From positions 28,809-92,808 of IMG/VR virus record IMGVR_UViG_3300025102_000012: a stretch of 64,000 bases of DNA; one strand, given 5' to 3'. The DNA is from a virus. How positions within the stretch are numbered: the first letter of the stretch is position 1; the number at the start of each line of letters is the position of its first letter. Both the position numbers and the translations under genes were made by a program. Positions 1 through 64,000 of the stretch are shown here, in pieces. The notes below the pieces were generated by a model. That model saw nothing but the letters and a program-made list of their open reading frames with translations. It did no database searches and was not told the origin of the DNA.

Positions 1-129
1 GTAAGTTTGATTTTAGTTATTATTCTAAAGCAGGAGAAATTAAAAAAGATAGAATGAATGACCATCTTAATGAAGTAAGAACTAAGGTAAAATATTTGAG
101 AAATTTTGGGGTAGACGGAGGAATATAAA

Positions 130-1470
130 TTGTCAATAACCTCCTCCCCAAGTGACTATGCTTTAGCAGGGACTCCTGACTATTCTGCTGGAATTGGTTT
201 CTATACTGATTATATACAAGTTGCTGATTTATTACAAATTCCACATTTCGATGTTTCTGCTACTTATCCAACAAGAGCGCAAGTTGGTAATATAATTAAA
301 AGAGTAGAAGGAATGGTAGATGATAAATTAAAAAGAAGTTATAGACCTATTATTACTAAAAAAGAAATTCATAACTTTGAATATACTAATAGACCGGGTA
401 ATACTCTTTTCGGAGGATATGTCGGGTTTATTCAATTAAGACAAATGAAGATACAAAAAATTATTTCTCTACAAGTTTGGTCGGGAAGCGGATATAAAGA
501 ACTAGCATCGGCTCAATCAAAAATAGAATTATTAGAAGGATATAGAGATATTACTTCTATTATTTTACAATTACCAAATGAGAGTATAGAGTTTACAATG
601 GCTTCAGAAAACAATGTTGCTAATTTAGGCAGTAATGAATTTTCAAATACCTTTGGAGTTAAAACAAGTGCTAATGATATAGTTTCATTAATTAACGAAG
701 AATTCCCTTCAATTAGACAATATACAAATGCTAGTGCTAAAAAGACCCTATTAGGAACACAAGTTTCCGACCCGTCAGTAAGTTCTAGTTTGTCCGTTTC
801 AGACTTTTTCTTTGCTCAAAAAGAGGAAGGAAATGGGGCTAACATTCTCATTTCATCCCTACTTTCGGGGGACGATGGTTCGGACTGTATAGTAAAAATA
901 CAGACACAGCAGACTTGTACTGCAAATCTTAGTTCGGCAAACTTGACAGTGGCCGATTCTTCTAAACTAGCAGTTGGGATGATTGTTCAAGGAGCAGGAA
1001 TTACCGGAAGCAAAACAATTTCTTCAATCACCGATGCAACTACAGTAGTTTTAGATAGTGGTTCGGGAATAACTAATAATAGTGGAACTTATACTTTTAC
1101 GGCAGTAAATATTAGTGTCCCTAATGTGGCTAATGTTGTACCATTTACAGATAAAGAAGATATGAAAAGAAATGGAGATTATTGGCTATTAAGAGAAGAA
1201 GGAAGGATATTCTTTTTACAAGATTATCCGTACCATACTAGAAATTCAGTTTTTGTTTCTTACATGGCTGGAAATAATAGAGTTCCTGCGGCTGTTCACG
1301 AAGCGGCTACAAAATTAGTTGCGGCTGAAATTATACGACATGATGACCAAAGTGTGCTAATTACTGAAACAGGAGCAAATATTTCTACAAAAGAAAAATA
1401 TGATATTCTTAAAAATGAGGCTATGGGCATTCTAAACGGAAAATCAGACATTGTTTACTTTATTGATTGA
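130..1470 (+). CDS. Head-tail adaptor/neck protein (gp6-like ends) with beta-rich insertion
   Basis: Ends resemble head-completion proteins (QVADLLQ...IKRVEGMVD; V.YMAG...VPAAVHEAATKLVAAEI); T/S/G-rich insert; precedes tail genes; TTG start. Confidence 0.55.
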   Translation: MSITSSPSDYALAGTPDYSAGIGFYTDYIQVADLLQIPHFDVSATYPTRAQVGNIIKRVEGMVDDKLKRSYRPIITKKEIHNFEYTNRPGNTLFGGYVGFIQLRQMKIQKIISLQVWSGSGYKELASAQSKIELLEGYRDITSIILQLPNESIEFTMASENNVANLGSNEFSNTFGVKTSANDIVSLINEEFPSIRQYTNASAKKTLLGTQVSDPSVSSSLSVSDFFFAQKEEGNGANILISSLLSGDDGSDCIVKIQTQQTCTANLSSANLTVADSSKLAVGMIVQGAGITGSKTISSITDATTVVLDSGSGITNNSGTYTFTAVNISVPNVANVVPFTDKEDMKRNGDYWLLREEGRIFFLQDYPYHTRNSVFVSYMAGNNRVPAAVHEAATKLVAAEIIRHDDQSVLITETGANISTKEKYDILKNEAMGILNGKSDIVYFID

Positions 1471-1480
1471 GGTGCATAAA

Positions 1481-1690
1481 ATGAATCTTGATAATAAAAG
1501 AATGAAAGAATTTCTTAATATACAAAAAGAAAGACAATTAGCAATGAAAGAACTTTCTCAAATATTAGGAATAGATATTTCATTTTCAGAAAAAGAAATA
1601 ATACAAAATGCTCAAGAGGAATATGCTAAATATGTTACAAAGGAAATTGAAAAGGAGGTATCGTCATTGATGAAGTCTCTCTTCTCATAG
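1481..1690 (+). CDS. Small hypothetical protein of neck/tail module
   Basis: ATG at 1481 after GAGGTG SD, inside ORF 1451..1690. Confidence 0.5.
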   Translation: MNLDNKRMKEFLNIQKERQLAMKELSQILGIDISFSEKEIIQNAQEEYAKYVTKEIEKEVSSLMKSLFS

Positions 1691-2178
1691 ATTTAATTAA
1701 TTCTAATTGGTCTAGTAGTGCTATTGCTTTAGAGGCTGATGGCACTATTCCTGCTTCCCATGCAGTTACTCCCGAAGTTATTGACATTAGGAGCATTACT
1801 GCAAACAAAGCACAAAGAGTTGATTTAGGTAAGTTTCCGGCAACAATTGTTATTTTTGAAGATTCTCAAAATATAGAATATCCTACAATTCACTATGAAA
1901 TTAGAAATGAAACTTATTCCTTTACTTTACATATTAGAGTGCTACATGATGAAAGGTCGGGCTTCGATTCCTCTTATGGTAAAGATAGGCTAAGGGCTAT
2001 ATACTTGATATTGCGTAGAGTGCTTGAAGGTAGTCGTAAAGGCTATACTGCAAGTGATGGCTCTAAATTCAGTCAATTGTTTGTAGGTTCAAGAAGCGAA
2101 AGTAATGACCGAGCAAAAAGATTATTCGGATATAAGGTGAGTTTAGAAGCAAAACGATTTAATTTAAGTATTCCCTAA
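1666..2178 (+). CDS. Putative tail terminator/completion protein (probable ATT start)
   Basis: Frame of ORF 1939..2178 is open back to the TGA at 1648-1650; AGGAGGT SD at 1653-1659, then ATT GAT GAA GTC; lies just before the tail tube. Confidence 0.55.
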   Translation: MDEVSLLIDLINSNWSSSAIALEADGTIPASHAVTPEVIDIRSITANKAQRVDLGKFPATIVIFEDSQNIEYPTIHYEIRNETYSFTLHIRVLHDERSGFDSSYGKDRLRAIYLILRRVLEGSRKGYTASDGSKFSQLFVGSRSESNDRAKRLFGYKVSLEAKRFNLSIP

Positions 2179-2209
2179 GTAAGTAAGTAGGAAAAGGGGG
2201 AGATATAAA

Positions 2210-4438
2210 ATGGTAAATAGAGACATATTTTTAGGAAGCGGGGCAAGTTTAACTTTTGTTCCCGAAACAGACATAGCGATAACAACGAATGGAACAACGG
2301 GCGATTTAAGCACAATAACATTTTCATCAACATTCACAACAGATTTTTCACTCGTAAATAATCTATATGTTGGTTGTATAATAAAGAGATACGCTAACGG
2401 AACTAACGCTTTCAAAAGTTCTCATAGAGTAACTGGAAATACTGCTACTACCGTTGATATTTCTCCTGCCGCTAAAAGCGTATTAAATAATGATTATTTT
2501 GTTATTGAGGCTTATGGTGCGCCAACTCCCGGTGGTAAAGACGGCACTATCAAACACTTACTTGCTGATGAATGGTTAGGTATTGTAGAGAGTGCAACAT
2601 TTCCTACAACTGAAGTCGAAACAAAACAAATGAATCTATCATTAGGAGGAAGTAGAAATAAAACATACCAATACAAAGGAATCGAAACTGCTAGTGGTGG
2701 TAATTTTGCATTTGTGGCTAATCATGCTTCTTTCTTGTATTACTTCTTTGGAAGATGCACAGAATTAGTATGCACTACAACTGCCGCTAGTGGAAGTATA
2801 ACTGCAACTGCTGTTGATTCGGGCGATACTGGTAAATTCCATATTGATACAAATGGAGTATCTTTAACAAATGGTTCTACAAGTGCATTTGTAGAAACTG
2901 GGCCAATATTTACTAGAGCAATTTTAACAACCCCAACTCCACATTTTAATCCTGCAATTATTGGAGGAAGTGCTAGTGCAACATTAGCAACTCCTACAAT
3001 ATCAAACGCAGGAGCGCAAATAGAAGCAGATAATTCCATTATAACTGATTTTACTGGTGTCGGAGGATTAACAATTACTGGTGGAGAATTAGTCCTTACT
3101 CTAAGTGCCGAAACCTCTACTGTTACTTTCCCTGCTGAAAGTGGCTCAAACTATAATAGTGGATTTTTAACAATTAATTTGGCTAGTCCTAGTGGAGCAA
3201 ATGGAGTTACTACCTTAGATATACTATTTGATGCTAGAAGCGCAACAGTAGCAACATCTACTGGTGAAGATTCAGTTACAGTATTAATTCAAAACAGCGC
3301 TACTGGTGCTGAAATAGCACAATCAGTATTAACAGCATTAGCAGGAAAAGATGTAACTGTTACAAGAAGTGGAGCAATTTTAACTATTACAAATAAAACT
3401 GGAGGATATGTCGGTGCTGCTCATATTACTGAAACTACTACTACTGCTACAACTGAAACAATGGGAAGCGTAGCCGGAGGAATTGTTACGGCAGTTTCGG
3501 TTACAGATGCAGGTTCTTCTGTTAGCGGAAGTGGAAATCTAACTTTAACAGCCAATACTACTGGCGGAACAAATATTGATGCAGTAATAGCATTAGCCGC
3601 ACAAAGCGCAAATCCTCTTACTGGTTTAACTGTTCTAACAGAACCAACAGAATCATCGGGATTAATACAGAATCACATAGAATATACCTTTGGTGAACAA
3701 GATGGTGATTTACTTCCTTCATTCGCAATAGAACAAGTATTCAGTAAACTGGCGACAACTACCAATACATACAGAACAGAAACAGATAATGCTGATGAGA
3801 GCCTAAACTTTGTTAAGATTGCTAGAGGTTGTAGAGTTAATACTCTAACAATGACCGCTAATGCAAACGAAGAAGTTAAAATGACTATGGATTATAATAC
3901 TAGAAATGTTCATTCATTAGAAAGAACAGAACCTTACGAAGCAAGAAGGGGCATAGAAACCGAAACTGATTTCATTAACTATACTAGTTCTAGTATTGCC
4001 CCAACCTTCCTAGAACCGTTTTTCTTTTCTGATGGAACCTTCAGTATTTTTGGAGAGAGTTTCCTAAAGATAACAACAATGAGTTTAACCATGAATAACA
4101 ATCTTCAAGATAAAAGATTCTTAGGTGTAGGAAGTAAATCCATTCAAGAGGCTATTCCTGCTGAAAGAACTTATGAATTACAATTTAATGGCCATGTTAC
4201 TAATGATAAACTATACACTGAATTACTAAAAACTCAAGAAAACACTACTCAAGATATAGAATTAATATTTGCTAAAGCAAATGGAGAATCTATCACTCTC
4301 AAATTTAAGGATTATTTTGTTTCGGCAAATAATTTCCCAATACCCGATGATAAGGGAGCAATTGAAGTAGAAACTACTGTTATGCCTAGAAATCTAGCAG
4401 AATGTAAAGTTAAAACTCATTGGATTCTACAGGGGTGA
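2210..4438 (+). CDS. Major tail tube protein with large internal decorating domain
   Basis: Tube-like segments (WLGIVESATFPTTEVE; GCRVNTLTMTANANEEVKM; LTMNNNLQ; RTYELQF) flank a long T/S/G/A-rich insert; followed by chaperones and tape measure. Confidence 0.75.
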   Translation: MVNRDIFLGSGASLTFVPETDIAITTNGTTGDLSTITFSSTFTTDFSLVNNLYVGCIIKRYANGTNAFKSSHRVTGNTATTVDISPAAKSVLNNDYFVIEAYGAPTPGGKDGTIKHLLADEWLGIVESATFPTTEVETKQMNLSLGGSRNKTYQYKGIETASGGNFAFVANHASFLYYFFGRCTELVCTTTAASGSITATAVDSGDTGKFHIDTNGVSLTNGSTSAFVETGPIFTRAILTTPTPHFNPAIIGGSASATLATPTISNAGAQIEADNSIITDFTGVGGLTITGGELVLTLSAETSTVTFPAESGSNYNSGFLTINLASPSGANGVTTLDILFDARSATVATSTGEDSVTVLIQNSATGAEIAQSVLTALAGKDVTVTRSGAILTITNKTGGYVGAAHITETTTTATTETMGSVAGGIVTAVSVTDAGSSVSGSGNLTLTANTTGGTNIDAVIALAAQSANPLTGLTVLTEPTESSGLIQNHIEYTFGEQDGDLLPSFAIEQVFSKLATTTNTYRTETDNADESLNFVKIARGCRVNTLTMTANANEEVKMTMDYNTRNVHSLERTEPYEARRGIETETDFINYTSSSIAPTFLEPFFFSDGTFSIFGESFLKITTMSLTMNNNLQDKRFLGVGSKSIQEAIPAERTYELQFNGHVTNDKLYTELLKTQENTTQDIELIFAKANGESITLKFKDYFVSANNFPIPDDKGAIEVETTVMPRNLAECKVKTHWILQG

Positions 4439-4442
4439 TTAA

Positions 4443-4556
4443 GTGGTTTCAAAATATACAAAACATTTACAGATTCTAGAAAAAAGTAAGGAGGTTGTTG
4501 AGGAAAAGCCCGCTAAGAAAAAAAGGGCGACTAAACCTAAGACAACCAAAAAATAA
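4443..4556 (+). CDS. Small Lys-rich protein (37 aa)
   Basis: GTG start after GGGGTGA; MVSKYTKH...KPAKKKRATKPKTTKK; read manually. Confidence 0.4.
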   Translation: MVSKYTKHLQILEKSKEVVEEKPAKKKRATKPKTTKK

Positions 4557-4605
4557 TATTCCACCAACACCGTTTGTTTGTTTGTTGGTTTAGAGGTGGA
4601 GAAAT

Positions 4606-4968
4606 ATGGATAAGAAAATAATACAGGATAAAAGTGCGCTATTTGCGCTAACTGAGCCTATGCTACATTATGTAAAAGTAGCGCCCGAACAAGAAGAATA
4701 CCTCAAGGTATGGGTAAAAGAACCCACATGGATTGAGGTAGATAGAGCCATGAATAACATGATGAAGATTGATGCTAAGAATCAAGATATTGAATTAGAC
4801 ATCAATGCTATGTTTAAATTCATGGTAGAAAATTTTATTGTTAAGACGGAACCAAGTCTTTCAGCAATAGAAGTATTAAGACTCACTCCCTATATAGGGA
4901 ATCAATTAAAAGAAATTCTTCCGAACCCCTTTACGGCATTTGAAGAGGACTCGGAAAAAAACGACTAG
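4606..4968 (+). CDS. Tail assembly chaperone (lambda gpG-like position)
   Basis: Between tube and tape measure; ends in slippery A-AAA-AAC. Confidence 0.7.
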   Translation: MDKKIIQDKSALFALTEPMLHYVKVAPEQEEYLKVWVKEPTWIEVDRAMNNMMKIDAKNQDIELDINAMFKFMVENFIVKTEPSLSAIEVLRLTPYIGNQLKEILPNPFTAFEEDSEKND

Positions 4969-5177
4969 TGAGAGGAGCATTAAGAGGAAGCAAATCTAGT
5001 CCAAAGATTGCTTCTCTCATAGTTGTTTATTCACTTTCAAAGGCTTTGGGAATAAGCCCGATGGAAGTGTACAAAATGCCAATGAGTCTTGTAAAAGACT
5101 TACTAATGGTGCATAAGGAAGTAGAAGAACTACAAGCAGAAGAAATGGATAAAATAATGAAAAAATCAAAGATGTGA
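4968..5177 (+). CDS. Tail assembly chaperone extension (gpT-like, -1 frameshift product)
   Basis: In the -1 frame of the upstream gene and open through the slippery site; LSKALGISPMEVYKMP. Confidence 0.65.
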   Translation: MRGALRGSKSSPKIASLIVVYSLSKALGISPMEVYKMPMSLVKDLLMVHKEVEELQAEEMDKIMKKSKM

Positions 5178-5181
5178 TAGA

Positions 5182-6888
5182 ATGACAGTAAATCTCAATG
5201 CTATGCAAGGCGCAGTAAACGCTATGAAAAAAGCAATTGATGATTTAGATAAATCCTTTAATGTTTCAAAAGAAACTGTAAAAGAAACTACCAAAACAAT
5301 AAAAGAAGCCGAAAAAGCACAAGTGGCCTTTACTAGAAGAACTACTATATTTAGAAGAGTTGCTAAAGATAATGCGGGAGTCGTAAAGTTTGGCTACAAA
5401 ACTCTCAAAGAGTTTACTGACGGTAAAGGCGGAACAAGAGAAGCAGGAACAGCATTAGAGTATTTGGCCGGGTTTCTTTCAGGTTCAAGCGAACAGTTGC
5501 GAATATTTGGTTTTGAAGTTTCGGGCGTTAGAAGATTTCTTTACGGATTTATGCCAGCAGGAACTTTTAGTTTACTAAATAGAACCGCTACTATTTTTAA
5601 TACTATAGGTGGAGCAGTTCGTTTCTTTAGAGGCAATTTAGATGATACAAAAGGTTCTCTCAAGGGTTCTTTAAAAATGATGAAATCACTACTGCCTTCA
5701 TTTTCAGGATTTGGCAGAAGCGAACTAATGAAATCATCTAAAAAAGGAATGAAATTCTATGATAAAAAACTAAGAAATACAGAAAGAGCATTACAAGGCT
5801 CTAACTTAAGTCAATCTACTAGAGATGAATTAATTTCCGCAAGGGGTAGGTTCCAAAAAAGAAGAGATACTAATAGAGAAACTTTTCTAAATCAGAAAAG
5901 ACTTCGTAGAAGCGGTATGTTTAATGATATGACAGGAGGATTCTTCAAAGGAATAGGAAGTGGTAAAGAATTCTTAGGAGGAGAAAAGGGAGATAGTATG
6001 AAAAATATACTAAAGAAATCTCCTATAGTAAAAATGACTATGGGTTTGTTTACTGTATTAAAAGGTATTAAATGGCGAGAACTAATAGGAGGAGGATTGA
6101 AAAAACTATTCAAAGGAGCAGGTATGTTCTTTGTAACAGTTATGAGATTTACTTTATATTTCACTTTAATGATTACTGCGGCCTTTATTTTATTCCATGC
6201 TCTAAAAACACCTATCATGGAAGCCTTTGAATACTTAAAAACAACACTTACTTTCGCATTTGCTATTATAGGTGCTGGATTTGCGACTATATGGGAAGGA
6301 ATTAGCGAAATATATACTGCATTTAAGAATGGAGATTTCTTTGGCGTATTGATGGGAGTTTGGACTATTGTGTGGGGCGTATTACAAATAGCGGGTGGAC
6401 TCTTTATTGCTGTATTAGGCGGTTTAGGAGCATTAATAGTTGGGTTTATTGCAGGTCTTGGAAGAGGAATATTCAATTTCTTCACCGATTGGAAAGGAGG
6501 CTTACAAAAGAATATCGGTAAAGTTGTTATACTAGTTGGTGTTATATTAGGTTTACTTTTCGGTTGGCCTATTGTTATAGCAGGATTAATATTTGCGGCT
6601 GTTGGTGCTTTGTTTAAGAAATTAAAATTCTTTGGAGATGGTGGTGTTTCTAGTGGAGGGATGGCCGTTGTTGGAGAAAGAGGCCCCGAATTAGTTAATC
6701 TACCAAGAGGAAGTAGAGTTCATAGTAGCACCCAAAGTAGAAAGATGTCAAGTAGTTCTAATGTCTTCAATATTACAATTAATGCTAGAGATACTTCGGA
6801 TTCTGAACTACGAAGAATTGCTGATAAAATAGGAAACATGGTAAATAATAAAGTGAATCGAAGAACAGGTTCGGGAACATTAGGGTGA
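5182..6888 (+). CDS. Tape measure protein
   Basis: Helical N-terminus, long Gly/hydrophobic stretch, C-terminal GG..VVGERGPELV motif typical of TMPs. Confidence 0.85.
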   Translation: MTVNLNAMQGAVNAMKKAIDDLDKSFNVSKETVKETTKTIKEAEKAQVAFTRRTTIFRRVAKDNAGVVKFGYKTLKEFTDGKGGTREAGTALEYLAGFLSGSSEQLRIFGFEVSGVRRFLYGFMPAGTFSLLNRTATIFNTIGGAVRFFRGNLDDTKGSLKGSLKMMKSLLPSFSGFGRSELMKSSKKGMKFYDKKLRNTERALQGSNLSQSTRDELISARGRFQKRRDTNRETFLNQKRLRRSGMFNDMTGGFFKGIGSGKEFLGGEKGDSMKNILKKSPIVKMTMGLFTVLKGIKWRELIGGGLKKLFKGAGMFFVTVMRFTLYFTLMITAAFILFHALKTPIMEAFEYLKTTLTFAFAIIGAGFATIWEGISEIYTAFKNGDFFGVLMGVWTIVWGVLQIAGGLFIAVLGGLGALIVGFIAGLGRGIFNFFTDWKGGLQKNIGKVVILVGVILGLLFGWPIVIAGLIFAAVGALFKKLKFFGDGGVSSGGMAVVGERGPELVNLPRGSRVHSSTQSRKMSSSSNVFNITINARDTSDSELRRIADKIGNMVNNKVNRRTGSGTLG

Positions 6889-6892
6889 TTAA

Positions 6893-7516
6893 ATGGCATC
6901 AAGAGACTATTATGTATATTTAAAACTACAATCGTATAAAGGTAGTAACATACAAGTAAACACTATACCATTAAGAGTGAATTCTGTAGGTGTAACAACT
7001 GATAAAACAATACCTGCGTTTGGTATTCCATTTAGTTCTTTAGCCACAGGAGAGTCAGTAACTTTAGCCTTAGACCTAGCCAAATCAAATAAACAACTAA
7101 ACCTAAGGGGGATTATAACCGATATGCCAATTACTAAAAAATTTGGAAAAAATCCCGCTATTACTAGGGACTTTACTGGTGCTGAAATAGCGCAGATGAT
7201 TGCTTCGGGTGTAGACGCTACTGGTATTGCTATAAACCAAGCGTTTCAAGAATTAGTCGTATTAATACCTTCAAAGGTAGATTCTAATTATAATGCTAGA
7301 AGTTCCGAATTATTTGTTCCACTTAATTTTTCTGCTAGAGGAGATGCTTTAGAATTTGATAATCAAAGAGTAGTTGCTCCAATATCGTCATTCCCCGATT
7401 CAGAAACGGCCAAAGGACTACCGGGATTTATTCGTAATTTTAATTTTACACTAAATGCAGAAACAGTAGAAATAGAATTTACTATGGATTTCCAAGTCGC
7501 TACTATTTTACCATGA
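6893..7516 (+). CDS. Putative distal tail protein
   Basis: Directly after TMP; 207 aa, beta-rich. Confidence 0.5.
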   Translation: MASRDYYVYLKLQSYKGSNIQVNTIPLRVNSVGVTTDKTIPAFGIPFSSLATGESVTLALDLAKSNKQLNLRGIITDMPITKKFGKNPAITRDFTGAEIAQMIASGVDATGIAINQAFQELVVLIPSKVDSNYNARSSELFVPLNFSARGDALEFDNQRVVAPISSFPDSETAKGLPGFIRNFNFTLNAETVEIEFTMDFQVATILP

Positions 7517-7525
7517 GGTGATTAA

Positions 7526-8677
7526 TTGTATAATATATTAGCAGGTAATCAAAGAGCATTGATATTTCCTGTTTTATGTAATGGATTTGTTAAAGTAGAT
7601 TATGAAGATAATATATCCGATACTAATTCAAATAACGATAACACCGATGATGTGGCTTATGGTCTTTGGTCGCACAGTGGTTCATTTACTTTTGAAGCAA
7701 TCGTTACGCCTTATGATATAAACGGATATGGGACTTATAGTTCTAGAACTCAACCAACTATTACTAACAATAGAAGAATAATGCCAGCATTACAAGCAGC
7801 GATATATGCCTCAGGAAATAAAAATAATTATCAAAGCGAAATATATCTATCTAGAACCGCTAGACTAACACACGAAATGCGACTATTTACTAGTGATAAT
7901 TTTACTATATCTTTAGTGAATGATACTAAGCATAATGAAAACAACCCTGCTAGGTTTAAACTAAAAGCAACTCTTAAATTAGGAACTGCTGCAATAGAAA
8001 CCTTTGAGACTCCTGTGTGTATTTCTCCTACCTTTTCTAAACAATTTAATTATGTTAATTCTAATAGTCTTAAAGGGTTTGATTCGGAAGGAAGGCAAAA
8101 GTTTGAGTTTATTGGAACATTAACTTCTCATAGTGGGGCAACATTAGATAATTCAAATAACGATTATACAACAACTAATCTTTTTAACGGTGATAATTTA
8201 GAAATGTTCTATAAAGATGGATTTAATTATGTTTCATTAGGCACAATATCTACTGCTACTGCTTCACAAATCGTATTAACAAATTCTTTTTCTACTCAAT
8301 TAAGTAGCCTAACTGAATTATATATTAAGTCAGATACAGAACCTACTTACATAAATGAGTCATTTCATATTGGTTTTGTTTTTAATATTACTGATAAAGC
8401 AGTTAATTTTTACATAAACGGAAATCTATTTTCTCAACATACTTATTCTGATACAGCAGAAGATTTTACATTTGGAAAGAATGATTGTTTTATTGGCGCT
8501 ACAGGTAGTGGGGCAAAGGGTACAGGTAGTGCAACAACCAATAAGCAATTTATGGGAGAGTTACATGAATTAAGTATGATGGGAGTTGCTAGGAATAATA
8601 TACCATTTATTTCTAATTTATTACCAAACTATAATGACACTCTTCTTTATCTTAGGTTTGAGGAGGTAGACGAGTAA
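7526..8677 (+). CDS. Tail protein with concanavalin A/LamG-like domain
   Basis: SFTFEAIV, FHIGFVF, FYING, FIGA, FMGELHEL, LLYLRFEE LamG-like motifs. Confidence 0.65.
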   Translation: MYNILAGNQRALIFPVLCNGFVKVDYEDNISDTNSNNDNTDDVAYGLWSHSGSFTFEAIVTPYDINGYGTYSSRTQPTITNNRRIMPALQAAIYASGNKNNYQSEIYLSRTARLTHEMRLFTSDNFTISLVNDTKHNENNPARFKLKATLKLGTAAIETFETPVCISPTFSKQFNYVNSNSLKGFDSEGRQKFEFIGTLTSHSGATLDNSNNDYTTTNLFNGDNLEMFYKDGFNYVSLGTISTATASQIVLTNSFSTQLSSLTELYIKSDTEPTYINESFHIGFVFNITDKAVNFYINGNLFSQHTYSDTAEDFTFGKNDCFIGATGSGAKGTGSATTNKQFMGELHELSMMGVARNNIPFISNLLPNYNDTLLYLRFEEVDE

Positions 8678-11600
8678 TGGCGCTAAAACTATTTCAAAAG
8701 GGACAAAGTTCTAGCCTAACCAACTTTAACATTGATGTCCCTACTAATCCAAAAGCCACTACTGAAAGTGCTTCTTTATCGGGTAGAATATTTTCCGCTA
8801 TTTATCCCGATGATTCTACTTCAGATAATTTTGAAGAAATAATTAATGGTGCAGGTATTACTACACCATATTCTAACTTAACAACAACAAACGGATTTAG
8901 AATAAACTGTTATGATAGTACCTCTCAAGTAGGTATTCGTTTAAATTCTCTAAACATATCATCAGATTCTTTTGAATATTATGTATTAATTCATTCCGAT
9001 AATCATTTAAAGCATCACTTTGCTAAAATAACTGAAATAATAAAGAGCGATGTAACTGGTGATTCTTTTGATTTTACTCCTAAATTAGGAAATGAAATAC
9101 TAAAAGATACTAAATTTATGTTATTTAAATTCCCAAAAAATTCGACAGCAATAGCCGTAAGTGCAGGGTTATCTTTAGATTTACAAAATGAATTAATTAT
9201 ATCAAGACCACACTATTTTTTTAGATTAAGCACTGATAAAAAGGATGAATTAGACCACAATACTAAATATTTTATGAGAGTAAAAGACGGTTCATCTAGT
9301 CCTATTACATTAGATAATACAATTACTCTAAAGACTACTTTTTTAACAGCGCAGGATTATGATTTAGGACTAATAGATTATAGTAAATACACTCTTAAAG
9401 TTAAGATGGTAGACACTCTTAGGACACTAGATTTACAAGGAACTATTACTTTATCAGATGGTTCTATTTATAATATTGCTACTTCGGGTAGTCCCACTAT
9501 TACAAACTTAAATCCAACACTAGATACATCTCAAATATTTGTTGGTATGGCCATTAACCATGCAAGGTTTTCAGGAATACCTAAAATAGTTTCTATTGGA
9601 ACTAATGAGATAACACTATCTCAAAATGCTATTTCTACGGGAGTTAGCCCTATTCTATTTTTTAGTGGAAACGAAGGACAACAAAATAATACTCTTGATT
9701 ATACAGATTATAAAGATGCTTTTCCACATGCAAGAGCAGACGGTGATAACTTGTTATTACCTGTTTCTAATAACTTTACTTCAACTGGAGAAAGAAGATA
9801 TTTGCATTACGATTTCTCTCCGGAAAAATGTAATAAATTACCCAACGCTATGGATTCTATTATATACGAATCAGCAGGAAATAGAGGGGCTTTTGCTGAA
9901 GTAAAGGCAGTAGATTCATTTAGAATCCTTCCCAAGAAAATTGTAGAATTTAACAAACTAAAGGCTAGGCATATTTTACATAGAGGGACTTTATCAGATT
10001 TTAAAGAGTTTGATTGGGCTATTACAAATATATCTACTTTAACTATAACATTAGATACTAATAATGCTAATTTACATTTTGTGGCAGGTAATGAAATAAA
10101 AATTGGAAACTTAATTTGTTTGGTAGATTCAGTTACTACTGATACAATAGTTCTAGAATCTGCTTTTAGATTAGAAGAAGAAAGTACCTTTACTTCGGGA
10201 ACTCCGCCAATAACATCAACCGATAAAGTCTCTAGAAGGGCATATAATCATGCTAATAATACATTGATGACGGATTTAACTTTGGTAAGTGATAGAAGCG
10301 ATTCTTTATTTGTTACTTTTATAGATGTTAATTTTATAGAACACTACGCTACGGTAACAGCCGTTAATTCTAAACAAAAACTTTTGACTTTATCTCTAAA
10401 CAGTTCTGCTTATACTGCTAATCAAACTCTATTTATAGATGGGCAATATTTAATAGAATATCAAAAGTTTGATGGAGAAATAGAATCAATAGATTCTTAT
10501 CAACAAGATGGTCAAACTTTAATAGAATTAAAAGGTAGAAATAAATTTAATAAATTACTTTCACCTATAATAAACAAATCAACTCTATTTAGTGATGATA
10601 TATTATATTCTAGCGAAACCTTTTATTCAGAATTAGAAAGAATAAAAGATGGAGCCACTGATGCTTTTTTAACTGCAAGTTATGGTAGTGATTTCGTAAA
10701 TTTCACTGATAGTCTTGGTAATGGCATTTCTGTTACTACTTCTACTGGTGATAATCTTTTTATAAAAACAAAAGCAGGAAATATCAAATATGTTGGAAAA
10801 ATATTATCCGGCAGCAGCGGAGGCGGCGCTAAACAATTAGAAACACTAGCAAATACTCAAACTAGTATGGGTATTAATGGTGATGATACTATCGCAGTAT
10901 ATAAACAAAAGAAAAAGGAATATGTTTTCAATAAAGCGTTGGCTAGTAGTCATTTAGTTCCTTCTAGTACATCTCTATCAGGTTCTTCCAATAAAGGTGT
11001 TTTCTTTACAGGAGGAAGAAAATTAGTAGGTGGTAATGAAAGCACTAGATTAGTTGGTAGTTCATTCGATAATAATCCTAATGCGGTAGGTTATCACATT
11101 AGCAACATTAGAAATATGAAAAGCGACAACTTTTTTCAGTCTACATTAGGGAATGATGCGGATAGTGAAACTTATCAAAATTTTGATACAGTAAATACTC
11201 TTATGGATTTTACTGTTGTTAATGTTTCTAATAGCGGGGCTAATAAATTAGTGGAGATTGCTCCATATATACCTTTATCATTAGCCTCAATTAAACATAA
11301 TTACGCAAATACAAGAGACATTACTAATGCTACACAATTTAGTAGTCAAAATTTAGGAACAATAAGCGCTATTCAAGACACTTTTAAAATAGTAACTTTA
11401 GATTTTGGATTTTGTTCTACCAATGCTGACAAAAGAAGGCTTCATAATAAGCCATTATATGTTAGCACATTGGGACAAACAGACTATACTTTTGTAGGAT
11501 TTATTTTACAAGTAAATAGATACGGCACTACTGGTTCTTCTAAAACAATCATTTCTCTTGATAGGGGTGTTGTTGCTACTGTAGGACAGCAACTATCAAT

Positions 11601-14600
11601 TTTAGAACCGACTACTGCGGTTAGTGATAATGAATTTACCACTTCTGATAATAAATTAAATCACGAATTAAACATAATAAATGCAGGACATTTACATACC
11701 GGAAAAACAATTTCTTTGGTTCATCCTTCTTTTGGTGCAGATGGTCTTCCAAAAAACTTCGATGTGGATTTAGAAAACAGCGTAGCAAGCGTAGAAACTA
11801 CTAGTTTTAGGAAATATGGAGATTCTGTTTATAGATTATTTAACATAGAAAAGGGAGACATCAAAACAAAAGAACATGGATTATTGGGTTTATCAAGCAG
11901 ATTTTCAAAAGCAAGCGAACAAAAAGCAAGTGTTCCCTTTTATGCTTCCGGATATAGATTAGGGGCAGGTTATAATTACGAAAGTTCTTTTGATAATGGT
12001 TTACAGCCTGTAAATAAAATAACTACCCATAGCAATATTTATGCTTTGAACAATTTACCAATCGAAAGTAGGGGACAGGCAAGTGCAGGTTCTAGGTTCT
12101 TTGATAGTAATATTTTCCCTGCCGGAAATGAGGACTTTTCACTCTTCTTCCCAACCTTTGCGACTACCGATACCGAGCATGTTTCTCCAACAAATGATGA
12201 TTACCTAAAATTAGTTCCATATTCTGTTAAAGAATATTTGAATATTTTAGATATAAGCACTAAGAGAATGTTTTTGTTTTCTAATTGTGATATTTCTCCT
12301 TATTCTAGAAAAAGAACAACAAGCCTATTATTTGGAACTAAAACGATAGGCGACTACTCTATACTAGGGATAAAAGAACCCTTTTCATCCGGACGCTCCG
12401 ATGTAAAAGATGATGTATTATCTACTGAAACTATTAACCTAAATGACGATTCTTATTCTTCTAGTAACATTGTAGAAGCCAATAAAACCATAACTAACCT
12501 AAAGGGTTTTTCTATGATGAGGCTTACTGAAGTGTGTTTAGATTGGGCTTTTAATCAAGTAAATCCTGAATCACCAATAGATAAAAAAGCAACAATACCA
12601 CAATTAGATACCGCAGGTTATTCCTTTTCATCTATAGGAACTGGGATAACTGTTACTGCTAGTAATTATGAAGTTAATGCATTAGGTAATTATTCACAAA
12701 ACTCATTTGGGATATTAGCCGATGGCAATGCAAATTGGGCGGCTACTCCGGGTGGTGGTCATTCTTTGGTTGTAGGAGATATAATTACAGACGGTAATGG
12801 AAGATACATAGGAACTGTGGCGAGTTTTGCATCACCGGGAGCAACAACCAATTCAGTTTGTATGTTAGATAGAATACCATACAGAACAGATGGTGATAAT
12901 TACTTTACCGGACAAGTATTCAAAATAAGAAGAAGTGATATTCTTACAGATTTACAAATCAACGGTAAAGGAGGTGTAGATACCTTTACTTCAGTAGAAG
13001 AAGATATTCATATGTTTAAATCGGCTTTTATGAGTCGTGGAAAGTTTGAATTTATGAAACAAAAAGTTGCCTTTACTGTTAGTGCCACAGCAAATGACAT
13101 AGATACTGGTTCTGAGTTTCTATTAATAACATTACCAAAAGAAGACGGCACTACTGCTAATTTTTACATTTATTATAGTATTGGTGGGAGTAGTGCGCCT
13201 TCTTCTCATGCATCTACATATCCCACTTACGGCCTTATTGAAGTCCCTATTGATGGAATAAATAGCGTTGCTTATTCAGACAAACAGGCAAGACTATTAG
13301 CATTATATAATGCTCTAATAGGTAACTCAACTTTTATGTCCCATGTATACAGTATTGGTCATGCAAGCAATACCATACATCTAATTCCTGTAATAACTGT
13401 TGAGGCTTTTAATAATCCTACAATTTTTGATATGACTGGTTTTCCTACTAATCCTATTGGTGAATATTCTGCACCTACCTCTACAATGGGAGGAGTTCAC
13501 AAAATGGGATATGGTCAAGATGGGACTGTTAGTTTCAACAATGATGAGATATTAAATACAGCAATAATTATAACTGGTTCACATACTTTTAGTGCAGGAG
13601 AAGGCTATGGAGGAAGTAAAGATAGTTCTTGGCGACAAAAATCCGATGAAACATTAGGTGGTAAAATAACAGATGAATCTTATATTATGCATTCTGTTTT
13701 ACCAATTACTACTAATTTAAATCAAGCACGAATATTTTATCCATTTAGTATTTTTAGATGGTTGGCTAATCTTCCTAAAAGTGACAAAACCATATCTAGT
13801 AAAGGTCTTGGTCTAAGAACAACAACTACTGGGTATTGGGAATTCCTCTACAAATTCTTTAATACGGTGTGTTTAGAAAGGTATGATATTGAGGATAATG
13901 TTGGTGCTAAGGCCGTAGCAGGAATGTCTACACCTTATATTAGAGGAATATTTAGAAAAGAATACACAACTTCATTGAATAAAGCACTGTATGGAATAAA
14001 TTATCTTGGAGGTAGTTTTGGTGATTTATTAGTCACTGAAGCCAATACCATAACAAAAGCCGGTACTAGTGTATTTCCTAGAGAAAGATTTCAATTGACT
14101 GATAATCAAGAATTCGCACTAAAAGAATTTGACGGTAATCCTTCAACAACTGGATATAATCAAGAACTAAGAGAGGCTGATGGTGCTTTAACAGTATTTA
14201 AGCCAAAACTATTTGTTAGTGCTGATGTGTTTGCGACAGAATCAACACAAATAGGTCTAGGAAACCATACTCAATATAAATACACTTTTACTAGTGGGAA
14301 TTATCGTGGTGCATCTACAAATGTTTCTCAATACACTTGGTTAAATTTTGTAGATTTAACTGGTTGTTATTTAGCCTCTAGCCGAGGAAAGAAATATAGA
14401 ACAGATGGTTCCTCTACAATTACAGACACAACCGGACTTAGTGTTCCGTCTTCTAAAACAACCGACTATACACCCGAAACATTAGCCTATGTTTTATCAC
14501 ATGAATTAGATACTACTAATGCAGTAAATAAACACATTATTATTGTAGATAAACGATTGAATACAAATGAACTTTATTCATTATTACAGCCAAACCACAG

Positions 14601-15984
14601 ATTCTCACATAGTTTTAGTCCCAACAATATTAGATTGAATGAACTTTCAAGCAAATATACAAAGTTAGCAAATGAAAATTCTATGTATAAAAACATTAAA
14701 AATTACTCGGCTTTATCTAATGCTTTAGAAATAAACGGAGAAAGAGAAGGTGTAATGTCAATGTATGTTATTGCTGATATAGACGGACAAACTAATAGTG
14801 GAGAAATAGTGATACGCAACCCAAATACTCTCTCAGATAATAATGAAAGTATTATTGATTTACCTCCTAATATGATAATCAGTGATGGAGAAAACACACA
14901 TAAAGTATCAGTAGAGATGGAAAATTTAGGAGACACTATTGGGTATTATCTTTCTTTATCGGATATGTATGACCTAAAAGGAATAATAAGTTTAACAGAA
15001 TCTATTACTTTAACAGTAGGAAAAGAATTCGATAGCGAATCAAAGAGATGTTTAATTGGTTCCGGAGTAAAAATATGCAATGAAGCAGAAGACTTGATTA
15101 ACAATCTATTAGAAGAGGAAGGATTAGAATTTAATTTAGATTCTGTTGATTATCCTTTATTTGTTGCTCCAAACTTTCAAGGCTCAACGCTTATGGATGC
15201 TTTACACTTTTTAACAGAAAAGAAAGATAAAACTATTGTTTATGAAAATGATTTGTTTTCTATAAAAGATAAAGAATCTAATGATTTCTTTTCTAACATA
15301 TTGATTAACGATACAGGAGAGTATCAGATACTAGAATATGAAAAAGTTAGAACTACTTTTGACTTACACAATGAAATTATAGTTTATGGAAATAGTCATA
15401 AAGCAACTAAAAAGGATTTAAGAAGCATACAGAAAAGAGGAAGAAAAACTCTAGAAGTTTTTGAAAGAGAATTAATTACTCAAGATGAAGTAAATAAAAG
15501 AGCAAAAAACCTTCTAAAGATTCATTCTACACTCAATACCAAATTAATAATCACTGTCAGTTCTAAAGGATTAGGACAACTAAAAGCAGGAGACTTAATT
15601 CAAGTACAAATAGAAAGAGAGAATATAGAAAGAGGTCAATTTTTAGTATTGCAAATAGAGCATAAGATGACTGGTCTATTAAAATTAGAACTAGGAAGAT
15701 ACTCAAAGCAATTAGAAGATAGATTTGCAGAACTACTAATTGCTAATAAGAAAACTAATTCAGCCATTCGCAATCAAAAATTCAGTGAACCGACTACTGG
15801 CTTTGACTTCATAGATAACACAAGCGTTAAAGAAATAAGGTTGCACATTAGAAAAAGAACAACTAGTGGAACAGTATTAACATTAGGTTTTGGAACAACC
15901 CTAAATACAAGCACTATAGAACTAGGGTTTGAAGGTGGGGGCAGTATCACTCTCACCACTTTGATTGATGAGGATTTGCTATGA
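8677..15984 (+). CDS. Giant tail-tip/hub-adhesin protein (2435 aa)
   Basis: Tail module position; hub-like segments (FDGEIESI...IELKGRN; NEIIVYG...SIQKRGRKTLEV...LKAGDLIQV). Confidence 0.65.
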   Translation: MALKLFQKGQSSSLTNFNIDVPTNPKATTESASLSGRIFSAIYPDDSTSDNFEEIINGAGITTPYSNLTTTNGFRINCYDSTSQVGIRLNSLNISSDSFEYYVLIHSDNHLKHHFAKITEIIKSDVTGDSFDFTPKLGNEILKDTKFMLFKFPKNSTAIAVSAGLSLDLQNELIISRPHYFFRLSTDKKDELDHNTKYFMRVKDGSSSPITLDNTITLKTTFLTAQDYDLGLIDYSKYTLKVKMVDTLRTLDLQGTITLSDGSIYNIATSGSPTITNLNPTLDTSQIFVGMAINHARFSGIPKIVSIGTNEITLSQNAISTGVSPILFFSGNEGQQNNTLDYTDYKDAFPHARADGDNLLLPVSNNFTSTGERRYLHYDFSPEKCNKLPNAMDSIIYESAGNRGAFAEVKAVDSFRILPKKIVEFNKLKARHILHRGTLSDFKEFDWAITNISTLTITLDTNNANLHFVAGNEIKIGNLICLVDSVTTDTIVLESAFRLEEESTFTSGTPPITSTDKVSRRAYNHANNTLMTDLTLVSDRSDSLFVTFIDVNFIEHYATVTAVNSKQKLLTLSLNSSAYTANQTLFIDGQYLIEYQKFDGEIESIDSYQQDGQTLIELKGRNKFNKLLSPIINKSTLFSDDILYSSETFYSELERIKDGATDAFLTASYGSDFVNFTDSLGNGISVTTSTGDNLFIKTKAGNIKYVGKILSGSSGGGAKQLETLANTQTSMGINGDDTIAVYKQKKKEYVFNKALASSHLVPSSTSLSGSSNKGVFFTGGRKLVGGNESTRLVGSSFDNNPNAVGYHISNIRNMKSDNFFQSTLGNDADSETYQNFDTVNTLMDFTVVNVSNSGANKLVEIAPYIPLSLASIKHNYANTRDITNATQFSSQNLGTISAIQDTFKIVTLDFGFCSTNADKRRLHNKPLYVSTLGQTDYTFVGFILQVNRYGTTGSSKTIISLDRGVVATVGQQLSILEPTTAVSDNEFTTSDNKLNHELNIINAGHLHTGKTISLVHPSFGADGLPKNFDVDLENSVASVETTSFRKYGDSVYRLFNIEKGDIKTKEHGLLGLSSRFSKASEQKASVPFYASGYRLGAGYNYESSFDNGLQPVNKITTHSNIYALNNLPIESRGQASAGSRFFDSNIFPAGNEDFSLFFPTFATTDTEHVSPTNDDYLKLVPYSVKEYLNILDISTKRMFLFSNCDISPYSRKRTTSLLFGTKTIGDYSILGIKEPFSSGRSDVKDDVLSTETINLNDDSYSSSNIVEANKTITNLKGFSMMRLTEVCLDWAFNQVNPESPIDKKATIPQLDTAGYSFSSIGTGITVTASNYEVNALGNYSQNSFGILADGNANWAATPGGGHSLVVGDIITDGNGRYIGTVASFASPGATTNSVCMLDRIPYRTDGDNYFTGQVFKIRRSDILTDLQINGKGGVDTFTSVEEDIHMFKSAFMSRGKFEFMKQKVAFTVSATANDIDTGSEFLLITLPKEDGTTANFYIYYSIGGSSAPSSHASTYPTYGLIEVPIDGINSVAYSDKQARLLALYNALIGNSTFMSHVYSIGHASNTIHLIPVITVEAFNNPTIFDMTGFPTNPIGEYSAPTSTMGGVHKMGYGQDGTVSFNNDEILNTAIIITGSHTFSAGEGYGGSKDSSWRQKSDETLGGKITDESYIMHSVLPITTNLNQARIFYPFSIFRWLANLPKSDKTISSKGLGLRTTTTGYWEFLYKFFNTVCLERYDIEDNVGAKAVAGMSTPYIRGIFRKEYTTSLNKALYGINYLGGSFGDLLVTEANTITKAGTSVFPRERFQLTDNQEFALKEFDGNPSTTGYNQELREADGALTVFKPKLFVSADVFATESTQIGLGNHTQYKYTFTSGNYRGASTNVSQYTWLNFVDLTGCYLASSRGKKYRTDGSSTITDTTGLSVPSSKTTDYTPETLAYVLSHELDTTNAVNKHIIIVDKRLNTNELYSLLQPNHRFSHSFSPNNIRLNELSSKYTKLANENSMYKNIKNYSALSNALEINGEREGVMSMYVIADIDGQTNSGEIVIRNPNTLSDNNESIIDLPPNMIISDGENTHKVSVEMENLGDTIGYYLSLSDMYDLKGIISLTESITLTVGKEFDSESKRCLIGSGVKICNEAEDLINNLLEEEGLEFNLDSVDYPLFVAPNFQGSTLMDALHFLTEKKDKTIVYENDLFSIKDKESNDFFSNILINDTGEYQILEYEKVRTTFDLHNEIIVYGNSHKATKKDLRSIQKRGRKTLEVFERELITQDEVNKRAKNLLKIHSTLNTKLIITVSSKGLGQLKAGDLIQVQIERENIERGQFLVLQIEHKMTGLLKLELGRYSKQLEDRFAELLIANKKTNSAIRNQKFSEPTTGFDFIDNTSVKEIRLHIRKRTTSGTVLTLGFGTTLNTSTIELGFEGGGSITLTTLIDEDLL

Positions 15985-16331
15985 TAACAAACAAATTAAG
16001 AGAACTTTTGGCTACACAAGTAAAAACATTAGCAGATGCTGGTAGTGGTCAAGTTGGCTACGGAGGCAACTCTACAAGTCCGTTCTCTAGTGTTCTTGAT
16101 GTACCTGCGGGAGTGGGTGTTCCAGTATCAATAGTAACAGCAAATGCTGATGAAAATGTTATTGAAATAAAAGCAAGCGTTGATGGCGCAAATGTTACTG
16201 GGCGTGTTTTAAGAGAACTGGGTATTTTTGATGGGTCATCAAACATGCTTACTAGAGTTAATTTTGACGGTATCGGGCCATTTTCAGCAGGAGAAACAAT
16301 TGAATTTTTTATAACGATAGAGGTAGAATAA
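15981..16331 (+). CDS. Baseplate/tail-fibre attachment protein
   Basis: MITN...VGYGG...LRELGIFD...MLTR pattern typical of fibre-anchor domains. Confidence 0.55.
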   Translation: MITNKLRELLATQVKTLADAGSGQVGYGGNSTSPFSSVLDVPAGVGVPVSIVTANADENVIEIKASVDGANVTGRVLRELGIFDGSSNMLTRVNFDGIGPFSAGETIEFFITIEVE

Positions 16332-16332
16332 T

Positions 16333-18489
16333 ATGAGCCAAACAGAAAACAATAAACATAAATTTACACAAAGTTCAACTGGATTAACTTTGTCAGAAAT
16401 ACAAGACGGTGTTGATTTTCCGCATACTGGACTATTAAAATCACTACTTCAAACCGCCAAAGGAAACCATGTAGTTAAAACAGGAAATGGTAATTCAAAT
16501 GATGATTTTGCTATAACTAGAAGTAATTCTACAACTATAACGGTAAAAGGAGGTTCTTATTATAGGAATAATAAATTACACACTATTACTGATTCTGATG
16601 CTTCTCCTACGGTTACTCTTACTTTAGGATTTACTACGGCTAATGCTTATCATCTTTTAGTAATAAACGAAGCAGGTCAATTCGCAATAAGAAATCCAAC
16701 TGCCGCAAATAAAGTAGCAGATACAGAATTGAATGATGTTATTGTTGCCGTATTAACTTATACGGGTGCTGATATTCATGTTCAATACTTAACAAATGAC
16801 AAATCTGCTAATTCTTTGAGTATTGCTCATGATAATGGAGGTTCACAAGCGACGGCTGTTTATACTGAAGTTGGTGAAATAGCGCATGACTCAGCAACAA
16901 ATGGAGTTAAATTCAAAGTAACAGCAGGTGATTTAACAATTGAAAATGATGCGGCTGATGGCGATATTATCTTCAAAGGTAACGATTCAGATGGAACTGC
17001 TGATTTAACTGCATTAAGTCTTAATATGAGTCTTAATGGAAAGGCTACATTTAGCGGAGATGTTGTTTCGGGTACAACAACATTAACTGGCGGTAGTGTT
17101 GCTAATGAAGGCAATAATAGAGTCACTACCTCTACTGGTAGTAATGGTGATTTAAATGCAGAAGCAAACTTAGTTTTTGATGGTTCTAGTTTAGGAATAG
17201 GAACTGCAACTCCGGGATTTACATTAGATGTAGTAGGAGGAATTAGGTCTAGTCTTAATATGTTTTCACAGACAGACATTTCAGCAAGTAATGGAACTGT
17301 TAGTGGAGATAATATAGCAGCAACAACTAATCTTTCTAATAGCGGTTCAAGAACCAAAAGCAAATTAAAAGCCGCTAGAGTACAAGGACATGCTGCTGCA
17401 TCTGTATATGCCCATGCAACTATAAGTCAAGCGGTACAACATGGCGGTTTAATTGATGCCGCAAAAGAAATATATTATGTTGGTATGAATACTAATAGTG
17501 GTGCCTCTCATCAAAATACTCTTCTAAATGGTATACCTGTAAATGCCGGTAGCAATAACCCTTCAGATTTTTATACAATAACAGAAGCAAATTACAATGT
17601 ATTGAATTCCGGTGATGTAGTAAATGGCCATACTTATGTTGCAGAAAGTGTTTTTGGAGGCGGAGCAATATTTGTAGGTTTAGTAGCGCCTGAATATGCA
17701 TCGGATAAGGAAGTAATAATACATAATGTAACAGGGTTTGCATTATATGTTATTGCTATTAATCCTGCTATAGACCCAAGCAATTTTGACCACATAGCAA
17801 GAAATAGATTTAATGGAGGTTATCATCATCATACTCAGTTTGCTAATGTTACTGGTAATGATAGGCTTTTTGATTTAGGAAGACTATTATTAGGAGCGCC
17901 TTCTGCTTCTAATTTTAATTTTTCACCGGGCATACCAGTAGCGCCACATAATAATCCTTACAATAAAGATGCTATTCTAATAAAACCAAGAGAATCAGTA
18001 AGGCTAACTGCAATGAAATCCTCAACAGGAGAAGGCGGTACTAACTTTGAAACAGATTGGCATATTCAACAAGGACTATTAAATGTTTTTTCCGGAGACT
18101 TTCTATCTTCTCAATGGATGATTACTTCTTCTTCTAGTGGTACTGATAAAGCACAAATGGTAGAATTATTAGATTCATTTATGCATGTTCCTGTACATTA
18201 TACTGGAACAACTTTTATTTGCGAAGGAGATAATGAAATAGTATTGCCCAATTATCCCGAAGATGGTACACAATTTGCTTTTTTATGTATACAAGGTACG
18301 ACAACAATTACTTTACCAACAACATCAAACGCAATTTCTCAATTTGGGCAAAATATGCTTCCTCCTTCTTTTTTTGAAGTAGGTACAAACCCTGCTTCAA
18401 GTATAACTTTAACTGCCGGAGATGCTCGTACTTTTGTTCATTATACTTCTCAAATCGCTAGTACAAGAGGCTATCAAGTAATAGGTTGA
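16333..18489 (+). CDS. Tail fibre / receptor-binding protein
   Basis: Fibre-type motifs (DGDIIFKGND, NRVTTSTG...LNAEANLVFDG, LGIGTATP..TLDV). Confidence 0.7.
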   Translation: MSQTENNKHKFTQSSTGLTLSEIQDGVDFPHTGLLKSLLQTAKGNHVVKTGNGNSNDDFAITRSNSTTITVKGGSYYRNNKLHTITDSDASPTVTLTLGFTTANAYHLLVINEAGQFAIRNPTAANKVADTELNDVIVAVLTYTGADIHVQYLTNDKSANSLSIAHDNGGSQATAVYTEVGEIAHDSATNGVKFKVTAGDLTIENDAADGDIIFKGNDSDGTADLTALSLNMSLNGKATFSGDVVSGTTTLTGGSVANEGNNRVTTSTGSNGDLNAEANLVFDGSSLGIGTATPGFTLDVVGGIRSSLNMFSQTDISASNGTVSGDNIAATTNLSNSGSRTKSKLKAARVQGHAAASVYAHATISQAVQHGGLIDAAKEIYYVGMNTNSGASHQNTLLNGIPVNAGSNNPSDFYTITEANYNVLNSGDVVNGHTYVAESVFGGGAIFVGLVAPEYASDKEVIIHNVTGFALYVIAINPAIDPSNFDHIARNRFNGGYHHHTQFANVTGNDRLFDLGRLLLGAPSASNFNFSPGIPVAPHNNPYNKDAILIKPRESVRLTAMKSSTGEGGTNFETDWHIQQGLLNVFSGDFLSSQWMITSSSSGTDKAQMVELLDSFMHVPVHYTGTTFICEGDNEIVLPNYPEDGTQFAFLCIQGTTTITLPTTSNAISQFGQNMLPPSFFEVGTNPASSITLTAGDARTFVHYTSQIASTRGYQVIG

Positions 18490-18494
18490 TTAAA

Positions 18495-19154
18495 ATGAAT
18501 CCACTTTTTCTTATTACTAAAGGCATTAAAGCCAAAAAGAAAAGATTAGCAGGAGGAGGAGGCGGCGGTGGTATTTCTGCTGGAACTAAATTAATCGCAC
18601 GAACAAGTAAAGTTAGCCCGGTTACAAATCATGCTGAAGTAGTTTTACAAATAGAAGATATGACCAACGGACAATTCCATGTAGACCCAATAAGCGGTTC
18701 TTTAATTAGAAATGTTGTTGTTAGTGATGCTGTTGCCATTTCTAATTCTGTTGCTGGAACTTCGGCAGTATTAACTAATGGTACTGCTACATTAAGTATT
18801 GGTAATGATTATGAAATAAGACCTGACGCTTTTTATGGTAGTGCTAGTTCAGCAAGCCCCACAGGAACAGAACAATTAACTGTTTCAGTAATACAAGATA
18901 CTGCTAATAATGTATCAAATGGTCATGTTGGCATTGGTGGACTTAATCTTGCTGGCGGTCTAACTTTTAGTTTAAGCCACCCATATAGGTCAACTTTTAA
19001 TATAGGTAATATAGGAATTAGTTCTAATGCTTTAGCAGGAAATCTTACTTTTAAATTACAAATAGTAGGAGGAACAACCGATACAGATGCAAATGTACTT
19101 GCTGGAACTGCGGCAACTTCCGATAGTTATTATTTGAGGGTAATTTTACAATGA
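18495..19154 (+). CDS. Virion-associated beta-rich protein
   Basis: Basic N-terminus, poly-Gly linker, beta-rich domain; end of tail module. Confidence 0.45.
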   Translation: MNPLFLITKGIKAKKKRLAGGGGGGGISAGTKLIARTSKVSPVTNHAEVVLQIEDMTNGQFHVDPISGSLIRNVVVSDAVAISNSVAGTSAVLTNGTATLSIGNDYEIRPDAFYGSASSASPTGTEQLTVSVIQDTANNVSNGHVGIGGLNLAGGLTFSLSHPYRSTFNIGNIGISSNALAGNLTFKLQIVGGTTDTDANVLAGTAATSDSYYLRVILQ

Positions 19155-19166
19155 AGTTTTGATTTT

Positions 19167-19292
19167 ATGTTTATTAAACTATTAATATACTTTTTACTTA
19201 GTTTTATCGTTGGTTATTTAACAGTTAGCGCACTATTAGTTGAAAATAAACCATTAGGTTTTATTATTTTAGAAGAAAAAAATCTTGATTAG
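19167..19292 (+). CDS. Small membrane protein (41 aa)
   Basis: MFIKLLIYFLLSFIVGYLTVSALL...; one TM segment; read manually. Confidence 0.4.
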   Translation: MFIKLLIYFLLSFIVGYLTVSALLVENKPLGFIILEEKNLD

Positions 19293-19332
19293 CCCAACAA
19301 AATTGAATTTTAAGTGTTTTTTTAAAAAGACC

Positions 19333-19370
19333 AAAAAAAAATCGAGGGCGGGGCTTATGCCCCTACCCTC
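19333..19370 (-). terminator. GC-rich hairpin plus T-run at the convergence of structural and replication blocks
   Basis: Minus strand GAGGGTAGGGGC-ATAA-GCCCCGCCCTC followed by GA and T9. Confidence 0.75.
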
Positions 19371-19504
19371 TTATTAGACCAAATGGCTAAACAATTTCTA
19401 CATTCCCATAATTTAATTTGTTCGTTTGAACCAACATAAAAACCAAGTATTCTTTTGGCTACTGTTGCTTCTTTACAATACGGACAAATTTGTTTAAGGC
19501 TCAT
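19355..19504 (-). CDS. Small zinc-ribbon protein (TFS/TFIIS C-ribbon-like)
   Basis: 49 aa, CPYC...WECRNCLAIW; read manually. Confidence 0.5.
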   Translation of the reverse strand: MSLKQICPYCKEATVAKRILGFYVGSNEQIKLWECRNCLAIWSNKRVGA

Positions 19505-19646
19505 TTTTATCGCCAATATCCATCAAACGCTTCATATATTCCTCTACGCTTTCGTCGGTAACGCTAGTTCCTCCAAAGGCGGCAAAGAACAAAAGCATTA
19601 GAACAGTGACAAAAACGAACAAGCCGAACCATTCCCAACCAGTCAT
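19494..19646 (-). CDS. Small membrane protein (50 aa)
   Basis: MTGWEWFGLFVFVTVLMLLFFAAFGG...; start overlaps upstream stop. Confidence 0.5.
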   Translation of the reverse strand: MTGWEWFGLFVFVTVLMLLFFAAFGGTSVTDESVEEYMKRLMDIGDKNEP

Positions 19647-20248
19647 TACCACTTCACCTCCAAGTCTTTTTGTTTTTCTTTTTCAATAGAAAACGCCTTT
19701 ACTATACCGTTTTCTTTACCATATTGCCATAAATCATATACTAACTTTGTATCTTTCATACAATAATCAACAACTTCATTGTATTTTCCCATCTTCCACA
19801 GTTTTGGTGCATCTGCACTATCCATTAGTTTAGAATCTTGCATTGTGCATTTCACTAAATTCTTAAGTTGGAATCTCTCACCGTGTTCTTTTAATAAGAT
19901 TTTAGAAGTGTCTATGTATTGTTTTTCTTCTAAAAACTTTCTAATACAATATATATCTAAAGAGTCCCTAAGTATGGGTAAGTCAAACGCTACTATATTA
20001 TGTCCTAATAGTTTTACACCCTTTTGTAGATGTTCATCTAAATCAAACTTAAGTTGTCTTAGGGGCTTAACGATAAAATTAGATTTATTAATGCTATCTA
20101 ATCCTTCATCTAAATACACAGTACCAGTGTTACCATCCCAAGTAGCAACAGTAGAAACTTGAAACATATGCGTATTAGAAAAGCCGCCTATTTCATAAGA
20201 CATATTCTTTGTCTCTATATCAAGAGCCAAAACCGACATACTTCTCAT
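19646..20248 (-). CDS. DEDD/RNase H-like 3'-5' exonuclease
   Basis: LDIET, GHNIVAFD, YCMKD motifs. Confidence 0.8.
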   Translation of the reverse strand: MRSMSVLALDIETKNMSYEIGGFSNTHMFQVSTVATWDGNTGTVYLDEGLDSINKSNFIVKPLRQLKFDLDEHLQKGVKLLGHNIVAFDLPILRDSLDIYCIRKFLEEKQYIDTSKILLKEHGERFQLKNLVKCTMQDSKLMDSADAPKLWKMGKYNEVVDYCMKDTKLVYDLWQYGKENGIVKAFSIEKEKQKDLEVKW

Positions 20249-20478
20249 TCCTTTGAAGGACTAGACCAAAGTTTTGCGACTTTCTGTTCTTCCTTATTGA
20301 CTGTAGGTTCTGCATCTATGTCTGTTCTTCTTTTTAAGAAACAAACTATTTGCGAACCGGCTACAATCAATTGAGAACAACATTCCCATCCTTCGTCACC
20401 ATAAGTATTCAATGTATCTATAATTACTTTCGGCCCCTTTGCTACTTCAAAAACTAGGTATGTATTTTCCCACTTCAT
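20245..20478 (-). CDS. DUF4177-like small protein
   Basis: KWE..Y...LNTYGDEGWE...FLKR. Confidence 0.65.
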   Translation of the reverse strand: MKWENTYLVFEVAKGPKVIIDTLNTYGDEGWECCSQLIVAGSQIVCFLKRRTDIDAEPTVNKEEQKVAKLWSSPSKE

Positions 20479-21944
20479 TTATCTTCACCTCTCATTACTA
20501 ACTTAATATAAGTGCTTCTTCCTTCTCTTACTTCTTCAAACTTATGTTTAATGATATCATAATATCTGTATATTTGTGACCTTGATTTTTTTGCTTTCTT
20601 TCTAACATCGGTTAAGAACAGGCTTTTGTTTATATATCCATTTTCGTCTTTCTTTATTTTATCGTATGTTGCTAGGAATAGTGGTTCTAGTGAATTCTCG
20701 GCTATACTTTGCCTCTTGACCTTTAGGCTTTGCTCTAACCACATAACCAATGTCTTATAACATTGTTGCACAAGAAGGGATGCTTGATGCACATGAACAC
20801 CACTTACAATGAAGCGGTCTTTCTTAGAAGTAATGGAGGGAGCGGAAGCAACTGAACATAAAACGGACATCTTAATCATTATTTTCATTAATCTAGTTGT
20901 GAAATTAGAACAAATCTTAGCAACATCCGGTCTAGTATTTTGTAGTTCAATGTTCATTTTAGTATATTCTAACTTCAATGCTTGTCTAAAGTCCGGACTA
21001 TAAGTGATAGTCTTGAGTGGATTTTTACCTACCTCGTCATATCTCTCTCTAACTAAGTTGTATATGGCTACCAAAGAATCAGCGAACTTATCAACGGGTG
21101 CATTTACTTCTTCTATAGTTCCTGCTTTGTCAATCTGCTCTATTCTCATTTCATCTTGAATGTATTGTGGAACATCCCAAACATAAAGAAGCATCCTTTG
21201 TAGAACACCTTTTTCTGCCATAATAGTATTTAGATTATTAGGGGGATAAGTCATTGCTAATACTGACCTCTCACAATAACAATTCATTGTTTGACCATCC
21301 ATTGAGTCTAAGGCTTTTGAGATGACCCAAGATTCTCCGGCTAATGAATTCATTAAAGTATTCAAATAAACAATGCTTTGTTCTTTATGTTGAGATTGTT
21401 TAAATATTCCCGAATATTCAAATTCATCCCAATGGGCTAAACCATTTCCTTCAAGAATACCCGGTCTTCTTCTCCAATCCACCTCACCATCTTCATTTTC
21501 ATCTTTAACATATTTACCAATCAAGACTGAATCAGTATAATCGGTTACTGAAAATGTATTGAAAATTCTTTCCATAGGGAGATTATTTTCATTTCTGTAT
21601 GGTGGATGTTTGCCTATCGCATTTATTTTCTCAAATGTCTTGTTTGCTACTTTACCCACAAAGTTCCAAAGAGTAGATTTACCCGTTCCCGATGTTTGAA
21701 CCCAACAAAAATGTATTCTGCTATCTTCAATATTTCTGCCATTTGGAATCCTAATAAAATCTTTACAGATTTGTCCTAACATAACAAAGTAGGATATACT
21801 AGCCGGTATTGGATTTGAGTGTGATACTTCAAGTGCCGAGTTTTTAAATTCTCTAACTACATAAGGTAGGGCTTGGTTCAAAATCTTTGCGTCTTCTTCA
21901 AAGGAATCGTATTCCTCATTTTCTATATTTTCTTCTTCATTCAT
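20475..21944 (-). CDS. AAA+ ATPase, putative replicative (MCM-like) helicase
   Basis: Walker A SGTGKST, Walker B WDEFE, PGIL, Arg finger LQRML, C-terminal HTH-like segment. Confidence 0.65.
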   Translation of the reverse strand: MNEEENIENEEYDSFEEDAKILNQALPYVVREFKNSALEVSHSNPIPASISYFVMLGQICKDFIRIPNGRNIEDSRIHFCWVQTSGTGKSTLWNFVGKVANKTFEKINAIGKHPPYRNENNLPMERIFNTFSVTDYTDSVLIGKYVKDENEDGEVDWRRRPGILEGNGLAHWDEFEYSGIFKQSQHKEQSIVYLNTLMNSLAGESWVISKALDSMDGQTMNCYCERSVLAMTYPPNNLNTIMAEKGVLQRMLLYVWDVPQYIQDEMRIEQIDKAGTIEEVNAPVDKFADSLVAIYNLVRERYDEVGKNPLKTITYSPDFRQALKLEYTKMNIELQNTRPDVAKICSNFTTRLMKIMIKMSVLCSVASAPSITSKKDRFIVSGVHVHQASLLVQQCYKTLVMWLEQSLKVKRQSIAENSLEPLFLATYDKIKKDENGYINKSLFLTDVRKKAKKSRSQIYRYYDIIKHKFEEVREGRSTYIKLVMRGEDK

Positions 21945-22630
21945 ATTTTCACCTTCTCTTCCGAGTTTAATGTGGAGAGTATTCTGTTGGCTAGGGCTTC
22001 TCCAATCCCGTCAATTACTTGGAGTTGATACTCCGAGCATTCTCCTATTTCCATAATAGAGCCAAATTCTTTTATTAGTGCTTTTGCTTTTTTAATTGAT
22101 ATTCCTTTAATACTGGTTAATAAATCTAATCTTAAATCATCTGTTGTTATTCTTTTAAACACTTGTGGGGATATTGTATTTCTTGTTATTGGTTTCATTT
22201 TGCTTACTGCTGTTATTATTAATGCTGCTTCTTCTTCATTACTTACCCAAATGGGTTTTATGTCTGTATCTAATATTATTCTTCCTAATGCTCCTAAAAA
22301 CTTATTATTTAGCATTACCTTTCTTGAAGAAATAGGCATTTTTGTCTTTGAATTAGCCAAGATATTTAAAATTGCTTCTTCTAAAGACCCATGTATAATG
22401 ACTACATTTGTTTTGTAGTGTCTATCCATATTATCTAATTGAGTCCAAAGCCTTTTTGACAAAACTGAACCTAAGAAATCTATAGTAGACTTTGCTTCAA
22501 AACAAACATCATCATATACATAATCACCTATTTCAATCCATTTCTTTTCATGGGGTATATTAAGAGCCTTAGCCTTCTTCATTACCAATTCAGCAAGATT
22601 TGACTTTTCTCTTGAATCAATTACTAGCAC
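21941..22630 (-). CDS. ERCC4/XPF (Hef-like) structure-specific nuclease with HhH motifs
   Basis: VIDSRE, GDY, EAKS..DF..S, C-terminal IKGIS/IDGIG HhH. Confidence 0.85.
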   Translation of the reverse strand: MLVIDSREKSNLAELVMKKAKALNIPHEKKWIEIGDYVYDDVCFEAKSTIDFLGSVLSKRLWTQLDNMDRHYKTNVVIIHGSLEEAILNILANSKTKMPISSRKVMLNNKFLGALGRIILDTDIKPIWVSNEEEAALIITAVSKMKPITRNTISPQVFKRITTDDLRLDLLTSIKGISIKKAKALIKEFGSIMEIGECSEYQLQVIDGIGEALANRILSTLNSEEKVKI

Positions 22631-23657
22631 TGTGATACCTCCAACATTTACCAACACAAAATCCTTCGCTAATTAACTTGTCACAATGAGGGGTATTATA
22701 ATTATTGAATACTGTAAACTTTGCATGTTTTTTTGTGGTATGTTTATCCCAATCTAACCAAACTGTATCTGAATCTCCAAAAACTCTTTCTAACTCTTCT
22801 ATTACCAAATCTAATGTTTTTTGTTTTTCTTCAATAATTGTTAAATCACGATAGCCCGAAATCAAATCCCTATACCAAGATACTAGATATGCTCTTGCTA
22901 TGTGGGAAGGATTCTCCGTCATGACAGCATTGTGTAAACAAGGCAACATGGGTAATTTTCCTACCGTATCGGGAACAGAAACTTCCCCTTCAATCTCTTG
23001 AATAGGGGGTGCTTCGGGAAATACCACTAGTTTTTTTCCCTGTTTTTTGAAGGGTATATGGCGAGGTTCTTTTGCTAATAAAACCAATTGACTGAGAGGC
23101 AGTTTTAAGTCTTCTTTTAGTAAAGGAATGCAATAATATGGCATTTTATTTTCGTCGGATGATGACATATTTACTGTGTTAGGAACTCTTCGCAATCTAG
23201 TAGTTTGACCTACTCTATCATCTAATGAATTGTTTTCACCTACTTTAGAAACTAAGTGAGTTTTTATCTCTCTAAACTTTATCTGTATGTTTCTCATATT
23301 ATGAGTTTCTTCACCAAATAAGAACAAATGGAAGCCTCTTCCTGAAAAGAAAAGAGTATGTTCATACTCTTTAGAATATACTAATTCCATTACTATTTTT
23401 AAATCATTCCATGCTTTTTCTAAGTCATCTTCGTGAGCATCAAAGTCTAAAAAAATTCTATCTAATATTACAGTAGAATCTATCTTTGCTTTTTCAGTAA
23501 ATTGTCTAAAATCATATACAGTGGTATAGACATTCATCCTATTGTTTTGAGCATTAACAAAACCAATGTACTCATTTCTATTGAATACTATTCTTCTCTT
23601 CATCTGTGGAGCGTTCTTTATGTGACTCCCCGCCCACACTTCCCTCGGAAACTTCAT
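22617..23657 (-). CDS. Archaeo-eukaryotic primase with fused Cys-rich PriL-like domain
   Basis: DFD, FSGRGFH, RLRRVPNT; C-terminal PC...HC...GFCVGKC. Confidence 0.85.
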   Translation of the reverse strand: MKFPREVWAGSHIKNAPQMKRRIVFNRNEYIGFVNAQNNRMNVYTTVYDFRQFTEKAKIDSTVILDRIFLDFDAHEDDLEKAWNDLKIVMELVYSKEYEHTLFFSGRGFHLFLFGEETHNMRNIQIKFREIKTHLVSKVGENNSLDDRVGQTTRLRRVPNTVNMSSSDENKMPYYCIPLLKEDLKLPLSQLVLLAKEPRHIPFKKQGKKLVVFPEAPPIQEIEGEVSVPDTVGKLPMLPCLHNAVMTENPSHIARAYLVSWYRDLISGYRDLTIIEEKQKTLDLVIEELERVFGDSDTVWLDWDKHTTKKHAKFTVFNNYNTPHCDKLISEGFCVGKCWRYHSASN

Positions 23658-23943
23658 TTTTATTACCTCCAAAATTTACTGTTGCTGTACCTAGCATTTG
23701 TTTTATTACTTCTGCTACATCAGCCTGTATTTGTATTAACCCAATGTCTCTAAAGACATCTTCATATGCTTTTCCTAGCATATTATCATTTATTCTAATT
23801 TCTCTTACTAAGTCAAATCTTTCTTTAAGCGATAGTTCAATGTATATCTCTTTGGCCAAAAGACCAATAGAGTTTGCTAAATCACTTACTTCTAGAAATG
23901 ACCAGTTCTTAGACAGCACCTTACTTTTAATTAAATCTTTCAT
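23578..23943 (-). CDS. Hypothetical protein
   Basis: Likely start MKDLIKSK at 23943, just after the upstream stop. Confidence 0.5.
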   Translation of the reverse strand: MKDLIKSKVLSKNWSFLEVSDLANSIGLLAKEIYIELSLKERFDLVREIRINDNMLGKAYEDVFRDIGLIQIQADVAEVIKQMLGTATVNFGGNKNEVSEGSVGGESHKERSTDEEKNSIQ

Positions 23944-23947
23944 ATTA

Positions 23948-24853
23948 TCACAACCATGTATCTTCATTCGCACCATCACATATTCCAAAATAACTACAGT
24001 GTTGGCACATTCTATAAAAGAACTTATGAGGAAATTCCTTCCTTTCATAAGCATATATCAATTTAGCAATATTGTTCATTACAGAAGTCATTGAAGCCTT
24101 CTTAATTGGTTCGGCATAAACATAATTAGAAACAGGATAATACCAACCCCAATGACTAACTTTCATGTCTCTAGTTAATCCGTTTTTAATTAGAACTTCA
24201 TCGGGTGCATTCTCTATTAGAAGTTGATAGAAAGCCATTTCTTGCCTCATAGAAGTTGTTTTGTAGTCTTTCCAGCCACCAGTTTTATATTCAAAAGGAA
24301 TTAACTTACCATCTTCGATGAAGATTCGGTCAATTATGCCTTGAATATGTATAACATAATCTCTAGATAATGTGAATTTTTTATTCGTATCTGCCCTAAT
24401 TGTAATCTCAGCATCAAACTTTCCTTCATTTGAGATAGGTAAGAACTCATGGGTTTTATTTTCAGATACTGATTCAATGAATCTTTGGGCTTCAAAGGCC
24501 GCTACTGTTAAAGATATGTCAAAATATTCATCTACTGGCATTAAACCAGTGGCATATTCTACTATTTCTGAATTATTCATAGTAGTGGCTTTTTGTATAT
24601 CAAAATCATTAAAGAAATTTTCTCTATGATTATGTAATATTGTACCTTTACGCATTGCTTCTGTTTGGTCTTGTGGTAATCTTTCAATGTAGTTATATTT
24701 ATATTTTAAACTACACCAGTTAAAAGAACCTAGAGAAGATTTAGTTATCTTCAAAATAGGTTGTGATGGGTCATCGAAATTATCGGGTTGCCACTGATAT
24801 GTGTAATCTTTCATTGTTGCTATTTTTGCATTATATTTTTCATCTGTATTCAT
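23948..24853 (-). CDS. Cas4-like PD-(D/E)XK nuclease
   Basis: ITKSSL..F.WC, GTILH, GIIDRI, EYKTG, C-terminal CQHCSYFGIC. Confidence 0.8.
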   Translation of the reverse strand: MNTDEKYNAKIATMKDYTYQWQPDNFDDPSQPILKITKSSLGSFNWCSLKYKYNYIERLPQDQTEAMRKGTILHNHRENFFNDFDIQKATTMNNSEIVEYATGLMPVDEYFDISLTVAAFEAQRFIESVSENKTHEFLPISNEGKFDAEITIRADTNKKFTLSRDYVIHIQGIIDRIFIEDGKLIPFEYKTGGWKDYKTTSMRQEMAFYQLLIENAPDEVLIKNGLTRDMKVSHWGWYYPVSNYVYAEPIKKASMTSVMNNIAKLIYAYERKEFPHKFFYRMCQHCSYFGICDGANEDTWL

Positions 24854-24983
24854 CTTTTATTTCCCCTATAATAAAAATCATATAATCTTCAAAATCATAG
24901 TCCTCAAAATATCCTTCAACTTGTGCTGATTGATAGTCTTTCCATAACTCTTCTTTTCTTTTATCTAATTCTTCTCTATTCAT

Positions 24984-25898
24984 TTAAAACCACTCCGTTA
25001 AGGACATTGGAATCCAACCTGTTCTAATACTTGAAATATCCCAATCCATAGCCTCATAGATTGGTTTTGCTTTTTTGATAATTTGCTCGGCATAATGTTC
25101 ATGAGCAGGAATTTGTTTCTTAAAATCAGTAGCGATGTTACCTGCTACGAACTCTACATTCTTTTTCTCTTTGGTTAGAGGATTAATATAAGTTTCATTT
25201 AAAGGTCTTACTTTCATAAACAAATAAGAATCTTCAAAATTATCTTCTCCCTTTTGCCAAGAATATAAAACACCTGCTATTCCCGAACCAATAGAAGGTC
25301 TTTTCTGTTCTATCGTTAGAAACTCACTTACAGGAGTTCCACATTTATGGGTTCCTGCTCTACCTTCATTTTCACCACATAAGGCTAATTTAGTCAAATT
25401 TTTGAGATGATATTTTCTCTTACAGGATTGACACTGAACCATAAATCTAGATTCTTTAAGTCTACTTCTTTTTAATAGGAGAGAATTATCTACTTCCCCA
25501 CTAAGAATATTATTGTAAATAGTGCTAAGGTAATCGTTTATTTCTTTCATGCTTCTTTTAGTGACCCACATTTTAAGAGCCGTTGTTTGAACATCTTTTT
25601 CTAATTGTGTGGCGCTGACTCTTTTGGCAGTAAACCCAGTCATAACAAACTCCGGTTCGTCTAACCATTCTCCATCTTTCCATGTAATCATACCTGCATT
25701 TCTATTCTTAGTTGTGCCTACCCCTAATGCTGAATAATATTTCTCAAACTCTAACACAACAGGGTGTTGTTCTAATCCCATAACATTAGGAAAGTGTTCT
25801 CTTACACTAGTCTCAATCTCTTTGATTACTTCTTCGGCTTTCTCAACAGAATCTATTTGCACATAGATTGAATCTGTGTGTCCGTAAACTACTTTCAT
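24984..25898 (-). CDS. polB: Family B DNA polymerase, C-terminal part (motif C + thumb)
   Basis: VVYGHTDSIYV, LEFEKYY, KNRNAG, GFTAKR; Cys-rich insert. Confidence 0.85.
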   Translation of the reverse strand: MKVVYGHTDSIYVQIDSVEKAEEVIKEIETSVREHFPNVMGLEQHPVVLEFEKYYSALGVGTTKNRNAGMITWKDGEWLDEPEFVMTGFTAKRVSATQLEKDVQTTALKMWVTKRSMKEINDYLSTIYNNILSGEVDNSLLLKRSRLKESRFMVQCQSCKRKYHLKNLTKLALCGENEGRAGTHKCGTPVSEFLTIEQKRPSIGSGIAGVLYSWQKGEDNFEDSYLFMKVRPLNETYINPLTKEKKNVEFVAGNIATDFKKQIPAHEHYAEQIIKKAKPIYEAMDWDISSIRTGWIPMSLTEWF

Positions 25899-25899
25899 T

Positions 25900-26828
25900 T
25901 TAACCAATCCTTTGATGTGTAATAATACCTATTCTTTTGCCATTGACATATAAAGATACTATGTCGTTATTAACCATAACAGTAGTAACATCATCTACAT
26001 ATCTTTTCATCCAACCAATAAGTTCTCTTTCTGTTTTCTTATTCATGACATTCCCACCCTAGTTGGTGCAAGTATCTTATTAATAGGATAAAAGTCGCCT
26101 TTATCTCTAAGATACTCTTGTATCTCACATACTGCTCTTGCTAATTTAGCATTGTCTATCTCAAATAATGTATCTAGGTCTTTTTCTAAACCTTTGATTT
26201 TATTTTCTAAATTTTCTATTCTTCTTTTTGTATTTTCATTCATAATATCACCGTTATTATAGTTATGATGGTTGCTATGTTTACGATATTTACCATCATT
26301 AATATCTTATTACTTCTTGCTATCATAGCCAGCAATTCTTCTAATAACTCATTCGTTCTGTCCATCATCATTTTTATCTACTCCTTGTTCGATGTCAATG
26401 ATAACAGCATTACGCTTCAAATTATTCATCATTTGAAATATCTCCTCAACTTCTTGTAAAGTAATAACCCAAGTTTCTTCTGTATCATAAGATACCTTTA
26501 CTGTTACATATTTTGTCTTCATAGTTCTTTCCTCCTATATACTCCGTTTCTTAACTTCTCTACATTAGGAAGCCTGTTCAATAACCAACCAATTGCTGAT
26601 GCGGTTCCTATACTAGAAGTATTTCCTTTATTATGAATAATTCTATCTAGAATTTGACCGGAAGTAAACTCCCCGTTCATAGTTTCTACCGTTTCTGTTA
26701 TCCATTTTCTAAATATCTTATTCATCGTTAGACCTCATTTTTAATTCTTCTGCACATCTTTTACAATGAAACTTACCCTCAAATTGGGGATTGTGTACTA
26801 ATGGTTTCATACATTTTATTCTATTCAC
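25900..26828 (-). other. About six small ORFs between the two polB halves
   Basis: 25900..26046, 26043..26243, 26240..26371, ~26350..26522, 26519..26725 (wHTH-like), ~26720..26828; overlapping starts and stops. Confidence 0.55.
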
Positions 26829-28477
26829 ACTTGCAACTCCTTAGCCTTAAACGCTGCCAATCTAATTGCTTCTCTTGCACTAGCAGTAATGCTAGCGGCT
26901 AAATCTACATCAGCCCATCCGAACCCTTGAAACGCTAATACACCATAGAAAGAAGCCATTAGTCTTTTTACTGCCATTTGGTTATTGTACCATTTAGAGT
27001 ATTCATTGTTGTCTTTGGCACCTTTCATTCTTTTCTTGTATTCATTTCTTAGTTCCTTTAATTCAAGAACTGCTCTAGGTAAAAGACCTAAACTATCTGT
27101 TTTGTAGTAGAGCATTTCTTGATTAGTTATAGCAGTAAAGTCTCTAGGAGTTGATATATTTACACCAAATTCGGTAGGTGTTTCACTCTTAGTTTCCCAA
27201 GATATGTTTCTAGCAACCATCATTGAAGGATATAGTTGTGCAAAATCAAAAGCCGCTACATTAAGATGAAGACCTTGAGTTTGTTCACTTAAAGGGTCAT
27301 AAATCATAGCCCCATCATATTCTTTTCTCTCTACATTTCTATCTCCAGTTGGTGCTTTCCACCAAGCATTTCTCATAAAGTAAATACTTCCCATATGAGA
27401 AGCATAGAAACAAGCATCGAATGGTGCTTTTAGTAGTCTTTGTAATGACAATATTGCTTCGCTACAATAATTCATTTCATCAATTCTAACAATAAGTTCT
27501 ACATCTTTTAGAGCGTATTCAAGATAAGTTTCTGTATCTTCTAACCAAGCCCTACGGAAAAACTCATTCTTATCGCTGAATTTACTTTCTTTTACCTTAC
27601 CTTCTTCAAAGAGTAATTGAGATACATATTCTAAAGATAAAGATGGTAGTGTTCCTCTTTGGGAATCAGTCCATTGCCTTTCAAATGCTACTTCAAGAGA
27701 GAGCGTTATGCGGCCTCCTATAGGTTGTTCTATTGAATTGAATCCTCTTTCAGCATTAGCAAAAGAAAAGCCCTCAGTAGTCTTCTTAACTCCCTTAACA
27801 TAGGCAATAGGAGACATTATTTGTGGGTCTAATCCTACAGCACATGCCCTATCTATTAGTTTAGGAATATCAGCAAAGTTACCAAACCAAGCAATTAACA
27901 TATCAGGGTCTTTTACAACCATTGTAGTCATGAAGTCTTCAAGCATATCTTTTTCATTATCAAAGACTCTTTCTTTGTCATGAAAATAAATACCGCCTGT
28001 ATTAACACTGTTGGGAAACCAAGCCCACTGATAGTATTCTTTATCATAATTATCATATGCTACAATAGTAGTAATACAATCGTGATAATCTCCACCTTGT
28101 TGCCATTCCATATCCCAATACCATTTTCTTAAATCATATTCGGGCATTTCATCAATACAATCAACTGCATATCTAAAATGAAAAGGAACATCTGCTTCAT
28201 AAGTTTTTTTAAACTTTCTTTTTGCCTTTTCCAAATCATAAGAATTTTCTACATAAACTCGCTTTAATTGTTTTTTATTCAAGTTTAAAAAATCGCCCTT
28301 TTCATACTCAAAATCTCTTTCAATATATTTGGAAGCATTGTATGAAGTAGGTTCTTTTACCTTATCGGCAATATAGAAATATGGCTTGTATTCTTCTATC
28401 TTGTGTTCTTTTATGCCGTTTGTTCTCCAAGAAGTATAGATGCTTTTTCCATCGTTACATCTACTTATTATCATCAA
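26825..28477 (-). CDS. polB: Family B DNA polymerase, N-terminal part (exonuclease, motifs A and B)
   Basis: YEADVPF, WDMEW, YALKD, AFDFAQLYPSMM, QMAVKRLMASFYG; ends at ITASAREAI before motif C. Confidence 0.9.
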   Translation of the reverse strand: MMIISRCNDGKSIYTSWRTNGIKEHKIEEYKPYFYIADKVKEPTSYNASKYIERDFEYEKGDFLNLNKKQLKRVYVENSYDLEKAKRKFKKTYEADVPFHFRYAVDCIDEMPEYDLRKWYWDMEWQQGGDYHDCITTIVAYDNYDKEYYQWAWFPNSVNTGGIYFHDKERVFDNEKDMLEDFMTTMVVKDPDMLIAWFGNFADIPKLIDRACAVGLDPQIMSPIAYVKGVKKTTEGFSFANAERGFNSIEQPIGGRITLSLEVAFERQWTDSQRGTLPSLSLEYVSQLLFEEGKVKESKFSDKNEFFRRAWLEDTETYLEYALKDVELIVRIDEMNYCSEAILSLQRLLKAPFDACFYASHMGSIYFMRNAWWKAPTGDRNVERKEYDGAMIYDPLSEQTQGLHLNVAAFDFAQLYPSMMVARNISWETKSETPTEFGVNISTPRDFTAITNQEMLYYKTDSLGLLPRAVLELKELRNEYKKRMKGAKDNNEYSKWYNNQMAVKRLMASFYGVLAFQGFGWADVDLAASITASAREAIRLAAFKAKELQV

Positions 28478-29247
28478 TTACCACCGACATGGGGTGCTTT
28501 CATCAACATTCTATCGTTTGCTACTATCATCATAGGAAACTCATCTCTTACATAGAAGTTCAACAATTGGTCTTTCTTGAAGAAAGAATACAACGGAGAA
28601 CTAAAATCTAGAGTTGCTGATTCTCCAGTATTAAAAACAGCAGGTAAAACCTCTCTATACGAATTGGTGGCGTTGGTTGAAGAAGATATAACTACTTCTC
28701 CGTTATGGTAATTCAAATTATAAATTCCTTCACCGACTAATTCACAATTACGCAAACAACTTTGGAAGTCTTTTTGGTTTAAAGTAAAAGAACCTTCATA
28801 GTTTAAATTACTAAATGTGAAAAGAGTTGTTGGTTGTGGCTCATATCTTATGTGGCTAGTCATTTCAATTAATCTAGACAATGCTTCTTCATGTGGATGA
28901 TTAACTATCTTAGGAATACTAGCGGTTTTACTACCATTAGAAATAAGTATAAAATCACCAACAGTAATAGTTACAGTGCCATTAAATGATTTAAGGTACG
29001 GTAGAATAAGAGAAGCATCAGCATTACAGGTTCCTGTTTCGTGACCTTCTGTAGCAACCTCTAATGCTATCTTCAGCATAAAAGTAGAATCACCGTTTAC
29101 TAAAAGAAGTTGATTATCAACTAAATTAGCAGTAAAGACAGAACCAAAATTACCGGAACTAAATCCATTATTTGTTAGTCTCTTTCCTTTAACCTGTAGG
29201 CTTTCTAATGCTTCTTTAAGTTCAATACTATCTATTGTGAATCTCAT
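28474..29247 (-). CDS. PCNA-like sliding clamp
   Basis: 257 aa two-domain alpha/beta pattern, C-terminal PMMI...LMKAP; next to polB and RFC. Confidence 0.65.
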   Translation of the reverse strand: MRFTIDSIELKEALESLQVKGKRLTNNGFSSGNFGSVFTANLVDNQLLLVNGDSTFMLKIALEVATEGHETGTCNADASLILPYLKSFNGTVTITVGDFILISNGSKTASIPKIVNHPHEEALSRLIEMTSHIRYEPQPTTLFTFSNLNYEGSFTLNQKDFQSCLRNCELVGEGIYNLNYHNGEVVISSSTNATNSYREVLPAVFNTGESATLDFSSPLYSFFKKDQLLNFYVRDEFPMMIVANDRMLMKAPHVGGN

Positions 29248-30062
29248 AATTTACCATCTCTCAGTTCGGGAATACCATTCCAATTTACATTTCCATTTTT
29301 TATTTCTAAAGATTCCCAAACCTTTCCTACAAGGTTGGTATTTGTTTTACTACTCAGTAGTTCTGCTTTATACACTACATTCCCCTTACGGAGTGTTCTT
29401 CGTGTATTGACTACTTGGAATAAGTAATCTCCCCAATTGTGCCAATTAGGTTTTGTTCCTACTACTTCTCCGGTTGCACCGTAGTCAGCCTTTGAATGAG
29501 TAATGTAGATTTGGTCACAATTAAGATTCTTACACATTGCTAATAATGAATAGAATGGAGCATTTCTTTTACCCCACTCAAACTTCATCTTTTGTGGTTT
29601 ACCAATCTTAGAACTTCCTGTAACATGAAGCGTACAACAATCTAACCATTTATCTACACCATCAAATACAAAAAGAACATCTTCTCCTTCTTCTATTTTA
29701 GACTTAACAAAAAGAACAAAATCTTCCGAGTTTGCTTCCGACCTTTGTATATCTAGTTCACCATTAGCATTTCTAATTTCAGGATTCCAAAGTGTGATTC
29801 TATCTGTCATTTCGTGGTTTTGTCTCCATGTTGGTTCACAACCATCATCCCAATCCAAAACATAAATTTGTTTATCGGGGAAATCTAGTGCTAGACCGCT
29901 TTTTACAGTTTTAGGTTCTCCCCAAATACCGCAAACTAATCTGCTGTTTCTTCCTTTTCTTTCGGTTAGTTGCTTAATCAATTTATCTTGAAAGGCAACC
30001 ACTCTTGCGTTATTATTCATTTCGTTACTTACTGCTTTTCCTTTATTACTACTTAATCCCAT
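29244..30062 (-). CDS. P-loop ATPase (RecA/Sak4/AAA_24-like)
   Basis: GEPKTVKS Walker A, FVFDGVD Walker B, YITH. Confidence 0.65.
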   Translation of the reverse strand: MGLSSNKGKAVSNEMNNNARVVAFQDKLIKQLTERKGRNSRLVCGIWGEPKTVKSGLALDFPDKQIYVLDWDDGCEPTWRQNHEMTDRITLWNPEIRNANGELDIQRSEANSEDFVLFVKSKIEEGEDVLFVFDGVDKWLDCCTLHVTGSSKIGKPQKMKFEWGKRNAPFYSLLAMCKNLNCDQIYITHSKADYGATGEVVGTKPNWHNWGDYLFQVVNTRRTLRKGNVVYKAELLSSKTNTNLVGKVWESLEIKNGNVNWNGIPELRDGKL

Positions 30063-30063
30063 T

Positions 30064-30330
30064 TTAATACCTCCTATTTGTGTATTCTATTTCTTCTTTA
30101 TTGAAGAATATGTTTTTCATGCTTTTTGATGAAGCCCAATTCTCTAGAATCGTTATTGTTTCATCTAATGATTTAGTCATATATCTTGCTTCTTTTGCAC
30201 CCATATGAAACTTCATTTGCCATCTTTCGGGCTTATCTTCGTTTTGAGTATATGTTATAAAATCAACATTGTTGAAATCTATTACATATGCTCCTTTTTT
30301 GTTTAAAAATCTCTCTTCTTTTATATTCAT
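30064..30330 (-). CDS. Hypothetical protein
   Basis: ORF with GAGGT SD. Confidence 0.5.
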   Translation of the reverse strand: MNIKEERFLNKKGAYVIDFNNVDFITYTQNEDKPERWQMKFHMGAKEARYMTKSLDETITILENWASSKSMKNIFFNKEEIEYTNRRY

Positions 30331-30515
30331 ATTATTACCTCATTTAAGATAGGCTTCGCACCTATTCGAGTGTCAATTGTTTCCACAAGTTCACACTTAC
30401 ACTTGCCTCGTTTTATTTCCAACATGAATTCTGTAATGTTGCCAACACATCATACCGCAATTTACCCGACTATATCAAAGCCGCAACATTCCTACGGGGA
30501 AATAAAGGAATCTAA

Positions 30516-31724
30516 TCAAAACCAGTCGAAGTCTTCCTCCGTTGGCTGATTTACTTCTACCGCAGAACCGTGTCTATCTGTACATAATAGTCCAGTAGTA
30601 TTGATAGTAGCATTTTCAATTACACCATCAACAGTTCTTTGGCTTGTTCTTCCAACAATAATCACATTAGAGCCGATACCGAAGTCTAATTCAAGATGTT
30701 CGGGAATCCAACAAGTAAAGATACCTGTTTCATCTTCATCTAATGTTGCATCCAAGTCAGAAATATTTATTATTCTGTTACCATTCTTAGTAGGTATCAT
30801 ATTCATAGTGATAACTGTTCCATCAGTAACAATAAATCTCTCCTTAGAAGGCAAAGCCTGTCTTTGGATATGTGCTTTATCTAATTCCACAAGAGGAATA
30901 ATGTGACTATCAAAGTTATCTTGTAGACACTTTTGGAAGTCAAAATCACCCATATCTCGGAACGCTTCATTTTCAGGGTCTAGAGAACTATTAAGAGTTA
31001 AACTGTTAATAGTCATATCTGTAGCACCGTAAATGTCTGTTCCATTAGAACCTTCAATACATAGGAAATGAACCCATTCAAATGTATTTGGCTTGAAGTC
31101 TAATCCGCCTTGATTCTTGTAAGAGAAATAATACATTTTCATTTCTTCTTGACCAACAGAACCAAAGAAGATGCCCGACCTTCTAAATTGTTCTTTAGGT
31201 AGGGGAGTACCGTATTTGTTGTTCTTTCCGCCATTCATATATGTAGCAGTATTATCCAAAGGAATAAATGTTCTACCATCTTCTAGAATTTCTGCTCCTT
31301 CCGGTAGGCTTGATAGAACTGCTTCTTTATATTCGCCATTATGATATCTAGATACAGTAAATTTACCAATAGCATTTTCATTTGCTACGGCAACAATTCC
31401 CTGTTCTAAAGCGTTATCGGAGTCTCGCAAAAACTCTTCTTTTGCTTTTGCTCTATTCCAACTCATCATATCTCTAGGTGTTTCTAGAGCGATAAAGAAA
31501 CCGAATGCATTCTTATAGTAAGAGTCATTATTGTTTTGGTTTCCACTTTTTTGGCTTCTTCTTGCATTAGCCACATAGTTTCTCCAAAGACCCAAACCGA
31601 TTCGGTTGTCCTTTTCTATTCCGTTCTCTTGACAAAGTTCTTCGTACTTTGCCATTGCCTCATCTTGAGTAAGTCCCAAGACTTCGGCTCCTTTCTGTAT
31701 TTCTTTTTTCGTATTTTCATCCAT
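30516..31724 (-). CDS. RPA-like OB-fold ssDNA-binding protein
   Basis: C-terminal OB-like pattern (TDGTV...IINISD...CW...GSNVIIVGR), acidic tail EEDFDWF. Confidence 0.6.
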   Translation of the reverse strand: MDENTKKEIQKGAEVLGLTQDEAMAKYEELCQENGIEKDNRIGLGLWRNYVANARRSQKSGNQNNNDSYYKNAFGFFIALETPRDMMSWNRAKAKEEFLRDSDNALEQGIVAVANENAIGKFTVSRYHNGEYKEAVLSSLPEGAEILEDGRTFIPLDNTATYMNGGKNNKYGTPLPKEQFRRSGIFFGSVGQEEMKMYYFSYKNQGGLDFKPNTFEWVHFLCIEGSNGTDIYGATDMTINSLTLNSSLDPENEAFRDMGDFDFQKCLQDNFDSHIIPLVELDKAHIQRQALPSKERFIVTDGTVITMNMIPTKNGNRIINISDLDATLDEDETGIFTCWIPEHLELDFGIGSNVIIVGRTSQRTVDGVIENATINTTGLLCTDRHGSAVEVNQPTEEDFDWF

Positions 31725-31750
31725 AGTTTTTCACCTCATTTTTCTTTAAT

Positions 31751-32662
31751 TTACAATAGTTGTCCCACCATCCATGATATTAGCACTTTTGGGGTCATAC
31801 TATTGGAACGCCATTCTGTTTCTCCTATTGTTCTTAACAATTTGAATTTCAACATCGTATCTAATCCCTCCGAATTAACGATGACATCATGTAATCCATT
31901 ACAGATTTCCTTGATGGTTTTTCCTTGATAGAGTAAGTCATGTATTTCACCTAGTATATTTTGATTCTTATTTGTTATTTTTATTAGCAGTTCATTATAT
32001 TCGCTAAGTGATACTTCTACTTGTTTTTTGAGTGTGCTATTGCTAGACTTTGCGGCTTGGATTTCCGTGATTGCCCTCCGCATATCACCATTCATGGAGT
32101 ATAAAAAGCCCCCTAACTCCTCGTCCGAGAATCGAGTGATTTTTTCTTTCGATAAAATTTCTTTTATCATATCTAACATTTTATCATTAGATAAAGGCTT
32201 AAAGTTATAATTAGCACATCTACTTTGTAATGCAAAGATAATTTTGTTTTTATCATTACAAGTGATAATAAATCTAATATTAGAAGAATATCTTTCCATT
32301 ATTCTCTTTAATGCTCCTTGAGCATCAGAAGTCATATTCTCCATTTCATCTAATAAACATATTCTAAATGGTACATCGCCTAACGAGGCACTTTGAGCCG
32401 CTTGTTTGATTGTAGTCCTAACAGTTTCTAATCTTCTATCATCGCTAGCATTAATTTCAAAGAAATTGTCTTTGAATCCTTCGCCTAATATTTCTTTAGC
32501 AAGGACTATTCCTGCCGTTGTTTTACCATTACCGGGATTGCCGTATAATAATACATTAGGCATGTTTCTTTCTTCTTTCCATGATTGAGCATCCATAACA
32601 AAGTTTTCTTGTCCGTAGATATCTCCTATTCTTTGTGGTCTATATTTTTCAGTCCATAACAT
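31751..32662 (-). CDS. rfcS: Replication factor C small subunit
   Basis: WTEKYRP, GNPGNGKTT, EINASDDR, LDEME, ALQSRC, GDMRRAI. Confidence 0.92.
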   Translation of the reverse strand: MLWTEKYRPQRIGDIYGQENFVMDAQSWKEERNMPNVLLYGNPGNGKTTAGIVLAKEILGEGFKDNFFEINASDDRRLETVRTTIKQAAQSASLGDVPFRICLLDEMENMTSDAQGALKRIMERYSSNIRFIITCNDKNKIIFALQSRCANYNFKPLSNDKMLDMIKEILSKEKITRFSDEELGGFLYSMNGDMRRAITEIQAAKSSNSTLKKQVEVSLSEYNELLIKITNKNQNILGEIHDLLYQGKTIKEICNGLHDVIVNSEGLDTMLKFKLLRTIGETEWRSNSMTPKVLISWMVGQLL

Positions 32663-32663
32663 T

Positions 32664-32948
32664 TTAGTTACCTCCTATGTGGTGTTTTGGGTATTTGTGT
32701 GTTCTTCGATAAGCAATCCTATGATTATTTATCTTTCTTCTTTCTATTAAGCCTATATCGCATAGGTATTTGAAAAAGGTTCTACAAGCATCTATTCCAA
32801 ATTTAGTATTAGAATACTTCAGTATTTCTCTAATAGATTTCCAATCGGTGTCTATATTAAGCAATACTTCTAACCAATCAGCATCTAAAAATGCATTCTC
32901 GCCAAATTCTATGGATGTTACAAATCCTCTTTTACTTTTTATTTTCAT
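32664..32948 (-). CDS. Winged-helix-like protein
   Basis: SIREI...LCDIGLIERR. Confidence 0.45.
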   Translation of the reverse strand: MKIKSKRGFVTSIEFGENAFLDADWLEVLLNIDTDWKSIREILKYSNTKFGIDACRTFFKYLCDIGLIERRKINNHRIAYRRTHKYPKHHIGGN

Positions 32949-32950
32949 AA

Positions 32951-33802
32951 TTAAGCCTCCTTAACAAACTGAAATAAAGAAGACTGTTGTAATTTAACAG
33001 GTTCTAATTTCTTTCTTTTTCTCTTTTCTCCTAAACTTAGTAGTCTGCAATCAGTGTTATTAAGTTTAGATTTAGCCCATTCTTTAAATTCATTATCTCT
33101 CAATAATTGGCGTAATACTTTGGGTTCTTTAACGCCTAACTTTCTAGATAAGTAAGGTACTTTGCTGTACTTTCCTCTTTTAGGAAACTCTACTCTACCG
33201 AAGAAGTCTCCGCTATGAGTATATGCTAAAATGTCGTAGAAATATTTCATACTCCATCTTCTGCGAACCACTCCGTCTACAAACAGTAGGCGATTAGGTG
33301 GCATATTGCCCGATAGCCAAGTTAGTATTTGAGTATCTGCGGGCTTATTGAAATGTAATAGTTTTCTAACTAGTTCTCTATCTTTTATTTTAAGATAGTC
33401 AAAAACTAATTTGTAAGTATCTCTTTGATAAGAAAGAGGTTTATCGCTTCTAGGAGCGATTTCTTTGAGTTGTTCTTCTAAGAAGTTCTTAGAACCTGCT
33501 CTTTTAATTCTGCACATTGACTTTATACTGCTAGGGACAGATTTTTCATCAATAGAAGTAATAACTATTTGTCCTTTGTAAGTCCTAAGTATGTTTAGAA
33601 TACCGTCTTTATCAGGTTTAATATGTATATCTTCTATAATAATACCATTATCAGTAGGTATAGACAATATATCATAATCAACATCATCTGCATATAGAAT
33701 AACTGGGTCATTAACGAAGGTTTTCGCCTTCGTAGACTTTCCTGTTCCTGTTTTTCCTGTAAGGAGAATTGCTCTTTTTGTTTCTAAATTAGTGAAGCCC
33801 AT
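32951..33802 (-). CDS. Degenerate RFC large subunit-like ATPase
   Basis: GKTGTGKST, IIIEDI, C-terminal PIP-box-like QSSLFQF. Confidence 0.7.
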   Translation of the reverse strand: MGFTNLETKRAILLTGKTGTGKSTKAKTFVNDPVILYADDVDYDILSIPTDNGIIIEDIHIKPDKDGILNILRTYKGQIVITSIDEKSVPSSIKSMCRIKRAGSKNFLEEQLKEIAPRSDKPLSYQRDTYKLVFDYLKIKDRELVRKLLHFNKPADTQILTWLSGNMPPNRLLFVDGVVRRRWSMKYFYDILAYTHSGDFFGRVEFPKRGKYSKVPYLSRKLGVKEPKVLRQLLRDNEFKEWAKSKLNNTDCRLLSLGEKRKRKKLEPVKLQQSSLFQFVKEA

Positions 33803-34197
33803 TACAATACACCTTTTATTTTCATTAGCATTTCTAAACCATTAAGGGTTTTATGCTTATTTTTATTTATAATATCTACTATTTGTTTGAATTCGTTTAA
33901 ATCATTCCTATAATTAGGAACAATTGGTAATAAATCACTTATTATCTTTAAGTTCACTATACCAGTAATTTTTAAGAGAGGTCTTTTTCTTCTGGAGGAT
34001 TCCTCCAATTTTATTTTTGACTTAACTCCAAATTGTAATAATGAGCGTTTAACTGCCATTAAAAATAATTCATCACCTCTTATGTTTAAAGAGAAATTAA
34101 CACTATAGCCTAATTTAGCCTTTTCATTAGCATAAATAGTTAGGTTATGTCTAGCAACTCCTAGTAAAATACCCCTTAGTACATCATTACTATACAT
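33802..34197 (-). CDS. Degenerate LAGLIDADG-fold protein
   Basis: LRGILLG helix, beta-sheet, C-terminal F..IVDII...HKTLNGL. Confidence 0.5.
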   Translation of the reverse strand: MYSNDVLRGILLGVARHNLTIYANEKAKLGYSVNFSLNIRGDELFLMAVKRSLLQFGVKSKIKLEESSRRKRPLLKITGIVNLKIISDLLPIVPNYRNDLNEFKQIVDIINKNKHKTLNGLEMLMKIKGVL

Positions 34198-34552
34198 TGC
34201 TTTTCACCTCTTTTGCTCCTAAGTATTCTGCTTTGTATCTTAAATATTCTATACCATCTAGAATAATAGTTTTGACTATTGTTTCTAAGTCTTCTTGTGT
34301 AGCAAAGGCAAAAGTAAGTATTGCTCCTCTATAACAATTAAAAGCAACTGCTCTTTCTTCGCTAATTTCTTCCGCAACAACTAGTGCATCTCCTTTCTCT
34401 AGTTTCCCTAGAAACTGAACATAAAGACCTCTTGCTAACATAGCAACTTCAGGTTCTTCGGGTAGGCCAAAGATTAGAAACCGATAGGTTTGAACAGTCT
34501 CATTAGCATTAATGAAATCTAATAAATCCCTTTCTATCTCAATATCGTTCAT
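34190..34552 (-). CDS. Hypothetical protein
   Basis: ORF in tightly packed operon. Confidence 0.5.
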   Translation of the reverse strand: MNDIEIERDLLDFINANETVQTYRFLIFGLPEEPEVAMLARGLYVQFLGKLEKGDALVVAEEISEERAVAFNCYRGAILTFAFATQEDLETIVKTIILDGIEYLRYKAEYLGAKEVKSNV

Positions 34553-34556
34553 TCAT

Positions 34557-34997
34557 TCACCCTTTAATATAATTCTCATTATCTTTCCAATAGCCTTCTA
34601 CCGCATAGTTTGTTTCCACCCAATAGATATGTGCCGCAGTAATTCTAGAATGACCAAGCCTAATAGCGTTTTTCTCCGCATTACTAACTACATTGGCAAC
34701 TGCTGTCTCCAACCATTCCATCAAAAAGTTCTTTGCTGAACGAGATATTTGTAAATCAGTGTTCTCCCTTATTAGAGAACTGAGGTTTACTTTGCTTTTG
34801 GTTCTAGGCTTTTTTACTACTATCTTTTCGGGAACAATCAACTGATTATCTTTAACAAAGGGACATTCATCTACTTTAATTTTTTTAGCCCTTCCTTGTT
34901 CATGAAGAATGTTCTTTAGATAAGCAAAACCCTCTTCTATTTTTATACAAAGATAAGTGGTGGTTCCTATCATTGTTAGTTGTCCTTTCTCAATCAT
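34557..34997 (-). CDS. Histone-fold protein with N-terminal extension
   Basis: LSSLIRENTDLQISRSAKNFLMEWLE...AEKNAIRLGHSRITAAHI fits the histone-fold pattern. Confidence 0.7.
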   Translation of the reverse strand: MIEKGQLTMIGTTTYLCIKIEEGFAYLKNILHEQGRAKKIKVDECPFVKDNQLIVPEKIVVKKPRTKSKVNLSSLIRENTDLQISRSAKNFLMEWLETAVANVVSNAEKNAIRLGHSRITAAHIYWVETNYAVEGYWKDNENYIKG

Positions 34998-35263
34998 TCT
35001 GATTCCCCATTGAACAAAAAAGGCCTTCTATTCATTACTGATTCATATGCGTCAATTAACTTTTTAGCATTCCATATTTCGTCTGCGTGTATTGTGCCAT
35101 TAATAATAAGTGCCTGTAATATCATACGAGCCTCTACATCATGTATAACGGAGTTCTTGATTTTTTTTAGGTAAATATTTGCTCTTGTTTTTGGATTCAT
35201 TCTAATCTCTCCTGTTCTATAGTTAATGCTATTGCTTCTTCGTATGCCTTCTTTATAGGCCAA
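34994..35263 (-). CDS. Hypothetical protein
   Basis: ORF in operon. Confidence 0.45.
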   Translation of the reverse strand: MAYKEGIRRSNSINYRTGEIRMNPKTRANIYLKKIKNSVIHDVEARMILQALIINGTIHADEIWNAKKLIDAYESVMNRRPFLFNGESE

Positions 35264-35309
35264 TTTTTTCTTAGCATAGCCATAAAATACATTCTATGTA
35301 GTGTCCAAT

Positions 35310-36839
35310 TCATTCTAACCTCTCCACATCTTCTAAAGTATTAATATCAGCAACGAATTTATCGTCTCTAATTCTTTTACATCTAGGGAATCTAAGTCCT
35401 AAATTATCTTTAGCATCTCTACTAACTAAATCTGCTGATACTTCTAATACAACTATAGGAGATACATAATAGGTTCCATTTGAATAAGTTACTATATTTT
35501 TCCTTAGTGTATTTGTTAGACTTAACAAATCAGCATCGCTAAATCCAGTACCAACGGAACCAACGCCTACAAACCCATTAGGGCTAGAAACAGCAATATC
35601 AAAAGAAGCAAACACATTTGCTTTAGCGCCGTCACCATATCTAGCCTTAGTAATTACTACATCTAATTCAATGCGTGGAGGCTTGTATTTAGCCCACCCT
35701 GCGCTTCTCTTTCCTGCTTCATAGGGTAAACTAATATCTTTGACAATAATGCCCTCAAAACCATCGTTAATCGCTCTATTATAGAATGCTAGAACATCAC
35801 CGCCCTCTTCCATTCTATGTGCTTGGTCGGGTAAGTCTTTCATTTTTACTAGCCTTTCAGAATAAGGTAGATTCATTAATGTTTCAAGTTCATATTTGAG
35901 ACAATCAAATATTACCCATTTAACTTTGACCTTTTCTATTGCTTCTTCGTGGTTTTTAGAGTGAACTCTAGTTCCCATTAGTTTATGTTCAGCAGGAGAA
36001 CCATCTTCCTTTATTGGATATATCTCTCCATCTAGAATACATCTAAGAATAGGATATTGTTGCACTTTCTCTACCACATCTTGGAACTGAGGAGTGACTA
36101 TATTCCCTTTACGATTAAAGATAATTACATTGACTCCTTCTTTGTGTATTTGGTATCTATTACCATCATATTTGTAGTCTACAATCTTATTCTCCGGCCA
36201 TTTATTCATAGGAACATCTTTTGCTAACATTGGCTTTACAAAAGAACCATGCGATAAATTACACGGAGGTTCTTCTTTCATCGAATAGTACCTTGCTACA
36301 TTCTCTACGCTATTGAAATTAAGATGTTTCTTAACATCTGCTAACTTCTTTTTGTAATGTTTAGCAAGAATCTTCTTTACTAGTCCTTCGTTTACACCGT
36401 GTCTAGGTGTTTTTAACCAATAACGAATAAACCATTTTCTTTCCAAAGAAGACATCTTTAGAATAGAAGTTTTGATTAACTCAAATTGAGTAGAATTCAT
36501 TTTGGAAGAATCTAGTTCCAATAACCTAACAATACTATTGAGAGTATATCTCCCTTCATTTTCAGAAGAGTAGTCTAAATAGTAGATTGCATCTCCCAAG
36601 TCATTCATATGGGCGATATACTGCCCTTCTATTTCATCTTCAAATATATCAAAAATGCTTGCTAACCATTTCTTAGCCCTTGCTAAACCAATGTTATTAG
36701 ATTCATAATCCAAAGATAATATCTTTAGAAATAAAGGAGAATCGAACTCCAATAAATCATTTGCTATTTTTGTTACAATTGTAGTCGGTATTCCATTTTC
36801 AGTTGCTTCAAGTAATCTACTCGCTTTCTCCCAAGTCAT
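35310..36839 (-). CDS. lig: ATP-dependent DNA ligase
   Basis: KPMLA, KYDGNR, LDGE, FEGIIVK, WAKYK, LRFPR..RIRDDK. Confidence 0.95.
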   Translation of the reverse strand: MTWEKASRLLEATENGIPTTIVTKIANDLLEFDSPLFLKILSLDYESNNIGLARAKKWLASIFDIFEDEIEGQYIAHMNDLGDAIYYLDYSSENEGRYTLNSIVRLLELDSSKMNSTQFELIKTSILKMSSLERKWFIRYWLKTPRHGVNEGLVKKILAKHYKKKLADVKKHLNFNSVENVARYYSMKEEPPCNLSHGSFVKPMLAKDVPMNKWPENKIVDYKYDGNRYQIHKEGVNVIIFNRKGNIVTPQFQDVVEKVQQYPILRCILDGEIYPIKEDGSPAEHKLMGTRVHSKNHEEAIEKVKVKWVIFDCLKYELETLMNLPYSERLVKMKDLPDQAHRMEEGGDVLAFYNRAINDGFEGIIVKDISLPYEAGKRSAGWAKYKPPRIELDVVITKARYGDGAKANVFASFDIAVSSPNGFVGVGSVGTGFSDADLLSLTNTLRKNIVTYSNGTYYVSPIVVLEVSADLVSRDAKDNLGLRFPRCKRIRDDKFVADINTLEDVERLE

Positions 36840-36952
36840 CTATTATCACCAAATTTTTATTTACATTAATAACCAGTTCTTTTAGAAGGCGGGATATCTC
36901 ACCTTCATTTTTTTCTGAATAAGTCCACATAGCATTTGCTAAGTAAATCCAT

Positions 36953-37303
36953 TCACTCTTCTTCATCTACTTCACCATCTAATTTAGATAATAATCGTAA
37001 GAAGTTTTGCATCATCATACTTACAACTTCTATTTCTTCTTCTGCTCCCATCTCTATAAAACGATGTAACAGATGAATTAGTGATGCTTGAGTCATAGCA
37101 GGGGCTAATTTAGCCAAACTACCATTAGAATATATTTCCCAATAACAAACAAAGGTCGCTCTAGGTAGATAACTACTGTTCACTATTTCTGAATGACCGC
37201 TAACAAAATGTTCTAAAGCCGCACCATTTAGTTTCTTTTTCGTTCTTTTACACCATGCTTCAAATTTCTTATCGTTTACTGTTGTTAAATATATTTTATT
37301 CAT
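36953..37303 (-). CDS. Hypothetical protein
   Basis: ORF in operon. Confidence 0.5.
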   Translation of the reverse strand: MNKIYLTTVNDKKFEAWCKRTKKKLNGAALEHFVSGHSEIVNSSYLPRATFVCYWEIYSNGSLAKLAPAMTQASLIHLLHRFIEMGAEEEIEVVSMMMQNFLRLLSKLDGEVDEEE

Positions 37304-37581
37304 TCTTCTTCACTCTCCTCTTCAATGGAATCTACAAATTCTCTTATAGCAATATACATCTTATTGTAAGCATTCTCTACATGAACACCCGTTAGTCTAC
37401 TTCCTCTTCCTATTTTTGGATAGGATTTTTCCACAAATAAACAAAACAGTTCTACTATACTATAAGAACACAAAGCCGCTTTTGTTATGGCTTCTTTTGT
37501 CATGCTTCTTCCTTTGTTATTGTTTTTAATAGCCGCATCTCTTAGTGCTATTTCTGCATGTTTCTTTAATATTTTAGTCAT
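37300..37581 (-). CDS. Second putative histone-fold protein
   Basis: RSMTKEAI...long helix...SRLTGVHVENA. Confidence 0.5.
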   Translation of the reverse strand: MTKILKKHAEIALRDAAIKNNNKGRSMTKEAITKAALCSYSIVELFCLFVEKSYPKIGRGSRLTGVHVENAYNKMYIAIREFVDSIEEESEEE

Positions 37582-37792
37582 CTAACTCCCTCTTTAATAT
37601 ATCTAGAAGTTTCTTTGCTTCTTCTTTGTTTAGTCTTATTCCTTTATATGAGGGTTTACTATTTGCATACCATCTAATATCTACGACTTCAATCATCCTG
37701 TATGTTCCCGTATTAACCAAAACTTCTTGTGTTGCATTTCTAGGTATTCTACCTACAATTTCTAATCCTTTATTTTCGCTCAATTCATCCAC
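37574..37792 (-). CDS. PC4/YdbC-like ssDNA-binding protein
   Basis: Y...VDIRWY...KP..KGIRL..EE...L. Confidence 0.75.
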   Translation of the reverse strand: MDELSENKGLEIVGRIPRNATQEVLVNTGTYRMIEVVDIRWYANSKPSYKGIRLNKEEAKKLLDILKRELDD

Positions 37793-38178
37793 CCCTGTTT
37801 AAACTTCTCAAGTTCTTGTCTTGAAGTAAAATATCTTGGAGTATCTAAAGCATCTAAACGATTCACAACCCAACAAGCACCACCAAGAGAGGATATTTGG
37901 ACTATTTCAAACTGGCCATCGTTTATCTCTAAAACTTCTTTTGTTTGTATTTCGGGAGTTAATCCATATTTTTTAGTTATTTCATTAGCAACATCATGAA
38001 TATTATCTACAACATATTTGATAATATGCGCTCTTTGAATAGGTATCTTGGGTGCAACATCTATTTTAATTGAACCTGTCATATTACAAACTACACATTT
38101 GTTGCCTTTACAGATAGGACATTGAATTTGGGCTTTATGAGGAGCCGGTAATGTTACTGTAATTGCTTTCTTTTTCAT
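37780..38178 (-). CDS. Zinc-finger protein
   Basis: CPICKG.KCVVCNMTG. Confidence 0.55.
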   Translation of the reverse strand: MKKKAITVTLPAPHKAQIQCPICKGNKCVVCNMTGSIKIDVAPKIPIQRAHIIKYVVDNIHDVANEITKKYGLTPEIQTKEVLEINDGQFEIVQISSLGGACWVVNRLDALDTPRYFTSRQELEKFKQGWMN

Positions 38179-38266
38179 TTTTCTTCACCTTCTAAACATA
38201 CCTTACATTGATTATATCTTCTAGCATAATACTTAGACATATTTCTCCCACAGTTAGGACATTCCA

Positions 38267-38923
38267 TTAATTATCACTCCAAGTATAGCCAAACTTATCC
38301 ATTAGTTCCGGAGATAAAAAGTATTTCCCCATTGCTCTTTGCTTTCCATGTGTAGGGTCTATTTCTACACGGTGTTTTGTTGAAAGCAAGTATCTCTTTT
38401 CTTCTTCCGTTGAAGCCTCTTTTATTGCTTTGTTCATACTAACATTAAAGATTTCTTTGGCAATGGTAGTGTTAGGCATAATGGATTGTTCGTTATATCC
38501 AAAATCTAATTTGTAGTCTTCGGGATAAACCCACATATGAAACTGATTACAGGTATCAACTAGTTTACTCATAGGAGGAAAAACTTCTACTGCTGTTCTT
38601 TCATGACCACATATTTCATTCTTCATCATCTGCATATCTCTCCAATCGTGAGCATGGTGAGAGTTTCTTAAATTTCTAAAACATAACCATGTAAACTTGT
38701 TATTAGGGAATTGATGAACAGGATTATCCGGATAATATACTTTAACAATATATTCGTTATTCATCCAATATTCATCATATTCCAAATCATCTACATTAAC
38801 TTCGGGAAAGTTTTCTTTTGATAATTCTATCCTAACTAAAGGAGTCCAAGCCTTCTTTTGGGATTTGTTTAGGTGCTTAACTAAATTTGCCCTTCTTTGT
38901 TTCTTAATAGTATTATATTTCAC
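38267..38923 (-). CDS. Conserved phage-type hypothetical protein
   Basis: HDWRDMQ.MKNEICG.E..AVEVFPP...LVD..N.FHMW motif. Confidence 0.55.
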   Translation of the reverse strand: MKYNTIKKQRRANLVKHLNKSQKKAWTPLVRIELSKENFPEVNVDDLEYDEYWMNNEYIVKVYYPDNPVHQFPNNKFTWLCFRNLRNSHHAHDWRDMQMMKNEICGHERTAVEVFPPMSKLVDTCNQFHMWVYPEDYKLDFGYNEQSIMPNTTIAKEIFNVSMNKAIKEASTEEEKRYLLSTKHRVEIDPTHGKQRAMGKYFLSPELMDKFGYTWSDN

Positions 38924-39138
38924 TTTATGTCCTCCACCAAAGTATAATATTTTTTATGTTCCTGCGTTGCCTTGTATTTCTTAGTGCTACCTGCAACAAA
39001 CATTAAGAAGAACTCACTTTCGGAAAGTTTAATCTTTCTATCAACTAAGTCCACTTTTAGATATACATAATAATCGCTAGAAAATAATTTCTTTTGTATT
39101 CTATATACTGACTTCTTTGTAAAACTTATTTTTACCAT
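38920..39138 (-). CDS. Hypothetical protein
   Basis: ORF in operon. Confidence 0.4.
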   Translation of the reverse strand: MVKISFTKKSVYRIQKKLFSSDYYVYLKVDLVDRKIKLSESEFFLMFVAGSTKKYKATQEHKKYYTLVEDIK

Positions 39139-39140
39139 AT

Positions 39141-40628
39141 TTATTCCTCCACTAATACTGCTACATCTGTTGAATAGAATAACTGTGCTATTGACATTGC
39201 CGCTAAGAAACTGTTCTTAGTAACTTTAACTGGGTCAAATACTCCGAATAGAGAAAGGTCACAAACTACTCCGGTAAGAGCATTAAAGCCTGTAGGGTAT
39301 TCTGTAAAGGGAATAAATTCAGTATTGCTATTTTCAAATAAAGTCTTATATGGAGCCGACATTGCTGTTTTAAGCCACATAGGAGCCTCTATGGACTTTG
39401 CACACTCCATTAGGGCTAGACCTCCACCAGTTACAATACCTTCCGATAAGGCCGCTCTAGTAGCGTTTAGAGCATCATCTAATCTTTCTTTCTTTTCTAG
39501 CATTTCCATAGAAGAAGAAGCACCAACTCTAATAGTTGCTACTCCGCCTTTTAATCTAGCAATTCTTGATTTAATCCTAGCAGACTCAAAGCCTTCCATT
39601 GTTTTCAATAAGCCTTTCAAAGATTCTATTCTTTCGGAAGTATCTCCTTTAGCACCAATAACTATTGTTCTTTCTTTGTGGACTTCAATCATTTCACAGT
39701 TACCAAAATCAGTTTCCTTGAAAGAAGTAGGTCTATCTTTACTTTCTTCAGTGAAGATAGTTCCACCAACCATAGCCTGTATATCTGCTAACTCATCTAG
39801 TTGTTGGTCGCCAAAATTAGGGGCTAAGCATACAACACACTCAACAGTTTTATTCATGATATTCATTAGTAAATTGTTAAGGGCTGAACCGTCCATTCCT
39901 TTACAAAAGATAACTAGAGGTCTATTAGTGGTAGCAGCATGTTCTAACATAGGAAGTAGGTCTTTGAAGTTTCTAAACTTTAGATTAGACATAAAGATTA
40001 GAGGATTACTAAACATTGCTTTACCATCATCAGTATTAGCCATTAAATGACTGATATATCCTTCAGTAAGTTGCATGCCTTCTCTAACCATTAGTTCAGT
40101 TATATGAGATTTTGATTCTTCAACAGTAACTATTCCTTCTCTACCAACTTTAGATATGGCTTCTCCAATTAATGTTCCCAAAGCCATATCGTTATTTGCG
40201 GCAATGGTGGCTACATCTATTATTTCTTCATCTTTAATATCTAAGGCCAAATCATCTAATCTAGTTATCATCTCTACTTTGAATGATTCAAGAATATGAT
40301 ACACTTCGTGAGTAGTCATAGGTTCTTCTACACCAAACATATGATTACACAATGCTTGAGCAAGAATACAAGCGGTAGTAGTTCCATCACCAGAATTATC
40401 TTGTGCTTTACTTGCTAAGTTTTGAACCATTTGAATGCCCATTTGAACATAGGGGTCATCATGAGATATGTGTTTTGTTATTGTTACACCATCATTTACT
40501 ATAATAGGAGGATTACCTTGTAGAATAACTGTTTTGGCTTGTGGCCCCAAAGTTGGGCTTACCGTATTAGCAACTAAATTAATTCCTTGTAGTAGTTTTT
40601 CTTTTACTTCTTTTCCGTGTATAATCAT
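39141..40628 (-). CDS. groEL: Group I chaperonin GroEL
   Basis: TLGP, NDGVTI, GDGTTTA, APNFGD, GGVATIRVGA, EKKERLDDALNATRAA, DPVKV. Confidence 0.92.
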   Translation of the reverse strand: MIIHGKEVKEKLLQGINLVANTVSPTLGPQAKTVILQGNPPIIVNDGVTITKHISHDDPYVQMGIQMVQNLASKAQDNSGDGTTTACILAQALCNHMFGVEEPMTTHEVYHILESFKVEMITRLDDLALDIKDEEIIDVATIAANNDMALGTLIGEAISKVGREGIVTVEESKSHITELMVREGMQLTEGYISHLMANTDDGKAMFSNPLIFMSNLKFRNFKDLLPMLEHAATTNRPLVIFCKGMDGSALNNLLMNIMNKTVECVVCLAPNFGDQQLDELADIQAMVGGTIFTEESKDRPTSFKETDFGNCEMIEVHKERTIVIGAKGDTSERIESLKGLLKTMEGFESARIKSRIARLKGGVATIRVGASSSMEMLEKKERLDDALNATRAALSEGIVTGGGLALMECAKSIEAPMWLKTAMSAPYKTLFENSNTEFIPFTEYPTGFNALTGVVCDLSLFGVFDPVKVTKNSFLAAMSIAQLFYSTDVAVLVEE

Positions 40629-40840
40629 TCTTCCACCAACCTTGTTTGTATTCCTCTCCACAAATCATAGGCTTGTTTCTTTTCGGGAATCGTAGTCAAT
40701 AATGTTTTTATCATCATTAGTAAAAACTCTAATTCACCAACCAAAAGCCTATCATCTATTTCTTCTCTAAATAAATCTCCATTTTCAGTAACATCAATCA
40801 TTCTTAACAAAATACTTTCATATAATTCTATATCGTTCAT
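40625..40840 (-). CDS. Hypothetical protein between groES and groEL
   Basis: ORF overlapping both neighbours. Confidence 0.5.
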   Translation of the reverse strand: MNDIELYESILLRMIDVTENGDLFREEIDDRLLVGELEFLLMMIKTLLTTIPEKKQAYDLWRGIQTRLVEE

Positions 40841-41052
40841 TCTAACACCGCCATTATCTTATCATAAGGAACAAACTTCATTCCGTCGTATTCTTGTATT
40901 GACCTTTCAGTGGAAAATATTACTACTTTACCTTCTAAATCGGGTTCTATTAAACAGGATAATACTCTTCCTACATTGTTTTCTTTCATCATAATCTTTC
41001 CACTACCTTGTATTTCAGGTTCTACAATTACATAATCATTCTTCGCTTTCAT
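40837..41052 (-). CDS. groES: Co-chaperonin GroES (short)
   Basis: MKAKNDYVIVEP..SGKI...GRV...KVVIF...IMAVLE. Confidence 0.7.
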   Translation of the reverse strand: MKAKNDYVIVEPEIQGSGKIMMKENNVGRVLSCLIEPDLEGKVVIFSTERSIQEYDGMKFVPYDKIMAVLE

Positions 41053-41205
41053 TATTCTTCACCATACCGCCGTCTAATTCATTTTTTTTATTCAATTCTC
41101 TCTCAAACATTTCTAGAGCAGAATGAATAACCGGAGTTCCATTACCTTCGGCTATTATCTTTTTCATTCTCTTAATCGCCATCAAGTAATCGTGTTTGAA
41201 TACAG

Positions 41206-41856
41206 TCACTCTTCTTCACTCTCCGTCTCTTGACCCCAATATTGCATTCTTTCTAATTGACGATTACGATAGATTGCTAATTGTTTTGGTTTGGTTTGTT
41301 GCCACCAACCATAGTGTTCAACCCCACTACCTCCCAAAACAAATGCTTCTGTCATTAGAGGCTTCCATTGAGATACTGTTCTAATATCTACACCACTAAA
41401 ATAGGCGGCACCAAATGGATGAGTATGAGTCCAACATCTAATAGGAAGTTTCATTCCTACAGGAGGCTTCATTCCAAATTCTACATAGCCCGGAGAACCA
41501 GTAGTAACATAACAGTCATTATTTCCATCAATCACTACTTGCACTTCAAGACCCGGTAATATCTCGGTAGAAGCATGCCAAATAGCACCAAAGAATAGTT
41601 CGCTCTTATAGGATGTCATATCTACTGTGTGTCTATTATTCCAATCAACACCAATGCTTTTCAATTCTAACATTGCTTCTTCGACCCAAACATTTAGAAT
41701 ATGTTGTTCAGCCCGTTCTCTAGCCTTTTCTAAAGCCTCAAATTCCTTTTCTGCTTCAGCAATCTGTAAATCTTCAAGGTACTTATCATACCCATCATCA
41801 TCATGATAGCCTCTTTTTTCTTCTTCTCTTAAATTCCAATCACTTGTCTTACTCAT
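41206..41856 (-). CDS. JAB/JAMM (MPN+) metalloprotease
   Basis: E...H-T-H-x7-S-x2-D (GLEVQ...HTHPFGAAYFSGVD). Confidence 0.85.
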   Translation of the reverse strand: MSKTSDWNLREEEKRGYHDDDGYDKYLEDLQIAEAEKEFEALEKARERAEQHILNVWVEEAMLELKSIGVDWNNRHTVDMTSYKSELFFGAIWHASTEILPGLEVQVVIDGNNDCYVTTGSPGYVEFGMKPPVGMKLPIRCWTHTHPFGAAYFSGVDIRTVSQWKPLMTEAFVLGGSGVEHYGWWQQTKPKQLAIYRNRQLERMQYWGQETESEEE

Positions 41857-41867
41857 TTCTTTTCACC

Positions 41868-42431
41868 TCACATATTAATTACTTCATAATCCTTAACTGT
41901 CTCATTATCTTGAAACCATCTTTGAATCCATTGTGCGCCCAATCCTGCAATTGCCACTTGCATAAAATGAACTCCTTCTGTTGAACCATCCCATGTTTCT
42001 CCTTGACAACTAAACGAACCATCCTTTCCTGCTAAAAGCGTATCATACATCTTAGGGTCTGCTTTATGCGACACAAGTGCGGCATTCCTACCTTGCGCTC
42101 TCAAATCAAGCCATTTAATATTTGTGTTGTATAAAGTTCTTCTAACTGATAAATTATCTACACAACAAATAACCAAGTCATATCCTTTCATTTGTTTTTC
42201 TGTTAGAATAGGATATTGAGAACCACCCATTACACTACGGTATTTATTACCCATAACCGATGCTTTGTTTTCTCCTACATCATCAGCACTAAAGTTTTGA
42301 TATGGTAAATTTTTATTTTCTACCTTATCAGGGTCTGCTACTGATATGTTATACAATTCTACTTTATCTAAAAGCGGTAACAAGAAACTCCCGATACCAC
42401 CTGCTCCAATTATTAATATTTTTCTTTTCAT
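41868..42431 (-). CDS. ThiF/MoeB/E1-like ubiquitin-activating enzyme
   Basis: IIGAGGIGS, DPDKVE.KNL, ENKA, CVDN..VR, candidate catalytic Cys in GSFSCQ. Confidence 0.88.
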   Translation of the reverse strand: MKRKILIIGAGGIGSFLLPLLDKVELYNISVADPDKVENKNLPYQNFSADDVGENKASVMGNKYRSVMGGSQYPILTEKQMKGYDLVICCVDNLSVRRTLYNTNIKWLDLRAQGRNAALVSHKADPKMYDTLLAGKDGSFSCQGETWDGSTEGVHFMQVAIAGLGAQWIQRWFQDNETVKDYEVINM

Positions 42432-42433
42432 TT

Positions 42434-42763
42434 TTATTCCTCCCAATATGGGTCTAGTTTGTCATTAGGTAGCATATCCCAACTACCTTTCATAGAATGT
42501 TCAAACGATACATCCTCTACAAAATCAGGATTCTTAAGCAATAACAAGGGCTTGTGCCAATTATCATCCGCTTGCGCTTGTTCTATTACTTTGTTCATCT
42601 GTTCTGCTTTGTCATCGGGTAATTCTACCCAATAAACCATAGCGTGTCTTTGTCTATTTAGTCTCGCTCTCATGGTTATTGTCATTGGAGCATATCCTAC
42701 ACCTTCACATTCCATAAAAGATTCTAAACCGTGAGCATCTGCTATTCCACAATATGTTTTCAT
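42434..42763 (-). CDS. Hypothetical protein directly upstream of E1
   Basis: 109 aa ORF with GGAG SD. Confidence 0.55.
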   Translation of the reverse strand: MKTYCGIADAHGLESFMECEGVGYAPMTITMRARLNRQRHAMVYWVELPDDKAEQMNKVIEQAQADDNWHKPLLLLKNPDFVEDVSFEHSMKGSWDMLPNDKLDPYWEE

Positions 42764-42764
42764 T

Positions 42765-42923
42765 CTAATCTCTCCTAATTATTCCTTTATCACTTTTGTT
42801 GGGGTCAAAGGTTTCCCCTGTAAATTTTGCTTGTTTTTCCCAACATTCTATATTGCACCAATTCCTACTATTGATAGTAACTGTTGTAAACTTTCTACAT
42901 CTTGGTCGGCTACATCTTCCCAT
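42765..42923 (-). CDS. Small Cys-rich zinc-binding protein (52 aa)
   Basis: MGRCSRPRC...WCNIECWEK; read manually. Confidence 0.45.
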   Translation of the reverse strand: MGRCSRPRCRKFTTVTINSRNWCNIECWEKQAKFTGETFDPNKSDKGIIRRD

Positions 42924-42924
42924 T

Positions 42925-43131
42925 TTATTCACCTCTACTAATTATTTTCTTTTCTATCAATTCAGCGTAGTTATCCATCCAGTTTGCTACAACCTTTATT
43001 GATTCTCTTCGGCCTAAACCGAACTCCTCTCTCAAATATGGAGCAGAACCAAACATATTGGTTACTCCACTTTGCCGTAATTCTTCTAAATACACATAGT
43101 ATTCAATCCATTCTTCATTTATTCCTGTCAT
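42925..43131 (-). CDS. Conserved small phage-type protein
   Basis: YLEELRQSGVTNMFGSAPYL motif. Confidence 0.55.
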   Translation of the reverse strand: MTGINEEWIEYYVYLEELRQSGVTNMFGSAPYLREEFGLGRRESIKVVANWMDNYAELIEKKIISRGE

Positions 43132-43361
43132 TGTTTATTCCTCCATATTATATTGTTATGTATTTTACAAAATCCTGCTTTTTCATAATGAATTCTAAGA
43201 ATCATTTGTAATTGATTAGGAGATACATGCCCCTTTTTAACTGGTCTACCGTTTGCATTTTTAGCATTAGATAATCTTTCTTTAATTTCTGTTGTTGTCA
43301 ATTCTTCTTTATCTAACATTGACTTTATTTTTAGATGCGCCCATTTATTCTTTTTTGGCAT
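43128..43361 (-). CDS. Small basic wHTH-like protein
   Basis: LTTTEIKERL...SPNQLQMIL. Confidence 0.45.
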   Translation of the reverse strand: MPKKNKWAHLKIKSMLDKEELTTTEIKERLSNAKNANGRPVKKGHVSPNQLQMILRIHYEKAGFCKIHNNIIWRNKQ

Positions 43362-43477
43362 TATTATTCCTCCTCTAATGGTTTAAGATTGTCAAATGAT
43401 TTTTGACCCTGTTTTCTAAACCGAAACTTTAGTTTGGCTTTCTTTAAAATTTCAGCAAATCTTTCTAATCTAAACAC

Positions 43478-43801
43478 TTAAAACGCCTTCCCATGCATAA
43501 ATTCCCGATTCTTATTATAATCTAGTTTGGCCAGTAATGCTCCTGCTACATCTAAATCCTTACCAAAAGCATAATCCATAATGCGAATTATGGCATCTGC
43601 TAGTTCTTCTTCTACACTAGAAAACTCTAGAATTTTAGAAGAAGTGGGGTTGCCGTTTCTCATAGCCTCTAATGCTTCGCTTATTTCCGAATGCACCAAA
43701 GCCATAGCCTCTCCGTCATTTCTTTCTTCTTTCCAAAAGCCGTGATTTACAGCATTTTTATATATTATTTTGGCCACTTTATTCCATTCTTTTTCAAACA
43801 T
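43478..43801 (-). CDS. MazG-like NTP pyrophosphohydrolase
   Basis: HSEISEALEA...EEELADAIIR...K..YN..R. Confidence 0.85.
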   Translation of the reverse strand: MFEKEWNKVAKIIYKNAVNHGFWKEERNDGEAMALVHSEISEALEAMRNGNPTSSKILEFSSVEEELADAIIRIMDYAFGKDLDVAGALLAKLDYNKNREFMHGKAF

Positions 43802-43803
43802 TT

Positions 43804-44658
43804 TTATTCACCTATTTTATTTACATCTTTTCCTCTTAATTGTTTTACATTGGTTAAGCCCAATAGCGTTAGAAGTGATTTAGTTTGTAAATAGATGCAC
43901 TTCTCATCTATTTCTGCCTTTTCAGCAATTAAACTTCTAGTATATTCTCTAACAAATACATTAGAAGTTATCCAACAAATACTTGCATAATACGACCTGC
44001 TTTTCGTATAATTAGCATTTAATAAAATTTGCTCAAATCTAGTCAATACCTCAATACTTTGATTGTAAAAAGATAAGTCATTTGTTATCTTTACTAGAGT
44101 TCTTCTTAGATAAGATTCTGGATTTACAGGAGTATAATTTATTTTATTTTTATAAAAAGAATTAATCTTCCTAAGAATCTTTTTGACTAGTTTAGTTTCT
44201 ACTTGGAATTCTTTACAGACTTCTTTTAAAGAAACAGGATTACCTTGTTCCTTCAAAACATAATACACTATTGCTGTTGCTCTATTTTCATAGGTGTATT
44301 TTTTGAAAGAATCTAGCGAAGCATATAGTTCTAAATACACTTCTTCTATTCTTTCTTTGGCTTCTAAAGAAGAAGAAACATTACTCAGTACCATATTACA
44401 ATATATGAGTGCAGTTCTAATATGAGGAGGGGTTGCCGAATAGTTTCTTCTATTGTATTTAGAAGAACCTTTTCCAGTAATTATTGACCCTAAATTACCT
44501 TTATCCGAACTATGTTTCAGTTCACCTTTACCGTCCAATATGTGTACTGTTTCTTCAAATATTTCTTGAACTAAGACTAGGCCGCATTCGGAACATACTC
44601 TTTCTCCTAATCTTTCATCAAAGTAGTTTTCTTTACTTGAGCATTCTTCACAAATCAT
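43804..44658 (-). CDS. tfb: Transcription initiation factor TFB/TFIIB homolog
   Basis: Zn ribbon CEEC...GERVCSECGLV, LGS, two cyclin-like repeats (ATAIVY, YASICW). Confidence 0.8.
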   Translation of the reverse strand: MICEECSSKENYFDERLGERVCSECGLVLVQEIFEETVHILDGKGELKHSSDKGNLGSIITGKGSSKYNRRNYSATPPHIRTALIYCNMVLSNVSSSLEAKERIEEVYLELYASLDSFKKYTYENRATAIVYYVLKEQGNPVSLKEVCKEFQVETKLVKKILRKINSFYKNKINYTPVNPESYLRRTLVKITNDLSFYNQSIEVLTRFEQILLNANYTKSRSYYASICWITSNVFVREYTRSLIAEKAEIDEKCIYLQTKSLLTLLGLTNVKQLRGKDVNKIGE

Positions 44659-45796
44659 CCATATCAATCCTATTTTCATTTTCATTATCTGTAATATACG
44701 AATTAATCGTATTAACTATTTTTATTGTGTGAGTGTCATTCATTAATGCTAATGCTCTACCGGCAAACTGGTCGCCAACAGGAGTATGATTACCCATATT
44801 ATCTATGCAGATAGAACCTCTCCAACCGCATTTACCGAAATTAAACTCATCAGTTTTGTTGCCGTCATCATCATATACATAATTTTTTTCGGGTTGCCAA
44901 ATATAAGTAGATACTGCTTGATTAGCACTTTTACCTTTATATTCTAACTTCCAATCGAATTCCCTTCCTCGGACATATAGCGTTTGTAGTTTATCTTCTT
45001 TATAATTGGCTCGTAGTTTGCTAGGGTATTGTGCTAACATTTCTTGTACTAATTCATATGCTTTCTTTTCAACAATATCTGCTTTTCTATTTTGTTTTAG
45101 AAAGGCAACTAAAACTTTCAAATCAGATTCTGATGGAAATTTACCCATTAACCTATAATAGAACTGTTTTGGAGAAGTATATTTCCAAGAACAATTCTTG
45201 GTGTTTTTGGTATCAATATAAAAACTAGAATACTTTATTAGTTCTTTAATAGAAATAGAACCCCAAATACCATCTCCTATCTCTATGGCGCATTCATCGG
45301 GGGATATTTGTTTTACATTCAAACGAACTTCGTGTTTTACAAAGTCACTATAAAACCAATACGGTAGTCTATTTTCAATGACATATTTGACTACTTCGGG
45401 TAGTTTAGTAGTTTGATAAAGATATGGCATTAGTTTAAGTGGGTCTTTTTCAAAACAACTTTTGAATAAAACTCTTGCTAAGGCATGACATAATTCATCC
45501 ATTAGCATAATTTTGCCATTAATATAGTACCTAGACGATTTTTGGATAACGAATGGTGTTTCTCCTATCATTAGGGTAGTCGTTCCTTCCGGAATGCCAT
45601 GAAAAAACTTTTGTGTGCCTCTTTTATTTTTAAAGGAACTCAAAAAGTGTTGATAAATAGACTGGTGAATAGGGTCTTTAGCGCTAACTGGATGAATTGT
45701 TGCAATTGAACCATGTATGTTCCTACCAACAATATTTAGTTCAGTTTCCCAATATTCATTTGCTCCGTCATGTGGTTTTCTAATTCTTATTTTCAT
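44648..45796 (-). CDS. Hypothetical protein; C-terminal domain with GSICID motif
   Basis: 382 aa; ends GWRGSICIDNM...PVGDQFAGRALALMND. Confidence 0.5.
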   Translation of the reverse strand: MKIRIRKPHDGANEYWETELNIVGRNIHGSIATIHPVSAKDPIHQSIYQHFLSSFKNKRGTQKFFHGIPEGTTTLMIGETPFVIQKSSRYYINGKIMLMDELCHALARVLFKSCFEKDPLKLMPYLYQTTKLPEVVKYVIENRLPYWFYSDFVKHEVRLNVKQISPDECAIEIGDGIWGSISIKELIKYSSFYIDTKNTKNCSWKYTSPKQFYYRLMGKFPSESDLKVLVAFLKQNRKADIVEKKAYELVQEMLAQYPSKLRANYKEDKLQTLYVRGREFDWKLEYKGKSANQAVSTYIWQPEKNYVYDDDGNKTDEFNFGKCGWRGSICIDNMGNHTPVGDQFAGRALALMNDTHTIKIVNTINSYITDNENENRIDMDDL

Positions 45797-45962
45797 TTAT
45801 ATCACATCATATATACATTTTTATTATCTTTGTTGCATTTTTCATGCATTTCTATTTTTATTTCTTGTGGAGTGTAAAGTTTGCCGCCACACACTCGACA
45901 GTGCGTAGCAACCATGTTATTTTTTCTGTTATTTAAAATATGCTTAGGGTCTTTTTCTTTCA

Positions 45963-46319
45963 TTAGTATTCCCCAAATAAATAATCAATGTTTTTCTTTC
46001 TTTCGTTGCATATTTTACATTCTTTTTTACCATCTAATAAAACACAATTTTTTTCATGGTATTTTGATAGATGGTAATAGTAGTTTATTTTATTGTCAAG
46101 ATAAATACTAAATCCTTTATCTACGGCAAGCGGAACCTGCCAAAATATATCGTATAGTGTTGTCTTTAACATGAATTTTTTGTCTCTATCTGAGTAGTTA
46201 GAAGACATAATGGTGATGTTTCTTATTATATTTTTATCTTCTGCTTTTAATTCTCGCATAAATAAAATTGTTGCATCCAATACACCGCTATAAGGCAGTT
46301 TATTGAACACGATGAACAC
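45963..46319 (-). CDS. Hypothetical protein with C-terminal His/Cys cluster
   Basis: H...C...CKIC; start codon uncertain. Confidence 0.4.
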   Translation of the reverse strand: MFIVFNKLPYSGVLDATILFMRELKAEDKNIIRNITIMSSNYSDRDKKFMLKTTLYDIFWQVPLAVDKGFSIYLDNKINYYYHLSKYHEKNCVLLDGKKECKICNERKKNIDYLFGEY

Positions 46320-46327
46320 CGAAGGGT

Positions 46328-46366
46328 TGGAAAGCCACTATCTAGGGTTAGGATAGTGACTCTCCA
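46328..46366 (-). terminator. 15-bp stem-loop downstream of the ubiquitin-like gene
   Basis: Minus strand TGGAGAGTCACTATC-loop-GATAGTGGCTTTCCA; G-U pairs favour the minus strand. Confidence 0.6.
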
Positions 46367-46388
46367 CAACAAACAGAATAAATACTGT

Positions 46389-46595
46389 TTATTGTTGACC
46401 TCCAACAATCGCAGGGGTTAAGTCTACTGATGTAACATCATCCCAATTAATTCCTGTAATCTCTTCTCTCGCTACCATTTCCCCATCAATAAAGCACCAA
46501 TGGGTTGGGTGTCGGTCTATCTGTTCAATTATCTCTTCTTTTGCGAGAGATAGCGTTGTGTGTCCTGTCTCGTTTAATATTCTTAATGTAATCAT
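46389..46595 (-). CDS. Ubiquitin-like (ThiS/MoaD/SAMP-type beta-grasp) protein with GG plus 2-aa extension
   Basis: 68 aa, WCFIDGE...VDLTPAIVGG-QQ; TATA-like TTTTAAATA about 40 nt upstream. Confidence 0.75.
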   Translation of the reverse strand: MITLRILNETGHTTLSLAKEEIIEQIDRHPTHWCFIDGEMVAREEITGINWDDVTSVDLTPAIVGGQQ

Positions 46596-46793
46596 AATTC
46601 TTCACTTCCTCTTGTTTTATCTAATCTGTTTGCCATATTTAAAACACCCTATACTGGTTCATTGTCTTGAGAATCAATCACTTCATAAATGTTTAATCCT
46701 ACTCCAAGTGCGACAATGCTTGCACTTCCCCATAATAGTCCTTTACCAATTAATTTGGTAATCGTCCACATTACTTCTGCGGGGTCTTCTCTT

Positions 46794-48077
46794 TTAAAAT
46801 TCTTTTTTGACATCTATCTTTTCCTCCTTTTGTATTAGAACTTCAGCCTCTAATCTATTTATTAGACCATATTCGATACCGATATCTAAAGCCTCGAGTT
46901 TCTTTATTTGCTCAACTGTTGGTGCTTTGGTAAGAAAGAACTGACAGTTTTTTAGCCAATACATACCATCTATTAATTTAGATTCAGTTTCCCGCATTAA
47001 TGATGATAATATTTTCATCTCTTTCAAAGAATCACATACTCTAAGGGTAAGAATAGGAACTCCTAAGAATTCAAGGTTTTGAGCATAAATATCTGTTACT
47101 GGTTCAGAAAGTCTACGATTCAATCGTCGTATTTGTTTTTCTTCTTCTGCCTTTTCTCTCGCTAATCGTTCTTCTCTAGCGATTCTTCTTTCTTCTTCTC
47201 GCATCATTCGTTCTCTTGCTCTTTTCTCTACATTTTCGGGTAGATTATAGATTCTATCGGCCTCTATTCTTTGTGCCTCTATTTTTACTTGTCTTTCTGC
47301 TCTAGCCTTTCGTTGAGCCTCTCTTTTGTCGGTAACTTCTTTAGCCTTAGCAATCCTATCTTCTTTCCATTTAGTGTATTTCTCCAATAAAGGGTCACTA
47401 GTTACATAAAGATAGGCTAAGTCCTGCATTAGTTTAGCATTAGGATAACCATGAACAGTAAATTGATTTTTAGGGTTATCGGGATGATTCCATCTCCAAA
47501 CAATAGAAGCCATTTTATAATCGTAACTTCCAAACCGGCCTTTACCTTTCTTTCTTAGGATTCTTCTTGGTTCTGTTCTACACAAAGCAGAATTGTAGTG
47601 CCAATCTTTTTTGTGTACATTATACCAACAATCCAATTCTTTAATTTTATCAAACATTAATTTGAATGAATCTCCATTCTCAGCCCACCATGCTTCTGCT
47701 TTCATAGAACCGACTCTAACTTTAATCCATTCAGCAACTTGTTCATCAGTTACTTCACCAACAACAAGTCCTTTCTCTTCTGCGATTTGTCGCATAATAA
47801 GGTAACTGTTGATGTGGTCACTACCTACTATTTCTTCAATACCGTTTTCAGTATTTCTAATACGGAAGTGATAAACAATTGGATGGCCACAAAGACACTG
47901 ATTTGGATGGCTACTTGAGGAAACCCAATCGGGAATATCCCCATTACCATTCCACCAAACATCTCCAGTGGCTATCCACTCATCTTTAGCCTCATTATAA
48001 TTATCAGCAACAGAAAGTTCTGTCATTTTTCTAATAAGTATTCTATCCCAACGGCCTTCGCCTAATTCTCTTTTCAT
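46794..48077 (-). CDS. Zn-finger plus coiled-coil protein
   Basis: CLCGHPI...IRN..NG...VGSDHI; E/R/K-rich coil. Confidence 0.55.
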   Translation of the reverse strand: MKRELGEGRWDRILIRKMTELSVADNYNEAKDEWIATGDVWWNGNGDIPDWVSSSSHPNQCLCGHPIVYHFRIRNTENGIEEIVGSDHINSYLIMRQIAEEKGLVVGEVTDEQVAEWIKVRVGSMKAEAWWAENGDSFKLMFDKIKELDCWYNVHKKDWHYNSALCRTEPRRILRKKGKGRFGSYDYKMASIVWRWNHPDNPKNQFTVHGYPNAKLMQDLAYLYVTSDPLLEKYTKWKEDRIAKAKEVTDKREAQRKARAERQVKIEAQRIEADRIYNLPENVEKRARERMMREEERRIAREERLAREKAEEEKQIRRLNRRLSEPVTDIYAQNLEFLGVPILTLRVCDSLKEMKILSSLMRETESKLIDGMYWLKNCQFFLTKAPTVEQIKKLEALDIGIEYGLINRLEAEVLIQKEEKIDVKKEF

Positions 48078-48079
48078 TT

Positions 48080-48460
48080 TTATTTCTCCTTGATTAATTT
48101 GTTGTTTAACTTAAATAATAAGTTTTCTTGTTTAGTTAAACGCTTATTCAATGCAATGTTTTCATCTACTAAATGTTGCATAGTATTCGCATACATTTTT
48201 TCTAATTTTTTATTTTTTTCATTAAGAATAGTTTCTATTATTAGTTCTATGTTAGAAAACTTGTCTTCGCACTTAGATAACCTACTGTTAAATGCCATTA
48301 TTTCATGCTGAGTTCCTTTGTTTAGGCTCTTGATGCTCTTAGCAGTTTTATTTTTTCTTCGGCAGTTATCACATACTGGTTTAAACTTAGCAATCCTTTC
48401 TGCTAAAACAGTTGATTTAACCACAAAAGGAGTATTGCACAATACACAAACAAAATGCAT
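48080..48460 (-). CDS. Zn-finger plus coiled-coil protein
   Basis: CVLC...CDNC. Confidence 0.5.
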   Translation of the reverse strand: MHFVCVLCNTPFVVKSTVLAERIAKFKPVCDNCRRKNKTAKSIKSLNKGTQHEIMAFNSRLSKCEDKFSNIELIIETILNEKNKKLEKMYANTMQHLVDENIALNKRLTKQENLLFKLNNKLIKEK

Positions 48461-48706
48461 TTAACCACCGTAGTCTCTATCTTCTATTTCAAAATTGTAT
48501 TGTTCTTGAAGATAACTTGTTAAAATCATATCCATCTTTTCTTGAAGGCTTCCTATGATACCTGCAATAATTCTGCGATTTAAACTAATCCATAGTCTAT
48601 GATAAGTGTTTATCACTACTTTTGGTTCGTTATTTTCATTCTCACTTATAACAATCGGAGGTAATTCCGATGTATTTATTATTCTAAATTCTACTTCTTT
48701 ATTCAT
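48461..48706 (-). CDS. Hypothetical protein
   Basis: ORF with GAGGTGA SD. Confidence 0.5.
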   Translation of the reverse strand: MNKEVEFRIINTSELPPIVISENENNEPKVVINTYHRLWISLNRRIIAGIIGSLQEKMDMILTSYLQEQYNFEIEDRDYGG

Positions 48707-48987
48707 TTTAAATTCACCTCTAAGAAACTCATAATTGATATATAGTTCTTCTCTTTTAGCATTGTCTCTAATCTACTAGAGTCTATTTTTTTAACACAAA
48801 ATACTGCTAACATTTTGCTCATTTTTTCTTGGCTTGTTTTGCTAATAAGTTTAGCAGTTCTACTCAACAAATCTTGTTGGTATTTTTCTTCTGCTAAACA
48901 ATCTAAACATTGAGTCCATTCCATAACTTCATGTTGATAATTGGGCTGTTGAAACCAACCTGCTCCATTACATATTTCACATTCCAT
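48703..48987 (-). CDS. Zinc-finger protein
   Basis: CEICNGAG...CLDC. Confidence 0.5.
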   Translation of the reverse strand: MECEICNGAGWFQQPNYQHEVMEWTQCLDCLAEEKYQQDLLSRTAKLISKTSQEKMSKMLAVFCVKKIDSSRLETMLKEKNYISIMSFLEVNLK

Positions 48988-49141
48988 TTTTATTCCTCAC
49001 TTATCATCCAACCACTACCACACATCATATGCCATATAGCATCGCCTTTTGTTTTGAAGAACTTTGCTTCTTCTTCATCATCATCAATGTGTAATAATTT
49101 CCATTTGTATGTTTTTGTTTTTGTTGTTTTGTAATTCATTT

Positions 49142-49798
49142 TTAAGCCTCCTTAAGTAGAGTTTGTGGATATTTAGGATTAGTTGAGTTATATGCTCGTA
49201 CTCCCACATTATACTTTACAGCAAAATGATTACTAGGCCACCACTTAGGCATCTGACCTTGAGGCCATTCCGCAAATTTCCATTTACCTTCTAAGTAATA
49301 GTGTTTGTATGAGTCTATAACAAAATCCCATTCATCGTTATTAGGATTGTTTTTGAAATAATCTTCTTTATCTAACCTATAGACATCAAGCATAGCAATT
49401 GATACAGGGGTTGCTTCACTTGCATCAGCATCATAATCTATTGCTGTTTGAAGTATTCTTTCAAAACTACCATGTTCTTTATTGTATCTTGAATTGTATT
49501 CTCTACATAGTTCAACACCATGTTGAAATAACCATAGTGCGTTGTTATTGTTTTGCCTAGCCCAAATAGTGCTAGGATGATTGAGCATAGCAGGTTTCAT
49601 TAGAATAGAACCACTATCACTATGATATTGTTTTAGTTGCGCTAGTGTAGGTTCATAGCCAAACTTATCAGTGAATTCATTACATAACTCATTGGTATGT
49701 AGCATTTGACAAGTTTCCGTTGGCATTTTTACAACATGCTTGTTTAGCATTTGTTGTGCTGATTCTTTTGGGCATCTTGATAATGCAAATATATTCAT
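49142..49798 (-). CDS. Pyrimidine-dimer glycosylase/endonuclease V-like family protein
   Basis: MNIFAL, KHVVKMPTETCQML, HPSTIWAR, LC.EY..RY.K.H, YKHYY. Confidence 0.7.
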   Translation of the reverse strand: MNIFALSRCPKESAQQMLNKHVVKMPTETCQMLHTNELCNEFTDKFGYEPTLAQLKQYHSDSGSILMKPAMLNHPSTIWARQNNNNALWLFQHGVELCREYNSRYNKEHGSFERILQTAIDYDADASEATPVSIAMLDVYRLDKEDYFKNNPNNDEWDFVIDSYKHYYLEGKWKFAEWPQGQMPKWWPSNHFAVKYNVGVRAYNSTNPKYPQTLLKEA

Positions 49799-49928
49799 TT
49801 TCCTTCACCTTCTATTAATACTAAATCATCCATGCTTATGTCGCAAAGCCATGAATGGTCGTAGCCTAACCTTGTTGTGTATAATTTACCATCTATTTCA
49901 TAGGTTATGTCGAATAACATTATATCGC

Positions 49929-51777
49929 TCATTCTTCTTCACCTACTATTGAGTTATAATGGTCTAGGGCTTGAACCCAAGATGTGCAAGTTATAGTTAG
50001 TTCTCTTCTATCAACTTCCCATGTATTGCCATCATCTTCGGGTCTATTAGTCCATATTTCATCTCTAAAGAATAGCATCATAGATACTACATCTTCAAAA
50101 ATATATTTGACCTTCATAGCAATTGTTCCATCATTGTAAATTGTATTTCCAAATTCTTGTTTTACTTTCATTCAATCATCTCCTTCCATGTTTCGGGTAA
50201 GTCTAATCCTTGTTCAAGTGCTTTCATCATTTCAACATGGCTCGCATAATTTCTAATCATTTCATCTAATGTTGTAAGAACATCACCTTTCTTTTTACTC
50301 TCTTCACTCAACCGCTTGACTTCTTCAAGGAGTAGTGGTGCGTCTCTCAATAGTGCATAAGTAGCCATGTGCTGTTCAATCGTTCCAGCCACTTCTTTCA
50401 AATCTGATAAGTGTCCTTCGTATTTGTCTGTGTCAATCATTCAATCACCCTCTTCTGCACCCAATATTGGTAAGTTAGCATAGCCGCCTTCAGTAAGTTG
50501 TAGTGTTCTGCACTAGGGTTTCGTCTAAAACTTAAAAAAGCCATATCAAGACCTTCGCTTGTGGCTAACTTTCGTTCTTCTACTTGCTTTTTAGGGGCAG
50601 GTTGAAAAACAGTTCCGTATGTTTCTGTTATTATTTTATATATTTCTTCTTCCATTTTAATCACCTTACTTGAAGAACCTCTTTGCTTCTTCGTATATTG
50701 TATAATGGTCTTTACGACCACTTTGAGTCTGCATTCTACAATACTCTTTTCTTTGTTCTGCTATCGTCACATCTAAGTTTAGATATTCATCTTTCCATAT
50801 TCTTTGTTCTTTCACTTTGTCTTTCATTTTCATTTGGTTTCACGCCCATTTTTATTTTTATTTCGTCAAGACAACCTTGACATATATTTATTTTTATTTC
50901 TGATAGTTCTTCAGTTTCCAACTCGGTAAAAACTGCAACAACTTCATGTTTTGCTCTTAGATAACAAACATTGCATCTAAGTATATCTTCTGTTTTGAAG
51001 ATAGTATTTCCTATAATTTTCTTAATCCATTCAAACATAGGACATCATCCTAATCTGTCGTCTTTGAATTTTTGATAGTCAATGTCTTCTTTGTCTGCCT
51101 TTAGTTGTTCTTCATCAACATAACCTAAGTCCGATGCTATCTCGTCAATTATATCATTGACTGAATCTAGGTTCTCTACTAAGATTTCTTCTAACAAATC
51201 CATGTAGTCATCCGGAGTCATGTTGCTCTTTAGCATATCTACTATTGTGGAATATCCACAACTTTCTACTATATCTTGTATTGTCATTTAAATTACCTCT
51301 TTATTAGTGAATAGGAGGAGAAGGGAGTCGCCTATTGGGAGTTGAGTTCAACAGGCTTACTTCTTTGTTGCACCTGACTCGACCTTCTCCATATTTGAAT
51401 CAATTGATTACCAATTAACTCAACAAAACCAACCGTCATTACAACCATTGAATCGCCCTACCCCCCCTCGACAGTATATAAGGGGCGCTACCCCCTCGAC
51501 CCTCCCCTCAAACAAGTCAAATTGGGAACGATTCGGTCAAAAAGAGATAAAGCATCACGCTAAGTAACAACAAACTACTTCCCCACCGTATAAGGTTTAA
51601 TCTTACATTGTTAGGAGGATTGCACTTCTTTTCTTGACAATAATGATTGGTTATTAAATTTCCTCGATTAACATAAGTCTCTAGCAAATGATTCGTTCCT
51701 TTTGGAATATCTATTCCGCAGGTTTGGCAAATTGTATCTTCTTTTGCTTTTATAAAAACTTCTTCTATTAATCTCAT
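49929..51777 (-). other. Run of small hypothetical ORFs
   Basis: 49929..50171, 50168..50440, 50437..~50655, 50787..51038, 51045..51287, 51517..51777. Confidence 0.5.
51456..51507 (-). promoter_or_regulatory. TATA box flanked by GC-rich direct repeats
   Basis: CTACCCCC(CC)TCGAC at 51458-51472 and 51488-51500 around TATATAAG (CTTATATA on minus). Confidence 0.55.
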
Positions 51778-51897
51778 ATAATCACCTTAAAAATAAGAGG
51801 GAGAAAACCTTTTGGAGGAAAGAGAATGCACCACAGGTTTTTTTAATTCACCACAAACTCCCAATGGGGAACTAGTCCCCTAGTTCATTGTGACCAC

Positions 51898-52341
51898 TCA
51901 CAACGAATCAAAGTTTCCATCCCAAGAACCCTCTTTGAATAGTTTTGCCAAATGTGTTCTTGTTCTCTTTACTATTGCCTTAGCATAGTCTTCGGCATTC
52001 TCATATTGCTTGCCACCTCTAGCAACTAAAACCTTAGCCATTAGAAAATTGCTATTGTAATATGCTAGTGATGATTCTTCTACTAAGGAACAAGCCTTAT
52101 CTATAGAAATTCTAACTGTAGTTGGCACAGAACTCTTTTTGCCCTTACGGAAAGGTGTTCCATCCCTGCCTCTTAGGAGAGCCTTCAATGCACCCTTAGC
52201 CGCATCTCTCTCATCGGGACTATTATCTCCAATTTGAAGATTCAACCTTAGCACCTGCTTTAGTCCATCTTCTAATTTCGTGTCTGCTTCTAAATATTCT
52301 TCAACCTCTACTTTGAGGCTATTCCATTCTATGTTATCCAT
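51898..52341 (-). CDS. Paralog family member 1 (RKG..SS / KE..WDG family)
   Basis: Shares W..., G.P.RKG..S, GG and KE..WDG with 53663 and 56724. Confidence 0.6.
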   Translation of the reverse strand: MDNIEWNSLKVEVEEYLEADTKLEDGLKQVLRLNLQIGDNSPDERDAAKGALKALLRGRDGTPFRKGKKSSVPTTVRISIDKACSLVEESSLAYYNSNFLMAKVLVARGGKQYENAEDYAKAIVKRTRTHLAKLFKEGSWDGNFDSL

Positions 52342-52454
52342 GTTAATCTCCAACAAATTATTACTTTATTTGGCGTATATAAGCGACCCTAATGTTTTAC
52401 TTAAAGCATTAAATCACTATTACTCTAAATCAATTTTATGCGGTCTTTTACATT

Positions 52455-52860
52455 CATCTCATGGATGATACATCCCATCATTCGTCTCAAAGTGAGACAA
52501 ATGCCTTATGTTACACAAGTCACTCTTACAGAAGGACATCTCGTAAATTCAATTCGTCTCATCTCATCTCATCCATCTCACCATATATCTCTCTCATAGG
52601 GACTCATAACTACCCTCTAAGAAAAGGACTTATGGGGTAGTAGTATTATGATGATGATGATGATATGAGATATGAGATATATGAGATAGATATAGTGATA
52701 ATATATATTATGTTACATATCTCTACCTCTCAGCCCCAACTATGTCGCATCTCATTCAATTTTTTCGGTGAGACGAATCAAACATTCTATATTATATTAT
52801 TATAGATATACAAGATATAATATTCTTATTATAATACATATAAGACCAATTGAAAGAGAG
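52455..52860. repeat. Non-coding region with direct and inverted ATCTCA/TGAGAT and ATTCGTCTCA repeats (candidate origin)
   Basis: ATTCGTCTCA at 52480 and 52552, inverse at 52769; tandem ATCTC(A) 52561-52580 opposite TGAGATA x3 at ~52666-52688; AT-rich flank; strand switch. Confidence 0.6.
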
Positions 52861-53140
52861 CATTAATTGAATATGCTATACATATAACGATAAGTTTTGA
52901 TAAAAAATAGGGGTTGTTTAAGTATTGCTTAACCAAAACCCTTTGTTAAGTGATGTTATTACCATATGGTTGCACTTTGGTTTAACCCGGTGCGATTTTT
53001 TGAATAGGTTCGCTTCCTATTGGGGGTTTGGAGGGGTGGGACTTCTCAGGAGTTATCATCGCTTAACCCTAAGCGGGGTAATTTTTCATTCCCGTATGTA
53101 CATTCTATTTTGAACTCGTTTCGATACTGCCCCATGAATA

Positions 53141-53386
53141 TTAACCAAATATATCATCAAATATTGTTCTCTTTCTCCCTAGTGGTTTTATGCTACTAGG
53201 TCTATCATGACAAGTAACGCATACATCTGTAAAATCAATTAAGGGATTTGCTGTGTTTCTAAATTTTTCGGTATATACTCGAATATGAGGTTGCCGACCT
53301 GCATAACCGCCTTTGAATTTATCGCATTCATAGCAACTCTTTGTTGGCATTTCTTTTTCCCAATGAATTTCATTTTCTCTAGTCAT
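53141..53386 (-). CDS. Cassette gene, zinc-binding protein
   Basis: CYEC...CVTC; preceded by a 40-aa ORF at 53383..53505. Confidence 0.5.
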   Translation of the reverse strand: MTRENEIHWEKEMPTKSCYECDKFKGGYAGRQPHIRVYTEKFRNTANPLIDFTDVCVTCHDRPSSIKPLGRKRTIFDDIFG

Positions 53387-53662
53387 TCTTCATACCTCTT
53401 AATCAAAATAATGTTATAATTTGGATTTATCACATTTAGTCCATTATACAAGGCGTTGCGATAATATAATTTTCCTCTATAATTTAATATGTCATATTTA
53501 TGCATGGTAAACCCATAACTCTACTATATTTAAGGTAATGACCACAAAGTTACCATTACCATATGGTAGTGCTTTGGGCTACCTTAATTAATATCAAATA
53601 GAGTTACTTGGGTGCTTCAATGGGGAGCAAACACATCAAATCAACCATAAGGAGTTGAAACC

Positions 53663-54187
53663 ATGAAAGAAACAAATTGGAATATAAATGCAAACAAAGT
53701 AAAGACTTGGGCGGAAACCCAAAACGAAAAAGACCCTCAAGTAATGGCAATTATGCTATCACTTGGGCTTGGTGAAGCGGCAGGTACTGACGAAATGAGA
53801 AGTACATATTGGACGGCTATTCGTTCAATAGGTTCTACTATGGAAGGTTTTCCAGCCGCTCGCAAAGGACAGTTATCATCACTTACAGACAAACAACAGA
53901 TTGTTTTGGATGCTGTGGAAACAACAGTCGTGAATGCTTTTGCGGCAATCCCTACTGAATACCACGATGTCATACTTGCTGTCATTGTACCAAACGGTAG
54001 GACTGGTGGCGTATTTGAAGATTACAACGCATTCACTAGCGACATGAAAAGAAAGGCTCACAACTATATGTTGAAGTCAATCAAAGAAAACCGTTGGGAC
54101 GGAACAAAGGCAAACAAAGCCGGAGTACCAACAATAACCCCATCGGTTCCAAAATCAAAGGTCGAAGAGGTGACTGAAGAGGTTTGA
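53663..54187 (+). CDS. Paralog family member 2 (cassette gene)
   Basis: AAGGAG SD; MRSTYWTAIRSIGST identical to 56724. Confidence 0.7.
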   Translation: MKETNWNINANKVKTWAETQNEKDPQVMAIMLSLGLGEAAGTDEMRSTYWTAIRSIGSTMEGFPAARKGQLSSLTDKQQIVLDAVETTVVNAFAAIPTEYHDVILAVIVPNGRTGGVFEDYNAFTSDMKRKAHNYMLKSIKENRWDGTKANKAGVPTITPSVPKSKVEEVTEEV

Positions 54188-54314
54188 TGTTGTTGTTTCC
54201 CCATTGTTGCGCCTTTGCGCTTCATTGGGGTTCGCCAAAGACAAACCATATGGTTGTATGCTTTGCATACGACCCTAATATATCAATTAAGAATATTTTG
54301 TTTGGTGATAAAAT

Positions 54315-55025
54315 ATGGATATGACATACGAGCGCACAATGAAAATTAAATATACAGAAAACGAATTAACAGATACAGAAATGAGAAAACTAGCCCACGA
54401 CTTACAACAAGAAGGGCTTGATATGGTAGATTGGGGAAATGAGGAAGTATTACAATACGGATTCAAACCAATGACCACAACTAAAACTCGCCATGTAATA
54501 AAAAACAGTAGGGGCAAAGTAATTTACTCAAACACATACCGACACAATACCGCAGAAGTTTACAATCAAATAAAAGAGTTCTACAAAGTAACAAGAGAGG
54601 AAGTGGAACAAGTTACCACAATCGAAGGTTGGGTAGAGCCGAACGGAACTAGGTTGAGCCTTGTTGATGAAAGTGACAAATATAGAATAGTAACGGATTA
54701 TGTTGGTAATTATTATTATGAGGAAGAAGAAGTACAAATGCTAGTCAAAATAAATAATAGCAGTTATCAAGGTTTTACATTAGAAATAATTACTACTTGG
54801 AAGACTGATAAAATTCAAAGAGCAGACCTTATCAAACAACGATTAGTAGAACTTCCACTTGAAGAAGTTGGTAAAATACAAACTATCTTAGAATCTTGTT
54901 TGAGTGAGTATAGAGTAGTACCCGAACATCCGGAGATTGATTGTCACTTTGATGCTAAGACTGAAACAACTAGTGAATGTTCACCCGATATAATCAAGTT
55001 AGTTAGAGAGGCGAGAAATCAATGA
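54315..55025 (+). CDS. Cassette gene, hypothetical protein
   Basis: 236 aa, GGTGA SD, after palindrome 3. Confidence 0.65.
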   Translation: MDMTYERTMKIKYTENELTDTEMRKLAHDLQQEGLDMVDWGNEEVLQYGFKPMTTTKTRHVIKNSRGKVIYSNTYRHNTAEVYNQIKEFYKVTREEVEQVTTIEGWVEPNGTRLSLVDESDKYRIVTDYVGNYYYEEEEVQMLVKINNSSYQGFTLEIITTWKTDKIQRADLIKQRLVELPLEEVGKIQTILESCLSEYRVVPEHPEIDCHFDAKTETTSECSPDIIKLVREARNQ

Positions 55026-55168
55026 AGACATACAAGATAATAAGATTTAGACAAGGTAGAGAAACAATAACAATACAAACGGGATTGACACTTGAAGAAG
55101 CACAAGCCCATTGTCAAGATGATGAAACAAGAGGAGATGGTTGGTTTGACGGTTACACTGAAGAATAA
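55022..55168 (+). CDS. Small phage-type protein (48 aa)
   Basis: MKTYKIIRF...GLTLEEAQAHC...WFDGYTEE; ATGA overlap with upstream gene. Confidence 0.55.
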   Translation: MKTYKIIRFRQGRETITIQTGLTLEEAQAHCQDDETRGDGWFDGYTEE

Positions 55169-55398
55169 ACTCATTAACATTGTATCACTTGAATGTGCTA
55201 GAACTGACCACAGACATGATTTAAAGCACTGTAAGATTTGTATGAAGGAGAGGAGGAAAAATGGCTCATAAACCCCAAACCAGCATCAATTAAGTTTGAT
55301 GCCCTGTAAGTCCTATATGGCAAGGTTATGCAAAGCATAACCATATGGTAATGTAACTTTGAGGACTACCCCATATACTATCTAGAAATTGGTTTGTC

Positions 55399-55587
55399 AT
55401 GCAGAAATGTAGAGGAATTGCAGGGAAAGGTTGTGGAAAAACAGCATCTTACAGATTGCCATATGCGACAGTTTGTTTTGAATGTTTTGAGATTAATAGA
55501 AAAGATTGGGAATCTAGAGATGAATTAGAAAAAGCCTCAATTCGTCGAGAATGGCGAGTTCAAGGAATTCCTAATCCTTTCGATTAG
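55399..55587 (+). CDS. Cassette gene, small Cys-rich protein
   Basis: C...C...CFEC; ATG about 25 nt after a TATA-like element. Confidence 0.55.
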   Translation: MQKCRGIAGKGCGKTASYRLPYATVCFECFEINRKDWESRDELEKASIRREWRVQGIPNPFD

Positions 55588-55686
55588 GTTTTCCGGCCTC
55601 TTTTGAGGCCACTAACCACAAAGTTATGACCATATGGTTGGGAGGCTTTGTTCTCAACCCTAAATAGGGTTGTTAGTTCTTTGGGC

Positions 55687-55902
55687 ATGTCAAACGATAC
55701 CACACTAGTAGGATATGTAAGAATGACCAACGCAGGGGGACAAATCAAAGTTTCAATCAATGTTGATGCTTTCAAAGATTGTCAAACCTATACAACAAGT
55801 GACGGACAAGTATATGTCCCACTGATTATATCAGCAAATGCTCTAAAAGCAGTACAAGATGGAGAAAGAGTAGTAACAACAATCTTTCAGCATGTAGATT
55901 AA
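55687..55902 (+). CDS. Cassette gene, hypothetical protein (likely leaderless)
   Basis: ATG in TTTGGGCATG about 26 nt after TAAATA. Confidence 0.6.
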   Translation: MSNDTTLVGYVRMTNAGGQIKVSINVDAFKDCQTYTTSDGQVYVPLIISANALKAVQDGERVVTTIFQHVD

Positions 55903-55933
55903 TTCCAATGGTTATTAGTGGCCATAACACTAT

Positions 55934-56090
55934 TGAGAAACGAAGGCGAAAGTCAAAAGACCAATATATCAGTCGGAAGGATATGCACGACAGGTTGCAC
56001 AGTGAAGAATACTAGTTGTACTTCATTCACTCCCCTAGAGTCAAGTATCAGCGCTTTAGCGGCTTTTGAATTAGTAGCCCAAGTTTCTCA
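55934..56090 (-). ncRNA. Candidate structured non-coding RNA (~155 nt)
   Basis: Nested stems TGAGAAAC/GTTTCTCA, GGGC/GCCT, TCAAAAG/CTTTTGA, GGGGA/TCCTT enclose two hairpins; G-U pairs only on the minus strand. Confidence 0.55.
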
Positions 56091-56189
56091 TGAGTATTGG
56101 GGTAATGCAAAGCATTACCATATGGTTGCTTCTTTGGTAATAAACCCCGCAGGGAAAATGGCCGAAACCATCTTTTTTGTCGGGATATC

Positions 56190-56579
56190 TCAATAATCTG
56201 CTCTTGGATATCCGTATTGGCCGTAAGTGCAATTATTACACATACAATCGGTATTACAAATATCAAACCCATATCTGCTCCGCCTATATTTTTGAAGGCA
56301 TATGTAGCAATCGGGATTACTTTCATATTCATCACATTCACAATATAACAAGACTTCTAAATTGCTATATGCGTCTTCTATCGGCTTTTTTGCTTCTTTT
56401 GGGAGATTTTTATAGAATGGTTCTTCCATTAAGAGTTTGATAGCGTCTAACTCTTTTAGAGTTGTATCTTTTCTAGCCTCTATCTTCTCTCGTATCTCTT
56501 CATCCGTCAATCCTTCATCTACCCATTGTTCGTATTCGTCTTCGCTGACTCTAATATCATCACCAAAGAATATTGGCAA
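56190..56579 (-). CDS. Cassette gene, acidic N-terminus and Cys-rich C-terminus
   Basis: TTG start after GGTGA; CEC...CYIC...C...CMCNNC. Confidence 0.55.
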   Translation of the reverse strand: MPIFFGDDIRVSEDEYEQWVDEGLTDEEIREKIEARKDTTLKELDAIKLLMEEPFYKNLPKEAKKPIEDAYSNLEVLLYCECDEYESNPDCYICLQKYRRSRYGFDICNTDCMCNNCTYGQYGYPRADY

Positions 56580-56723
56580 TATTCACCTATACTTAGGGTA
56601 GACAAAGCCTACCATATGGTTGTAATCGCTTTGCGAGCGTAGTGCATTACAACCCTAATACTTACAGGAAGTACAGGGTTGCTTCGGAGGGATTGAAGCA
56701 TTAACTTTTAAGGAGTTGATAAT

Positions 56724-57233
56724 ATGAAGGAAGAAAATTGGATAACAAACATAAACAAAGTAAATTTGTGGCTTGAAGAAGAAGATAGAGGAGCAAGCGG
56801 CCAAGCAATTGGTTTGTCTATTACTCTAGGAAATGACTGTGGTAGTGACGATATGCGTTCTACTTATTGGACGGCTATCCGTTCTATAGGTAGTACATAT
56901 ACCGACTTCCCTTTAGCAAGGAAAGGCCAAGCATCTACATTACCAGTAGAAATACAAGTGGCGGTAGATGGTGTGACTTCTGCGGTACAATCTGCTTTTG
57001 CGGATATTACTAATGGTGAGTTAATTACTACTGTAATCTATGCAGGGCTTGGTCGAAGAGGCGGAAAATACTCTTCAATGAATGAATTTGCTGACTATAT
57101 GGCTAAACAAGCAGGTCAAAACCTGTTGAAAGGATATAAAGAAGGTCGTTGGGACGGAACCATGAATGGCGATATCCCGACAATGGCTGCTCCTCCTGTA
57201 AAGGAGAAGAAGGAGGCCAATAAAGAAGATTGA
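56724..57233 (+). CDS. Paralog family member 3 (cassette gene)
   Basis: AAGGAG SD; clear paralog of 53663..54187. Confidence 0.7.
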   Translation: MKEENWITNINKVNLWLEEEDRGASGQAIGLSITLGNDCGSDDMRSTYWTAIRSIGSTYTDFPLARKGQASTLPVEIQVAVDGVTSAVQSAFADITNGELITTVIYAGLGRRGGKYSSMNEFADYMAKQAGQNLLKGYKEGRWDGTMNGDIPTMAAPPVKEKKEANKED

Positions 57234-57339
57234 TGCGGCATTCCCTCCGTTGCACCTCTTTAGGGGGCAATGGCAAAGCCATTACCATATGGTAGTAACT
57301 TTGTGGTACCACACTAATAGGGTTAGATTTTATTTGGGC

Positions 57340-57690
57340 ATGTTTACGAAGAGTATTGGTGATGAAGAAGACGGAGTAGTAGTTAATGTAGGATTATGTG
57401 CTGGAAGGCATGATATTGAGGGAATCACTGATTATATTTTTTCAGAACCTATTGAAAATCCTAATGACTTTAAAACTCTAAGACAAATCGCAAATGAAAG
57501 ATTAGAGGAAATGTGGAATGATGGAAATTGTATCAACATTTATGTTACTGGATTAAGCCAAGCATTAACTATCGTTTTATCAGAAGTTTTTGGTTTATAC
57601 GAATTAACAGAATATGATATTCTGGTTCAGGTCTATCATTGGGATAGAGAAACAGAAACCTACAAGGGTCATACCATCGTAGGTAGTTAA
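57340..57690 (+). CDS. Cassette gene, alpha/beta protein (likely leaderless)
   Basis: ATG in TTTGGGCATG; GLCAGRH..I...YIF...IYVTGLS.AL...YHWDRE. Confidence 0.6.
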   Translation: MFTKSIGDEEDGVVVNVGLCAGRHDIEGITDYIFSEPIENPNDFKTLRQIANERLEEMWNDGNCINIYVTGLSQALTIVLSEVFGLYELTEYDILVQVYHWDRETETYKGHTIVGS

Positions 57691-57784
57691 AACCCTTCGG
57701 GGCAACCTCAAAGATATTACCATATGGTGTGGTCTTTGACCGTTGGTAATACACCCTATATAGGAGGTATTTGAGTCAATAGTC

Positions 57785-58267
57785 ATGGATAATGATATTA
57801 CCATTAATAAGGAGGCAAAAACTAACAGTTCTATAACTCTCCATGTATGTAGAACTGGGAAGAAAGAGCAATACTACACCCTATACGAGGAAGGGATAGT
57901 AGCAAGACCATATAGGTGCAATTACTTTTGTAACTATGTACAAAACTTAGCACACTCAAAAGTTGATGCTATGGAAAAGGCACAAAAGAGGCAACAAGAA
58001 TTAGTTGATAGTGGCTTTTGGTTCACTGTTGAAGTAGAATATCATGATTCTCCACGAATCATATATGCTAGAATGGAGGCCTTTGGTGCTGAATTCAAGA
58101 CTTCTAAATCCGGTACTACAATGTGGGCTAACGCTACACCCGAATTTTGGGACAATTGGAAAGCAAATAAACAATTAATCAAGAATGCTGGATTTTGGGT
58201 CAAGAGAACTAATACTGGTCAATGGCTTGTTTTCGTCAAGAGGGATGCAGACTTCGATTATAGTTGA
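57785..58267 (+). CDS. Cassette gene, hypothetical protein
   Basis: ATG about 25 nt after TATATA, following palindrome 9. Confidence 0.6.
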   Translation: MDNDITINKEAKTNSSITLHVCRTGKKEQYYTLYEEGIVARPYRCNYFCNYVQNLAHSKVDAMEKAQKRQQELVDSGFWFTVEVEYHDSPRIIYARMEAFGAEFKTSKSGTTMWANATPEFWDNWKANKQLIKNAGFWVKRTNTGQWLVFVKRDADFDYS

Positions 58268-58800
58268 GGCCTAATAAAAAACACATGATGTTTTCCCCAA
58301 TTGGGGTTTTTACGGGCAAAGCCCAACCATATGGCTTTGTATTCTAAAATTTTTATTTTTGATTAGATTAAAACAAACAGGCTTTTAATGTAGCGTTTTG
58401 CCTATTTTCAAAGAACTAATATTGCTTTAATTAATACCGATGAAGTTATATCTTGCATAACATTACGCTTTCTTGATACGGATGCCTACTAATGAAGAGA
58501 ACTACAAATACTCTTTTAATTGTATTAGTTTTTTAATATAACTTAATTAGTACGCATATGTAACAACGGTAAATGGAGGTAAAGCGTACTTTTAAATGAA
58601 TTACTGGTTAAATTCTAATTAACTAATTCAGAATTATATAGGTTAAATAAAACAATTAAAAACTATATTATTATTATAAATCAATACATTATAATTAAAT
58701 GATTATCTTTTTATCCTGTTTATACATACGAATATAAAAAAATAAAAACGCAAGTGCCAAATAAATTCCACCACATTTTTTGAGAAAAAGAGATGATAAC

Positions 58801-59040
58801 ATGACATGGAAAAATAATATTAAGAAAAAAGACACATTAGACGACCTACCCGAGGGATTTAATAAAAGTATAGGGATAGTAATACGAGGGCTTGAAAATG
58901 CCGATTTGTTTGAATATTTAGATGAGAAACAAAATAGAGGAATGACTAATAGTGATTTAATCGGTTTACTTGATGATTTACAAGGAACTCTTGAGAAACT
59001 AATGGAAGCAGATTACGATAGAAGAACAGGTAATATTTGA
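58801..59040 (+). CDS. MxW-tag family protein (MTWKNNIKK)
   Basis: ATG at 58801. Confidence 0.6.
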   Translation: MTWKNNIKKKDTLDDLPEGFNKSIGIVIRGLENADLFEYLDEKQNRGMTNSDLIGLLDDLQGTLEKLMEADYDRRTGNI

Positions 59041-59073
59041 AAAAATCCGCCACAAATTTTTGGAGAAATTAAT

Positions 59074-59298
59074 ATGACATGGAAAGACGAGATTAAAAAA
59101 GAAGATAGAAGAAGTCCTGTTGATATGGGCGATGGTGTTCCTTTAAGTAAGATAGAAGAAAATATTTACCAAGCCCTTGCTAATGTTGAAGATAAGTGGG
59201 AAGCAAGAGATAAAGAAGAAAACAAAATTAGGCGAGAAACTATTAAGAGATTAGAAGATGCCTTAGAAGATATAGCAGAATTATTAAAAGAGGATTGA
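59074..59298 (+). CDS. MxW-tag family protein (MTWKDEIKK)
   Basis: ORF track. Confidence 0.6.
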   Translation: MTWKDEIKKEDRRSPVDMGDGVPLSKIEENIYQALANVEDKWEARDKEENKIRRETIKRLEDALEDIAELLKED

Positions 59299-59300
59299 TT

Positions 59301-60041
59301 ATGACATGGCAAGATATTCTAAAACGCCTAAGTTCTTATGAAAGAGCGACGGTTGAAGAGTTTGCCTTTGAAGAGTTATTTAAAAATAGAAGAAATATTA
59401 AAATTCCTAAAAGAAGAGATACTAAGGAAGTTAGTCGTGGGTTTTCCCCTTCTCGCCCTGCCATTAAGACAGGCGAGCAAATCCAAGCCGACAAAGAAAA
59501 ACTAAAACAAAAAGGGGAAAGGCAGAAAAAGATAAATCTCTATATTAAGAATATTGAATATACGGAAAAGAAGTCGAATGATAATTTAAAGATTCTTATT
59601 GACAAGATAGAACTCTACGAAGCAACAAGCAGATTCGCAAGAGAAGATTTGGATAAACTAGAAAGTGATAGCACAATTGACTCCGAAGATGAAAGGATTC
59701 TCTCTCTTGAAAATAGAATAAAACAAATAAGCGAAGATTCCGAAGAATTTATTGTTTATCACATTGTATATTATTTTATTGATGTTGTTAAGCGGTTTGT
59801 TAGACTAATGGAACAAAGAAATACAATTCCTAAACAGGGAGAAGCAACGGAAGCGCATTTAATAGAAACAGTAGGTTTAGACGACGAGGATAAGCAAAGA
59901 ATAGAGAGAGCATTTGTTAATACAAAGAAAGCCCTACTAGAAAATTATAAAAAATATGATAAATATGTTGGTTTTCTAAGAGAGGATAAAGAAAATTTTG
60001 ATAAATATAAAGAACTAAAAGAAAAATTAAAAGGTGAATAA
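59301..60041 (+). CDS. MxW-tag family coiled-coil protein (MTWQDILK)
   Basis: ATG at 59301. Confidence 0.6.
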   Translation: MTWQDILKRLSSYERATVEEFAFEELFKNRRNIKIPKRRDTKEVSRGFSPSRPAIKTGEQIQADKEKLKQKGERQKKINLYIKNIEYTEKKSNDNLKILIDKIELYEATSRFAREDLDKLESDSTIDSEDERILSLENRIKQISEDSEEFIVYHIVYYFIDVVKRFVRLMEQRNTIPKQGEATEAHLIETVGLDDEDKQRIERAFVNTKKALLENYKKYDKYVGFLREDKENFDKYKELKEKLKGE

Positions 60042-60042
60042 T

Positions 60043-60222
60043 ATGACATGGAAAGAAATTTTAAAAGAAAAAAATGATGATGAAATCTTGGAAAAAAACA
60101 AAGATAAGCCGGATTATATTGATTTAGATAAAGACGGCGATAAGAAAGAATCTATGAAACAAGCGGCTAAAGATGCTAAAAAGAAAAAAGGAACAAATAA
60201 TGCTTTTATGGCTAGGGATTAA
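60043..60222 (+). CDS. MxW-tag family protein (MTWKEILK) with DxDxDG motif
   Basis: KPDYIDLDKDGDKKESMK. Confidence 0.6.
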   Translation: MTWKEILKEKNDDEILEKNKDKPDYIDLDKDGDKKESMKQAAKDAKKKKGTNNAFMARD

Positions 60223-60224
60223 TT

Positions 60225-60380
60225 ATGACATGGAAAAAAATTCTAAAGAATGAAGATGAAGAGGAACTTCCGGAGCATGTTAAAAGAGCGAGAGAAAGAG
60301 TAAGACAGGGATTACCTTCTAAAGAACAACCGCTTATTTCTCAATTTGATGATAAAAAGAGAATGAAGAGTGATGAATAA
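60225..60380 (+). CDS. MxW-tag family protein (MTWKKILK, 51 aa)
   Basis: Read manually; below the ORF-track cutoff. Confidence 0.55.
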   Translation: MTWKKILKNEDEEELPEHVKRARERVRQGLPSKEQPLISQFDDKKRMKSDE

Positions 60381-60381
60381 T

Positions 60382-60489
60382 ATGACAAGGTGTAATTATC
60401 TCGATAAGTGGTTTGATGCAAAGTCAAAAGAAGTAGACAAGAAAGAGGCAAAGTCAAAGAAGTGTTTTGTTACAGGTGGTAAGAAATGA
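60382..60489 (+). CDS. Small hypothetical protein (35 aa)
   Basis: MTRCNYLDKWFD...CFVTGGKK; read manually. Confidence 0.4.
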   Translation: MTRCNYLDKWFDAKSKEVDKKEAKSKKCFVTGGKK

Positions 60490-61031
60490 GTTGGGAAGAT
60501 GTATTGAAGAGAAAGAAGGTCGTTGATGGATTTTATACTAGTGGAGAGAATGAAGCCCGTAGAAGGGCATTTAAGTCACTTAAAAATAAATATCCCACAT
60601 ACCCCACATTTTACAACGAAAAAGAAAGAAAACAATTTAATAAAGAACTCAAAAGAAAAATTAGAGAAGAAATGAAAAAAGTTAGGAGAGAAGGATATAC
60701 AATGTCGCTACCGGCTCACCGCCAACCAAGAGGTAAAACTAGACCAAGAGATTCTAAAAAAGTTAGAGATGCACAAAGAGACAAGCGAGAACAAGAAGAA
60801 GCATTTGGCGATGTAACAGATTCACCTAGTTATGAACAACCTCAACCAAAGGCAAATCAACAAAGAAAAAGAAAAAAGGTAGGGTTTGGAATGGCAGGTA
60901 ACAAAACTAACCCAATGCCAAGAAAGGCTAGAATGAAAGCAAGAAATCGCCCATATAATCCATTTTCAGGAGAAGGCAGACAGGTTGGTAAGAAAAAGCA
61001 TCATCACAAGTATTTAGGTGATAAGAAATGA
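60486..61031 (+). CDS. MxW-tag family, highly basic protein (MSWEDVLK)
   Basis: R/K-rich, likely disordered. Confidence 0.6.
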   Translation: MSWEDVLKRKKVVDGFYTSGENEARRRAFKSLKNKYPTYPTFYNEKERKQFNKELKRKIREEMKKVRREGYTMSLPAHRQPRGKTRPRDSKKVRDAQRDKREQEEAFGDVTDSPSYEQPQPKANQQRKRKKVGFGMAGNKTNPMPRKARMKARNRPYNPFSGEGRQVGKKKHHHKYLGDKK

Positions 61032-61168
61032 ATTGGAGAGATATTCTTAAAGTAGAAAGCGACGAGGAGAAAATGGCGGGAGCAGTAACTACATCCTCTT
61101 CTCCTGCTTTATTTAACATTTCATACGGGAAAAAGAGGAAGAAAGATGGCGAAGAAGAAGAAGATTAA
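61028..61168 (+). CDS. MxW-tag family protein (MNWRDILK, 46 aa)
   Basis: Read manually; ATGA overlap. Confidence 0.55.
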   Translation: MNWRDILKVESDEEKMAGAVTTSSSPALFNISYGKKRKKDGEEEED

Positions 61169-62255
61169 TGTTGGCGGAAATAATTTTAATCAAGATTTTA
61201 ACAACTTAAAATTTGTTAAAGACTATGATGAATGGAAAAATAACTGTTTAAGTATTAGTGGGGAAAGTATTGGTGTCGTCAATATTCCAACTCTTTATGA
61301 TTTTCTAATTGTGCATGTATTTGAAAACATTAGGCCTAATTCCGTGAATTTAGGAAGAGATGGAGAAGGGGCGATTGAGGCTCTTACTGCGATAGAAAAA
61401 ATAATGGATGAACAGGTATTAACTAATTTAGATATTTCTAAAATTAGAAAATTAGCAAATACATTAAAGAATTTAGAAACAGAAGATACTCTTAATCCAA
61501 AGGACATAGTTTTTACTGAAACTACTTACGATAGAGCCGGTGATGTTAGTGGAGAAAGAAGATTAGCCGGTCACTACAGAACACCCGAATATGTTAAGAG
61601 GTCTAAAAGCCAAAACACACTACCTGCTGTTCCTTCCGGTTGGTATTCGGGAACAGGTAATCCTCCTTCTTGGGCTTTATTTGGTGGTAATTCTACTTAT
61701 GCAAAACCAACTGGGCTTGTTGAAATAATGGAAGGAATCACTGATGAACTAGGAAAAGAAGGTACAGGAATATCAATTAGAGATTTAGAAATTGTTGATA
61801 TTAAAGGTAGAAACCAAGTTGATAATTTGTCCGGTATTCGTGGCGTTGAGAAATATTTTGATGATATAATTACCAAAGAACAATTTTGGAAGGGAGGAAA
61901 ACTTCTAGTTGGTAAAGTCGCTGATGATTTTAGCGCCCAACAATTTAAACCAACTCCTAGAGAACAAAGTAAAGTTAGGGCATTAGCAGGATTAGGAACA
62001 GGTAAAGATTCAATAGCAGGTATTATTAGAGAATTTAAAATTACTTCAACGGCACTTCCTATCATTGATTTAGTAAATGCCGCTTTAGTTAGAGCAGGAA
62101 CAAATAAAGCGCCCGATGGATATAGAGCGTGGCAAAATGCTAGAAGAGGCGGGTTTGATTATAGAAAAACTAGAAGAGAAAAGTTCGGTGAAGGTACTCA
62201 AAGTCCTGATAGCAAGGTAATTTCTAAAAAATGGCAATCTTATCTTTGGAGATGA
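61146..62255 (+). CDS. Hypothetical protein (369 aa)
   Basis: Long ORF; ends KWQSYLWR. Confidence 0.6.
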   Translation: MAKKKKINVGGNNFNQDFNNLKFVKDYDEWKNNCLSISGESIGVVNIPTLYDFLIVHVFENIRPNSVNLGRDGEGAIEALTAIEKIMDEQVLTNLDISKIRKLANTLKNLETEDTLNPKDIVFTETTYDRAGDVSGERRLAGHYRTPEYVKRSKSQNTLPAVPSGWYSGTGNPPSWALFGGNSTYAKPTGLVEIMEGITDELGKEGTGISIRDLEIVDIKGRNQVDNLSGIRGVEKYFDDIITKEQFWKGGKLLVGKVADDFSAQQFKPTPREQSKVRALAGLGTGKDSIAGIIREFKITSTALPIIDLVNAALVRAGTNKAPDGYRAWQNARRGGFDYRKTRREKFGEGTQSPDSKVISKKWQSYLWR

Positions 62256-62260
62256 TTTCT

Positions 62261-62923
62261 ATGATAACAAGAAAACGCTGTGGTTTTTGCCAACATGAAG
62301 ATAGGGCAGAATTAGAGCGAATGCTTGAAAGTAGAGAAATGACTTGTGATGAGTTAGATGAAAAATATGGATGGAGAAGTGGAACTGCGGCTCAACACCA
62401 AAGAAATCATATGGGGGATTATGTCAATAGTAGTAATCCTAAATGCGTATTATGTACAGACCCAATGAGAAAACATTATGAAACTGCTATACACAATGGA
62501 GAAATAAATTCAGATGCAGTAGCAACGGCATTAGATACTACGAAACAACAAATTCAAAGACATATGAAACATCATCTTACTCCTATTGTTCAAGAAAGTG
62601 CGGCTATGATTATTGCTCAAAAAGAATTAAATGAAGTAGATTTACTTTCTAACAATGTTCAAAAATTAGATGTAAGATTAGAACAAGTATTCAACGACTT
62701 AGGAAACGATTTAGACCCTAAGATGATTGATGCTTTGACTAAACTTGCTAGAGAAATTAGAGAGTCGCTAAAATATCTTATGGAGTTTAAGGGTAAATTG
62801 GTTCACAAGAGACAAGATACAATTATAGTTCATCAAATGCAAATAGTCCAAGAAGTGTTGGCGCAAAACAATCCCGAAATTTGGTTAGACATTAAGAAAA
62901 GAATGCAGGAGAAATTACAATGA
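62261..62923 (+). CDS. Putative terminase small subunit-like protein (two CxxC...H..HM repeats plus coiled coil)
   Basis: CGFC...HQRNHM and CVLC...RHMKHH repeats, then a helical region. Confidence 0.45.
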   Translation: MITRKRCGFCQHEDRAELERMLESREMTCDELDEKYGWRSGTAAQHQRNHMGDYVNSSNPKCVLCTDPMRKHYETAIHNGEINSDAVATALDTTKQQIQRHMKHHLTPIVQESAAMIIAQKELNEVDLLSNNVQKLDVRLEQVFNDLGNDLDPKMIDALTKLAREIRESLKYLMEFKGKLVHKRQDTIIVHQMQIVQEVLAQNNPEIWLDIKKRMQEKLQ

Positions 62924-63084
62924 ATTGGGAAGATATATTAAAAGAGGAAAAAAGAACTAAAGAAATGATGGCTGAAATAAAACAAAGCCTTCACGAATTA
63001 TTATTTGACGGTGAAAGAAAAGAAAGAATTACCGTTCCGAGAGAATTTCTTCATTTGATTTGGGGAATGCTTAGTGATTATTAA
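62920..63084 (+). CDS. MxW-tag family protein (MNWEDILK, 54 aa)
   Basis: Read manually; GGAG SD, ATGA overlap. Confidence 0.55.
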   Translation: MNWEDILKEEKRTKEMMAEIKQSLHELLFDGERKERITVPREFLHLIWGMLSDY

Positions 63085-63101
63085 TGCAGGAGTGATTCAT
63101 A

Positions 63102-63461
63102 ATGAGTTGGGAAGGTATATTGAAAAACGAATTTACGCTTTGGGCTAAAGTAGAAGACACTAGAAATTGGATGGAACTAGCAAAAGAAATAGGCTCAAGA
63201 GAGGATATGTTTGAGGTAGCAAAACATGAGGCAAGAAAAATAGGTAGGACAGTAGTGGGTAGTGCTTCCGAAGGTAAAATAGTTACTATTGATGAAGGCA
63301 TTTTTGAAAATGTTACCGAGCCTTTAATTTATTATGTAATTAAACCAACAGGAGATTCCGCACCCGACCCTTCTTACATACCTAATACTACCGAGTCCAA
63401 TACCGCAGAAGGAGTCCAAAGAAGATTTAGGGGAGATTTCGATATTAGCGAAAGATATTAA
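63102..63461 (+). CDS. MxW-tag family protein (MSWEGILK)
   Basis: ORF track. Confidence 0.6.
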   Translation: MSWEGILKNEFTLWAKVEDTRNWMELAKEIGSREDMFEVAKHEARKIGRTVVGSASEGKIVTIDEGIFENVTEPLIYYVIKPTGDSAPDPSYIPNTTESNTAEGVQRRFRGDFDISERY

Positions 63462-63473
63462 GGAGAAATTACA

Positions 63474-63746
63474 ATGAGTTGGAAAGATATACTTAAAATG
63501 AGTCCAGCACCGGAACTGATTAAATTAGGTGGAGTTTTCTATGGGTTAAACTTCAATAGGCCAATTAGTCGTAAAGGATTCTATAACTATTTGCCCCTAC
63601 ATATAGAAACTAAAAGAATAACTGATGTTGGTGAATTCTTATCGGGAGATGGTGTTGATGTTGATATTGCTGACGCAGATGAACATGCTTTTGTAGGCCG
63701 TAGAGGAGAAATGGCAGAAAACTATTTTAGGATGAAAAATCAATAA
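63474..63746 (+). CDS. MxW-tag family protein (MSWKDILK)
   Basis: ORF track. Confidence 0.6.
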   Translation: MSWKDILKMSPAPELIKLGGVFYGLNFNRPISRKGFYNYLPLHIETKRITDVGEFLSGDGVDVDIADADEHAFVGRRGEMAENYFRMKNQ

Positions 63747-63757
63747 GAGAGATTACA

Positions 63758-63988
63758 ATGAAAAAATCGGAAGAATATACTAAAGAAGTTGGAGAACTAA
63801 TGACCACTTTAGGAAAATTGTCATTAAAATCATCAGAAGCATTAACCCAAATGACTAGGCTTTCTCAAGAGAATAAAGATGAGTTTTTAACAGAAAGACT
63901 ATTAGAGGCTTTAGAAATTAAAAAGCAATTTGATGAAACTATGGTCAAAATAATTAACAACCTTGTAAGAAGAGAAGATATGAGATAA
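63758..63988 (+). CDS. Coiled-coil hypothetical protein
   Basis: ORF track. Confidence 0.5.
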   Translation: MKKSEEYTKEVGELMTTLGKLSLKSSEALTQMTRLSQENKDEFLTERLLEALEIKKQFDETMVKIINNLVRREDMR

Positions 63989-64000
63989 AGTGATTTCAAT

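Follow-up and report, generated by a model that had tools for sequence, protein, structure and literature searches.

A block of small genes in a magrovirus-like genome is divided into units by ten copies of a bipartite palindrome, which lies between the GC hairpin ending one unit and the ACCCTAWWTA TATA-like box starting the next. In our judgement, the best reading of the palindrome is a promoter-coupled operator or upstream activating site (UAS) that doubles as a recombination seam, and we consider this reading probable, though well short of certain. Positions given below are those of the window, which is the whole 64-kb stretch of DNA that was analyzed.

A single array of bipartite palindromes

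A scan of the window found the core palindrome ACCATATGGT in 9 exact copies and once as ACCATATGGC, confined to 52961-58335; shuffled sequences contained 1.9 copies on average and 5 at most, against the ten observed. No core copy was found elsewhere in the 92.8-kb virus genome. The bipartite form, CAAAG-N(3-8)-ACCATATGGT-N(4-8)-CTTTG, had 8 matches in the 92,808-bp genome, all of them within the array block, while a reversed-pattern control had none. Both arms are present in eight copies of the window, and the eight internal copies each span 29-32 nt. Core repeats recur every 0.3-1.1 kb, ten copies across 5.4 kb and one per gene boundary, and none of the plausible genes in the window contains a copy. 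A sequence-only reading of this DNA had described ten palindromes with a nearly invariant core, placed between plausible genes and 29-32 nt long in the eight internal copies. All of this was confirmed, with each copy at the coordinates given, and the restriction of the full motif to the array, which had been noted for the window, is true even for the whole genome. The copies, of which only the tenth is assigned a strand, are as follows.

52946..52979, copy 1, left array boundary; core and right arm, without left arm; a one-armed first copy is also found in relatives
53545..53576, copy 2, divergent promoter boxes on both flanks
54236..54265, copy 3
55331..55361, copy 4; contigs of a co-occurring relative part from the window at the core end, 55349
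55619..55650, copy 5
56108..56136, copy 6; hairpin of a minus-strand gene on the right, orphan box on the left
56603..56633, copy 7, divergent promoter boxes on both flanks
57274..57303, copy 8; contigs of relatives part from the window at 57308
57709..57738, copy 9
58317..58365, plus strand, terminal variant copy 10 followed by an A/T run, conserved right array boundary: CCATATGGCTTTG

The core of copy 10 ends in C, and its arm is fused to the core (GGCTTTG). This terminal variant was found in 48 loci, in 46 of which it is the last array copy.

The surroundings of the array call to mind binding sites of a protein that acts in replication, partition or packaging (origin iterons, ORB-like, parS-like or pac sites), which would be intergenic only through tolerance. 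The array adjoins a switch in gene orientation and GC skew, with a cumulative minimum near 52.6 kb, and is flanked on both sides by A/T-rich, gene-free stretches; palindromes in clusters are a usual feature of parS and ORB sites. However, the copies are spread over the block at gene boundaries rather than placed beside an unwinding element, and they keep a fixed distance to TATA-like boxes and start codons. ParA/ParB and Orc1/Cdc6 were absent among the Pfam matches listed (25 of 49 families) in a scan of the window ORFs from 19 kb to the end, cassette genes excepted. We thus regard this explanation as very improbable.

Promoter boxes and terminator hairpins

Enriched k-mers in the palindrome flanks fell into two classes, an ACC[CT]TA box and a hairpin, AACCCCGAAGGGG. 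The box was present on 52% of the sides with a gene reading away from the palindrome, compared to 28% of those with a gene reading toward it, for a pattern that matches only about half of promoter sides. The hairpin showed the opposite distribution (14% reading away, 51% reading toward), and its k-mers are enriched at gene-end sides. GC hairpins had been noticed before the next palindrome, and they are indeed present before copies 3, 5, 8, 9 and 10. Boxes and hairpins in the window are listed here.

53524..53536, minus strand, promoter box ACCTTAAATATAG of the 40-aa gene 53383-53505(-), 31 nt upstream of its ATG
53581..53595, plus strand, promoter box ACCTTAATTAATATC of gene 53663-54187; RNA contig start at 53620
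54272..54283, plus strand, promoter box ACCCTAATATAT, 43 nt upstream of the ATG (54315)
55368..55379, plus strand, promoter box ACCCCATATACT, with leaderless spacing, 31 nt upstream of the ATG (55399)
55657..55668, plus strand, promoter box ACCCTAAATAGG, 30 nt upstream of the ATG (55687), exactly the first position of an RNA contig
56094..56103, minus strand, orphan box ACCCCAATAC, 4 nt from the left arm of copy 6, no ORF behind it
56586..56599, minus strand, promoter box ACCCTAAGTATAGG of the minus-strand gene 56190-56579
56652..56663, plus strand, promoter box ACCCTAATACTT of gene 56724-57233; RNA contigs from two runs (one sample) start at 56689
57311..57322, plus strand, promoter box ACACTAATAGGG, 29 nt upstream of the ATG (57340)
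57753..57764, plus strand, promoter box ACCCTATATAGG, 32 nt upstream of the ATG (57785)
54199..54230, plus strand, GC hairpin, end of cassette 2
55595..55610, plus strand, GC hairpin, end of cassette 4
57248..57272, plus strand, GC hairpin, end of cassette 7
57689..57704, plus strand, GC hairpin, end of cassette 8
58295..58306, plus strand, GC hairpin, end of cassette 9

Distances between these elements are tightly set. Arm and box are mostly 4-10 nt apart, and the box lies 29-32 nt before the ATG for five genes of the window, with a peak at 30-31 nt in relatives. From arm end to ATG, relatives show a sharp peak at 36-39 nt (78/266), a sign of leaderless promoters. A box stands on each side of copies 2 and 7, which lie between divergent genes. 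The ACCCTAWWTA box differs from canonical archaeal BRE/TATA (TTTAWATA), and matches to sigma-70-type promoters were not enriched (22 found, 24.9 in shuffles).

Transcripts and the form of the site

Metatranscriptome contigs align end to end within five units, including one at 53152-53214 in cassette 1. Three contig starts, 53620, 55687 (an ATG) and 56689, lie about 30-39 nt past the box starts, although these are assembled contigs from one sample, which cannot fix 5′ ends. The palindromes are crossed by no metatranscriptome contig, though DNA contigs do cross them.

The copies had also been described as bulged hairpins. Isolated 29-32-nt copies can indeed fold, at -5.6 to -10.2 kcal/mol; selection for the hairpin, on the other hand, found no support, with no covariation extending either stem among 286 homologous unique copies. 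The halves flanking the core are not complementary (z = -2.2) and assort independently. This favors a site read as duplex DNA over a hairpin. Across the 286 unique copies the core is invariant, while identity has dropped to 25-70% in spacers and flanking genes, a mark of constraint on the sequence itself. Arms are retained at most sides (promoter sides 80%, terminator sides 75%), compared to a background of 2.4%. Core-to-arm spacers float between 2 and 9 nt with a weak compensating correlation (r = -0.18), which is awkward for one rigid protein touching all three elements; one possibility is that the arms form part of the promoter while the core serves a separate factor.

These data also bear on whether the palindrome is a bidirectional terminator or insulator between units, acting as an RNA hairpin or a protein roadblock, and not a promoter element. 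The palindrome is always found between units, RNA contigs end short of it, isolated copies are foldable, and a conserved T-run, as is typical of archaeal termination, comes after the terminal variant. However, internal copies are without a T-run, most genes already have a separate GC hairpin upstream of the palindrome, and the copies between divergent promoters have no upstream gene to terminate. Neither the missing covariation nor the freely varying internal loops fit a maintained hairpin, and the sharp arm-to-ATG distance points to the promoter side. A terminator or insulator is therefore an unlikely explanation.

Cassette genes

The genes of the array and the neighboring family member are as follows.

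51898..52341, minus strand, third, divergent family-0 paralogue, adjoining the array on the left; position kept in relatives
53141..53505, minus strand, cassette 1, two small genes, 81-aa Cys-rich (53141-53386) and 40-aa (53383-53505)
53663..54187, plus strand, cassette 2, 174-aa magrovirus-specific "family 0" protein
54315..55168, plus strand, cassette 3, 236-aa gene and 48-aa gene (55022-55168)
55399..55587, plus strand, cassette 4, 62-aa Cys-rich (zinc-ribbon-like) protein
55687..55902, plus strand, cassette 5, 71-aa protein, then 205 nt without ORF
56190..56579, minus strand, cassette 6, Cys-rich protein of about 129 aa, start codon uncertain
56724..57233, plus strand, cassette 7, 169-aa paralogue of cassette 2 (46% identity)
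57340..57690, plus strand, cassette 8, 116-aa protein
57785..58267, plus strand, cassette 9, 160-aa protein

The cassette-2 family-0 protein is all-alpha, without known fold or Pfam family. Two negative results weigh against the reading of the palindrome as a protein docking site: no recognizable DNA-binding fold was found in this ubiquitous family, and the small neighboring proteins had no DNA-binding Pfam matches. A structured RNA had been suggested to fill one interval. This was not sustained, as the interval had no Rfam or tRNA match and its folding signal was weak (plus strand z = -2.4, minus strand -0.3).

Distribution among relatives

The genome encodes a split PolB, a thermosome, an ATP ligase and a TFB homologue, as in magroviruses, which supports its earlier assignment to an archaeal virus. 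In the phage collection, the nearest named relatives are haloarchaeal tailed viruses other than HGTV-1, whose PolB sequences are about 25% identical to the one here. The motif was found in at least 118 IMG/VR stretches and invariably forms a single cluster per genome, with 3-13 copies in 2-6 kb. A search of 185,579 prokaryote genomes gave 40 single matches, compared to about 35 expected arithmetically, and one 5-copy contig, which is a mis-binned virus; none of the matches is in Poseidoniales.

Shuffling of cassettes and breakpoints

Order, content and orientation of the cassettes vary between relatives, with both inversions and transpositions. In 68 flank-oriented arrays, family 0 was found 51 times in plus and 27 times in minus orientation, family 1 14 and 5 times, and family 2 14 and 3 times. 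For example, cassette 1 has a homologue of 74% amino acid identity in the relative L057, and the 48-aa gene of cassette 3 is 96% identical there, yet belongs to a different cassette on the opposite strand. In L109 and L096, the cassette-8 homologue precedes that of cassette 7 and does not follow it as in the window.

Ends of high-identity matches (HSPs of at least 88% identity) lay within 10 nt of the core centre in 16% of cases, compared to 4% at random, a four-fold enrichment of homology breakpoints, which pile up at the core edges. Contigs of co-occurring strains likewise leave the window sequence at 55349, the core end of copy 4, and at 57308. The palindrome half adjoining a cassette is conserved with that cassette better than the far half. 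The palindromes had been proposed to delimit cassettes whose content, order or orientation would change there in relatives; the units are autonomous, such changes were found, and breakpoints are enriched at the palindrome.

Shuffling of this kind could also be the work of dedicated site-specific recombination sites, integron- or shufflon-like, in which an unrecognized recombinase acts in the 10-bp core and the promoters are merely cargo. Such sites would account for an invariant core whose halves assort independently, for breakpoints exactly at its edges, for a proximal half that moves together with its cassette, for the inversions and transpositions, and for first and last copies that are conserved special variants. 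However, no Tyr or Ser recombinase, Y1-HUH transposase or Hjc resolvase was found in the complete genome, so that the absence of a recombinase stated earlier for the window extends to the rest of the genome for the Tyr, Ser and Y1-HUH classes. Tyr recombinase was absent in 20 of 20 near-complete relatives, while positive controls were detected in 14 of 14. In addition, 76% of homology breakpoints lie more than 20 nt from any core, and no excision or inversion joint with long flanks was found within the population; the joints observed have sides of only 22-40 nt and may stem from other viruses. Dedicated recombination sites would also leave the tight geometry to TATA-like box and ATG unexplained, and we give them little credence. 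The integron attC analogy drawn in the sequence-only reading is not supported either, since each cassette has its own promoter, both orientations occur and no Tyr, Ser or Y1-HUH recombinase was found. Among the options of that reading, the best fit is with regulon operators and with promoter stem-loop cassettes of the T4 type.

A proposed promoter-coupled site that doubles as a recombination seam

Under the promoter-coupled reading, the bipartite palindrome would be a site in double-stranded DNA where a sequence-specific and probably dimeric protein docks, most likely one encoded by the virus, and would make up the upstream portion of a promoter class specific to the virus. The proposed order is the GC hairpin of the previous unit, CAAAG, spacer, ACCATATGGT, spacer, CTTTG, 4-10 nt, the ACCCTAWWTA box (BRE/TATA-like), about 22 nt, and the transcription start, often the ATG itself. 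Its symmetry allows the site to work with a promoter at either side or both. Archaeal upstream activator sites, the Ptr2 UAS of Methanocaldococcus and the TFB-RF1 site of Pyrococcus, are likewise palindromic and directly upstream of BRE/TATA, and there TBP/TFB recruitment can be stimulated from an upstream protein-binding site (reviewed in PMC5569661). The matching position suggests co-activation, or at least co-regulation, although Ptr2 and TFB-RF1 are host regulators with one or few targets and activation is proposed here solely from position.

Early genes of crenarchaeal viruses such as SIRV2 and SMV2 offer a second comparison (Bhoobalan-Chitty et al. 2024, PMC11065993), in a study whose coverage does not extend to magroviruses. 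Consensus regulatory sequences occur at their early and anti-defence genes, and, as in the array, many unrelated small single genes that are clustered and variable between relatives have a common conserved core-promoter sequence. However, that sequence is a canonical strong BRE plus TTTAWATA, not ACCCTAWWTA. Inverted repeats in the promoter consensus of some crenarchaeal viruses, taken as a regulator binding site, overlap the BRE, suggesting a repressor, whereas the palindrome here is upstream of the box. Early timing and anti-defence function were demonstrated there and are possibilities for our array.

The closest parallel is with promoter-early stem-loops (PeSLs) of T4-type phages (Arbiol et al. 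2010, PMC2839356; Comeau et al. 2014, PMC4122927). In both systems, hyperplastic regions hold small and mostly unknown genes with short, composite, conserved regulatory motifs between them, every gene forms a self-contained unit bounded by terminator and promoter, and indel or replacement breakpoints fall at the motifs, which are recombination seams as well as regulatory signals. The array differs in host domain and promoter type, with an archaeal TATA-like box and leaderless starts. Moreover, the conserved element is the terminator stem-loop in PeSLs, whereas here a separate symmetric bipartite palindrome stands between terminator hairpin and promoter and serves promoters on both sides, cassette inversions are common, and shared identity is merely the 10-bp core and two 5-bp arms. 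According to the account in PMC3950731 of Sencilo et al. 2013, the haloarchaeal tailed virus HGTV-1 has a conserved TATA-like-plus-inverted-repeat motif before most left-arm ORFs, which its authors compared with PeSLs and proposed to act in transcription regulation and shuffling. Both are archaeal tailed viruses, of different lineage and host, and our motif is conserved over more than 100 metagenomic genomes with measured shuffling.

Integrons also contain small variable genes between imperfectly palindromic repeats, with content differing among relatives. Unlike integrons, the array is without an integrase, its cassettes have their own promoters in both orientations, and its palindromes are without attC-type structural covariation; the conserved part is the palindrome centre and not the outer R boxes. 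A promoter-coupled site that is also a recombination seam would thus be PeSL-like, not integron-like.

As a second property, the invariant 10-bp core would be a preferred crossover point, although ten shared base pairs are few for ordinary homologous recombination and three quarters of the homology breakpoints fall away from palindromes. Any palindrome equals its own inverted repeat, so that an exchange between two copies could delete, insert, move or invert whole promoter-gene-terminator units, unbroken. We believe that the roughly ten monocistronic accessory genes may form one regulon, possibly an early or anti-defence set, and that unit exchanges at the core would keep this block hypervariable among relatives.

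Occurrence and form of the palindromes

A sequence-only reading of this DNA had described an array of gene cassettes delimited by ten bipartite palindromes, and inspection of the window sequence found all ten present (copies 1-10, 52946-58365). The core, ACCATATGGT, occurred nine times exactly and once as ACCATATGGC, all within 52961-58335, compared to a mean of 1.9 and a maximum of 5 occurrences in dinucleotide-preserving shuffles of the window. In the whole 92,808-bp record, which CheckV rated complete and of which the window is bases 28809-92808, the full pattern CAAAG-N-ACCATATGGT-N-CTTTG was found eight times, every one inside the array block, and a reversed-pattern control of the bipartite motif was found 0 times. 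Internal copies spanned 29-32 nt, with spacers of 3-8 nt. Copy 1 had no left arm, and the right arm of copy 10 was fused to a core ending in C. A one-armed first copy was also seen in relatives, and the last-copy variant, CCATATGGCTTTG followed by AAATTTTTTATTT-like sequence, was present in 48 related loci, with no later core in 46 of them. Since the variants of both the first and the last copy are conserved, the block is a delimited module. The palindromes avoid coding sequence, with 21% of cores inside an open frame of at least 300 nt, compared to 52% of random positions in the same arrays.

The array adjoins the point where gene orientation and GC skew switch. The following features lie around it.

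Features flanking the array
52.0-52.6 kb (approximate): minimum of cumulative GC skew; gene orientation changes here from minus to plus
52600-52940 and 58340-58690: AT-rich stretches without genes, one on either side of the array
58689-58830: segment with 77-85% nucleotide identity in many relatives, above that of neighbouring genes; about 350 nt past the last palindrome, at the end of the AT-rich gene-free gap and before the first gene of the right-end operon (ATG 58801)
58801-63746: genes right of the array; the first two products begin MTWKNNIKK and MTWKDEIKK

The AT-rich stretches and the skew minimum may mark a replication origin or a divergent control region, and the segment 58689-58830 may be a strong promoter, a leader or a small RNA. 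Were the right-end proteins virion components, a regulator brought in along with the DNA could be among them.

Promoter-like boxes and hairpins at the unit boundaries

The k-mers enriched within 45 nt of the arms were of two kinds, ACC(C/T)TA(T/A)A boxes and AACCCCGAAGGGG-type GC hairpins, and hairpin, palindrome and box occurred together at every gene boundary of the block. Flanks were compared for 250 unique full motifs of related loci (among the matches listed), of which 217 lay outside ORFs by a simple ORF call. Counted with a narrow box pattern and crude ORF calls in the relatives, sides with a gene reading away from the palindrome carried a box in 52% and a hairpin in 14% of cases, and sides with a gene reading toward it carried a box in 28% and a hairpin in 51%. 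The box started mostly 4-10 nt from the arm, and the distance from arm end to ATG showed a sharp peak at 36-39 nt (78 of 266). From box start to ATG, the peak in relatives was at 30-31 nt. Leaderless archaeal mRNAs typically have a TATA element about 24-27 nt ahead of the start, and the 30-31-nt peak is the signature of such mRNAs. A second, broader class of arm-to-ATG distances, at 76-100 nt, comprised mainly genes of family 0, a family of magrovirus-specific proteins, with a Shine-Dalgarno leader.

Distance from box start to ATG in the window (position of ATG, distance)
53505 (minus strand), 31 nt
55399, 31 nt
55687, 30 nt
57340, 29 nt
57785, 32 nt
54315, 43 nt (longer set)
53663, 82 nt (longer set; family-0 gene of cassette 2)
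56724, 72 nt (longer set; family-0 gene of cassette 7)

Copies 2 and 7 had a box on each side, heading divergent genes, and units were found on both strands, each having a box of its own with constant spacing to the ATG. Palindrome and box were common to eight to ten units of the window, a pattern repeated in at least 118 stretches of relatives. Elsewhere the genome was operon-packed, with few intergenic gaps and no such box ahead of genes. As the box class is confined to the array block, it constitutes a separate promoter class. Its consensus, ACC(C/T)(T/C)A(T/A)(A/T), had no purine-rich BRE before it when compared with a yardstick of a strong canonical BRE plus TTTAWATA, which may not be that of Poseidoniales. 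Sigma-70-like sites were not enriched (22 found vs 24.9 in shuffles).

This fixed promoter geometry bears on two other readings of the palindrome. It could act as a terminator or insulator; that role would leave the distance from box to start codon unexplained, and we consider it unlikely. Sites of replication, partition or packaging, for which the neighbouring skew switch might be cited, leave the same geometry unexplained and appear more improbable still.

The long leaders of family-0 genes (53597-53662 and 56664-56723 in the window; related loci L017, L022, L024, L042 and others) shared a hairpin, TTGCTTC-(G/A)GGGG..-GAAGCA, before an AGGAG ribosome site. That of cassette 7 lies at 56680-56700, and RNA contigs begin within it, at 56689. 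The hairpin may be a conserved 5′-UTR control element of this gene family.

Transcripts

RNA data were taken from two metatranscriptome runs of one sample, a snapshot without timing, whose contigs came from close relatives (90-99% identical). RNA contigs aligned end to end within units 1, 2, 3, 5 and 7. One started at 53620, 39 nt past the box start, another at 55687, exactly at the ATG and 30 nt past the box, and two at a position 37 nt past the box of cassette 7. Palindromes were crossed by none of nine RNA contigs, and several were crossed by DNA contigs of other runs. By rough arithmetic, random placement of contigs of the same lengths in the block would leave every palindrome uncrossed about once in 1000 times. 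As contigs cannot fix transcript ends and one sample was covered, this evidence for the unit boundaries is supportive, not decisive. Parts of the block lacking RNA contig cover, such as 55291-55497 and 57361-58800, are uninformative either way.

Conservation and distribution of the element

A pattern scan of IMG/VR detected the element in at least 118 stretches, many of them on contigs of 85-100 kb, with 286 unique full copies among the matches listed. In 26 long relatives the 10-mer core was present in 1-13 copies (3-13 in 25 of the 26), and core positions, where listed, formed a single cluster of 2-6 kb per relative. The position of this cluster along the contigs varied, as expected of circularly permuted assemblies, so that a location "near the right end" is meaningless.

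Among 185,579 prokaryote species genomes, the exact bipartite pattern gave 40 single matches, vs about 35 expected by chance (5.96e11 positions × 64 spacer combinations / 4^20), with no match in the Poseidoniales genomes of that set. One contig of the prokaryote set (L152; NZ_NZTP01000027.1, 14.8 kb) had five full palindromes. It is filed under an Altibacter sp. MAG (flavobacterial), and the family-0 protein P0082 carries the same organism name; the contig is almost certainly a magrovirus fragment mis-binned into a bacterial genome. Since the prokaryote scan yielded chance-level singletons and this mis-binned contig only, the element is virus-specific. The GenBank phage collection contained no DNA match to the array, the magrovirus papers searched made no mention of the palindrome element, and the core string was found in no relevant paper.

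The window encodes a tail-tube protein, a two-piece family-B DNA polymerase, an ATP-dependent ligase, a group-II chaperonin, clamp-loader-like AAA proteins, an XPF/ERCC4 nuclease, a PD-(D/E)XK nuclease and a 293-aa TFB/TFIIB homologue. The nearest named relatives of the polymerase were haloarchaeal tailed viruses (about 25% identity). The genome agrees with group B magroviruses, which have a split PolB and a size near 100 kb (PMC5434244), and the runs holding this DNA are marine metagenomes. On these grounds, the virus may reasonably be regarded as an archaeal virus of marine group II.

Exchange and inversion of cassettes

ORFs of all loci were clustered into families, and 68 arrays were oriented by conserved flanks, some of them by few flank genes. 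Among relatives the block was hypervariable and the flanks syntenic. Family orders differed between the 68 arrays, and both strands were used (plus/minus: family 0, 51/27; family 1, 14/5; family 2, 14/3; family 17, 3/3). For example, the homologue of cassette 8 follows that of cassette 7 in the window and precedes it in two related loci, L109 and L096; the 48-aa gene at 55022-55168 has a counterpart with 96% identity in the first cassette of locus L057, on the opposite strand; and loci L021 and L062 have collinear flanks with one cassette moved and inverted.

Breakpoints were taken as internal ends of HSPs between loci (at least 200 nt, at least 88% identity). Of these ends, 16% lay within 10 nt of a core centre, vs 4% of random positions, with left ends concentrated on the first core base and right ends on the last. 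Cassette order and orientation thus vary among relatives with breakpoints enriched at the palindrome, which the sequence-only reading had put forward as a check. About three quarters of breakpoints were elsewhere, and the palindrome is thus a breakpoint hot spot, not the sole seam. In homologous cassettes, conservation was higher in the gene-proximal half of the palindrome than in the far half; the scores at 60-80% protein identity were 4.5 and 1.4, respectively, the proximal half being better in 62% of pairs vs 30%. That left and right halves assort independently is consistent with exchange through the centre. Contigs from the population of this strain also left the window sequence at 57308 and, exactly at the core end of copy 4 (55349), passed into a different spacer, arm and box. 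Chimeric assembly is unlikely to have caused these divergence points, since assembler k-mers are much longer than the repeat. Joints between palindromes with short sides (22-40 nt), possibly from other viruses or the repeat itself, were not counted as rearrangements of this strain.

Such breakpoints would be expected if the palindromes served a dedicated recombination system. The sequence-only reading had left room for a recombinase in the rest of the genome, and a six-frame search of the genome detected none: no tyrosine recombinase (PF00589), serine recombinase, Y1-HUH transposase (PF01797) or Hjc resolvase. Tyrosine recombinase was likewise detected in 0 of 20 near-complete relatives, with 14 of 14 positive controls recovered. 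The only recombination-related enzymes found in the genome were nucleases of a general repair/recombination type; a ligase is also encoded. It is improbable, in our estimate, that the core is the crossover site of an undescribed recombination system, encoded by magroviruses without a tyrosine, serine or HUH recombinase and actively moving and flipping promoter-equipped cassettes. Under that reading the one-armed first and fused-arm last copies would be the fixed ends of the array, and the system, if real, would be the archaeal-virus counterpart of integrons or shufflons, with a palindrome that also serves as a bidirectional operator. A dedicated recombination system also leaves the fixed promoter geometry unexplained.

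A conserved sequence, not a conserved fold

Isolated copies can fold at -5.6 to -10.2 kcal/mol, and each had been read as a bulged hairpin. Selection for a hairpin was not upheld: in 286 copies (among the matches listed) there was no excess of complementarity extending the outer stem inward or outward or the core stem outward, the bases flanking the core were less complementary than in shuffles (z = -2.2), and the 10-nt centre was invariant. Left and right spacers each ranged from 2 to 9 nt and were weakly anticorrelated (r = -0.18). Arm sequences, with a background frequency of 2.4%, were retained at 80% of promoter sides and 75% of terminator sides. Local arm-centred hairpins were somewhat over-represented (position ±1: 0.52 vs 0.34) in a subset of copies, though not in general. 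The symmetric site is one unit in which the sequence is conserved, not the structure, and this fits protein recognition of double-stranded DNA.

A structured-RNA cassette had also been suggested, and folding did not sustain it (55903-56107, z = -2.4 on the plus and -0.3 on the minus strand; 52980-53140, minus strand, z = -0.8); tRNA and Rfam scans of the window found nothing. The segment 55903-56107 comprises 205 nt without an ORF between the stop of a 71-aa gene and copy 6, and is 74% identical to related loci L057 and L044. A promoter-like box, ACCCCAATAC (56094-56103, minus strand), points from copy 6 into this segment, which had no RNA contig cover. The motif ARYCTAARYG occurred once in the window, distant from the array and within chance.

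Candidate binding proteins

Cassette proteins and neighbouring small proteins had no significant match to a Pfam or PHROG family. The family-0 protein was considered as a DNA binder (AF2 model, pLDDT 78) and set aside, with no Foldseek match in the PDB; a VIA-wide structure search returned generic three-helix-bundle matches only (Z up to 8.4), and the Atlas gave nothing usable. The replication block left of the array had the following content.

Features of the replication block
19646-52356, minus strand: replication block, including an ERCC4/XPF nuclease with HhH motifs, a PD-(D/E)XK (Cas4/Exo5-like) nuclease and a ThiF/E1-like protein
49142-49798: pyrimidine-dimer glycosylase, within that block
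43804-44685, minus strand: TFB/TFIIB homologue, 293 aa; TFIIB zinc ribbon PF08271 (E = 2.6e-7, above the Pfam cut-off); residues 53-173 match human TFIIB (E = 2.4e-4)

Of 20 near-complete relatives bearing the motif, 19 had a homologue of this TFB. Some rudiviruses and Asgard viruses also encode a TFB (PMC13700489), and the magrovirus papers searched did not mention one. The viral TFB could be a candidate reader of the unusual ACCC-TAWWTA box.

Discussion

The simplest account is that the palindrome is a putative promoter-coupled operator or upstream activating site for a sequence-specific protein, and that it would put about ten monocistronic accessory genes under common control. Its repetition and palindromic symmetry also make it a preferred place for the exchange, movement and inversion of whole units. 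Archaeal repressors usually bind over the BRE/TATA or the start. The location of the palindrome ahead of the TATA-like box appears to match activators instead, such as Ptr2 and TFB-RF1, whose sites lie just upstream of BRE/TATA (PMC5569661).

Likeness to the promoter-early stem-loops (PeSLs) of T4-type phages (PMC2839356, PMC4122927) had been suggested, and it holds in part. PeSLs are conserved composite motifs between small ORFs of a hypervariable region, and the array has the same layout of hairpin, palindrome and box; in both, breakpoints between relatives fall at the motif (here 16% vs 4% of HSP ends, the departures at 55349 and 57308, and half linkage). The likeness does not extend to the sigma-70 early promoter or the T4-type myovirus background, as sigma-70 sites are unenriched here and the gene set is archaeal (PolB, thermosome, TFB). 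Thus the array works like PeSLs but is not a member of that family, because its promoter is archaeal and it has no T4 ancestry. Its layout is also similar to the TATA-plus-inverted-repeat motif of the haloarchaeal virus HGTV-1 (PMC3950731), and to the consensus regulatory sequences by which early and anti-defence genes of Sulfolobales viruses are marked (PMC11065993), where, as here, several single genes of one virus share a sequence around the predicted core promoter.

The proposed integron analogy failed on three features. Integrons have an IntI-type tyrosine recombinase beside the array, whereas PF00589 was absent from this genome and from all 20 relatives; their cassettes are promoterless and in one orientation under a common Pc, whereas those here have their own boxes and occupy both strands; and attC is recognised as a folded single strand with structure kept over sequence, the opposite of the invariant centre found here. 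REP/RAYT elements are associated with a Y1-HUH (IS200/IS605-like) transposase, and PF01797 was absent from the genome. New here are a symmetric bipartite site that is separate from hairpin and promoter and used bidirectionally, the frequent inversion of cassettes, the conserved variants at the array ends, and the spread over a large and abundant family of uncultivated viruses.

In the surface ocean, magroviruses rank among the most abundant archaeal viruses. They and their Poseidoniales hosts are uncultivated, and to our knowledge almost nothing has been reported on their transcription control. The element provides a family-wide cis-signal, made up of the 10-bp core with its two arms and a distinctive TATA-like box set at a constant spacing from leaderless starts. 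With it, transcription units and very small genes can be annotated across hundreds of metagenomic genomes. As a regulatory tag it can serve to pick out accessory, possibly early or anti-defence, genes, as in Sulfolobales viruses. It also allows the cognate DNA-binding protein to be fished in vitro without culture, and the study of a symmetric operator that doubles as a seam of cassette exchange and inversion. Beside T4-type phages and one halovirus, the PeSL principle thereby gains a third lineage, one that is ecologically dominant.

Follow-up and report, generated by a model that had tools for sequence, protein, structure and literature searches.

What is the function of the repeated palindromes that separate the small genes at a strand switch in an archaeal virus genome? 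The palindromes lie in a stretch of 64,000 nt (hereafter the window) of a viral genome that consists of a single 92.8-kb contig, is complete and has a 139-nt overlap between its ends. The source is a complete magrovirus-like tailed virus with uncultivated marine archaea as hosts. It encodes typical genes of archaeal tailed viruses (TFIIB Zn ribbon, PolB, ATP ligase, tail tube), and the nearest relatives of its PolB belong to haloarchaeal tailed viruses. In addition, it encodes a GroEL-type chaperonin, which agrees with the description of magrovirus group B1 (PMC5434244). The explanation we favour, with moderate confidence, is a composite module: factor-dependent, palindrome-linked leaderless promoters that also act as cassette junctions. 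A palindrome and an ACC box in front of each small gene at the strand switch would constitute a reusable promoter module present in more than 100 related viral contigs.

The palindrome array at the strand switch

The pattern CCATATGG occurs ten times in the window (0.71 copies expected), always within 52962-58334, and CAAAG-N-CATATG-N-CTTTG is matched by eight palindrome copies where none is expected in the window. Each palindrome is built of three parts, CAAAG - N4-10 - ACCATATGGT - N5-10 - CTTTG, and there is one per intergenic gap over 5.4 kb (Table 1). Symmetry in the spacers amounts to 0.24-0.39 compared with 0.30-0.40 in shuffles, and their complementarity is not above chance. With spacers that lack both symmetry and complementarity, the palindrome is no hairpin.

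The cluster is located at the cumulative GC-skew minimum, which is the divergence point of two gene blocks, and is flanked by AT-rich repeat regions (52400-52900 and 58340-58800). The long minus-strand block has one evident promoter, the ACC-type element at 53536(-). On the other side, 460 nt of AT-rich non-coding DNA 3' of palindrome copy 9 are followed by a long plus-strand operon. The array region is likely to be the transcription control centre of the virus. Searches of the cassette ORFs other than the conserved cluster gene against Pfam and PHROG yielded no matches. The product of the conserved cluster gene is a helical protein for which the fold search gave no informative match. Among these genes, none could be assigned to a DNA-binding protein.

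Table 1. Palindromes, putative promoter elements and the TFB gene in the window. Leaders and leaderless starts are predictions; distances (+) are counted from the A of ACC.
Feature	Position	Strand	Remarks
Viral TFB homologue	43804..44685	-	start probably at 44658; both cyclin folds preceded by TFIIB Zn ribbon; might read the element
Degenerate palindrome copy 0	52941..52979	.	centre ACCATATGGT; CTTTG in both arms, on the left replacing CAAAG; ACC element on neither side
ACCTTAAAT promoter element	53528..53536	-	ATG 53505(-) at +31; leaderless; C at -1
Palindrome copy 1	53545..53576	.	bidirectional, promoter on each side
ACCTTAATT promoter element	53581..53589	+	82-nt leader with GCTTC...GGGG...GAGC hairpin, AAGGAG SD, ATG 53663 (174-aa family)
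Palindrome copy 2	54236..54265	.	preceded by GC-rich hairpin 54200-54232
ACCCTAATA promoter element	54272..54280	+	ATG 54315 at +43 after GGTGA SD; short leader
Palindrome copy 3	55331..55361	.	CAAAG/CTTTG pattern match
ACCCCATAT promoter element	55368..55376	+	ATG 55399 at +31; leaderless; 62-aa Cys-rich ORF
Palindrome copy 4	55619..55650	.	preceded by hairpin GGCCTC-TTTT-GAGGCC, ~55600-55616
ACCCTAAAT promoter element (within AACCCTAAATAGGGTT)	55657..55665	+	ATG 55687 at +30; leaderless
ACCCCAATA promoter-like element	56095..56103	-	no ORF behind; possible non-coding transcript
Palindrome copy 5	56108..56136	.	serves minus strand; on its right CCCTGCGGGG hairpin of gene 56579-56190(-)
ACCCTAAGT element	56591..56599	-	faces ORF 56579-56190(-); sole in-frame start TTG at +20
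Palindrome copy 6	56603..56633	.	bidirectional
ACCCTAATA promoter element	56652..56660	+	18 nt from arm; 72-nt leader with GCTTC-GGAGGGATT-GAAGC hairpin, AAGGAG SD, ATG 56724 (174-aa family)
Palindrome copy 7	57274..57303	.	CAAAG/CTTTG pattern match
ACACTAATA variant element	57311..57319	+	one mismatch; ATG 57340 at +29; leaderless
Palindrome copy 8	57709..57738	.	preceded by CCCTTCGGGG (UUCG-loop) hairpin, 57695-57704
ACCCTATAT promoter element	57753..57761	+	ATG 57785 at +32; leaderless; 160-aa ORF
Short palindrome copy 9	58317..58339	.	right arm abuts centre; preceded by CCCCAATTGGGG and a T-run

Putative promoter elements and predicted leaderless starts

The original prediction had coupled the CTTTG-arm palindromes to an ACC(C/T)TAA(A/T)-like element. 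This coupling is borne out: the strict motif ACC[CT][CT]A lies at most 25 nt from the arm in 11 of 19 arm-bearing flanks, compared with 0.018 per random 25-nt segment (~5e-15 by binomial arithmetic). Two of the 11 matches (54231- and 58307-) are arms of GC hairpins and not promoters. The predicted plus-strand elements at 53581, 54272, 55368, 55657, 56652 and 57753 match the strict motif, that at 57311 has one mismatch, and the minus-strand elements at 53536, 56103 and 56599 are present as well. No start codon is found at the expected distance from two minus-strand elements in the window, 56103 and 56599. The ATGs 53505(-), 55399, 55687, 57340 and 57785, proposed to have no well-placed SD, are indeed devoid of one and lie 31, 31, 30, 29 and 32 nt from the A of ACC, all with C at -1. 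Likewise, the sequence CTAA(A)TAGGGTT...TTTGGGCATG assigned to both 55687 and 57340 was found at 55661 and 57315. The proposal that starts downstream of the elements are leaderless agrees with these five ATGs but not with 54315 (+43, GGTGA SD) or with 53663 and 56724 (82- and 72-nt leaders, AAGGAG).

Archaeal TATA elements are A/T-rich, and their centre lies about 26 nt before the start site. In the ATG-aligned starts, CCC occupies -30 to -28 and TAWA -27 to -23 relative to the ATG, which agrees in position with a TATA element. The 5' half is C-rich, not T-rich, which is unusual for a TBP site. Position +1 is the A of ATG and -1 is C in 47% and T in 41% (88% pyrimidine); beside the palindromes, -3 is a purine and -7 to -4 are A/T-rich. 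A G-rich SD is absent from the palindrome-linked ATGs, where G reaches 0.06-0.27 at -15 to -4 as opposed to 0.5-0.6 in SD-bearing operon genes. Together with the peak of the ACC-to-ATG spacing at 29-34 nt, this is consistent with an archaeal core promoter from which leaderless mRNAs are made, with the TSS placed by geometry only. By its position, CCC/TAWA would occupy the canonical TATA window in its 5' half or else the junction of BRE and TATA. This corrects the earlier view of a C-rich sequence at the BRE position: ACC is at -31 to -29, the 5' edge of the TATA window, and the BRE window (-36 to -34) is A-rich, albeit with a weak signal (A = 0.42-0.49 in 116 ATG-aligned cases).

The module in related viruses

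The wider sample comprises at least 118 IMG/VR viral stretches with palindromes, which cluster in one 2-6 kb region per genome. Of 484 flanks, 240 contain the ACC element at a distance of 4-10 nt to the arm, and outward flanks are enriched 16-fold in ACCCTA and 13-fold in ACCTTA. At about 480 related sites, the first ATG-ORF begins 29-34 nt after the A of ACC, with a mode of 31. This spacing occurs in 102 of 373 motifs beside palindromes and shows baseline counts only among 1,698 motifs elsewhere. The element is present on both sides in 60 of 254 two-armed sites, as anticipated for bidirectional sites; near about one third of the two-armed palindromes, the strict ACC motif is missing. Among the long-leader starts, 27 of 35 precede the 174-aa family, with a hairpin that begins at +23 to +31. 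The cassette content is patchy, and one family alone occurs in more than half of 78 clusters.

Among 185,579 cellular species genomes, 40 single palindrome matches at chance level and only one array were detected. The contig with this array has a length of 14.8 kb and was probably mis-binned. The suggested virus-specific promoter class is supported only in part: within the sampled viral DNA, the element with its spacing is confined to the surroundings of palindromes, and the array appears in one contig of the cellular set, but the box could simply be an ordinary promoter of the host (Poseidoniales).

Since the box-to-ATG arrangement is confined to the vicinity of palindromes, factor-dependent promoters are the most likely interpretation. 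At the start of the module there would often be a GC-rich 3' stem-loop that closes the gene before it, followed by the three-part palindrome and, 4-10 nt past the arm, an ACC(C/T)(T/C)A(T/A)A box. At about -31 to -24, the TATA-box window, this box would direct the archaeal RNA polymerase via TBP and a TFB to an ATG located 29-32 nt downstream, where transcription would begin at the A and yield a leaderless mRNA. An exception would be the conserved gene family, whose transcripts are predicted to begin at a 5' hairpin and to carry a 56-92 nt leader ending in an SD. The palindrome may be bound as double-stranded DNA by a sequence-specific, probably virus-encoded protein just upstream of the pre-initiation complex. 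Thereby, the promoters could be switched together as one regulon, with activation likelier than repression. The conserved ~30-bp sequence might double as a junction for cassette exchange between related viruses.

Activators typically bind immediately upstream of the core promoter, where the palindrome is located. Archaeal activator sites like those of Ptr2 from Methanocaldococcus jannaschii and viral operators like those of SSV1 F55 and SIRV1 SvtR are dyads that adjoin BRE/TATA and govern TBP/TFB recruitment. The dyad-symmetric site described here adjoins the core promoter, too. In contrast to those sites, its spacing lacks helical phasing, and one site can serve two divergent promoters. Both the arm spacing and the interval between palindrome centre and ACC (sd 3.7-4.9 nt) vary by roughly half a turn of the helix. 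This disfavours a contact with the initiation complex that is rigid and face-specific.

Competing roles and known counterparts

Alternatively, ACC might be a non-canonical BRE read by the virus-encoded TFB, so that the virus would possess private promoters poorly read by host TFB, comparable to those of a phage sigma factor. We consider this possible but doubtful. The gene at 43804-44685 encodes a genuine TFB/TFIIB: its product matches PF08271 (30.5 bits, cut-off 29), and with the family profile, matches were obtained to TFIIB/TFB core chains, among them 1ais_B and 1d3u_B, over 86-274, which includes the region aligning with Pyrococcus TFBc, and to 1pft over 8-40. Its family comprises about 75 clusters, all of them viral. 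A homologue (E<1e-12) is encoded in 23 of 34 palindrome-bearing genomes and in nearly all of those with at least three palindromes; this co-occurrence may reflect common descent alone, and four genomes with weak or no TFB matches (G007, G008, G019, G022) have ACC elements nonetheless. The dinucleotide AC is highly specific in front of C[CT]TA[AT] (148 cases compared with at most 13 for any other dinucleotide), and if TBP sat on TAWAWNNN, ACC would be the 3' half of the BRE. However, the position of ACC is not that of an ordinary, A-rich BRE window. In addition, the TFB gene lies in the minus-strand block behind the ACC-type promoter 53536(-); therefore, host factors would have to read this promoter type first.

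That the palindrome is mainly a recombination junction, at which short homology moves promoter-plus-gene cassettes between co-infecting viruses without a dedicated regulator and the promoter merely travels along in one module, is unlikely as a full account. Homology breakpoints between related viruses do peak at palindromes, where one-sided homology was counted in 46 pairs at the centre compared with 3-20 at offsets of 60-180 nt, but the pairs lack phylogenetic independence, and a breakpoint in any intergenic region would count. Genomes share half-palindromes in differing combinations (e.g. G018, G020, G002), cassette content is hypervariable, an indel between G004 and G024 starts directly beside a palindrome, and the variable palindrome-promoter spacing suits a non-stereospecific role. 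Three strictly kept short words with variable spacers are, by contrast, a signature of protein recognition that homologous recombination does not need. A junction role is compatible with the composite module and not exclusive. It is quite improbable that the palindrome is a terminator or insulator ending the transcript of the upstream cassette as RNA or DNA hairpin or protein roadblock, even though it always lies between the stop codon of one gene and the following promoter, and GC-rich stem-loops occur upstream of it more often than in controls (mean MFE over 45 nt -8.4 kcal/mol, -6.4 kcal/mol in shuffled controls; only 46% reach -8 kcal/mol), among them a CCCTTCGGGG-type hairpin at 22 of 107 sites. 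These separate stem-loops already provide any hairpin function; the sole T-run available is TTT, the spacers are no more complementary than by chance, and the 60 sites with promoters on both sides have no upstream gene to end. Least credible of all are replication-origin iterons. The GC-skew minimum at the divergence point would suit them, but the copies are scattered one per gap, each is tied to a promoter element with a fixed distance on to the start codon, and the AT-rich repeats on either side of the array would make a better origin.

In T4-type phages, PeSLs (promoter-early stem-loops) are composite motifs in which a terminator-like stem-loop and a promoter flank small variable ORFs of unknown function in hyperplastic regions, at the junctions that distinguish related viruses from each other (Arbiol et al., 2010, PMC2839356; Comeau et al., 2014, PMC4122927). 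Small variable ORFs and breakpoints at the motif recur here, and a stem-loop would often be part of the module. PeSLs consist of a true hairpin and an early promoter of the bacterial sigma-70 type, whereas the promoter here is of archaeal type and the conserved non-hairpin palindrome is an additional element between stem-loop and promoter. Integron attC sites also recall the array in that small cassettes are separated by imperfect palindromes whose outer and inner words are conserved. In contrast to attC, the arms here are not complementary beyond the conserved words, and the cassettes have their own promoters. Tyrosine and serine recombinases (PF00589, PF00239), as would accompany an integron, are absent from the complete genome.

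A close parallel is provided by the intergenic repeats (class I and class II) in halovirus HF2 and other haloferacalesviruses, which were investigated by reporters and primer extension (Russ, Pfeiffer and Dyall-Smith, 2021, PMC8707807). Their upstream conserved motif (alpha) is not needed for basal activity and has been proposed to bind a viral regulator (PMC8707807). In a blastn search with 52900-58400, none of 50,697 phage records matched, so sequence homology to the HF2 repeats was not found. Furthermore, the upstream element here consists of three palindromic parts separated by variable spacers, ACC is conserved in the box and its 5' half is rich in C, leaderless transcripts starting at the ATG itself are predicted for most genes, promoter activity is predicted from sequence, and the host belongs to a marine Thermoplasmatota lineage instead of being a haloarchaeon. 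Virus-specific, promoter-bearing and of fixed geometry, but without homology, the module is an analogue of the HF2 repeats and not a member. In both archaeal tailed viruses, virus-specific intergenic elements are repeated and the core promoter is placed at a fixed distance from the start site; HF2, too, has bidirectional promoter regions, and its elements are kept in sequence and position across the genus.

Palindromes, ACC boxes and predicted leaderless starts

The palindrome consists of a CAAAG left arm and a CTTTG right arm, each separated by a spacer from the centre CCATATGG. Ten copies of this centre are found in the window, all between 52962 and 58334, compared to 0.7 in shuffled sequences. 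The complete pattern CAAAG-N-CATATG-N-CTTTG is matched by eight copies in the window and by none in the shuffles. A pattern scan detected the palindrome in at least 118 IMG/VR stretches, many of them with three to seven copies, and in the 34 long contigs the copies are always confined to one region of 2-6 kb per contig. The palindrome is virus-specific. A scan of one genome per species from 185,579 bacterial and archaeal species with a stringent pattern yielded 40 single matches, about the number estimated from chance. Several palindromes (four copies) were met in a single cellular-genome record, L146, a 14.8-kb contig from an Altibacter sp. MAG (NZ_NZTP01000027.1). This contig most likely stems from a virus of this family and was mis-binned into the bacterial MAG. 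Used as a literature query, CCATATGG returned NdeI primers only.

The ACC box, ACC(C/T)(T/C)A(T/A)A, is located just outside the palindrome arm; distances to start codons are counted from the A of ACC. All ACC-type elements listed by the original prediction are present, that at 57311 in the one-mismatch form ACACTAATA. The strict motif ACC[CT][CT]A occurs at most 25 nt from the arm in 11 of the 19 arm-bearing flanks of the window, the chance of meeting it in a random 25-nt segment being 0.018. Two of these 11 motifs (54231-, 58307-) are arms of GC-rich hairpins and not promoters. The five ATGs proposed to be leaderless are confirmed in their geometry: they are situated 29-32 nt past the A of ACC, lack an SD and have a C at -1 in all cases. 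By contrast, internal genes of long operons carry strong GGAGGTGA-type SDs. Three details of the original prediction have to be corrected. ATG 54315 is located at +43 with a GGTGA SD in front, ATGs 53663 and 56724 are preceded by leaders of 82 and 72 nt, respectively, with AAGGAG, and the minus-strand elements 56103 and 56599 have no start codon at leaderless distance. No ORF lies behind the ACCCCAATA element at 56103(-), and the cassette 55934-56075(-) may yield a non-coding transcript.

Among the 6-mers of 484 non-redundant outward flanks, ACCCTA (16-fold), CCCTAT (14-fold) and ACCTTA (13-fold) are enriched most strongly, and 240 of these flanks contain ACC[CT][CT]A, for the most part 4-10 nt off the arm. 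The distance from the A of ACC to the first ATG that opens an ORF of at least 40 codons is +29 to +34, with a sharp mode at 31. An ATG falls inside this six-base range for 102 of 373 motif copies beside palindromes, whereas the 1,698 motif copies elsewhere in the same 1.1 Mb reach background only. These distant copies are the decisive control for the spacing. Alignment of 116 cases at the ATG reveals a pyrimidine at -1 in 88%, a purine at -3, an A/T-rich stretch from -7 to -4, TAWA at -27 to -23, CCC at -30 to -28 and an A-rich segment from -36 to -34. This geometry is that of a predicted archaeal core promoter, whose transcript would start at the A of the ATG. No general leaderless TATA signal was discernible away from palindromes in a crude, noisy ORF set. 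One ACC-type box, AACCCTAGATAG at 46319-46350(-), lies 29 nt before the GTG-start ORF 45963-46319 with no palindrome nearby and is a possible exception to the coupling.

The C-rich part had been assigned to the BRE position. Instead, ACC occupies -31 to -29 (ATG = +1), and the BRE window proper is ordinarily A-rich. This places ACC on the 5' border of the canonical TATA window, or at the BRE/TATA junction. TBP may bind CCYTAWAA as a C-rich TATA variant, or it may sit three bases downstream with ACC as the 3' half of an odd BRE. The dinucleotide in front of C[CT]TA[AT] is AC in 148 cases, every other one being found at most 13 times. The word ACC-N-TA also makes up each half of the palindrome centre ACCATATGGT. 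Its presence in both box and centre hints at a common reader, which is only an idea.

Candidate readers of palindrome and box

A hairpin formed by the palindrome was considered and rejected: symmetry and complementarity of the spacers on either side of the centre do not exceed those of shuffled controls. The ATGC-AAA-GCAT mini-hairpins of this window are a local, not a general feature. Since three short words are conserved in sequence across spacers of 4-10 nt, recognition as duplex DNA by a protein is proposed. Measured from the predicted start, the distance upstream is about 55 nt for the centre and about 40-45 nt for the proximal arm, a position typical of archaeal activators. The palindrome-to-box distance (sd 3.7-4.9 nt) shows no helical phasing, which weakens a model of rigid contact. 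Among 254 two-armed sites, the strict box is found on both sides in 60, on one side in 107 and on neither side in 87; box plus spacing therefore depends on the palindrome and not the reverse. The palindrome offers a defined DNA bait for its regulator.

Could the viral TFB read the box? A profile of 20 relatives matches the TFIIB/TFB core domains in the PDB including both cyclin folds, and the gene encodes a genuine TFB. The family comprises about 75 clusters on contigs of viral size, and even the remotest TFB-like match, P0196, is viral. A TFB homologue (E<1e-12) was found in 23 of 34 palindrome-bearing genomes, and nearly all genomes with at least three palindromes have one; this association is a co-occurrence in one viral lineage and not evidence of function. 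ACC-type boxes are still present in genomes with weak or no TFB matches. Furthermore, the only evident promoter of the minus-strand block that holds the TFB gene, 53536(-), is itself ACC-type, so that, if the block is read from it, host factors must first read this type. It seems rather unlikely that magrovirus-like viruses operate a private initiation system, in which the viral TFB, alone or with a palindrome-binding partner, reads the ACC-type box and host TFB cannot use the cassette promoters. If the viral TFB read the box, a virus-encoded archaeal initiation factor would be reprogramming promoters, and private initiation would parallel, on the archaeal side, phage reprogramming of the sigma-factor or MotA type. 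The viruses concerned form one of the most abundant groups in the surface ocean.

The intergenic repeats of halovirus HF2 are the closest documented precedent. They were demonstrated to carry promoters by reporter assays and primer extension, and their upstream conserved motif, which is not needed for basal activity, was proposed to bind viral regulators (PMC8707807). They share no sequence similarity with the palindrome module. The magrovirus papers searched do not mention promoters, palindromes or TFB. Novel features are the palindrome in three parts, the ACC box, the exclusive link between the two and the clustering of breakpoints. The module provides a concrete model of the promoter that predicts exact 5' ends, for which existing marine metatranscriptomes offer a check, and it allows the start codons of many small ORFs in related viruses to be corrected.

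Cassette genes, their leaders and probable exchange at palindromes

Often a stem-loop of the upstream gene comes first in the module, followed by palindrome and ACC box. GC-rich stem-loops are commoner upstream of the distal arm than in controls, and the CCCTTCGGGG type with a UUCG tetraloop is found at 22 of 107 related sites. A T-run follows the stem-loop 58294-58310, as in intrinsic terminators of bacteria. Rfam returned a sub-threshold match of 55590-55635(+) to the eukaryotic histone 3' UTR stem-loop (22.7 bits, gathering score 34). This match is due to a GGCCTC-TTTT-GAGGCC hairpin plus ACCAC, and the resemblance is very probably chance.

Coordinates of genes and RNA-level features in the window
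Feature	Position	Strand	Remarks
174-aa family, paralogue	51898-52356	-	
174-aa family, paralogue	53663-54187	+	
174-aa family, paralogue	56724-57233	+	
Leader hairpins	about 53608-53630; about 56677-56706		also at 25 related loci
GC-rich stem-loops	57695-57704; 55600-55616; 54200-54232; 58294-58310		each between stop codon and next palindrome
GC-rich stem-loop	56143-56152	-	between stop codon and next palindrome
Viral TFB	43804-44685	-	TFIIB-type Zn ribbon over Pfam cut-off
Chaperonin	39141-40661	-	bacterial GroEL type, not thermosome; APNFGD and GGVATIKVGA motifs

Gene content between palindromes is hypervariable and, apart from the 174-aa family, patchy in 78 clusters. The array in the window includes two small Cys-rich ORFs, 53141-53386 and 55399-55587. 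Pairs of sites on different contigs were counted as one-sided homology if identity was at least 90% in one 40-nt flank and no more than 50% in the other. Such pairs number 46 with the breakpoint set at the palindrome centre and drop symmetrically to 17-20, 12, 7 and 3 at offsets of 60, 100, 140 and 180 nt, while pairs conserved on both sides remain at about 70-80 at all offsets; the pairs are not phylogenetically independent. In addition, half-palindromes reappear in different combinations among genomes. An integron was rejected as an explanation: because the genome encodes no tyrosine or serine recombinase, homologous exchange is likelier than integron-like recombination. The breakpoint peak matches the junction role described for promoter-early stem-loops (PeSLs) of T4-type phages, which are the nearest analogue for this role (PMC2839356, PMC4122927). 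The palindromes provide a clear non-bacterial example of promoter-bearing junction elements where viral accessory genes are shuffled.

The 174-aa family is the only gene family found in more than half of the palindrome clusters (59 of 78 loci), often with at least two copies. It has a conserved N-terminal Trp, a WDG motif and an acidic tail. No match was obtained in Pfam, PHROGs or Foldseek PDB. The AlphaFold model is confident and mostly helical (pLDDT 88), and VIA-align found generic three-helix-bundle matches only (Z up to 8, residues 1-68). This family provides 27 of 35 members of a second start class with the ATG at +56 to +92. Its long leaders (56-92 nt) have a hairpin at the start and an SD at the end. 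The hairpin is of the GCTTC-loop(GGGG)-GAAGC type with stem sequences that vary among viruses, and it begins at +23 to +31, where the predicted transcript would start, in the window at about 53610 and 56680. Single-sequence folds of the long leaders gave a mean z of -2.1. RNAalifold on their MAFFT alignment found no consensus structure, because variable loop lengths misalign the 3' arm. Possible roles of the hairpin are those of a translational operator or stability element.

Genome, host and flanking regions

The complete record of the virus (G000) is a single contig of 92,808 bp. Its first 139 bases are repeated at its end, and the genome is therefore essentially complete. The repeat indicates either a circular assembly or a redundancy of the termini, although the record is linear according to IMG/VR. 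The palindrome array is located where a minus-strand gene block of about 34 kb and a long plus-strand block diverge, a point that coincides with the minimum of cumulative GC skew. Pfam matches in the window comprise a TFIIB-type zinc ribbon, a Cpn60-family chaperonin, an ATP-dependent ligase, a family-B polymerase and a phage tail-tube protein. The nearest polymerase relatives belong to haloarchaeal tailed viruses (about 25% identity).

The surface ocean is rich in magroviruses and in their Poseidoniales hosts, but to our knowledge neither is in culture. Marine Group II archaea (Poseidoniales) were assigned as hosts by inference (PMC5434244). Relatives of the chaperonin with at least 60% identity number in the thousands on viral-sized contigs; they are named GroEL by JGI, and the consensus of their alignment, as read here, contains group-I chaperonin motifs. 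A search of cellular genomes with the chaperonin found no related loci. Since it is GroEL-type, the chaperonin provides no route to Poseidoniales. Its GroEL type would fit the account of magrovirus group B1 by Philosof et al. (PMC5434244).

Two AT-rich, non-coding regions flank the array. In 52400-52900, short repeats of the CATCTCAT and ATGAGAT types form opposed runs beside a degenerate palindrome copy, and this region is a better candidate for an origin of replication than the palindrome array. The other, 58340-58800, comprises the 460 nt that separate the last palindrome from the opening gene of the long plus-strand block; it might serve as a promoter region or an origin, or might be an RNA gene.
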